Below, piece after piece: positions 1-34,073 of a DNA stretch of 34,073 nt. The position numbers and the translations under genes are program-made. Under the pieces are notes generated by a model. That model ran no database searches and was not told where the DNA came from. It saw only the letters and a program-made list of their open reading frames with translations. The DNA lies in contig NIVC01001285.1 of the NCBI GenBank assembly GCA_002269645.1, forward strand, positions 1-34,073, written 5' to 3'. This stretch comes from Macrostomum lignano (taxonomy: Eukaryota). Each line of letters opens with the position of its first letter. The stretch's first letter is position 1.

Positions 1-292
1 AGATAGTATTAAACTATTACAGCTAGCAAACTATATGGGGGACACTTGAGAACTCGGTTGCCGCTGGAGGAGGATGAGGAGTTTGGAGTTTGGGAAAGGC
101 TTTTTTTTAGGCTTCTGCATTTCTCGTCTTCTTCATCACTCCCCTCCCCCTCCTACTCATTAGGGCCGCTTCTAGTCGGCGAGCAGAACTTCTCAAGAGG
201 AAGAGGGGAGAGAGAGAGGGGAGAGGGGAGGGGAGAGGGGAGACAGAGCTTCTAGCTCGGGATGCGTAGACTTGTAGCCTAGTTTCCCTTAC

Positions 293-375
293 CCATCCCC
301 GATATAGAGGAGCCGGGGAGGAGCTCAGGGCAATCAGGGCGATGCTGAACAGGCTGTGTGCACGGGCGTGCGTGC
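293..375 (-). CDS. Weak candidate host exon
   Basis: On the minus strand it is flanked by a pyrimidine-rich acceptor (cctcgccttcacag) and a donor (TGG|gtaagg). It is open in one frame (xTHARAHSLFSIALIALSSSPAPLYRGW). No recognisable homology. Confidence 0.2.
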
Positions 376-689
376 CTGTGAAGGCGAGGGCGAGGGCGAG
401 GGCGAGGACGAGGGCGAGGGCGAGGGCGAGAAAGTGTAAGAGATTTTTCTGCTCAAGAAAGAATGAGACTCGAGACGAAGAATCGTAGTTGAACGCCTTT
501 GCACTGGATGGAGGGAGGGTGGAGAGGCGGTTCAGGGTTGCCAATTGGAGCTCTATTGAGGGCAGACGTGTCCCAAGATTCTAAAAGTTTCCGAGAACAC
601 GAAGAGGGGGGAGAGAGTGGAAAGATAGAGAAAGGATAGACTGCTGTGAGGGAGATTTGAGGGGGGGAAATAGTATGACAGAAAGGAAA

Positions 690-1498
690 TTTTTAAAACT
701 GTAGAAAGGGAGATGGTAGAGAGGGAAAGGGAGGGAAAGTAGACATGGAGAAAGAGAGGGACAGGGTAGAAAGGGAGAGGGTAGAGAGGGAGGGTGGAGA
801 GGGAGAGGGTAGAGAGGGAGAGGGAGAGAGTAGAGGGAGAGAGGGTAGAGGGAGAGGGTAGAGAGGGAGGGTAGAGAGGGAGGGTAGAGGGAGAGGGTAG
901 AGAGGGAGGGTAGAGAGGGAGGTAGAGGGAGAGAGAGAGTAGAGAGGGAGAAAGGGAGAAAGGGAGAGAGACTACGTAAGGAGAGAGGCAGAAGGTTGAG
1001 GGAGAGAGGGTAGAGGGTAGAGGAAGAGAGATGGTAGGGAGAGAAAAGAAAGTAGAAAAGAGTAGAGAGGGAGGGTAGAGGGAGAGAGGGTAGAGAGGGA
1101 GGGTAGAGAGGGTAGAGAAGGAGGGTACAGGGAGAGAGGGTAGAGAAGGAGGGTACAGGGAGAGAGGGTAGAGAAGGAGGGTACAGGGAGAGAGGGTAGA
1201 GGAGGGTACAGGGAGAGAGGGTAGAGAAGGAGGGTACAGGGAAAGAGGTAGAGAAGGAGGGTAGAGAGGGAGGGTACAGGGAGAGAGGGTAGAGAGGGAG
1301 GGTAGATAGGGTAGAGAAGGAGGGTACAGGGAGAGAGGGTAGAGAGGGAGGGTAGATAGGGTAGAGAAGGAGGGTACAGGGAGAGAGGGTAGAGAGGGAG
1401 GGTACAGGGAGAGAGGTAGAGAAAGAGGGTAGAGAGGGAGGGTAGATAGGGTAGAGAAGGAGGGTACAGGGAGAGAGGGTAGACAGGAAAGGAAAGAA
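690..1498. repeat. Purine-rich (GA/GT) degenerate minisatellite
   Basis: The plus strand is almost all A/G, with recurring units such as agagggagggt and agagaaggagggtacagggagagagggt. The 361-aa minus ORF is its by-product. Confidence 0.92.
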
Positions 1499-1597
1499 AT
1501 TTAATTTAGCAATCGAGTAACAAATTTTATATGATTTTGGAAATGATGAAGTGTCGCACTGGCACACAGACGCAACCAAAAAAGCACATCTACTCAC

Positions 1598-1666
1598 TTT
1601 TGTCGCTTGGCTGCTGCTGCGGCTGCGACCCCGCAGAGCTGCCTCCGTTGCTCTGAGCCATAGCAA
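1598..1666 (-). CDS. Candidate host exon (low-complexity S/Q/G peptide)
   Basis: This GC-rich island on minus has an acceptor (ggtgacag|) at 1667-1669 and a strong donor (AAAA|gtgagt) at 1597-1592. It contains gctATGG at 1661, giving MAQSNGGSSAGSQPQQQPSDK. The phase-0 frame LLWLRATEAALRGRSRSSSQATK is also open. Confidence 0.4.
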
Positions 1667-2266
1667 CTGTCACCAAGGTGACTCCCTAAGTTATCTCTAT
1701 AGTAAAAGTTGCTGAATAGATAACTAACGCAGAGACCAAAACTAATTGACAATAATTTTTATTTGCTGCGATGCTTCTCGCATAGAAGAAAATATTTATC
1801 TAAGATGGAACAGAAACAAGGCTGTTGGATTGTACCGAGGACTGCTGTTGACAGGGACAACAGAAAGAGCTTACGAGATTCGCCTTTTAGAATATTCTTG
1901 ACACGTTCGTTTAGGACTGACATAAAAACTTTATCCACTAAAATACGGTTCGCTATCGAATCGGAGACAGGGGAGGGGGGAGACGACTGGAAGGAACTTT
2001 TCTGCTTTCAGAGCAGATCGAAGACCGCCTTTTTGAGCCAATCAGGAGGCGTCGGCAGCGCCTAGAAGCAGAAAGGCGGGTGCCTCAGTGCTGAGGCGAA
2101 GCACACCGCCTCACTCCGTTTTACCCTCTCGTCAACCCTCGCTCTCCCTCTCTTCCTAAAGTCAGCTCAACCTCAGCTCCCTTGCGCTAGCAAGGAGTAT
2201 CTGACAGATTTCAAAGCGGTCATGACAGATTTCATATGATATTTTTATGCATGCGTAAGCTGCTCC

Positions 2267-2770
2267 CAGGCTCCCTTCATCTGATCAGATTCTCTCAGCA
2301 TTCCTTCATCTCATTCGATTACTTCAGCATCCCTTCATCTCATCCGATTCTCCCAGCCTCCCTTCATCTGACCAGATTCTCCCAGCCTCCCTTCATCTGA
2401 CCAGATTCTCTCAGCAGTCCTTCTTCTTATTCGATTCTCCCAGCCTCCCTTCATCTGATCAGATTCTCTCTGCATTCCTTCATCTGAACAGATTCTCTCA
2501 GCATTCCTTACATCTCATTCATTGTCACAGCCTCCCTTCATCTGACCAGATTCTCTCAGCATTCCTTCATCTCATTCATTCTCCCAGCATCCCTTCATCT
2601 GATCAGATTTTATCAGCATCCCTTCATCTCATTCGGTTCTCTCAGCATCCCTTCATCTCATCCGATTCTCCCAGCATCCCTTCATCTGATCAGATTCTCT
2701 CAGCATTCTTTCATCTCATTCGGTTCTCCCAGCCTCCCTTCATCTCTTTTCTCAACCCCTTCATCTACCC
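2267..2770. repeat. About 29-30 bp minisatellite with two unit types
   Basis: Tandem units ccttcatctgatcagattctctcagcatt and ccttcatctcattcgattctcccagcctc, about 17 copies. Confidence 0.9.
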
Positions 2771-3527
2771 TCAAAAATTCATTAATCTCCTGTCTCAAGC
2801 TATTTCATCTCCTCTCTAGCATTCTCTTAATTCCACTTAGCCTCGGTTATAAATAAAAATTTAGTCATCACATGAAGTCGCACGAGTACTCGTAAAAGAG
2901 TTGCCAGAATCACTTAATGACCAGTATAAAAGCGCTACCCTATGCATCAGTGTGTCAGGGACTTTAAGCTTCCTTTCTATTGAATGAGTTGCCATTTTAA
3001 ATCTGAGTGTGCACATGCTGACACTTTGTTAATCTGCATTCAGCTGAGGTTATAAATGGAATCCGGACACAAAGCCATCATCTAGACTTAGGGCTTAGGC
3101 TAAGGCTTTCAGCGATTTGGAAACCTAACTTCTCATTCTATTTTTACTAAGCAAAGTTTTGCAGCAATCTTTAACATACTGATGACTGGGGATATATGCA
3201 ACAGCCCGCAATGTCCTCCAATTTACATCAGAAGTCTTCAGGCTCCATGTTTACATACAGATTACTCAAATTTAATAATTGGCAAGACCGTATACTGTTG
3301 AAATGCAAAGAGATTCCCACAAGTTTGAAAATTTTGTTACTATAAATGAAATAAAAACTACGGAAAATATGAAACTTAAACTAAATGGCATTCAGTTTGG
3401 GAAAAACGGGGTGCCGATTTCGCATCCGAAGTAGAAAACTTAGAATGCAAAAAAACATATTTATAAAGTTGATGTGCCATGACAGAAACCTACAATGCAG
3501 CACACGAGGGACAGGAAATACACGCAA

Positions 3528-3618
<91 letters not shown>

Positions 3619-3620
3619 CT

Positions 3621-3663
<43 letters not shown>

Positions 3664-3672
3664 CCGAGACAC

Positions 3673-3705
<33 letters not shown>

Positions 3706-3706
3706 A

Positions 3707-3754
<48 letters not shown>

Positions 3755-3763
3755 CAGAGACAC

Positions 3764-3795
<32 letters not shown>

Positions 3796-3797
3796 GC

Positions 3798-3851
<54 letters not shown>

Positions 3852-3860
3852 CAGAGACAC

Positions 3861-3912
<52 letters not shown>

Positions 3913-3993
3913 CAGAGACACACAGACAGACAGACAGGCAGACAGAGACACAGACAGACAGACAGACAGACAGAAAGAGACACAGACAGATAA

Positions 3994-4038
<45 letters not shown>

Positions 4039-4125
4039 AACAGACAGATAAACAAACAGACAGACAGACACACAGACAACAGAGACACACAGACAAACAG
4101 ACAGGCAGACAGAGACACAGACAGA
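3528..4125. repeat. (GACA)n compound microsatellite
   Basis: Long GACA run with recurrent gacaacagagacacaca interruptions. The QTDR/LSVC ORFs are translations of it. Confidence 0.97.
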
Positions 4126-4292
4126 CACATAAACACATTCGCCAAGCACTTGAGAAACAAAGCAGGCAGCAACAAGAAGAGGTCAGGAGAGAACACGCCA
4201 AAAACCCCAAATCAGAGACAGACATCCAAGAGAAAAGGTTTTCATCGTGTAGGCACTGATTGGAAACCCGAGTACACAAGACAAGTGCCATG

Positions 4293-4294
<2 letters not shown>

Positions 4295-4329
<35 letters not shown>
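4295..4329. repeat. (GA)n microsatellite
   Basis: Perfect GA dinucleotide run. Confidence 0.95.
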
Positions 4330-4332
<3 letters not shown>

Positions 4333-4687
4333 ATGAGACGAGAAGGAAACTGTGATCTGCTCTCAGATTCACTCGATCAGAATCGATAATATTCTCTAAC
4401 AAGACAAACGAACAGAAACCATTTCTCGCGCTTGCAAGAAAATTAAATAATAGTTAAATTAAACTCACATCTCATTGTACCGCTAGAAAAATAGTTGTCA
4501 TCTCCGTTCTGAAAGTAAAGTTAAAATACCACAAGTGATAAAATTTGTATGATTAAACTACAGTTCGTTTCCTTACATTGCTACTAATTAAACACTGACT
4601 AAGTAGCCAGAATAGCATTAAGCAGTTTGAAAAAAAATAAAATTACAATTTTTTTAATATAAATATAAGTAAATCAAGCATCCTTAC

Positions 4688-4744
4688 AGCAGAGGCCGGG
4701 CAACCATTTCCGTTGGCACTGGATGTTGCTGCTGCTGTTGCTAC
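4688..4744 (-). CDS. Weak candidate 57-nt host exon
   Basis: GC-rich island in AT-rich DNA with a minus-strand acceptor (tctcag|) and donor (|gtaagg). Open as VATAAATSSANGNGCPASA (phase 0) or GSNSSSNIQCQRKWLPGLC (phase 1). Confidence 0.3.
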
Positions 4745-4896
4745 CTGAGATTTGACAAACAAGATAAGAATATTTTATAGATAAATCTGTATTGCTTGTG
4801 CAAAACAGAATTAACTGGCTCTGATAATATTATTTACACTACGCTCGTTAACGCGTACGATGCTTTTCTTAAATTGCTGCCAAGATAAAGATGCGA

Positions 4897-5850
4897 GATA
4901 GAGAGGTCTAGGGTAGAGATGTCTGTGGTACAGAGGTCTAGGGTAGAGATGTCTGTGGTACAGAGGTCTGTGGTAGAGATGTCTGTGGTACAGAGGTCTA
5001 GGATAGAGATGTCTGTGGTGCAGTGGTCTGTGGTAGAGATGTCTGTGGTACAGAGGTCTAGGGTAGAGGTGTCTGTGGTACAGAGGTCTAGGGTAGAGAT
5101 GTCTGTGGTACAGAGGTCTAGGATAGATATGTCTGTGGTACAGAGGTCTAGGATAGAGATGTCTGTGGTACAGAGGTCTAGGATAGATATGTCTGTGGTA
5201 CAGAGGTCTAGGATAGAGATGTCTGTGGTACAGAGGTCTAGGATAGAGATGTCTGTGGTACAGAGGTCTAGGATAGAGATTTCTGTGGTACAGAGGTCTA
5301 GGATAGAGATGTCTGTGGTACAGAGGTCTAGGATAGAGATGTCTGTGGTACAGAGGTCTAGGATAGAGATGTCTGTGGTACAGAGGTCTAGGATAGAGAT
5401 TTCTGTGGTACAGAGGTCTAGGATAGAGATGTCTGTGGTACAGAGGTCTAGGATAGAGATGTCTGTGGTACAGAGGTCTAGGATAGAGATTCTGTGGTAC
5501 AGAGGTCTAGGATAGAGATGTCTGTGGTACAGATGTCTAGGATAGAGATTCTGTGGTACAGAGGTCTAGGATAGAGATGTCTGTGGTACAGAGGTCTAGG
5601 ATAGAGATTTCTGTGGTACAGAGGTCTAGGATAGAGATTCTGTGGTACAGAGGTCTAGGGTAGAGATGTCTGTGGTACAGAGGTCTAGGATAGAGATGTC
5701 TGTGGTACAGAGGTCTAGGATAGAGATGTCTGTGGTACAGAGGTCTAGGATAGAGATTTCTGTGGTACAGAGGTCTAGGATAGAGATGTCTGTAATACAG
5801 AGGTCTAGGATAGAGATTCCTGTGGCAGAGAGGTCTGTGGTAGAGATGTC
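4897..5850. repeat. 30-bp minisatellite (dimer of two 15-mers)
   Basis: Unit gtctgtggtacagag+gtctaggatagagat, about 31 copies. Some units carry 1-nt deletions. Confidence 0.97.
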
Positions 5851-6309
5851 CGGCTATAAAAGGCTCAGGGTAGAGGAGCGGGTAGAGAACTGAGAGAGGA
5901 GCGTGGATTATAGCAATTAGTTTATATTTAGACGGATAGGCAAAATCAAATACGTCTATTTAAAAAAATTAAATTGCATCGAACTATTTAATTATATCTA
6001 TCAGCATTAGACTATTTATATACACTGGGCTAATTCCTGTGAGATAACAAAAGACTAAATTTTGATAAAACAGTCGGAGGGTAACCTCTATGAATAGCAG
6101 CATAAATGCATTTAATTATAGCATATAGGAAATTATACAGATGATTTATCATCTATTCCATTAGTCTAAATATATGCCAGTATTAAATTATCAATATTTC
6201 GCATAAATAATGCCTACCAATAAAATATTACAAAGCTTTCTATTTAATCAAAATTTCAGTCTTTTTTACTTTCCTAGGCTACAAAAGATTTATTTCCCAA
6301 TATATATCA

Positions 6310-8128
6310 TCAGATCTAGCTCCCAATCCATACCAGATCTACTACCCAATCCATACCAGATCTACTACCTAATCCATACCAGATCTATTACCCAATCTAT
6401 ACCAGATCTACTACCCAATCTATACCAGATCTACTACCCAATCTATACCAGATCTACTACCCAATCCATACCAGATCTACTATCCAATCCATACCAGATC
6501 TACTACCCAATCCATACCAGATCTACTACCCAATCCATACCAGATCTACTACCCAATCCATACCAGATCTACTACCCAATCCATACCAGATCTACTACCC
6601 AATCCATACCAGATCTACTACCCAATCCATACCAGATCTACTACCCAATCCATACCAGATCTACTACCCAATCCATACCAGATCTACTACCCAATCCATA
6701 CCAGATCTACTACCCAATCCATACCAGATCTACTACCCAATCCATACCAGATCTACTACCTAATCCATACCAGATCTACTACCCAATCTATACCAGATCT
6801 ACTACCCAATCCATACCAGATCTACTACCCAATCCATACCAGATCTACTACCCAATCCATACCAGATCTACTACCCAATCCATGCCAGATCTACTATCCA
6901 ATCCATACCAGATCTACTACCCAATCCATACCAGATCTACTACCCAATCCATACCAGATCTACTACCCAATCCATACCAGATCTACTACCCAATCCATAC
7001 CAGATCTACTACCCAATCCATACCAGATCTACTACCCAATCCATACCAGATCTACTACCTAATCCATACCAGATCTACTATCCAATCTATACCAGATCTA
7101 CTACCCAATCCATACCAGATCTACTACCCAATCCATACCAGATCTACTACCCAATCCATACCAGATCTACTACCCAATCCATACCAGATCTACTACCCAA
7201 TCCATACCAGATCTACTACCCAATCTATACCAGATCTACTACCCAATCCATACCAGATCTACTATCCAATCCATACCAGATCTACTACCCAATCCATACC
7301 AGATCTACTACCCAATCTACATCAGATCTAATTCCCAATCTATATCAGATCTAATTCCCAATCTACATCAGATCTAATTCCTAATCTACATCATCTAGTT
7401 ACTAATCTATATCAGATCTAATTCCCAATCTAGATTAGATCTAATTCCTAATCTACATCAGATCTATTTCCTAATCTACATCATCTAGTTACTAATATAT
7501 ATCAGATCTAATTCCCAATCTATATCAGATCTAATTCCTAATTTACATCAGATCTAGTTCCCAATCTACACTAGATCTAATTCCTAATCTACATCAGATC
7601 TAATCCCCAATCTACATCAGATTTAATTCCCAATCTATATCAGATCTAATTCCCAATCTACATCAGATCTACTACCCAATCTACATCAGATCTAATTCCC
7701 AATCTACATCAGATCTAATTCCTAATCTACATCATCTAGTTACTAATCTACACTAGATCTAATTCCTAATCCACATCGGATCTAATTCCCAATCTATATC
7801 AGATCTAATTCCCAATCTACATCAGATCTAATTCCCAATCTACATCAGATCTAATTCCCAATCTACATCAGATCTAATTCCCAATCTACATCAGATCTAA
7901 TTTCCAATCTACATCAGATCTAATTTCCAATCTACATCAGATCTAATTCCCAATCTACATCAGATCTAATTCCCAATCTACATCAGATCTAATTTCCAAT
8001 CTACATCAGATCTAATTCCCAATCTACATCAGATCTAATTCCCAATCTACATCAGATCTAATTTCCAATCTACATCAGATCTAATTCCCAATCTACATCA
8101 GATCTAGTTCCCAATCTACACTAGATCT
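6310..8128. repeat. 23-bp minisatellite made of two homogenised sub-arrays
   Basis: Unit ccaatccataccagatctactac runs to about 7315, then ccaatctacatcagatctaattc runs to about 8128. Almost every unit contains AGATCT. Confidence 0.97.
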
Positions 8129-8171
8129 GCATGTGCAATGTGCATCCAGTTTACCAGTTGTCAACTCTCAC

Positions 8172-8357
8172 CCTGCCACCCCGCTGAGCTGGGCGCTGAG
8201 CATCGCAGTAACTGGACGAATTTGAGCTGCTCACTCCAGACGAGGTGGACGCCGAGCCTGCAGACTGCTGCTGCTGTTGTCGAAGCTTTTGACCAGCAGC
8301 TGAAGAGCTGGCGGCTGTTGAACACGCAGCCGGTGTCTGGCGTTGCCGATAACTCAT
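8172..8357 (-). CDS. Candidate host exon (S/A/Q-rich)
   Basis: GC-rich island with ATG at 8357 and 62 open codons (MSYRQRQTPAACSTAASSSAAGQKLRQQQQQSAG...QRGGR) ending at the donor AGG|gtgaga. It is also open in other frames, so strand and frame are uncertain. Confidence 0.3.
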
Positions 8358-8844
8358 TATTGCACACGAGCTTGAAATCTTGGTAACGAACTCCAACAAG
8401 CTTTTAAACGAACCGGGTATATTCGAATTATAACAAGCAATAAACTTTGTTTTATTTCTTCTTCAACGATTATTCTTTACATGATCTAAGCACAGCCGTA
8501 TCGCCTGATGGAAAATATCTGCAATCATTGTAGCGAAGGTGTTTTAATTCTTTAAAACGTAGCTGTCTATCAACATGCTACTGCTAACTTTGTATCAATT
8601 CAAAAACGGGACATCCTTGACAAAATTCACAACTTCAGGAGTGCTATAAGTATTAGACAATAAAAATGCTAGAAAAAACATAAGCTACAAATTTAACCGG
8701 CGGATTCTTGCGCCTCGATACAATTCGTGGCTTGATGGCTTCGGATTGACTTCGCAACTTAAATTTTCTATCAATTTTGATACAGTATGGCGACAGCGAA
8801 TTGTCTGTCAGTCTATCTATTTGTCTGCCGTTCAAAGAGTCTGC

Positions 8845-8920
8845 CTGCTTGCCTGTTTGTCCGTCTGTCTGTCTGTCTGCCTGTCTGTCTGTCTGTCTGT
8901 CTGTCTGCCTGTCTGTCAGT
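8845..8920. repeat. (TCTG)n microsatellite
   Basis: Imperfect tctg/cctg run, the reverse complement of GACA. Confidence 0.9.
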
Positions 8921-9143
8921 CTTTCCTTAATCTAATAAGAACCAGAAAGAGAAACAGCTGATTTTCAAAATAAAATACACAAAAAACCTCTCGACAAATA
9001 CGTGGTTGAGACTTAATGAAAATTTCGATACTTGAAACCAGTACTAAGAAATAATTTTGACAGAAATTAAGAGTCTTACTCACTGACCAACAGCTTGGTA
9101 TCAGTTTAGCGTTTTAGCAAAGAGATTAAGCTCTTTAAAATAA

Positions 9144-9236
9144 TTTTGGTGCCAATGTAGCGCTACAGAAAAGGTTTGGGCGCCAATCTAGTGCTACTGG
9201 AAAGGTTTTGGCGCCAATTTAGCACCAAAGAAAAGG
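9144..9236. repeat. Degenerate 31-bp tandem repeat x3
   Basis: ttttggtgccaatgtagcgctacagaaaagg / tttgggcgccaatctagtgctactggaaagg / ttttggcgccaatttagcaccaaagaaaagg. Confidence 0.75.
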
Positions 9237-9805
9237 CATTAGCTCCAAAATGTAAGAGTGACAAAGTAACATCTGACCTCCGTCCTCAGCGGGATGGCTA
9301 CTCCCCCTCCATTACATACATTCAACTCCATCCATACATAACTTAAACTTAAACTTAAACCAAGGGTTGCATTAATAACAAATACACAGAATCATTACAC
9401 AAATCGCACTCACCACTAATGGTTCTAGAAGATTTTTTTAACTATTTCGTTTTTTACAGCTGAAACTAATTTGCTTGTGCAGGGCAACTTCTTGCTTGAA
9501 TAATAGACGGACGAGCAAGTTTCTTTTTCAAAAGCTGTATCTAGCTAGTATAGTCAGGTTTAGTTGCCAGGGCGACTAACACTGAGCAGAAAGATTGAAC
9601 TTATAGGCTAGGCATTTTGGGAGCTAAAAATAGGATCTGAAACTTAGGCTGCACCTGCTTCTATGCCACGCTTCTCCTAGTTCATCTCTCTCTCCTAAGC
9701 TGTGTGCGCATTGGACAGACAGAAACTGCAGAGAGCCCAGCGTACATTCAACTCCCTATTAGGGAATATATCGATGAGGTAAAAATAGACCTAACTGTTA
9801 GAAAA

Positions 9806-9811
<6 letters not shown>

Positions 9812-9838
<27 letters not shown>
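9812..9838. repeat. (GA)n microsatellite
   Basis: GA dinucleotide run. Confidence 0.9.
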
Positions 9839-9840
<2 letters not shown>

Positions 9841-9941
9841 GCAGCTAAACTCGTCTCATGTTTCCTTCTACCTTCCCACTTGCTCTTTCATATCATCTAT
9901 TCTTAATCTAGAATACATTCTGTCCTTTCTATCTTTAAATT

Positions 9942-10123
9942 GGGGGGGGGGGCATTACAAACCCAAAATATCACAACTCCGAAAGCACTACCATTATAAA
10001 CCCGAATTATCACAAACCCGAAATATCATGACTCCGAAAGTGCTAGCAACGTTACCCAAGGCTACATTGGTTTTCGGAGTCATGATATTTTGGGTTTCTG
10101 ATATTTTGAGTTTATGATGGGTG
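9942..10123. mobile_element. Truncated Mutator-like foldback MITE
   Basis: A G-run start is followed by subrepeats. Arm 9991-10039 is an inverted repeat of 10072-10120 (aaatatcatgactccgaaa / tttcggagtcatgatattt). It shares the motif cacaac(t/g)ccgaaa(a)gcactacc with the MITE at 24475. The right end appears missing and no TSD was found. Confidence 0.6.
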
Positions 10124-10864
10124 TTCGCTAGTATTTTTGGTGTTGCACAAGTTTTCTTAGCAGATCTAGAAAGGATATACTTTGGTAAAAGATTAATATT
10201 ACTGAAAATTTGAAAATTGGTTGCTTCCAATAGACCCGGTGTACAATATTCTCGTTGCTAAGCGGACATCAAACTATGACTTAAAGTACCACACGATGCA
10301 CACAAAGCTAAAGATTCTGCGTTGAAGTCCGCGCAACAGACCCGCATAGCACAAAGATAGACCGGGAATTGCCAGGCTGTTTAATCTTGCTTGCTTATTT
10401 ACAAGGCGAATGCTTGTCCATAGGTGGACTCTGTGGTGACGAAATGAACTCTGCAGTGACAAGGTGACCTCTGGAGTGATAAGGTAAGGTGGATTCTGGA
10501 GTGACAACTGACAAAGGGACTTTGGAGTGACATGGTGGAAAGATTGATTCTAGACAACTAAGAGAATTCTAGAATGCTAGATTGAAACTCTGAATATTAA
10601 AGTGGCCTTTGATGGTGTTGGGCAGCTGAGATAAATATTGGAGTGCTAAGATGGACTCTGAAAATTTTAAATTAGTTCTGGGATTCTAACATAGAGTACT
10701 TGAGTAAAAGTATGGACCGTTACTCTTAAACATGTCAAGATAGATTGCATACAGGTACCATAACAAACACTGCTACTAAAACTTGGTAAATAATAGAATA
10801 TGACAATCTACTAGCTAGATTTTTGGTCTTTGATCTATTTAATATTTAAATATTTCAAGTATAA

Positions 10865-11170
10865 ATTTAAATGACACGAGGACAAGGTCGTCAGAATAGC
10901 GCAGTAGGGTCAAGCGCATCTCGTTGTAGCGGCGACCGATGCGTCTGCGCAGCAGGAAGCCGTCGCCTGCTGAGGGGAGTGCATTCTGGAACACCCAGTC
11001 AAGAAGCAAAACGAAGAGGAATGGTGCTAATGTGTCGCCCTGTAGCAATCCTGACGAAGTTTCAAAAAAAGTTCGGACAGGCGACCCTCCGTCACCAAAG
11101 CGGCGCGATACCGAGACATGATGGCATTAACTAGCCGCTGTGGGACCCAGTAGGCTGTGGTACTTTGCAT
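10865..11170 (-). pseudogene. Non-LTR retrotransposon (LINE, RTE/L2-like) reverse transcriptase fragment
   Basis: Minus translation LQGDTLAPFLFVLLLDWV...RYSDDLVLV matches the QG and YADD RT motifs. The upstream part (YWVPQRLVNAIMSRY) is in a shifted frame. Confidence 0.85.
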
Positions 11171-11174
11171 GAGG

Positions 11175-11932
11175 CTGCCCGACTGCATCACCTATAAACA
11201 GCTTCAGCAATGACTAATAGAGAAATTCGCACAACTCTCAGGACCTGATGAGTATTGAGAAGAGGCTGCAGCCAGCGCAAGAATGAGTCAACTGAAGATT
11301 ACGCAGATGCTCTGCAGGAGCTAGGAGAACAAGCCTTCCCTTGGCTTGAGCCTCGCCATCTAGAGCAATAACTGATTGACCAGTTCCTTTGTGGGATTTG
11401 CATGTCATCAGACTGCCACAAAAAGCTTTTCTGGATCCAACCTAGGACACTCAGCGAAGCCATGCAAGCACTAAAGAGGATGGAACTAGCTAAAGACCTG
11501 GCTCATTGTTTGAAAGAGTCCCCAGTCAGAATGTTGGACGGGGAGGGACAAGCCTCAAAGGAGCCCAACAACAGCACCCTCAAGAAGTTGGAAAAAGTCA
11601 TTAAGCAACAAGCTGCAATGATGCAGCAGCAGCAGCATCTACTCAACACGATGGCACAGCAGGCCACAGCCAATCAAATGACCAGTCAAGCAAACCGACC
11701 ACCACACTACACATGCTATGAGTGTCATCAAGAAGGACACAAGGCAAGAGATTGTCCGCACAGACATCAATCAACTCAGCAGTTTATGGGAAACAGCCAG
11801 CCGGAGGACGTAAATGGCAACACCCCCCAAGCTCCAGCCCAGGCTATGCAGCTGACACCGAACACGCCCCGGAAGAGTAGGAAGAGTATGGCCCCGCAGC
11901 CGCAGCGGCTGACTTGTGCAAGTTGTCAGTAA
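11175..11932 (+). pseudogene. gag: Degenerate gag with CCHC zinc knuckle
   Basis: ESTEDYADALQELGEQAFP aligns with young ESTDDYAEKLTELAYRAFP. CYECHQEGHKARDC lies at 11714-11755. There are in-frame stops and frameshifts. Confidence 0.85.
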
Positions 11933-12000
11933 TCAAAGAATCAGTTGATGGAGGTTTTCTGGATGCCTCTTTTGTAAATACAGTCCATGCGCATGACGCC

Positions 12001-12340
12001 GATCCATTTATTACTGGATGAGTGGCTTGACAAGAGGTTGCCTTTCTGCTAGACAGTGGAAGCAGAAGAAATTCCTTGGAGCGTCTACTTAGACCACCAT
12101 TAGCCGTCGTTCACCACGTTGTATAGTCACACCTGCTTACCCTAACTGAGTCACTATGTATGATGGGACTGAGTTAAGTCTCGCCACCAAAGTTATCCTA
12201 TCAGTTGAATTGGGGGATTATTTTGTGGAAACCGAATTCTTTGCCGCCGAAAGAGACTGGAAATCTTCTAGGAATTGATTTCATGCAGAGTCATTGCCAA
12301 GGACTGGACTTCCAGCAAGGAATGCTTACATTCCAACAAT
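12001..12340 (+). pseudogene. Degenerate aspartic protease remnant
   Basis: DPFITG*VA*QEVAFLLDSGS aligns with young DPYITGSILNKEVVYLLDTGS. The tail LLGIDFMQSHCQGLDFQQGMLT aligns with VIGVTFVQQYCNAIDFETGMLT. Confidence 0.85.
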
Positions 12341-12484
12341 GCACCCGACTTTTAGTATGCTATTCAAGGAGAGAACTGAAGGCCTGCCGAGTGTCTAGGA
12401 CAAAGTCTGCAATCCGATGGAATAGAATGCCCGATTGCATTCTTCAGTTGCAAGCTCTGTGACCCAGAAGTTCGCTACAAGGTC

Positions 12485-12710
12485 AACAAGCAGGACCTAC
12501 TAGGAATTGTTGATTACATGCGACACTTTCGAGAATACTTAATAGGAAAGAAATTTGAAGTAAGAAGTGACCATAAGGTCTTGCTTTGGCTGTTACGTCA
12601 GACAGAATCTACAGGGATTCTAGGTTGATGGGTCCAGAGGATCAGCAAATTTTAGTTCACCATCTCCCATCACAAAGGTACTGACCACACCAAAGCCGAT
12701 GCTCTATTGT
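12485..12710 (+). pseudogene. Degenerate RNase H C-terminal remnant
   Basis: FREYLIGKKFEVRSDHKVLLWLLRQTESTGILG*WVQRISKF*...KADAL aligns with young FRFYLVGKRFKVRTDHNALTWLLRQTEQTGILGRWIERLSEF...NADAL. Confidence 0.88.
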
Positions 12711-13820
12711 CACTTCAAAGAGACCAGCCTAAATGATGATGTTCAAGAGGCCACTATACCATTAGCCCTCTCTAACAACAGCCATTAGGTCTACCTACAG
12801 AGTTTGGAGACTGACTTGGACGAAGATTCGGAGGCCACCGCATTAGCAGCCCTCCCAGTCGAGCGCCACTGCTCATATCTTGGTCAAAAATTTACCGCTG
12901 AGGAGTCCCGCTGCTCTCTCATGAGCCAACAGACTCAGCATGTCGAGCCATCTTGTTGCTCTTCCATGAGCCTGCAGCCAACCACCTATTAACAATGCGA
13001 AGACGATATGTCTTGCGCCATGAAGCGCCTTTGTCCTACGCCAAAACTGACACGTTCCTATGCAGAGGTGACGAAGTCTGCATTTAAGAAAAACAGAGCA
13101 TGTACAGCTGAAGCATCTCCCAAACTTGCACCTTGTCAAAGTTTGCCGTGCTGCCGAGCATCATAGATCATCTGAAGCCACCATTTCAGCGCAACAAGCT
13201 CATCAAAGCCAGCAAGCAGGACGCGTATTATCCCTATTCCAAGCCAGGACCCATCTCGCAGCCGACGCAGCCGCTAGGATGTGCGTCCCCAACGTGATGC
13301 CAACATTGAGGTATGCCAACTTGAACCATTGCAGCCACCTCAGATAGGAAATCAACTAGCAGTCGCTATAGAAACAGCTGCCGCCATCAAGCTCTGTCTT
13401 GACCTGCCAAAGGCGATCATGGCTGACGCTTGGCTACTGGCCGCAAAAGCAGCTAGAGGCGCCGCTGCCCTGCAGGAACCACTGTCAGCGCAACTAATCC
13501 ACAGCTCGCCTACTCTGCCACAATCGCCACCGGTACAGCCGACCCAAGAACCACCTGTTCACAGCTTGCCCATTCAGCACAAACCAAGTAGCAACTTGTT
13601 TGACCTGATTGCCTCCGCAGCCAGACATTGTCAATTTGGACTATCCGACACCACCTATGCCTCCATCGCTGCGCTTCCGCCGCCCATCGCCAGTACCATC
13701 GCCTCCATGACTGTTTAGCTGGACTGAACTGGCCAAGGCCATCAGCACCGCCATCCGGGGCAGGCCTCAACAAGCTGATGTGACGACCCAAGTCAATCAT
13801 CTGGGCTCTATCAGTGAAGA

Positions 13821-14093
13821 ATGTATCAGTGCACTGACAGACCTACTTGTGAATGCCAGCCTAGAGGGGCAGCTATGCAGAAAATGGCTGACTCGATTTG
13901 CGATGGTTTCTGCTCCACAACTGCTGAAGCCAGGTGCCAGGCTATTGATGAAGTGGCCTGCTGCACTGCTACTGCTCTCCCACCACATCTGCCGCATGCG
14001 ACTTCTCTAGAGCTGGCAGTGCTTAAAATGTTATTTTTCTTAGGCCAAGCTATACAAGTACCAGACGAGCTTAACTGTTTTGTGCAATTTTAA
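13821..14093 (+). pseudogene. Probable remnant of an ORF3 homolog in the old Gypsy element
   Basis: CDGFCSTTAEARCQAIDEVACCTA (13899-13970) resembles young ORF3 CTRFLAQATAEQKVQCMEVACTYA, and it sits in the same position between pol and the PPT. Confidence 0.45.
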
Positions 14094-14508
14094 AATTCAT
14101 AAACATTAGGATGGTTGAGTCCAACATTTAGTCTAAAAAATATGCAATCTTTCATTAAAATATTTAAATGGTATACAATATTCTACTCCAACATTTCATT
14201 TAATTTATTCATGCATCTCAAAAACTTATTACACTAACCTTCAATCTTTAAAACATGTACAATCAAAAATCTCCAGCAATATGTAACAAATTGAATCATG
14301 ACTTGCAACTTTGCCTTTTAGCATGCTCAGTACATCAACTCTATGAACAGTGTTACCTTTTTAGTTTTTATACAATTTACTTTTCATTAAAACACTACAA
14401 TATATTTCTATAAACATTTAATATTTGACCATATTAATTCTGCCTTGCCACTTTCAAATAAATTGAATTATTGTTGTTGCTACTATAATTTAATTTGGAC
14501 AGGGAGAG

Positions 14509-15329
14509 TGTAGTGACTGGCTACTAAGTGGCTATTCAGCAGCATTCACTAGCTTTCCCTAAGAGCTCTGTGATCCATCGCACAGAGTCTCAATCCACCT
14601 GATCTAGAGAGAGAATTGGGCTGAAGTGTTTACTGCCCAATGACTCATTGCCTGAGCAGGTGTGGACAGCCACACACAATGTCTTCCCACTTGTGCTGAA
14701 GAGGCATAGCAGGATGACTCATCACCTACACGGGGTATAGTGGTTGCCTAGGAGAAAACAGGATGAGTCATCCACCCAAGTTCTATTTTTAGCACAACAT
14801 AAGCATGTAATTGTGTACGCATGTTAAGCGTGGCCGCTGACCTTGAGTCATGCCACTGCTGAGTAACAGGGTTACATTATTTGGAAGTTGGCCTTAAGTC
14901 ACGCATCTCTTGCGTGATTCTGATGACCAAATAAGGAAGTTTCACACATTTACCTATAAATATGGAGCACCTGAGAGCTGTTTTTCTCCAGACTGTGCCC
15001 CTGGGCTGCCGCACCTTGTTTGATTGCGTTGTCTTGCCTGGGCTCAACCAGAGCTGCCTCTTTTCCTCCAAGCTCTCCTCTCTCATTTCAGGATTTTCAG
15101 GATTAAGCAGCACCTTCAGGAATGATCAACTGTCAAGACATTTTTTAGATTTGCCTTGCTCTGAGTGACTTCGTTATTTAATTTCAGATGATTGATAGAC
15201 AACTCTGCCAACACATTGAGTCCACCTACCAAGGTGGCAGCAACCCTACCAAGTCTAAGGACTAAGGCTAACATTTAGGTTCCTTTTTAGGCAAATCGAT
15301 AGGTAGTACTACAATACTATCTGGCTACA
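14509..15329 (+). repeat. LTR of the old Gypsy element
   Basis: Preceded by the purine tract agggagag (14501-14508). Starts TGTAG like the young LTR, contains tataaata and the motif ggtggcagcaaccctacc shared with the young LTR. It ends ...ctaca at 15329 (alternative end 15313). Confidence 0.65.
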
Positions 15330-16310
15330 TCTGGAGCAGCAAGTTATATTTCTAGGAACATCTTCAAGAACTTGGGAAGCAGCAACACACTAGCGTAGAC
15401 TAAGGCTTTTTATTTTACTCTGAATTCTGGGTCGCAAGTCTTGTGAGCTATATACAATGTAGGAAAAATAAAAAGGTATCAACTATATTGCTTTCTATTA
15501 TACTAGCCACATTTTTTTCCAATGTAAATAACTGCTTGTTCTTATGTATTCTTGCATTTACACAATATTGATTCAAAGTTGAAGCCAAAATATATGTAAA
15601 CTTCCATTTAAAATAGAAAATATTATACAATTTTTTAAATATGAATCAATGATGTTTTTTCTTCTGTTGTATTATCCAAAATGGAATACAAACAAGAAAT
15701 AATGATCTCATTGTTTGGTTTTCCTACAACATCAGTTATGGTACCAATATAACCAATGTCATTAAGAAATGGCAGGAGTAACTATTACTATAGTTTCATA
15801 AGAAAGTGACTTGTCATCTAATTAGTCAAATTTGATTTGGATATTATTATCAAGTTTCATTGCATTAGCATATAAGCATACATATACCTAAATACACTGG
15901 CTATATAACTTACCTTTTGACCAAAAAAAGCAATTTACCTATGAAAGAAGCAAATAAGCAAAGTTAATATGTTTATGTAAATAGTAAAAGAAACTATGAC
16001 TATATTATAAAGACTAAATGTTTTATCATCTAATTAGTACTACTTTAAGAATTTTTAATAGGCATTTTTGCAACTTGCCTTGGCTAGACCCCTTGCTAGC
16101 CAGCTAGATTAGCTTGGTGCTATATCTAGATAATCTATATAAAGACAAAAATGGAATAATTATAGTCTAAGGATTAAAATTTCATACCTCATTATTTTAA
16201 GAATAAAAGAAAAACTCTTAGTTATATTTTGGAACTTTAGCACTAATACAAAATAATCTATAAAGAAAATGCTAAAAATGACATAGGCCTCTTACTATTG
16301 ACATTACTAT

Positions 16311-17515
16311 GGGAACCAGTTAATTCAGCAACAGGTTGACTTGGCAACAAGTCAATTTGGCAACAGTCAGTTCGGCGACATGAGGGGGGAGAGATCCATT
16401 GTCATTTTGTCATCCATTGCATCAAGTTTGAGTTTGCATGTTTACTTGGATTTCAAAATCAACATCGTATCGTATGTATATTACATGCATAATGAACTGC
16501 GTTCCACTCAAGAGCTCATTCATAATCGCTATCAAATGAGCTATCAAATCACACAACTGCTGAACAAAGTATAATGAATAAAGGGAACACAAAATTAAGT
16601 TAGCTTTTAAAATATACAAAGCGAAGATGAGCTAAAAAATGTAAAAATGAAGTAAAAAGAAGTAAAAATGAGCTACATATTTTGAGTATGCAGTCTTTGC
16701 TTGTCTTAGCATGTATATCATTTGGATTCAATTGATTGATTTTTTGTTTATTATGTGGTGATGCATATTAGCTCGTCAATGCGTGACAACTCAGAATGGT
16801 AGAGTAAAAATTGAATTTGCAATAATTGTGACAAATGGACAGTATGGACCACTACATTGTATGCAAGAAGACTGTCACCAATGATGCTGCCACCATTGAC
16901 TGTGATGTATGTCACAAGTGGCAACATAGAATGTAATTCCGGTAAGTATTAGTATATATACCACTGAAATATTAAAGTTTGGTGCTGGTAGAATACATGA
17001 AATACAGTTAGCATATAGTATACAATGTACATGTACAGTGATACGAGTGTCAGTTCAATTCTGTGTGCAAGCATCTCCAAAAGACTCTATACTCGTCTTA
17101 AGTCTGTTGATTCATTCAACTAGAAGTGCAAGCAATGCAATCAACAAATACAGGCAGCAAAAAGAGGTTGAAAAAAAGCAGCCTGTGTCGCAGTCCCAGA
17201 AAAGTCTGCTGAGCTACATTGCTCAGCTGATGCTGTTACTGCCTGTGTCTCTACTGCAGTGCAAGAAGAAATAATTAATGCATTAAAATGCGACTCATAG
17301 GCTGGGCGTACATATAGCCTCTGAAAATGTGTTATTTGGCATGGTTAAAACAAACCTTTATTTAAATGGAAAGGACAAATGGCAATATGTTAAATTTTGT
17401 TTTCTAGTTTCATAGCTTTCGTAGCATTTGCCGAATTGGCTGTTGCCGAACTGACTTGTTGCCAAATTGCATTGGTTGTTGCCAAATTAGCTTGTCGCCA
17501 AATTAACTGGAAGCC
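16311..17515. mobile_element. Non-autonomous Mutator-like (MULE) element, 1205 bp
   Basis: Termini GGGAACCAGTTAATT and revcomp GGCTTCCAGTTAATT, with ttggcaac/gttgccaa subrepeats in both arms. The 9-bp TSD is cattactat / tattactat (8/9). Confidence 0.8.
16844..16941 (+). pseudogene. PHD-finger exon remnant inside the MULE
   Basis: MDHYIVCKKTVTNDAATIDCDVCHKWQHR, then a frameshift, then CNSG followed by the donor |gtaagt. This fits the C-x2-C...CDxC-x2-W-x-H-x2-C PHD pattern with the first Cys mutated to Tyr. Confidence 0.6.
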
Positions 17516-18156
17516 TATTACTATTAGGAATGAAAATCCCCTGAATAGGGGCCTAGTTCAAAAGTTATATCTTCTAGGCCTATAACTTGGAAAATCAGAC
17601 TTTTTAAGGAAAAATGATCATAGTGCCTTATGGGAAATTGCATTAGCCATTAGGCCAATGGCTATAGAAATTTAAAAAAATATGACATTAAAACAATAAA
17701 AGTGTTATAACTTTTTTATTACTTGACCAAAATTCAAAACTAAGGTTTCATTTTATTCATACAACAAATGTATATCATATGCTATGCTATCAAAAGAGAC
17801 AAATTAAAAAAATTAAAATCTCACTGGACTCCCTACTTGGCAACAATGCTCTATGCCATACACATATTTAGCATATACAGTAGCTATAAATACAACACTG
17901 ATTTAGTCAGACTAGACCATATGAATATAATACAGCCACAGGCATACAGCCAGGAAGATAGGCTAGATAGGCCTAGGGCTAGAATTTCAGTGGAAAAATT
18001 CTCGTGCACAAAGGTTACAATAAAGACTTCTCTTACCATACAATACGTTAGTACTCTTCTTAGTTCTTACAGTATTAAATATGTATTTTTTCTATACATT
18101 CAGATCTGTACCTACTGTGAATAACGCGGTTATAACGCGGACCTCTGGGTGTAATG

Positions 18157-18686
18157 CAGTAGCGTAGCTACGGGGGGGTACGGAAATATTTTGATGTGGG
18201 CGGAGGAAGAAAGAAAGTGTTTTGTCGTTAGCTGACACTGATATTATATTTAAGTTAATTATATTACATTATAATTTTTTAATGATTCCACGAATCCCGA
18301 GTTTCCCAATGCCATGGGTAAAGTGTAAAAAGTTACCCAGATTTTCGTAGAAAACGTTACCTGAAAATATTCTGTAAAATATGCAGTGAAACTTGATAAA
18401 AACTGCGGTCTCTGTTAAAAAAGCTAATAATTATAAATGTACTAGTAAAATGTGATCTTAATTTTTATTCCTAATTTTAACTCATAAGTTATTTGAGTTA
18501 AGACACATGTCTAACGGGTTTTTCTGATTATAGCAAATTGAAGTTTTTTACCCTATAAATAATAATACAAGTACTTTTTAGTGCATTTTTACCACAAAAA
18601 ATTACAAAAAAATATTTTAATTGACTGTGATTTTGACCTTTTCAGTTATTCCCCAGTCCCATTTCAAACTCCTAGCTACGCCACTG
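18157..18686. mobile_element. MITE with CAGTRGCGTAGCTA terminal inverted repeats
   Basis: cagtagcgtagcta at 18157 and tagctacgccactg ending at 18686 (13/14 match), with AT-rich interior. No matching TSD, so the superfamily is unassigned. Confidence 0.6.
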
Positions 18687-19339
18687 GCATCTAGAATCCT
18701 ATTGGCTCGCTGCGCTCCCCAGGAAGGAACACTAGTTTAGGCAGCATACAAGTAAAGGGGCAAAAGCCGAATTAAATTGCATTGAATGAAAAGGAAAACG
18801 CGATTATTTTTCATTTCTATGACTGATGACTGATAAGATAAGTCATAGAAAGATGCGGTTTGCATCATTGAATGCAAAACATTTAGAACTTTATGATCCG
18901 TGTCTACTATGTTTGTGTAGCATGCGCAGGCAGGCAGTTCGGGTACCTAGTTTGCACTCCGTGACCGCCATCCAGCCTATCCACTTCCCTCTGCTCGAGC
19001 ACATCTCAACGCGCACTCAATGAACCGGAAATCTGTGTTCTACCAGACAATAAATATACAGGCACAGCCACATTCTATTTCTTCACCTTTTTGAGTGGCT
19101 AACTAACACTCGCAACAACCAGCTAGAGTTGCTCGCTACAGTTTGGTTGCATTATTCACGAAGCTGTCGTTTCTTTAGTGCAAAAAATAAATTTTGCTAC
19201 CCTTTGCGGCGGAGAGCTCGAACGCCAGTAGATCATGGAAGCCCCTATAACATTGCTTTCGAAGAGTTTATTCTGCCTTATCCTTGTAGCGACGCGTATA
19301 GTAATTAAGCACTCTCTCGTCAAGTCTGAGTAGGTGCCA

Positions 19340-19768
19340 TGGTGGTAGGTCGTCCTCAGGTACAGTTTTGCTCAAGCAGGATGGCACGTTTGGATGCTCA
19401 AGCAGGATGGCAAGTTTGGAAAGATGCACTCCTCAGGTACGGGATCAGAATTCTCAAGCGTCGATTTTCTAGCTGCTTTGGTTGTCCATTTGCATGCATT
19501 TGCAAACGCGGAGCGCTTACACGGCTCGATCGAGTTGGAGTCCTAAGAATTGGTTACAGACAGCCTTTCTGAAAAATGCAGTGAGCAGATCCAGTAGTTG
19601 TGCTTTGGATCGCTGCGCAACTTAATCTCCAACTCTGCTGCTTTCCACTTTCGGGGAAGTCGCCGAGATCCATTTTTCCAGAAGCTCCGGCTGTGTAGAT
19701 GGTGAAAATTTGTGGATGGAGACTGCCGGACTGCCGAAGGCAGATTGGTAACACAAAGTGGAGCTCAT
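19340..19768 (-). pseudogene. THAP zinc-finger domain pseudogene (P-element/THAP9-type N-terminus or stand-alone THAP)
   Basis: Minus frame: CVTN...SPSTNFHH...RKW...YWICSLHFS...S*DSN...DPVPEECIFPNLPSCLS. This has the THAP W, C-x2-H-F and xVPxIFP motifs. It is disrupted by a stop, a frameshift near the start and a 26-bp tandem duplication (19370-19420). Confidence 0.65.
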
Positions 19769-21951
19769 TGCACATGAATGGAATACCGTGAATTCCATTT
19801 CAAAGGTTGTGTTTGCAAAGTTTAATAGCTAGCAGATTGCTGCAGGCATCCAATGTTGCTCTCAAGGTATCCTTTTCTCAGATAGCAAGCTGCTACGAAA
19901 TAAGTGAAGCTTCATCTTGTCCGTGCACACTATCATATAGGCATAAAGTGGCAAGCAAAAGCAAGCAGTGTCTAATAAATGCGTATTTGTGCAAAGATGG
20001 GCCCTCATTGCACTCAGTCCCGAGAAATTTGAAAACTCCCCCCGCTCTGGGCTTGAAAAAACGCCTCTAAACTCGTATAGCGGAGTGGGGGTGGGGCTGG
20101 TGAGTGTCCCTTCCTGGACAGCAGCGATCAAAGAGACTTCCGTGCCACTGGTGTAATGTATCTGCGTATGTATTTTAAAAGTAATCAAGTTAGCTCGTAT
20201 TTCGCATCGTGTGCTACTTGTATTTGTATTCGATTTATATTTTACTGTACTTTTACTGCGTGGTTGGTCGCCAGAGTTGGGCGTGCCCGATCCCCCGATC
20301 CCTGCCGTCGCACTCCAGCTCCGACAGGCCGTGTCGCGCTCATCTCGATCGCTACGGGCTGCACTTTATCTAAAATGGTCTGGTGGATGCTTTTGGTTGG
20401 TTTTGGATGACCTTCTTTCAAATTTCTAACGCTTATATCGGCATCAATTTTATTACAGGGGCGAATTTCAATTTCTGCGGCCGAATTTTCCTCGAAGCAC
20501 TCGCTTGTTTAAACAAAAACAATGCGGAAAAAGAGAGATTCAAAATCGAATTCAGATACTCTGCATCTAGACTCTAGGGGAAAATTAACAGGAGATGTGA
20601 CTAAGCAGTTTGGAATAGCGTTTTGACGCACGCGGTTCTTTTGCTGCTTATGGTTGCCATGCCGACTTCTATACAGTAGCGATCCGAGATTCTTTTAGGT
20701 TTAGGTGCTATTTCGTCCGCTCTCCTTATTACTGTGAATAGTTAGGTTGATGATGCTGGGCACGCCGCGAATCAATTCGACTGTCGACGATCTGGAGGCT
20801 CTGGCCTCATCGGCCCTCATCCGGCCGGTGCGTGAATTCGACGAGTGCTACACACGAAAAAATATGAAGGCCAACAACATGTATCTAGTCTATACATGTG
20901 GTATATGTGGTCGAGCGTGAGTCAAATCAAATCATTATGGAGTTACATGCGAATGGGGCCCATGACTCTTTACATTCTTCCAAGGACTACCAACTACGAG
21001 TATAAATTAGCTATTTGTGGTCCTTGCATTTTTCATGCGGTTCACAGTATTCAGCTATAGAAGTAAGAAAACACACGAAGGCGTGTGCAGAGGCTCATGT
21101 AATCACTTGTCGTTATATTTAAAAAGTAGTAAGGGAGGCTAAAACAAGACGCTGAATCAGCAAAATACGAATACAGCACAAGTAATTTTAAGGTACATGT
21201 ACAAAAAATTAGATAAACATTCCGACACCTTCTAGCCCAAGAAAGGTGACGTAATATTCTTAACTCGGGTTGCACATATTTAAAATGATTATGGAATTTT
21301 TAACGAAAAGAGTGGTAAATTAATGCAAACATGGAAGTTGTTCAGAATATTTAAGATTTTGCAAAAAATCGATTATATTACCAGATAGCTATATGTACAT
21401 GCAATAGTGGAACATTACGAGTACATGCACTCAGCAACAGCTAATAAGCACCCTAAACCAGCTGCTGTCACGCAGCACAGACGTACATGCACGCACTTTA
21501 TTTACGAGATACATTGTTTGTCTGTGCGTGCATCAATGCCACGCAGGAATGCATGTAATGCATCATAGCAACAACTAGCTAGTCATTCGATGAGTTTTTG
21601 AGTCGATCATTTCGAGTTGCCCCAAGTGTTTCATCAACCGTTTGTGATCAGGATCACAGGAAGGGGCGTAGCCAAGGAGGTAGGGGAGGCTGGTGAAAGT
21701 TATATGGGGTGTTCCTGAATCCTGTGGATATGTCCCAAATGCTACGACAAACAATGCACCTTACGTTACTGATCAGCTGAGACTGTTAAGGGAAGTAACT
21801 GCTGCGGAGTAAAACGTATACAAGAAACAACTGGCGCAGGCACATGCATGCTTATTGACACAAAAATAGAATTTTAACTGCAACATAGCATGCACCATAA
21901 TAATAAATCAATCAGGAGGACATACGCTGTATATTTTAAACGTTAGTGCTA

Positions 21952-22672
21952 TGTAGTAGGGGGTTTAGTTCAATGCAGTTTTGCCAAGGCGTTTGCCAAC
22001 AGTTCTTATTCGTCGAGAGGAATTATTTTAGTAGCACGAAATTCTAGAATAAGCAGTTTTGCTTTTACGCTACTATTAGTAGTTCACCCTCGGGGAAATA
22101 TCTGAAGTTGTGGGAATTCGAGTATTAGCGGGTTCCTCTATTAGTAAAAGGCTGTTTGGCCTCGGGAAAAGCATCCTGTTCAGGACCGTCCATTGGACAA
22201 CGTTTGTAAGAGATCTAAGTCTCAAATAAGCCAGACTAAGGGAGTCTCCCCTTTATAAAATAAAAAGAATATATATAAGAAAGTATAAAAGGTAAGATCG
22301 GGGTAAAATAGGGAGACTAAGAGGAGTCTACCGCTTAGTCAAAACGGAGTCTACCGAGAATAGGAGAATTAGTATAGTCAGTTAGATAGAAGTAAGGGAA
22401 AGGAACCAGGAGTCTACCGGTTCTAATAACATAGTAATAATAGTGCTTAAATCTTCGCATATTTGGTTCAATAATATCATTTTCTTTTGTTTGTTTATTC
22501 CAATAATCTTACATGAAGTCGACTCTTGTCTCACTTATTTTAATTTAAAACTATTATTATAAGGGACATTAGTCTGGTGGCAGCAACCTACCAAATTAGA
22601 CTACATGATAACAGAAGTAATAATAGAAAACAGAATAAACCAGTAGCTTAACCGCGAGGCACGCCCATTCCA
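21952..22672 (+). repeat. 5' LTR (721 bp)
   Basis: Matches the 3' LTR except at 21974, 22317, 22511 and 22601 (by-eye comparison). TATAAAA at 22254 and 22284, AATAAA at 22634. Confidence 0.97.
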
Positions 22673-22674
22673 AT

Positions 22675-22684
22675 TGGTGGCAGC
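22675..22684 (+). promoter_or_regulatory. Primer-binding site, tRNA-Leu-like
   Basis: TGGTGGCAGC lies 2 nt after the LTR end. It is complementary to the 3' end GCUGCCACCA typical of metazoan tRNA-Leu (AAG/UAG). Confidence 0.8.
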
Positions 22685-23078
22685 TTAGAGGATTAGTAAA
22701 CCCGAGAAACGCAAAAAGTTAAGACTGGTGCAAACTAAAAATTAGTAAAATATATAACCTGCAAAATAAAACGTTTCGAAAAGTCAGAATCAGGAGAGAA
22801 GGTAATCTAAAATACTGAAACTAATACGATAATCCTAAATCCTAGGATTAACGGATTAAGATCGAATTAACGCTTCTAGTAGCTAATAGTGTCAAAAATT
22901 ATCAGCAAGGGCGAAATTGACCCAGATAAAAGTGAAGAGATCACGCAGTCTAGCAGTTCTGTTCACAATTAGAAGTAACCAATTAAACTAGTTAGGTAGA
23001 TCAGTGACTCAGGAGTCTCCCAGTCTCACTGAAATCAATTAATCATAAGAAGCGATAATTCGTAAATTCGAAAATCTA

Positions 23079-23825
23079 ATGGACGCTAATGACGTAGTAG
23101 AAGCTCTGGCTGAAGGAATTAGAGACAGACTAGACATTAGAAAGCACATTAGGATCCAAAAGTACACGCCTAATCAAGATATTGACGTGTGGATTCAGGC
23201 TTTTGAGCAAAGGTGTATCGCAGATGAGATACCTGCAGCCGATTGGAAAAATGAACTACTATCTAATCTAGATGTCCAATCAGCGTTTGCTATTGTGACA
23301 AGGCTGAATTTAGATCCTAATCTACCGTATGCTGAATTCAAGGATAGGCTCATCGAACGATTCACGCATGCGGGTAGTGCTCAAGAAGCTAGGGAAGAAT
23401 TCCGTAGCAGATACCAATCTAAGACAGAGAGCACTGACGACTATGCGGAGAAGCTGACAGAGTTAGCCTATAGGGCGTTTCCTCACCTAACTAACGATCA
23501 AAGACAGGAAGAAGTGGTGGAACAATTTATTAGAGGTGTTAGGATAACCCCAGAGGCTAGGGAAAAGCTACTGCTAGCACAGGCGAACACACTCCAAGAG
23601 ACACGTCGAGTCTTGCGACGTATCGAAATGGCGTATACCATGTCTCGCCGAGGGAGAGATCCAGCTCAGTGCAAGGCAACTGGAGGAGATGAGGCTGAGA
23701 GTAGCTTGAGGGAGTTAGTCCGCAAGCAAGGTGAGACACTAGAAAGCCAGCAGAGGGTGCTCCAGGAGTTGCTTCGACACCAGCAGAGTGCTGAGCAGAA
23801 GGCTAGGCAGAAGCCGTACCAAGGC
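23079..23825 (+). pseudogene. gag: Gag, N-terminal 249 codons (interrupted by hAT insertion)
   Basis: Retrotransposon capsid-like sequence. The ORF runs into the hAT terminus and stops at 23841-23843. Removing 23826-25733 restores a 336-aa ORF. Confidence 0.93.
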
Positions 23826-24474
23826 CAGTGCTGGGCAAGTTAATCAATTTTTTTAACTCGTTAAAAGTTAAAAAGTTAATTTAATTGCTCCAAAATAATT
23901 AACTGTAACTAGTTAATTATTTAACTTTTGCCCAAAATTTAACTTCTGAAAAGTTAAAAGTTAAAGTTAATAATTCTCTAACGGAAAAAGTGACATTTTC
24001 CCGGACATGCGTCCGGCGCGTTTTTTAAATTTCAGGTCGGCGCGGCGCGGCTGTGGCCAGGTCGCGGTGCGGCGCGGCGCGCGGTGGCGCGACGCAGCGC
24101 AGAAGGTCGTGCGGCGGCGCGGGAAGTCGCGCGGCGGCGCGACATGGCGCAGTATGGTGCAACGCGACAAGGAAATATCTATGCAGCGCGACGCGGAGCA
24201 GCGCAGCAGGGAAGGCAGAATTACAACTACATGTATACAACTAGGGATGTCGACCCCGGGGAGGGCTCCCCGGGGTTCGGGGAGCTTGTCGGGGAATACT
24301 CCCCGGGGAATTAGACCGGGGACCCCGGGGAGAAAAAAAGCATTTTTAACTAAATTTTTGCCATTTAAATAAGAAAATCATTCACAGAAAGCTGATTGAA
24401 ACTCTGTCTATGCATTTTTACCGCAAAACTGCTTATTTCAATGTATTATTTCAAACACAACACACGTTTGAATG

Positions 24475-24697
24475 GGGGGGGGTTCATAAGACCGAAATTT
24501 CACAACGCCGAAACACCATACTTCACAAGACCGAAACTTCATAAGATCGAAATTTCACATCGTAGAAAACCTTACAATAAGGATTGTATTGCATGCAGAA
24601 TTTTCGGCGTTGTGAAATTTCGGTCTTTTGAAGTTTCAGTCTTGTGAAGGGTAGTGCTTTTCGGCGTTGTGAAATTTCGGTCTTATGAAAGCGACCC
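24475..24697. mobile_element. Mutator-like MITE nested in hAT B (223 bp)
   Basis: Long TIRs ttcataagaccgaaatttcacaacgccgaaa / tttcggcgttgtgaaatttcggtcttatgaa with GGG...CCC ends. Perfect 9-bp TSD GTTTGAATG (24466-24474 and 24698-24706). Confidence 0.9.
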
Positions 24698-24984
24698 GTT
24701 TGAATGTTTTTTTCACTATGAGTCTTTCAATCAAGCAAATTGAACGTACGAGCGTAGAAACCCGTCAGGAAAAAGAAGCCTTACTGACTATTGTGTTGGT
24801 CTGCGTTGATGGCTTGACGCATTTGACGCAGGCACAGCGCTATATCCTGCGTCAGTCACTGACGCATAGGGGGGTGTCATACAATAACAAAATACTCCCT
24901 ATTAGACAGGACAAAATGGTGATTTACATGTATCTGCAAGAAATTAAAATTCCGATTATAAAAACAGTCTCATTCATTAATTAT

Positions 24985-25110
24985 CCTCCCTCGACTGCAG
25001 CTGCTGAGTATGCATTTTCCGCCTCCGGAGTCTGGACCCTTTCTGATAAGGTGCGCGCACGATTTGGTGATGCCACGTTGTCAAATACAGTTTTAAACAA
25101 ACATTGCCTT
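24985..25110 (+). pseudogene. hAT transposase C-terminal dimerisation domain remnant
   Basis: PPSTAAAEYAFSASGVWTLSDKVRARFGDATLSNTVL resembles the hAT PxTSxxSERxFSxxG...R.RL motif. Confidence 0.7.
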
Positions 25111-25733
25111 AAGTTTTTACCCTTGCGCCTTGAACATGTAGTCCATCCAAAGCTTTAATCAAAGTTTAAGAAATGCCACTTAGTGACTTAAGATCTAAGT
25201 TATCCGCCGTTTTTTACTTATTTTTTCCCCGGAGTCCCCGGGGTCCCCGGGGAATGACAGTAAATTACCCGGGTCCCCGATAAGAAAATTCCCCGGGGAA
25301 TCGACATCCCTATGTACAACGATAACTTCTAGTAGTCCTTGAGTAGAATATCAATAGATAATAGTTGAAGATTCCAGAATCTTCCGGAATATTCTATACA
25401 TTATAACTTGTAACTGAAATAATATACATGTAATAGTTTGTGACGCGTTAAATAATGCTTAGAAAGGCGAAGTTATTTTATGTATGTATTAATTTTACTT
25501 TTTAATGGCATACAAGCTGTTGAAACCCGCGGATTTTGAACCCGGGGAACTCTATTTCCCGGAATTATTAACTTTTGTCATTTAACTTTAACTTACAGAA
25601 AAAAATTAACGATTTTTGTTAACTAGTTAATACATAAAAAATTTAACGAAAATTTAACGATTTTTAAAAAAATTTAACTAGTTAATTAACTAGTTAAACA
25701 ATTAACTAGTTAACGCCCAGCACTGACCAAGGC

Positions 25734-25997
25734 CAGCAACAGGGCCAAGGTCAGAAGCAGCCAGTAAAGTGCTTCAAGTGTGGGAAAAGCGGTCACATAG
25801 CTAAGCATTGCCAGCAGCAGCAGAATCAGCCGCAGTTTCCGCAGCAGCAGTTTCCACAACCACCACAGTTTATTCCGTACCAACCGCAGTACCCGCCGCC
25901 GCAGTTCCCGCAGCAGCAGTTCCCGCAGCAGTACCAGAATAAGAATCAGGGAAACGGAGTAGCCGGAAGCGTAGGGGGCAACGCTTTCCAGAAGTAG
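25734..25997 (+). pseudogene. gag: Gag C-terminal part: CCHC knuckle and Q/P-rich tail
   Basis: QQQGQGQKQPVKCFKCGKSGHIAKHCQQQQNQPQFPQQQFPQPP...NAFQK* is in frame with 23079-23825 across the TSD. Confidence 0.93.
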
Positions 25998-26019
25998 ACA
26001 GTCAGCAGTCTGTAGCCTC
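25949..26019 (+). promoter_or_regulatory. -1 programmed ribosomal frameshift signal (gag-pol)
   Basis: G GGA AAC in the gag frame, a 9-nt spacer, then stem GGAAGCGT/ACGCTTTCC (25965-25989). The loop GGGGC could pair with GCCTC (26015-26019). The -1 frame is open into pol. Confidence 0.8.
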
Positions 26020-29000
26020 GCAACCTGTAAATAGCAGCGATAGTTTTTCTGTAAATAGTGAATTGAATATGCATGCGCAACCATTTAATCAACCAAACAT
26101 TTATTCTCAGCACTTTTCACACGCACCACAGCAACAACCTTGTTCTAGTAAGCAGCAAATTAAACCACAAAATTTAAGCGAACCAACTAAGAAGCAAAAT
26201 TACGATCCGTATATTACTGGCAGCATTCTAAATAAGGAGGTAGTTTATCTATTAGACACTGGCAGCAATAGGAGCATTCTAGGACGAGAAACCTGGAAAC
26301 ATCTGTTCACTGGCAAGAATAGTCACTTAATTAAGCAGTGGAACAATAGAATCGTGTCATTCACGGAAGAGCCGATTCCAATTAAAGGTTCCGTAGTAAT
26401 TAAGGCGACATTCGGAGATTTTGAAGAAGAAATAGAGTTTCTCTTATGTGACGCAGGAGTAGACAATGTAATAGGCGTGACGTTTGTCCAACAATATTGT
26501 AATGCTATCGACTTTGAGACAGGAATGCTAACTATGAAGCAGGGAGCCAGAATTCCACTTCGTTCTACCAGAGCTAAGCCTCAGGTTAAGAGAATCTATG
26601 TTGCAGAAAAGACGACAGTTCCAGCTAATAGTTCAGGATTAGTCAAAGTCAGGTTAGCCACAGGTAGTGAATCCAATTTCGGAGTGCCATCAGTTGTTGA
26701 GCCACTCAGATCAGGATTGAAGACTAGAGCAGAGAAGGTAACTGTAGTGCCAAGCTTAGTAACTCTAAGGCAAGGAGAAGCTTATCTAGAAGTCATTAAC
26801 ACCAGCTCACAGGAAGCTAGAGTGCCAGCATCAGCACTAGTAGGAATGGCTAAACCGCTTTTAGCTAGTGAATTAAACTATCTTAAGGATCAACCAGAGA
26901 AAGAGCAGTTATGCCAGAATAAGAACACGCAGTTTTGCGAAAACATCAGACAGGTTCAAGACAAGTCAGAAGATTGGATTAGTGAGATCGACATAGGAAA
27001 TGAACTGACTCAGGAGCAGAGACAGAAGGTGATCGAGGTCGTCAAGGAACATTCAGCAGCTTTCTCACAACACAAGTTAGACTTAGGCAGAACGCACTTA
27101 GTCACGCATGAGATTATCTTGAAGGACAACAACCCAGTTCAGATACCAGCTAGGAAGATTCCACCTCATTGGATCAAAGAGGTAGATGAACAGTTAGATC
27201 TCATGTTGGCTAGAGGCATCATTAGGCCTAGTTACTCGCAGTACTCGACTCCATTAGTCATAGTACCTAAGAAGGATGGTTCGCTGAGATTAGTTAACGA
27301 TTATCGAGCACTAAATAACAAATCGGAGTACTTTCCGTATCCAATAACTAATATTAATGAAACATTCTCGTGTCTCCATGGAGCCAGTCAATTTTCTACG
27401 TTAGATCTATTCTCAGGATATTATCAGATAGCTCTTAGGGAAGAAGATAAGTGCAAAACTAGTTTTCCAACTTTACATCGAGGCTCGTTTGAGTACGAAG
27501 TTTTGCCAATGGGATTGCAAGGAGCTCCAGGAACTTTTCAAAGGTGCATGAACTTAGTTCTTAAGGACATTGCACAGAAGTTCGCCATAGCTTACTTAGA
27601 CGATGTAATAGTTTATAGTACAGACTTTGAATCTCACTTAGAACACCTGAAAGAAGTGCTCAAAAGACTAATCCAAGCTAATATGAAACTAAAAGCGAAG
27701 AAATGTCACCTTTTCAAATCAGAACTACAATATCTAGGACACGTCATAGGCAAAGCAGGAATTAAGAGAGATGCGTCAAAGTTAGAAGCGATTAGGAACT
27801 GGCCGAAACCGAAATCTGTGACAGAGCTTCGAAGTTTTCTCGGACTCTGTAATTATTATCGAAAATTCGTTAGAGATTTTGCCGAGGTAGCAGCACCGCT
27901 CTGTGAGCTAACGAAGAAGAACATCAAATGTATCCAGGACAAATGGACCAGGATTCATGATGAATGCTTCGAGTTGTTAAAGGAACGGATGTGTTCCGAA
28001 GAAGTGCTTGCTTACCCAGAGTTTAATACAGACCCCCAAGTTTACTTTGTGTTAGACACTGATGCATCAGATGTCAGAATTGGGGCGGTCTTAAATCAAG
28101 TACAGAGCGACGAAGTTGAGAGACCGATCGCGTATTATAGTCGGAAAATGAGGCAGTCAGAAAGTAGATATCCGATTACGAGGAAGGAGCTTCTAGCGAT
28201 TGTTGACTCGCTGAAGTACTTCAGGTTTTACCTCGTAGGGAAACGTTTTAAGGTGCGCACTGATCACAATGCCCTAACCTGGTTGCTTCGCCAGACCGAA
28301 CAGACAGGCATTTTAGGTCGTTGGATCGAGAGACTTAGTGAGTTTGATTTTGAGATTGAGCATAGAAGTGGCCCTAAGCATGTGAATGCTGATGCTCTAT
28401 CCAGGATCCCGGATCCTCAACAGGATGAGTCATCCCCATATGCCAGGTCGCTTAGCTGTAGGGCAACTGTGAACACAGACCCAGCATCAGCTGTTACTGT
28501 GAGCTCAGGCAATTCCGCGCAAGCCGAAACCTGTAGTCTACACAGTGGAGTTACGTCATGCTGTTCGCCGCAGAATATGGCGCCGAACCGACACAATACT
28601 CAGAGTTTTAGTAGCAGGTTGCTAAGCAAAAGGCAAGAACAGGAGCCTAAGGAAAGGCACCCGCTTGTTTGCAATGCACTGCTGAGTGATTACCTTCGTA
28701 GCCCTGTGCGTCGCGAAAATTTGGTCGCAGCTCAGCTAGCTGACCCCGCACTAAGCTATGTCAGGAATCTGATTGAATCTGACTTGCCGAAACCGAATTT
28801 TCAAGAAAGACTAGAATTGTCTCACGAGATTAGAAATCTGCTAGGTTATTTTGAACTCTTCAGGATAGAAGACGGTGTTCTTAGAATAGACTTAAATTTA
28901 GGGCGGACCGAATCTAAAGTGGTGTTGCCCAAGTCTTTAGATGGTGAAGTTTTTCACGAATTCCACGATTCACCGTTAGCAGGTCATTTAGGAAGAGACA

Positions 29001-29965
29001 AAACTTATCAGCGAGTTAAGGAAAGATTTTGGAGAGTAGGATTAGCTACAGCAGTCGAAAAGTACGTCGCCAAGTGCAAATCTTGTTTAGATAGTAAATC
29101 AAGAAAGCGATGCAAGGCACCCGTGCAGAATTTTCCTATTGTCGAGCCATTCTCACGCCTTCACATTGATTTGATAGGTTCGATCAATCAGACTAGCAAA
29201 TCTGGTAACAAATATGTCTTGTCAGTTATTGACAGCACTAGCAAATTTCCATTTGCGTTTGCAATTAAAAATCAGAAGGCTAAGACAGTAATTAAAATTC
29301 TGCAGGAGCGAGTTTTCGCCGACTTTGGAATACCTCAGTGGATTCACACAGATCAGGGAACACAATTTACAGGGAGAGCATTTAGAAAGTTTTTAGACCT
29401 CTATGGGATTAGGCACACTAGGACAACAAGCTATCATCCACAAAGCAATGGGCTAGTAGAAAATTTAAACAAACAAATTAAGTCAATTCTTACCTGTTTG
29501 CTCGAGAAAGAACATGCGAACTGGGATGGTCTTTTGCCCGGTTGTATAACCGCATTGCGCACCAGCACGCATACAGCCACAGGTTTCAGTCCGCATTATC
29601 TTGTGTTTGGAAGAGAGGCCCGGATGCCGAGTGACAATGTGTTCCAGCAGCCAAAGGCGTTCGCCGATCTGCCTGCTTACGTTCAAGAGCACTTGACTCA
29701 CCTGCAAGAGGGGCAAGAACTCGCCAAACAGCGGCTCACATTAATACAACGTAAGCGTGAGCAGCACTATTCTAACAAACCTAAACAACCAGACTTACCT
29801 ATAGGGAGCTTAGTTTTCATTAACAACCCAGTCATCACACAGACAGAAGCCAACAAGTTCCACAGGAAGAGAAGAGCAGTCTACGAGGTCATAGAACAGT
29901 TATCAGAAGTAGTTTACAGGATTAGATTATTAAAAAAAGTACTAAGGCTAGAAAAGAGGAATTAG
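25949..29965 (+). CDS. pol: Pol polyprotein (PR, RT, RNase H, integrase)
   Basis: 1300-aa ORF from 26063, with the frame open back to the slippery site. Motifs: LLDTGS (PR), YLDD (RT), LDTDAS/TDH (RH), GHLGRDKT...C-x2-C and D-D-E (HIDL, DQGTQF, VE) (IN). Probably not expressible from this copy because gag is broken. Confidence 0.95.
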   Translation, partial: GKRSSRKRRGQRFPEVDSQQSVASQPVNSSDSFSVNSELNMHAQPFNQPNIYSQHFSHAPQQQPCSSKQQIKPQNLSEPTKKQNYDPYITGSILNKEVVYLLDTGSNRSILGRETWKHLFTGKNSHLIKQWNNRIVSFTEEPIPIKGSVVIKATFGDFEEEIEFLLCDAGVDNVIGVTFVQQYCNAIDFETGMLTMKQGARIPLRSTRAKPQVKRIYVAEKTTVPANSSGLVKVRLATGSESNFGVPSVVEPLRSGLKTRAEKVTVVPSLVTLRQGEAYLEVINTSSQEARVPASALVGMAKPLLASELNYLKDQPEKEQLCQNKNTQFCENIRQVQDKSEDWISEIDIGNELTQEQRQKVIEVVKEHSAAFSQHKLDLGRTHLVTHEIILKDNNPVQIPARKIPPHWIKEVDEQLDLMLARGIIRPSYSQYSTPLVIVPKKDGSLRLVNDYRALNNKSEYFPYPITNINETFSCLHGASQFSTLDLFSGYYQIALREEDKCKTSFPTLHRGSFEYEVLPMGLQGAPGTFQRCMNLVLKDIAQKFAIAYLDDVIVYSTDFESHLEHLKEVLKRLIQANMKLKAKKCHLFKSELQYLGHVIGKAGIKRDASKLEAIRNWPKPKSVTELRSFLGLCNYYRKFVRDFAEVAAPLCELTKKNIKCIQDKWTRIHDECFELLKERMCSEEVLAYPEFNTDPQVYFVLDTDASDVRIGAVLNQVQSDEVERPIAYYSRKMRQSESRYPITRKELLAIVDSLKYFRFYLVGKRFKVRTDHNALTWLLRQTEQTGILGRWIERLSEFDFEIEHRSGPKHVNADALSRIPDPQQDESSPYARSLSCRATVNTDPASAVTVSSGNSAQAETCSLHSGVTSCCSPQNMAPNRHNTQSFSSRLLSKRQEQEPKERHPLVCNALLSDYLRSPVRRENLVAAQLADPALSYVRNLIESDLPKPNFQERLELSHEIRNLLGYFELFRIEDGVLRIDLNLGRTESKVVLPKSLDGEVFHEFHDSPLAGHLGRDKTYQRVKERFWRVGLATAVEKYVAKCKSCLDSKSRKRCKAPVQNFPIVEPFSRLHIDLIGSINQTSKSGNKYVLSVIDSTSKFPFAFAIKNQKAKTVIKILQERVFADFGIPQWIHTDQGTQFTGRAFRKFLDLYGIRHTRTTSYHPQSNGLVENLNKQIKSILTCLLEKEHANWDGLLPGCITALRTSTHTATGFSPHYLVFGREARMPSDNVFQQPKAFADLPAYVQEHLTHLQEGQELAKQRLTLIQRKREQHYSNKPKQPDLPIGSLVFINNPVITQTEANKFHRKRRAVYEVIEQLSEVVYRIRLLKKVLRLEKRN

Positions 29966-30375
29966 TCATGCATAGGGATAATTTACTACCCGTACCAACA
30001 GCCGATTACGTTAGTGAGGAAGAAAAGCCAGAAAGCAGTTGTGCCAGGCGACCGAAACTTCGAGAAAATGTACCGCTTAATCCGATGTACGAAGCAGCCG
30101 ACAGTGAGAGTGAACATGAAGATGAAGTGCAGTTTGTGCCAGTGCAGAGTCAGAATAATGTTCCAGTACCAGTGCAGGATATGCCAGTGCAGGTTATGCC
30201 AGTACAAGAAGATAATCTACCAGTGCAAAATAATAATGAGCAGCCAGCAATCGAAACTAGACCAGTTAGAGATAGACGGGAACCGAGTAGATTAGCGATA
30301 GACCCAGGCCGGAAGAGCTATGTGCAAAAGGTAACGGAGTTGTTTAACCCCTACCTGCTCTTCCAGCTCGAATAG
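29938..30375 (+). CDS. Pol/integrase C-terminal tail in the -1 frame after an A7 run
   Basis: STKARKEELVMHRDNLLPVP continues the Gypsy IN C-terminal motif (VYRI...xHxxxLxP). One extra A at 29932-29938 would join it to pol. Confidence 0.75.
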   Translation, partial: STKARKEELVMHRDNLLPVPTADYVSEEEKPESSCARRPKLRENVPLNPMYEAADSESEHEDEVQFVPVQSQNNVPVPVQDMPVQVMPVQEDNLPVQNNNEQPAIETRPVRDRREPSRLAIDPGRKSYVQKVTELFNPYLLFQLE

Positions 30376-30379
30376 CATT

Positions 30380-31216
30380 ATGGCTGACGCCCCGGAGCGG
30401 GTATACCCAGTCAAGACAATTTACTCGGGAAAGAAAAGAAGAAGAAGTAGCCCCGATGAAAACGAACAGCCACAAATACGATCGGTACGAGCAAGAGAAG
30501 CAACTGAGAAGCCCATAGAAGTTCGGCAGCGAGAGGAAGTGGACGAAGATAAAGAGGCTGGAGAGTTGGTTGTAGATCTGAATGGAGTAGACCTGGAGGA
30601 GGCAACGAGAAGGCATGATGAGGAGGTGCGGCGAGAACAGGAGGAATTCATGGCAGCTCTACTGGGAGTAGAATTACCTGAACTCGAGGAAGAGCTCAGC
30701 CCGAAGAACGACGCCCCAGCAGAAGTATCGGAACCGCAAGAAGTGCCGGAACCTAAGGAAGCGCCGGAGGCGAGGCCGACGACTAATGAGACTCCGGTCG
30801 ATGTAGCTATCTTCTTCAGGGCCGACACACCGCAGCCACAAGACCTTGCTGAAAGCAACGAGCAGCCAGGAGCAAGCCCACGAAGTTTCAGGAAGAGTAC
30901 CAAGGCGCTCAAAAAGTGGCTGCTAAGAACAGGCAGCACTGGCCACTACGACCCGGCGGTGCCGCCAGAGTGTACTCGATTTCTGGCCCAGGCCACCGCT
31001 GAGCAGAAAGTCCAGTGTATGGAAGTCGCCTGCACGTACGCCCTCCAATATGCTGAGGATAGGGCTAGGGGACCATTGTCGCCCTTCCAAGTAAGTGAGC
31101 ATCTCCGGGCCATGGTCGAATTATTCGACCCAAAGGACAGGCGAACCCCCGCGACTGGCCTCCTTTACCAGTGCTCTCAGCGCGCGCCAACTTGCCGACC
31201 GATAGGGCAACTTTAA
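30380..31216 (+). CDS. ORF3, 278-aa accessory protein of unknown function (not env-like)
   Basis: Intact ATG...TAA ORF 4 nt after the pol-tail stop. It has a basic KKRRR motif, an acidic Glu-rich middle and a more ordered C-terminal region of about 100 aa. No signal peptide or transmembrane stretch. Confidence 0.8.
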   Translation: MADAPERVYPVKTIYSGKKRRRSSPDENEQPQIRSVRAREATEKPIEVRQREEVDEDKEAGELVVDLNGVDLEEATRRHDEEVRREQEEFMAALLGVELPELEEELSPKNDAPAEVSEPQEVPEPKEAPEARPTTNETPVDVAIFFRADTPQPQDLAESNEQPGASPRSFRKSTKALKKWLLRTGSTGHYDPAVPPECTRFLAQATAEQKVQCMEVACTYALQYAEDRARGPLSPFQVSEHLRAMVELFDPKDRRTPATGLLYQCSQRAPTCRPIGQL

Positions 31217-31796
31217 TAATAGACAAGGATTAACATTTCAGCTTTATTAACCTTTTCTACACAATTAAACAGCTTTAATTTTTTTAATTTTTTTTTGATG
31301 TTGTATGCATTTTTCTACACAGTGCCATAGTGCCATTTATTTTTCTTTTCTTCAAATCATTGCACCGCTTCTTGCCTTACATATATATTTACATATCGAT
31401 TATATTCAGGAAGAAAACCTATATGGTCATTGCCTATTTCATTAATCCCATTATGCTCAATTATTACTGTTCAAGTGCTCACATACTATTGCTCAAACTA
31501 ATATTGTATGGCTTAATTATTGTCGTTTACTTCCACTAATCATGTACTCGTACTGTTTTATTACTTTTGCTGATAGTATGCTATGTCCATTGTTATTACC
31601 TATACTGTATATTACTATATAATCATACTATGTTCTATACTATGCTATGCTACCATTACTCAGTTATTATTATTGCTTAATCATGCTCATTATATCGCTT
31701 ATATTTAGTCCATGCATGCCACTACTAATACTGTCTGAATTAATTGAAATAAACCCGATATTAACTAAATATGCAAAGGGGTTTGCACATTTTTTT

Positions 31797-31809
31797 AGTG
31801 GGGGGTAAG
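31797..31809 (+). promoter_or_regulatory. Polypurine tract
   Basis: agtggggggtaag lies immediately before the 3' LTR. Confidence 0.8.
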
Positions 31810-32530
31810 TGTAGTAGGGGGTTTAGTTCAAGGCAGTTTTGCCAAGGCGTTTGCCAACAGTTCTTATTCGTCGAGAGGAATTATTTTAGTAGCACGAAAT
31901 TCTAGAATAAGCAGTTTTGCTTTTACGCTACTATTAGTAGTTCACCCTCGGGGAAATATCTGAAGTTGTGGGAATTCGAGTATTAGCGGGTTCCTCTATT
32001 AGTAAAAGGCTGTTTGGCCTCGGGAAAAGCATCCTGTTCAGGACCGTCCATTGGACAACGTTTGTAAGAGATCTAAGTCTCAAATAAGCCAGACTAAGGG
32101 AGTCTCCCCTTTATAAAATAAAAAGAATATATATAAGAAAGTATAAAAGGTAAGATCGGGGTAAAATAGGGAGATTAAGAGGAGTCTACCGCTTAGTCAA
32201 AACGGAGTCTACCGAGAATAGGAGAATTAGTATAGTCAGTTAGATAGAAGTAAGGGAAAGGAACCAGGAGTCTACCGGTTCTAATAACATAGTAATAATA
32301 GTGCTTAAATCTTCGCATATTTGGTTCAATAATATCATTTTCTTTTGTTTGTTTATTCCAATAATCTTCCATGAAGTCGACTCTTGTCTCACTTATTTTA
32401 ATTTAAAACTATTATTATAAGGGACATTAGTCTGGTGGCAGCAACCTACCAAATTAGAGTACATGATAACAGAAGTAATAATAGAAAACAGAATAAACCA
32501 GTAGCTTAACCGCGAGGCACGCCCATTCCA
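31810..32530 (+). repeat. 3' LTR (721 bp)
   Basis: TGTAGTAGG...CCATTCCA followed by the TSD GCTA; about 99.4% identical to the 5' LTR. Confidence 0.97.
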
Positions 32531-33624
32531 GCTACCACACGATGATGACACCATAGCGGATTCAACTGAAACAGGCAATGTAACACGAACTGATATCTCC
32601 AAAGATTTGAAACTTCCGAGATCCGAGAAGCGAAAAATAAACTAACTCAGCGATAAATTAAGCAAAAACAAACAGATGAGTTACAAGAGATAAACGTCCA
32701 AAGCAGAGAATACATGTAAGTCGCGCAAGGATTGTATGGGAAGCATGCAGCAATCCATGCATGAGAACAACAAAGCCAGTTAGATCTGCACTGCAGTGTA
32801 TCTAACCGGCGACAGAAAGAAAATTATAAAAAGCAAGCATGCAATTACATGTACGAGTATATGCACAAGCTAATTGGATGACTTGAGTATGACTTGAGTA
32901 GTTGTCTACTCAAACCATCTTTGTTACAAGCTACCCTTGCAACTTGTTCATGTCCACCGACGAAACTGACGTTAATGGACGTCACTGGAAAAGAAGTCTT
33001 TTTCATTACGCCATCAAAAAGGTTATTTCAGCAGCACCAATCCAAAAGGCTAAGTCTTCACTAGCTTCGGAGCAATCCGAGAGGCATCGATCTTGAGCGA
33101 TTGGTCACTGATCAGTGATGCATAATATTTAGCGACATCATGGTTAAACCTTCTTGCTTTTTCCTGAAGCAAGCTTTTCCTGCTTCGAACCGACCCAGCT
33201 GACCCTAAGACCTTTCAAGGTTCATGCTGACAATTACTGCCTGTACATTTAGCCTAAAAAACCTCTTAAAAAGTATTGAAGAATACAGAACAAAATCTCA
33301 GAGAAAAGTCCAAATCAAAGCAGATGCGCAGTTTGAACGGAAAAAACGATTTAGCATGCAGTGTGTGAATTGAATTGCAGAACAAGTGTACAATTTGCAG
33401 TTAATAGCAGAAGGGCTACTCCTGAGTGGCTCTCGATGTGCTCATTTCCTGAAAAGCAGACAAACCAAAGCAGCATTTAAGTTGCTAAATTAGACAGAAA
33501 TTGGCAGAACACGCAGAACCCTCATCAAGCCAGCATGCAGCAGAATAAACAGTTTGATTGAACAAAACCAAAGTAAATGAAAATTGTGTCAGCATCGAAC
33601 ACCGCACCAGACAGTCAGTCTGAC

Positions 33625-34071
33625 TCAGCCTTCCTTTTCCGACCGATGGACTTCTGCTACTGCATCATTAAGTCTCTTCAGCTTCTGTCTGACCGAGCTG
33701 ATCTTCTCCTCGTCCTGCGTCTCCATGGCGACGCGTCTCTCTTTCTTGATCATCTCCATCTGCTGCAGGCTGAGCTCCACGTGCTCGCAGCAGTCGCTGT
33801 AGTGAGCCAGAGTGAGCAGCTCCTCCAAGTCCGGGTCTTCAAGCAGCTGTTCAATCCAATGATCGAATGCGATTGCAGGTGCGCGATTGCGGAGCAGCTC
33901 AGCTTGGAGACTCCAGCTCAGGCAGCGGAAGTTCACGTACAGGTGAGAGGAGAGAGGCTGCGAAAGTCTGGCTGTGAATAGAGATTGTGTGAACTCGGGA
34001 AGGAACGGGAAGTGAGGCGGAGAGTCACAGGGGAGGCAGAACCTCCACGCCCAGTCTGAGTCTTCTGGCAG
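33625..34071 (-). CDS. Probable last coding exon of a host gene (5' end beyond the window or at acceptor 33972-33974)
   Basis: The frame is open from the window edge to TGA for 149 codons: LPEDSDWAWRFCLPCDSPP...LQAELLRNRAPAIAFDHWIEQLLEDPDLEELL...coiled-coil-like tail...EKEG*. It is GC-rich with non-repetitive, protein-like composition. Family not recognised. Confidence 0.65.
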   Translation of the reverse strand: MPEDSDWAWRFCLPCDSPPHFPFLPEFTQSLFTARLSQPLSSHLYVNFRCLSWSLQAELLRNRAPAIAFDHWIEQLLEDPDLEELLTLAHYSDCCEHVELSLQQMEMIKKERRVAMETQDEEKISSVRQKLKRLNDAVAEVHRSEKEG

Positions 34072-34073
34072 TT

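Follow-up and report, generated by a model that had tools for sequence, protein, structure and literature searches.

A non-env third gene in a young Ty3/gypsy retrotransposon of Macrostomum lignano, with a possible role in RNA export

We have found that a Ty3/gypsy family of the flatworm Macrostomum lignano carries a genuine third gene, ORF3, which is separate from pol and is not env. It lies at positions 30380–31216 on the + strand of the window, the 34,073-nucleotide stretch of contig NIVC01001285.1 analysed here, and runs intact from ATG to TAA over 278 codons, with no homologue found. LTR elements with non-env third ORFs have been described before, and ORF3 is an orphan variant of such ORFs. 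New here are the top-ranked splice acceptor of the element, which precedes the ATG by 13 nt, and the occurrence in one protein of a KKRRR run and two export-like motifs. Among the functions considered we rank first, tentatively, that of a spliced, shuttling adaptor of the CERV/Rev kind, which would export the unspliced genomic RNA of the element.

The young element and its third gene

A complete Ty3/gypsy element occupies 21952–32530, with paired TG...CA LTRs, a target duplication, a primer-binding site and a polypurine tract all present. The 5′ LTR (21952–22672, +, 721 nt) directly follows a GCTA target duplication and contains TATA-like words, a donor-like AAG/GTAAGA at 22292 and four copies of GGAGTCTMCC; the 3′ LTR (31810–32530, +) is followed by the second GCTA. 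The two LTRs differ at 4 of 721 positions (0.55%), and the insertion is evidently recent. The primer-binding site, TGGTGGCAGC (22675–22684, +), matches what we take to be a leucine tRNA end. The gag gene (23079–25997, +; Pfam Retrotrans_gag and zf-CCHC) and pol (26069–30375, +; PR-RT-RH-IN by Pfam) have the CCHC knuckle and the domain order of Ty3/gypsy elements. This copy is broken twice, by a 1900-nt insertion in gag (23826–25725) and by a frameshift near 29930 in pol; ORF3 is intact. The pol of the element is 98% identical to the M. lignano protein BOX15_Mlig004203g3 (P0004) and 62% identical to another, P0007, and in an integrase tree of 72 sequences the window, P0004 and P0007 form a group with support 1.0, on a long branch with no supported sister.

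ORF3 fills part of the stretch from the pol stop (30375) to the 3′ LTR (31810), its ATG falling 4 nt past the stop in a good start context (A at −3, G at +4). Not one of 20,000 nucleotide shuffles gave a stop-free run as long, the longest reaching 270 codons, which bears out the sequence-only reading of an intact 278-residue frame in the env position. The five alternative frames over ORF3 contain 4–17 stops, and GC is highest at the first codon position. A codon-usage score trained on gag and pol gives −0.019 for the ORF3 frame versus −0.102 and −0.007 for the other frames, and so shows no preference for the frame of ORF3. GC and GC3 are 0.56 and 0.55, compared with 0.43 and 0.41 in pol. The 3′ untranslated region that follows (31217–31809, +) is AT-rich (GC 0.29) and ends in the polypurine tract at 31797–31809. 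ORF3 is not a piece of pol, since P0004 spans the tail at 29968–30375 and ends at the same final residue. A 135-residue ORF at 29968–30375 was considered as a fourth gene and rejected, as it is the pol tail, through which the sister protein P0004 reads.

The base composition raises the alternative that ORF3 is passenger DNA, a captured and possibly host-derived fragment that has no function for the element and owes its open frame solely to the youth of the insertion. The GC and GC3 of ORF3 lie above those of pol and closer to those of a host-like frame at the end of the window (GC3 0.69), the LTRs are just 0.55% apart and the related old element described below has no recognisable homologue, all of which would fit. 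We nevertheless hold this to be rather unlikely: the protein collections searched yielded no host donor gene, the ATG sits 4 nt past the pol stop in a good start context with the best acceptor just upstream, gag and pol of this copy have already been broken while ORF3 has not, and the related element has a matching layout.

The insertion in gag is DNA-transposon-like, with CAGTGCTGGGC inverted ends and an 8-nt target duplication. Nested within it is an inner insertion (24242–25312) with TAGGGATGTCGA ends, whose duplication matches at 7 of 8 positions, and there is a third nested insertion (~24470–24700), related to 9954–10102; presumably these are elements resembling hAT. Four overlapping canonical heat-shock elements at 25365–25396, inside the DNA-transposon-like insertion, could make the locus heat-inducible, including the downstream pol and ORF3. 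PMC12801592 deals with heat-shock elements in the LTRs of M. lignano; an HSE-driven LTR family was rejected as the identity of the young element, there being no such element in its LTR.

The predicted protein and its probable expression

The ORF3 protein has a basic N-terminus, an acidic middle predicted to be disordered and a basic helical C-terminal domain, a layout that partly rests on low-confidence single-sequence models (pLDDT 54.5 and 58). The NLS-like KKRRR is at residues 18–22 (30431–30445, +), and a run of five K/R was obtained in 213 of 20,000 shuffles; acidic residues make up 29 of the 80 at positions 51–130. Both features had been pointed out in the sequence-only reading and are present as described. 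The acidic region also contains two class-1a NES-like motifs (residues 63–72 and 90–99; 30566–30676, +) that flank the sole confident helix of the model, residues 72–94 (pLDDT 84–89), the surroundings of which are predicted to be disordered. At least two such motifs occurred in 361 of 20,000 shuffles, in a post hoc test, and pol contains the same pattern five times, gag a single time. The shuffle tests on ORF3 motifs were all devised once the motifs were already known. The C-terminal domain (residues 166–278; 30875–31213, +), predicted to be all-helical in a single-sequence model of mean pLDDT 58, contains 17 K/R, 10 D/E and 5 Cys. There is no long arginine-rich RNA-binding motif in ORF3.

ORF3 appears not to be env, since it has no transmembrane stretch. 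Its highest 19-residue hydropathy is 0.51, too low for a signal peptide or a transmembrane anchor and in agreement with the sequence-only reading; the furin motif (R-x-K/R-R) is absent and there is a single N-glycosylation site (NxT). The position in the element and the probable spliced expression would suit a protein that serves particle spread, as a degenerate env or a small fusogen, and small fusogen ORFs are reportedly located after pol, like ORF3. Given the low hydropathy, the one glycosylation site, the missing furin motif and the lack of any viral fold match, this role is largely refuted and we regard it as very improbable; a minor share of our expectation is kept for env-like and unforeseen roles taken together.

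Searches with ORF3 found no relatives. Word-index searches returned 1489 candidates among proteins of similar length, none at E ≤ 0.01, and 4178 among longer proteins, none at E ≤ 0.1. When residues 130–278 were run in a full HMMER scan against 1.84 billion representatives, three proteins matched; all three are tandem-repeat proteins, with scores that add up over 6–10 stretches of at most 10.2 bits each, and were rejected as relatives for that reason. Two ESM Atlas searches gave nothing usable, the Pfam scan gave 0 families at E ≤ 1, PHROGs a single match at E 0.15 and the PDB sequences a best E of 0.85. Foldseek of the low-confidence models against PDB and BFVD found zero matches at E ≤ 0.001, and the VIA fold search with the low-confidence domain model reached a best Z of 7.6, for a designed helical protein, with none of 48,161 entries at Z ≥ 8. 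As had been claimed from the sequence, ORF3 has no recognisable family, by Pfam and PDB sequence alike. It is an orphan within the collections searched, since the unannotated ORFs of eukaryotic assemblies, where sister copies would be expected, lie outside them. No ORF3 protein model was found by the searches of collections that do contain M. lignano pol models, and an abundant separate ORF3 mRNA is for this reason weakly disfavoured.

ORF3 is probably translated from a subgenomic RNA that uses the acceptor 13 nt upstream of its ATG, either by cis-splicing from a donor in the LTR or leader or by spliced-leader (SL) trans-splicing. The candidate 3′ splice acceptor, at the end of pol (30343–30366, +), comprises a branch-point-like TTTAAC, a pyrimidine tract and TTCCAG, and the exon would begin at 30367. 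The element contains 749 AGs; by pyrimidine count at YAG sites the acceptor at 30366 ranks first among them, and it is the sole AG with at least 11 pyrimidines and a branch point, under criteria chosen post hoc with the site already seen. The last 12 residues of pol, which overlie the acceptor, are identical in the sister copy, and the repeat-rich stretch just upstream differs. According to the sections consulted of PMC8629364, M. lignano trans-splices ~30% of its genes and resolves operons by trans-splicing, with [T/C]TNCAG as the top motif of its trans-splice acceptors. TTCCAG at 30366 fits this motif, as one of 19 YTNCAG words in the element. If the SL route is used, the retrotransposon would treat itself as an operon. 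None of the literature titles found concerned SL-route retrotransposon expression in flatworms, within the partial coverage of that search.

As for a cis-splicing donor, AAG/GTAAGA at 22292 matches 8 of 9 consensus positions and is tied best of the 411 GTs in the element. It lies only ~38 nt past the first TATA-like word and beside the third, and being so near to them it may be untranscribed. A second donor-like site, AAG/GTAATC, is in the leader (22800–22808, donor at 22802, +) and matches 7 of 9 positions. An in-frame gag–ORF3 fusion could be made from the weak donor at 23213 only, the stronger gag donor at 23731 being out of phase.

The old related element

The sequence-only reading had held that ORF3 is conserved across a lineage of elements, on the strength of an old relative in the same window. 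The coding remains of this element (10950–12706, +) are a decayed gag, a protease and the last 100 residues of RNase H; neither RT nor integrase was detected in it and no 5′ LTR was found. They are followed by a relic in the position of the third ORF (12720–14093, +; GC-rich, 0.52), which contains the quoted motif at 13899–13961, and by an AT-rich 3′ region (14094–15275, +) with a purine tract at ~14497–14508 and a probable 3′ LTR from 14509. The order of the old 3′ part, GC-rich (0.52), AT-rich (0.26), polypurine tract and LTR, is that of the young element. The old element is possibly a non-autonomous derivative that retained its 3′ ORF.

The relationship itself is well founded in sequence comparison. 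The old RNase H piece shows 54–55% identity to three M. lignano Pols, and none of the other 117 of the 120 matches listed exceeds 45%. The gag genes of the old and young elements match at E 8e-13 with 38% identity, and in a frameshift-aware comparison the proteases score 161 versus a null of 29, a score reached by 0 of 150 shuffles. A 42-column stretch is common to the old probable LTR (from 15233) and the young LTR (from 22576), with 0 of 500 shuffles as good. By these comparisons the two elements are of the same sub-lineage, so that the old relative of the sequence-only reading stands, together with its ORF-like relic in the matching position. The shared LTR stretch, GGTGGCAGCAAC, is PBS-like and is found at 22576–22613, from 32434 and at 15233–15273, 100 nt before the LTR end. 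It is the only similarity detected between the young LTRs and the old probable LTR, and is a possible conserved U5 cis-element.

The old element probably had a third ORF, of which 12720–14093 is the relic. Its best frame contains 10 stops, and frameshifts are probable; taken by itself, the number of stops lacks significance (160 of 2000 shuffles). The motifs quoted from the two elements and the acidic stretch translate exactly as had been given. A frame test over 13920–14039 returned a log-odds of 9.1 for the frame of the motif against −1.7 and −3.9 for the others, and this is plausibly the coding frame of the old element; the objection that the old motif is out of frame was rejected on these values. 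Three stop-free pieces of the relic matched no Pfam or PHROGs family above the cut-off.

Similarity between the two third ORFs was not found to exceed chance. With tblastn of ORF3 against the window, at three settings and E ≤ 10, the site at 13899 was not reported, and BLASTP of ORF3 against the relic gave E 5.5. The best local score of ORF3 against 12720–14095 is 39, which 1277 of 2000 query shuffles reach for the whole protein and 555 of 2000 for residues 175–278, and the alignment covers a segment other than the quoted motif. Frameshift-aware alignment to the old 3′ region at four settings gave scores reached by 112, 73, 65 and 144 of 150 shuffles. The quoted 21-mers align to each other with a score of 32 and require two gaps. 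For windows chosen around the motif, 289, 400 and 132 of 5000 shuffles did at least as well in local alignment, and 942, 1904 and 469 of 5000 in global alignment. The match at 13899, whose insignificance against shuffles the sequence-only reading had itself named as a ground for refutation, is therefore at chance in the unbiased tests (as in 1277 of 2000) and borderline only where the windows were chosen around the motif (132–400 of 5000, local), and conservation across the lineage does not follow from it. Nor could a new protein family be upheld, the similarity of ORF3 to the relic being no greater than that of shuffles and the collections searched containing no ORF3 homologue. The acidic stretch near 12804, which had also been cited, is present but not diagnostic, as it adjoins RNase H and pol tails of the lineage are acidic too.

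It is possible, though we think it doubtful, that ORF3 and the old 3′ ORF are true homologues that have diverged fast, whatever their function, which would be compatible with each of the functional readings. The elements are of one sub-lineage by RNase H, gag and the shared LTR stretch, position and layout are alike, the motif is in the likely coding frame and a colinear alignment of 50 residues is obtained in the motif-chosen windows (132–400 of 5000 shuffles). Yet every unbiased test is at chance, whereas for gag and for protease these two elements give a clear alignment, and the old relic differs in its greater length, its richness in alanine and proline and a middle that is not acidic.

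Possible functions and known third ORFs

In the reading that we tentatively rank first, ORF3 would enter the nucleus by its KKRRR, bind the unspliced RNA of the element through the basic helical C-terminal domain and hand it to CRM1 through the leucine-rich motifs; intron-containing genomic RNA would thereby leave the nucleus, as it does by CERV for Cer1 and by Rev for HIV. We infer each of these functional steps. The element has predicted splice sites, and with such sites its unspliced RNA would have to be exported, which is the problem that ORF3 would solve. Counted in favour are the acceptor (ranked first of 749 AGs), the donor at 22292 (8 of 9 positions), KKRRR (213 of 20,000) and the NES-like pair (361 of 20,000); counted against are the NES pattern in pol and gag, the lack of a long arginine-rich motif and the 19 occurrences of YTNCAG. 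Because of the acceptor and the export-like motifs, RNA export is at least as well indicated as the functions proposed in the sequence-only reading, which were a transactivator, an anti-silencing factor and a chromatin tether.

The acidic region with its hydrophobic anchors would fit an activation domain equally well, and ORF3 could be a transactivator of its own LTR, in which the basic helical domain binds GGAGTCTMCC in DNA or nascent RNA. LTR transactivators are known in foamy virus Tas and HIV Tat. The 29 D/E with interspersed hydrophobic residues at 51–130 and the NLS-like run agree with this, as do five exact copies of GGAGTCTMCC in the 5′ LTR and leader (22241, 22323, 22346, 22409 and 23012) and a weak tendency of the ORF3 model in Foldseek towards Pol II CTD-interacting domains (E 0.44, rmsd 10), which is below significance. 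However, such domains are absent among the 50 rows listed in the domain-only fold search, no DNA-binding family is matched, and GGAGTCTMCC, a word obtained from the LTR in the first place, may be bound by host factors, so that we consider transactivation unlikely, if only a little less likely than RNA export. The first GGAGTCTMCC copy sits within a near-palindrome, GGGAGTCTCCC, that we take to resemble a kappa-B site.

Quite unlikely, in our estimate, is an anti-silencing factor acting on piRNA or heterochromatin, or one that tethers to chromatin or steers integration. The nuclear-type motifs would be expected of it, and orphan status and dissimilarity to the related 3′ ORF would fit rapid evolution in conflict with the host; against it, no chromodomain, PHD or known anti-silencing family was matched in Pfam.

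The export adaptor is best compared with CERV of the C. elegans Ty3/gypsy element Cer1, which, in the sections consulted of PMC10309623, is lineage-restricted, non-env and encoded in the env position, is made from a spliced mRNA, has a candidate NLS and NES and is required for export of the genomic RNA. ORF3 likewise is a non-env ORF of a Ty3/gypsy element located after pol and before the 3′ LTR, with no homology outside the host lineage, a candidate NLS, leucine-rich NES (at motif level in ORF3), a nuclear role (presumed for ORF3) and, as we infer, a spliced mRNA. The two differ in that CERV has 517 residues, combines gag exons with the 3′ ORF and contains H, M and G (GTPase-like) domains (PMC10309623, same sections), whereas ORF3 has 278, its own ATG and a predicted structure that is largely disordered and helical. 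CERV was not among the word-index or HMMER (residues 130–278) results for ORF3. Membership of the CERV family is not indicated; ORF3 may work like CERV. With Rev and Rex it shares a basic NLS, leucine-rich NES-like motifs and production from spliced RNA, as described for Rev in the consulted part of PMC10309623 and presumed for ORF3, but it is larger and acidic, has no long arginine-rich motif and belongs to a flatworm retrotransposon. In this reading ORF3 would work like CERV and Rev and be a member of neither family.

Other third ORFs resemble it in position. The consulted part of PMC5408684 describes non-env ORF3s of bdelloid LTR elements, a GDSL esterase and a DEDDy exonuclease, and unassigned extra ORFs in plant LTR elements. 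The rotifer ORFs are likewise family-specific and in the env position; they are recognisable enzymes, whereas the M. lignano ORF3 matches no catalytic domain (0 Pfam families at E ≤ 1). Errantivirus env follows pol and probably uses a subgenomic RNA (PMC13524379, sections consulted), like ORF3, which differs in having no signal or transmembrane segment and no F- or gB-type ectodomain matched in Pfam. Flatworm errantiviruses, in the same sections, have a gB-type env and the order gag-env-pol, and the word Macrostomum does not occur there. The Ty3/Mdg4 families of the M. lignano LTR survey PMC12801592 are of the same host and superfamily as the young element. In the sections of that survey covered, the word ORF does not occur in the main text, and zero of five short words from the window occur in the text of supplement 5. 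None of the literature titles found concerned a third ORF in Macrostomum elements.

Accessory genes set complex retroelements apart from simple ones, and in the literature compared CERV is the only non-env third gene of a Ty3/gypsy element whose nuclear function has been demonstrated. An unrelated flatworm protein doing a CERV-like job would, if true, be a case of convergence, and with a Rev-like shuttle regulated export of RNA would have arisen independently once more among LTR retroelements. It is a long shot that there is a Macrostomum-specific lineage whose families have in common a fast-evolving third gene, expressed through the SL trans-splicing of the host at the acceptor in the end of pol, and that this is an independently evolved Rev-like RNA shuttle. 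For now the finding amounts to a single orphan ORF in a single copy, and ORFs of its kind are known to occur, so that the significance is moderate. The function of ORF3 is testable in the host, because LTR-reporter transgenesis exists in M. lignano (PMC12801592, sections consulted).

ORF3 was also compared with 79 integrase-bearing loci from genome contigs, which lie outside the sub-lineage since their integrases are merely 24–37% identical to that of the window; most appear to be eukaryote-type LTR elements binned with prokaryotic genomes. With ORF3 and three frames of the old element as queries, tblastn found nothing at E ≤ 1 in the 79 loci, and phmmer found no domain above 2 bits against ORF3 in 78 of 114 downstream ORFs and tails, the 36 from L070–L079 having been dropped as probably non-LTR. 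An LTR-like repeat pair is present in 18 loci, and in 9 of these the distance from the pol stop to the 3′ repeat is at most 283 nt. Candidate non-env post-pol ORFs, whose membership of the elements is putative, were seen in five loci. Those of L009 (6234–7511) and L031 (7119–7655) have C2H2 fingers and an Arg/Ser-rich tract, below the Pfam cut-off, and are 62% alike over 65 residues; that of L021 (7536–9032) is a TatD nuclease (147 bits); and those of L001 (5951–6775) and L012 (7316–8113) are similar to each other (E 3e-5) and GDSL-like by eye, with no Pfam family. In L022, L023, L024, L029 and L053 the integrase precedes RT, an order that we take to be Gmr1-type; the element of the window has the usual order. 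Elsewhere in the window, a 148-codon open frame on the − strand (33626–34071, GC3 0.69) probably includes a host exon, with putative exon limits, and the region 700–8930 contains several minisatellite arrays with periods of ~8, 23, 29 and 30 nt, which account for its long low-complexity ORFs.
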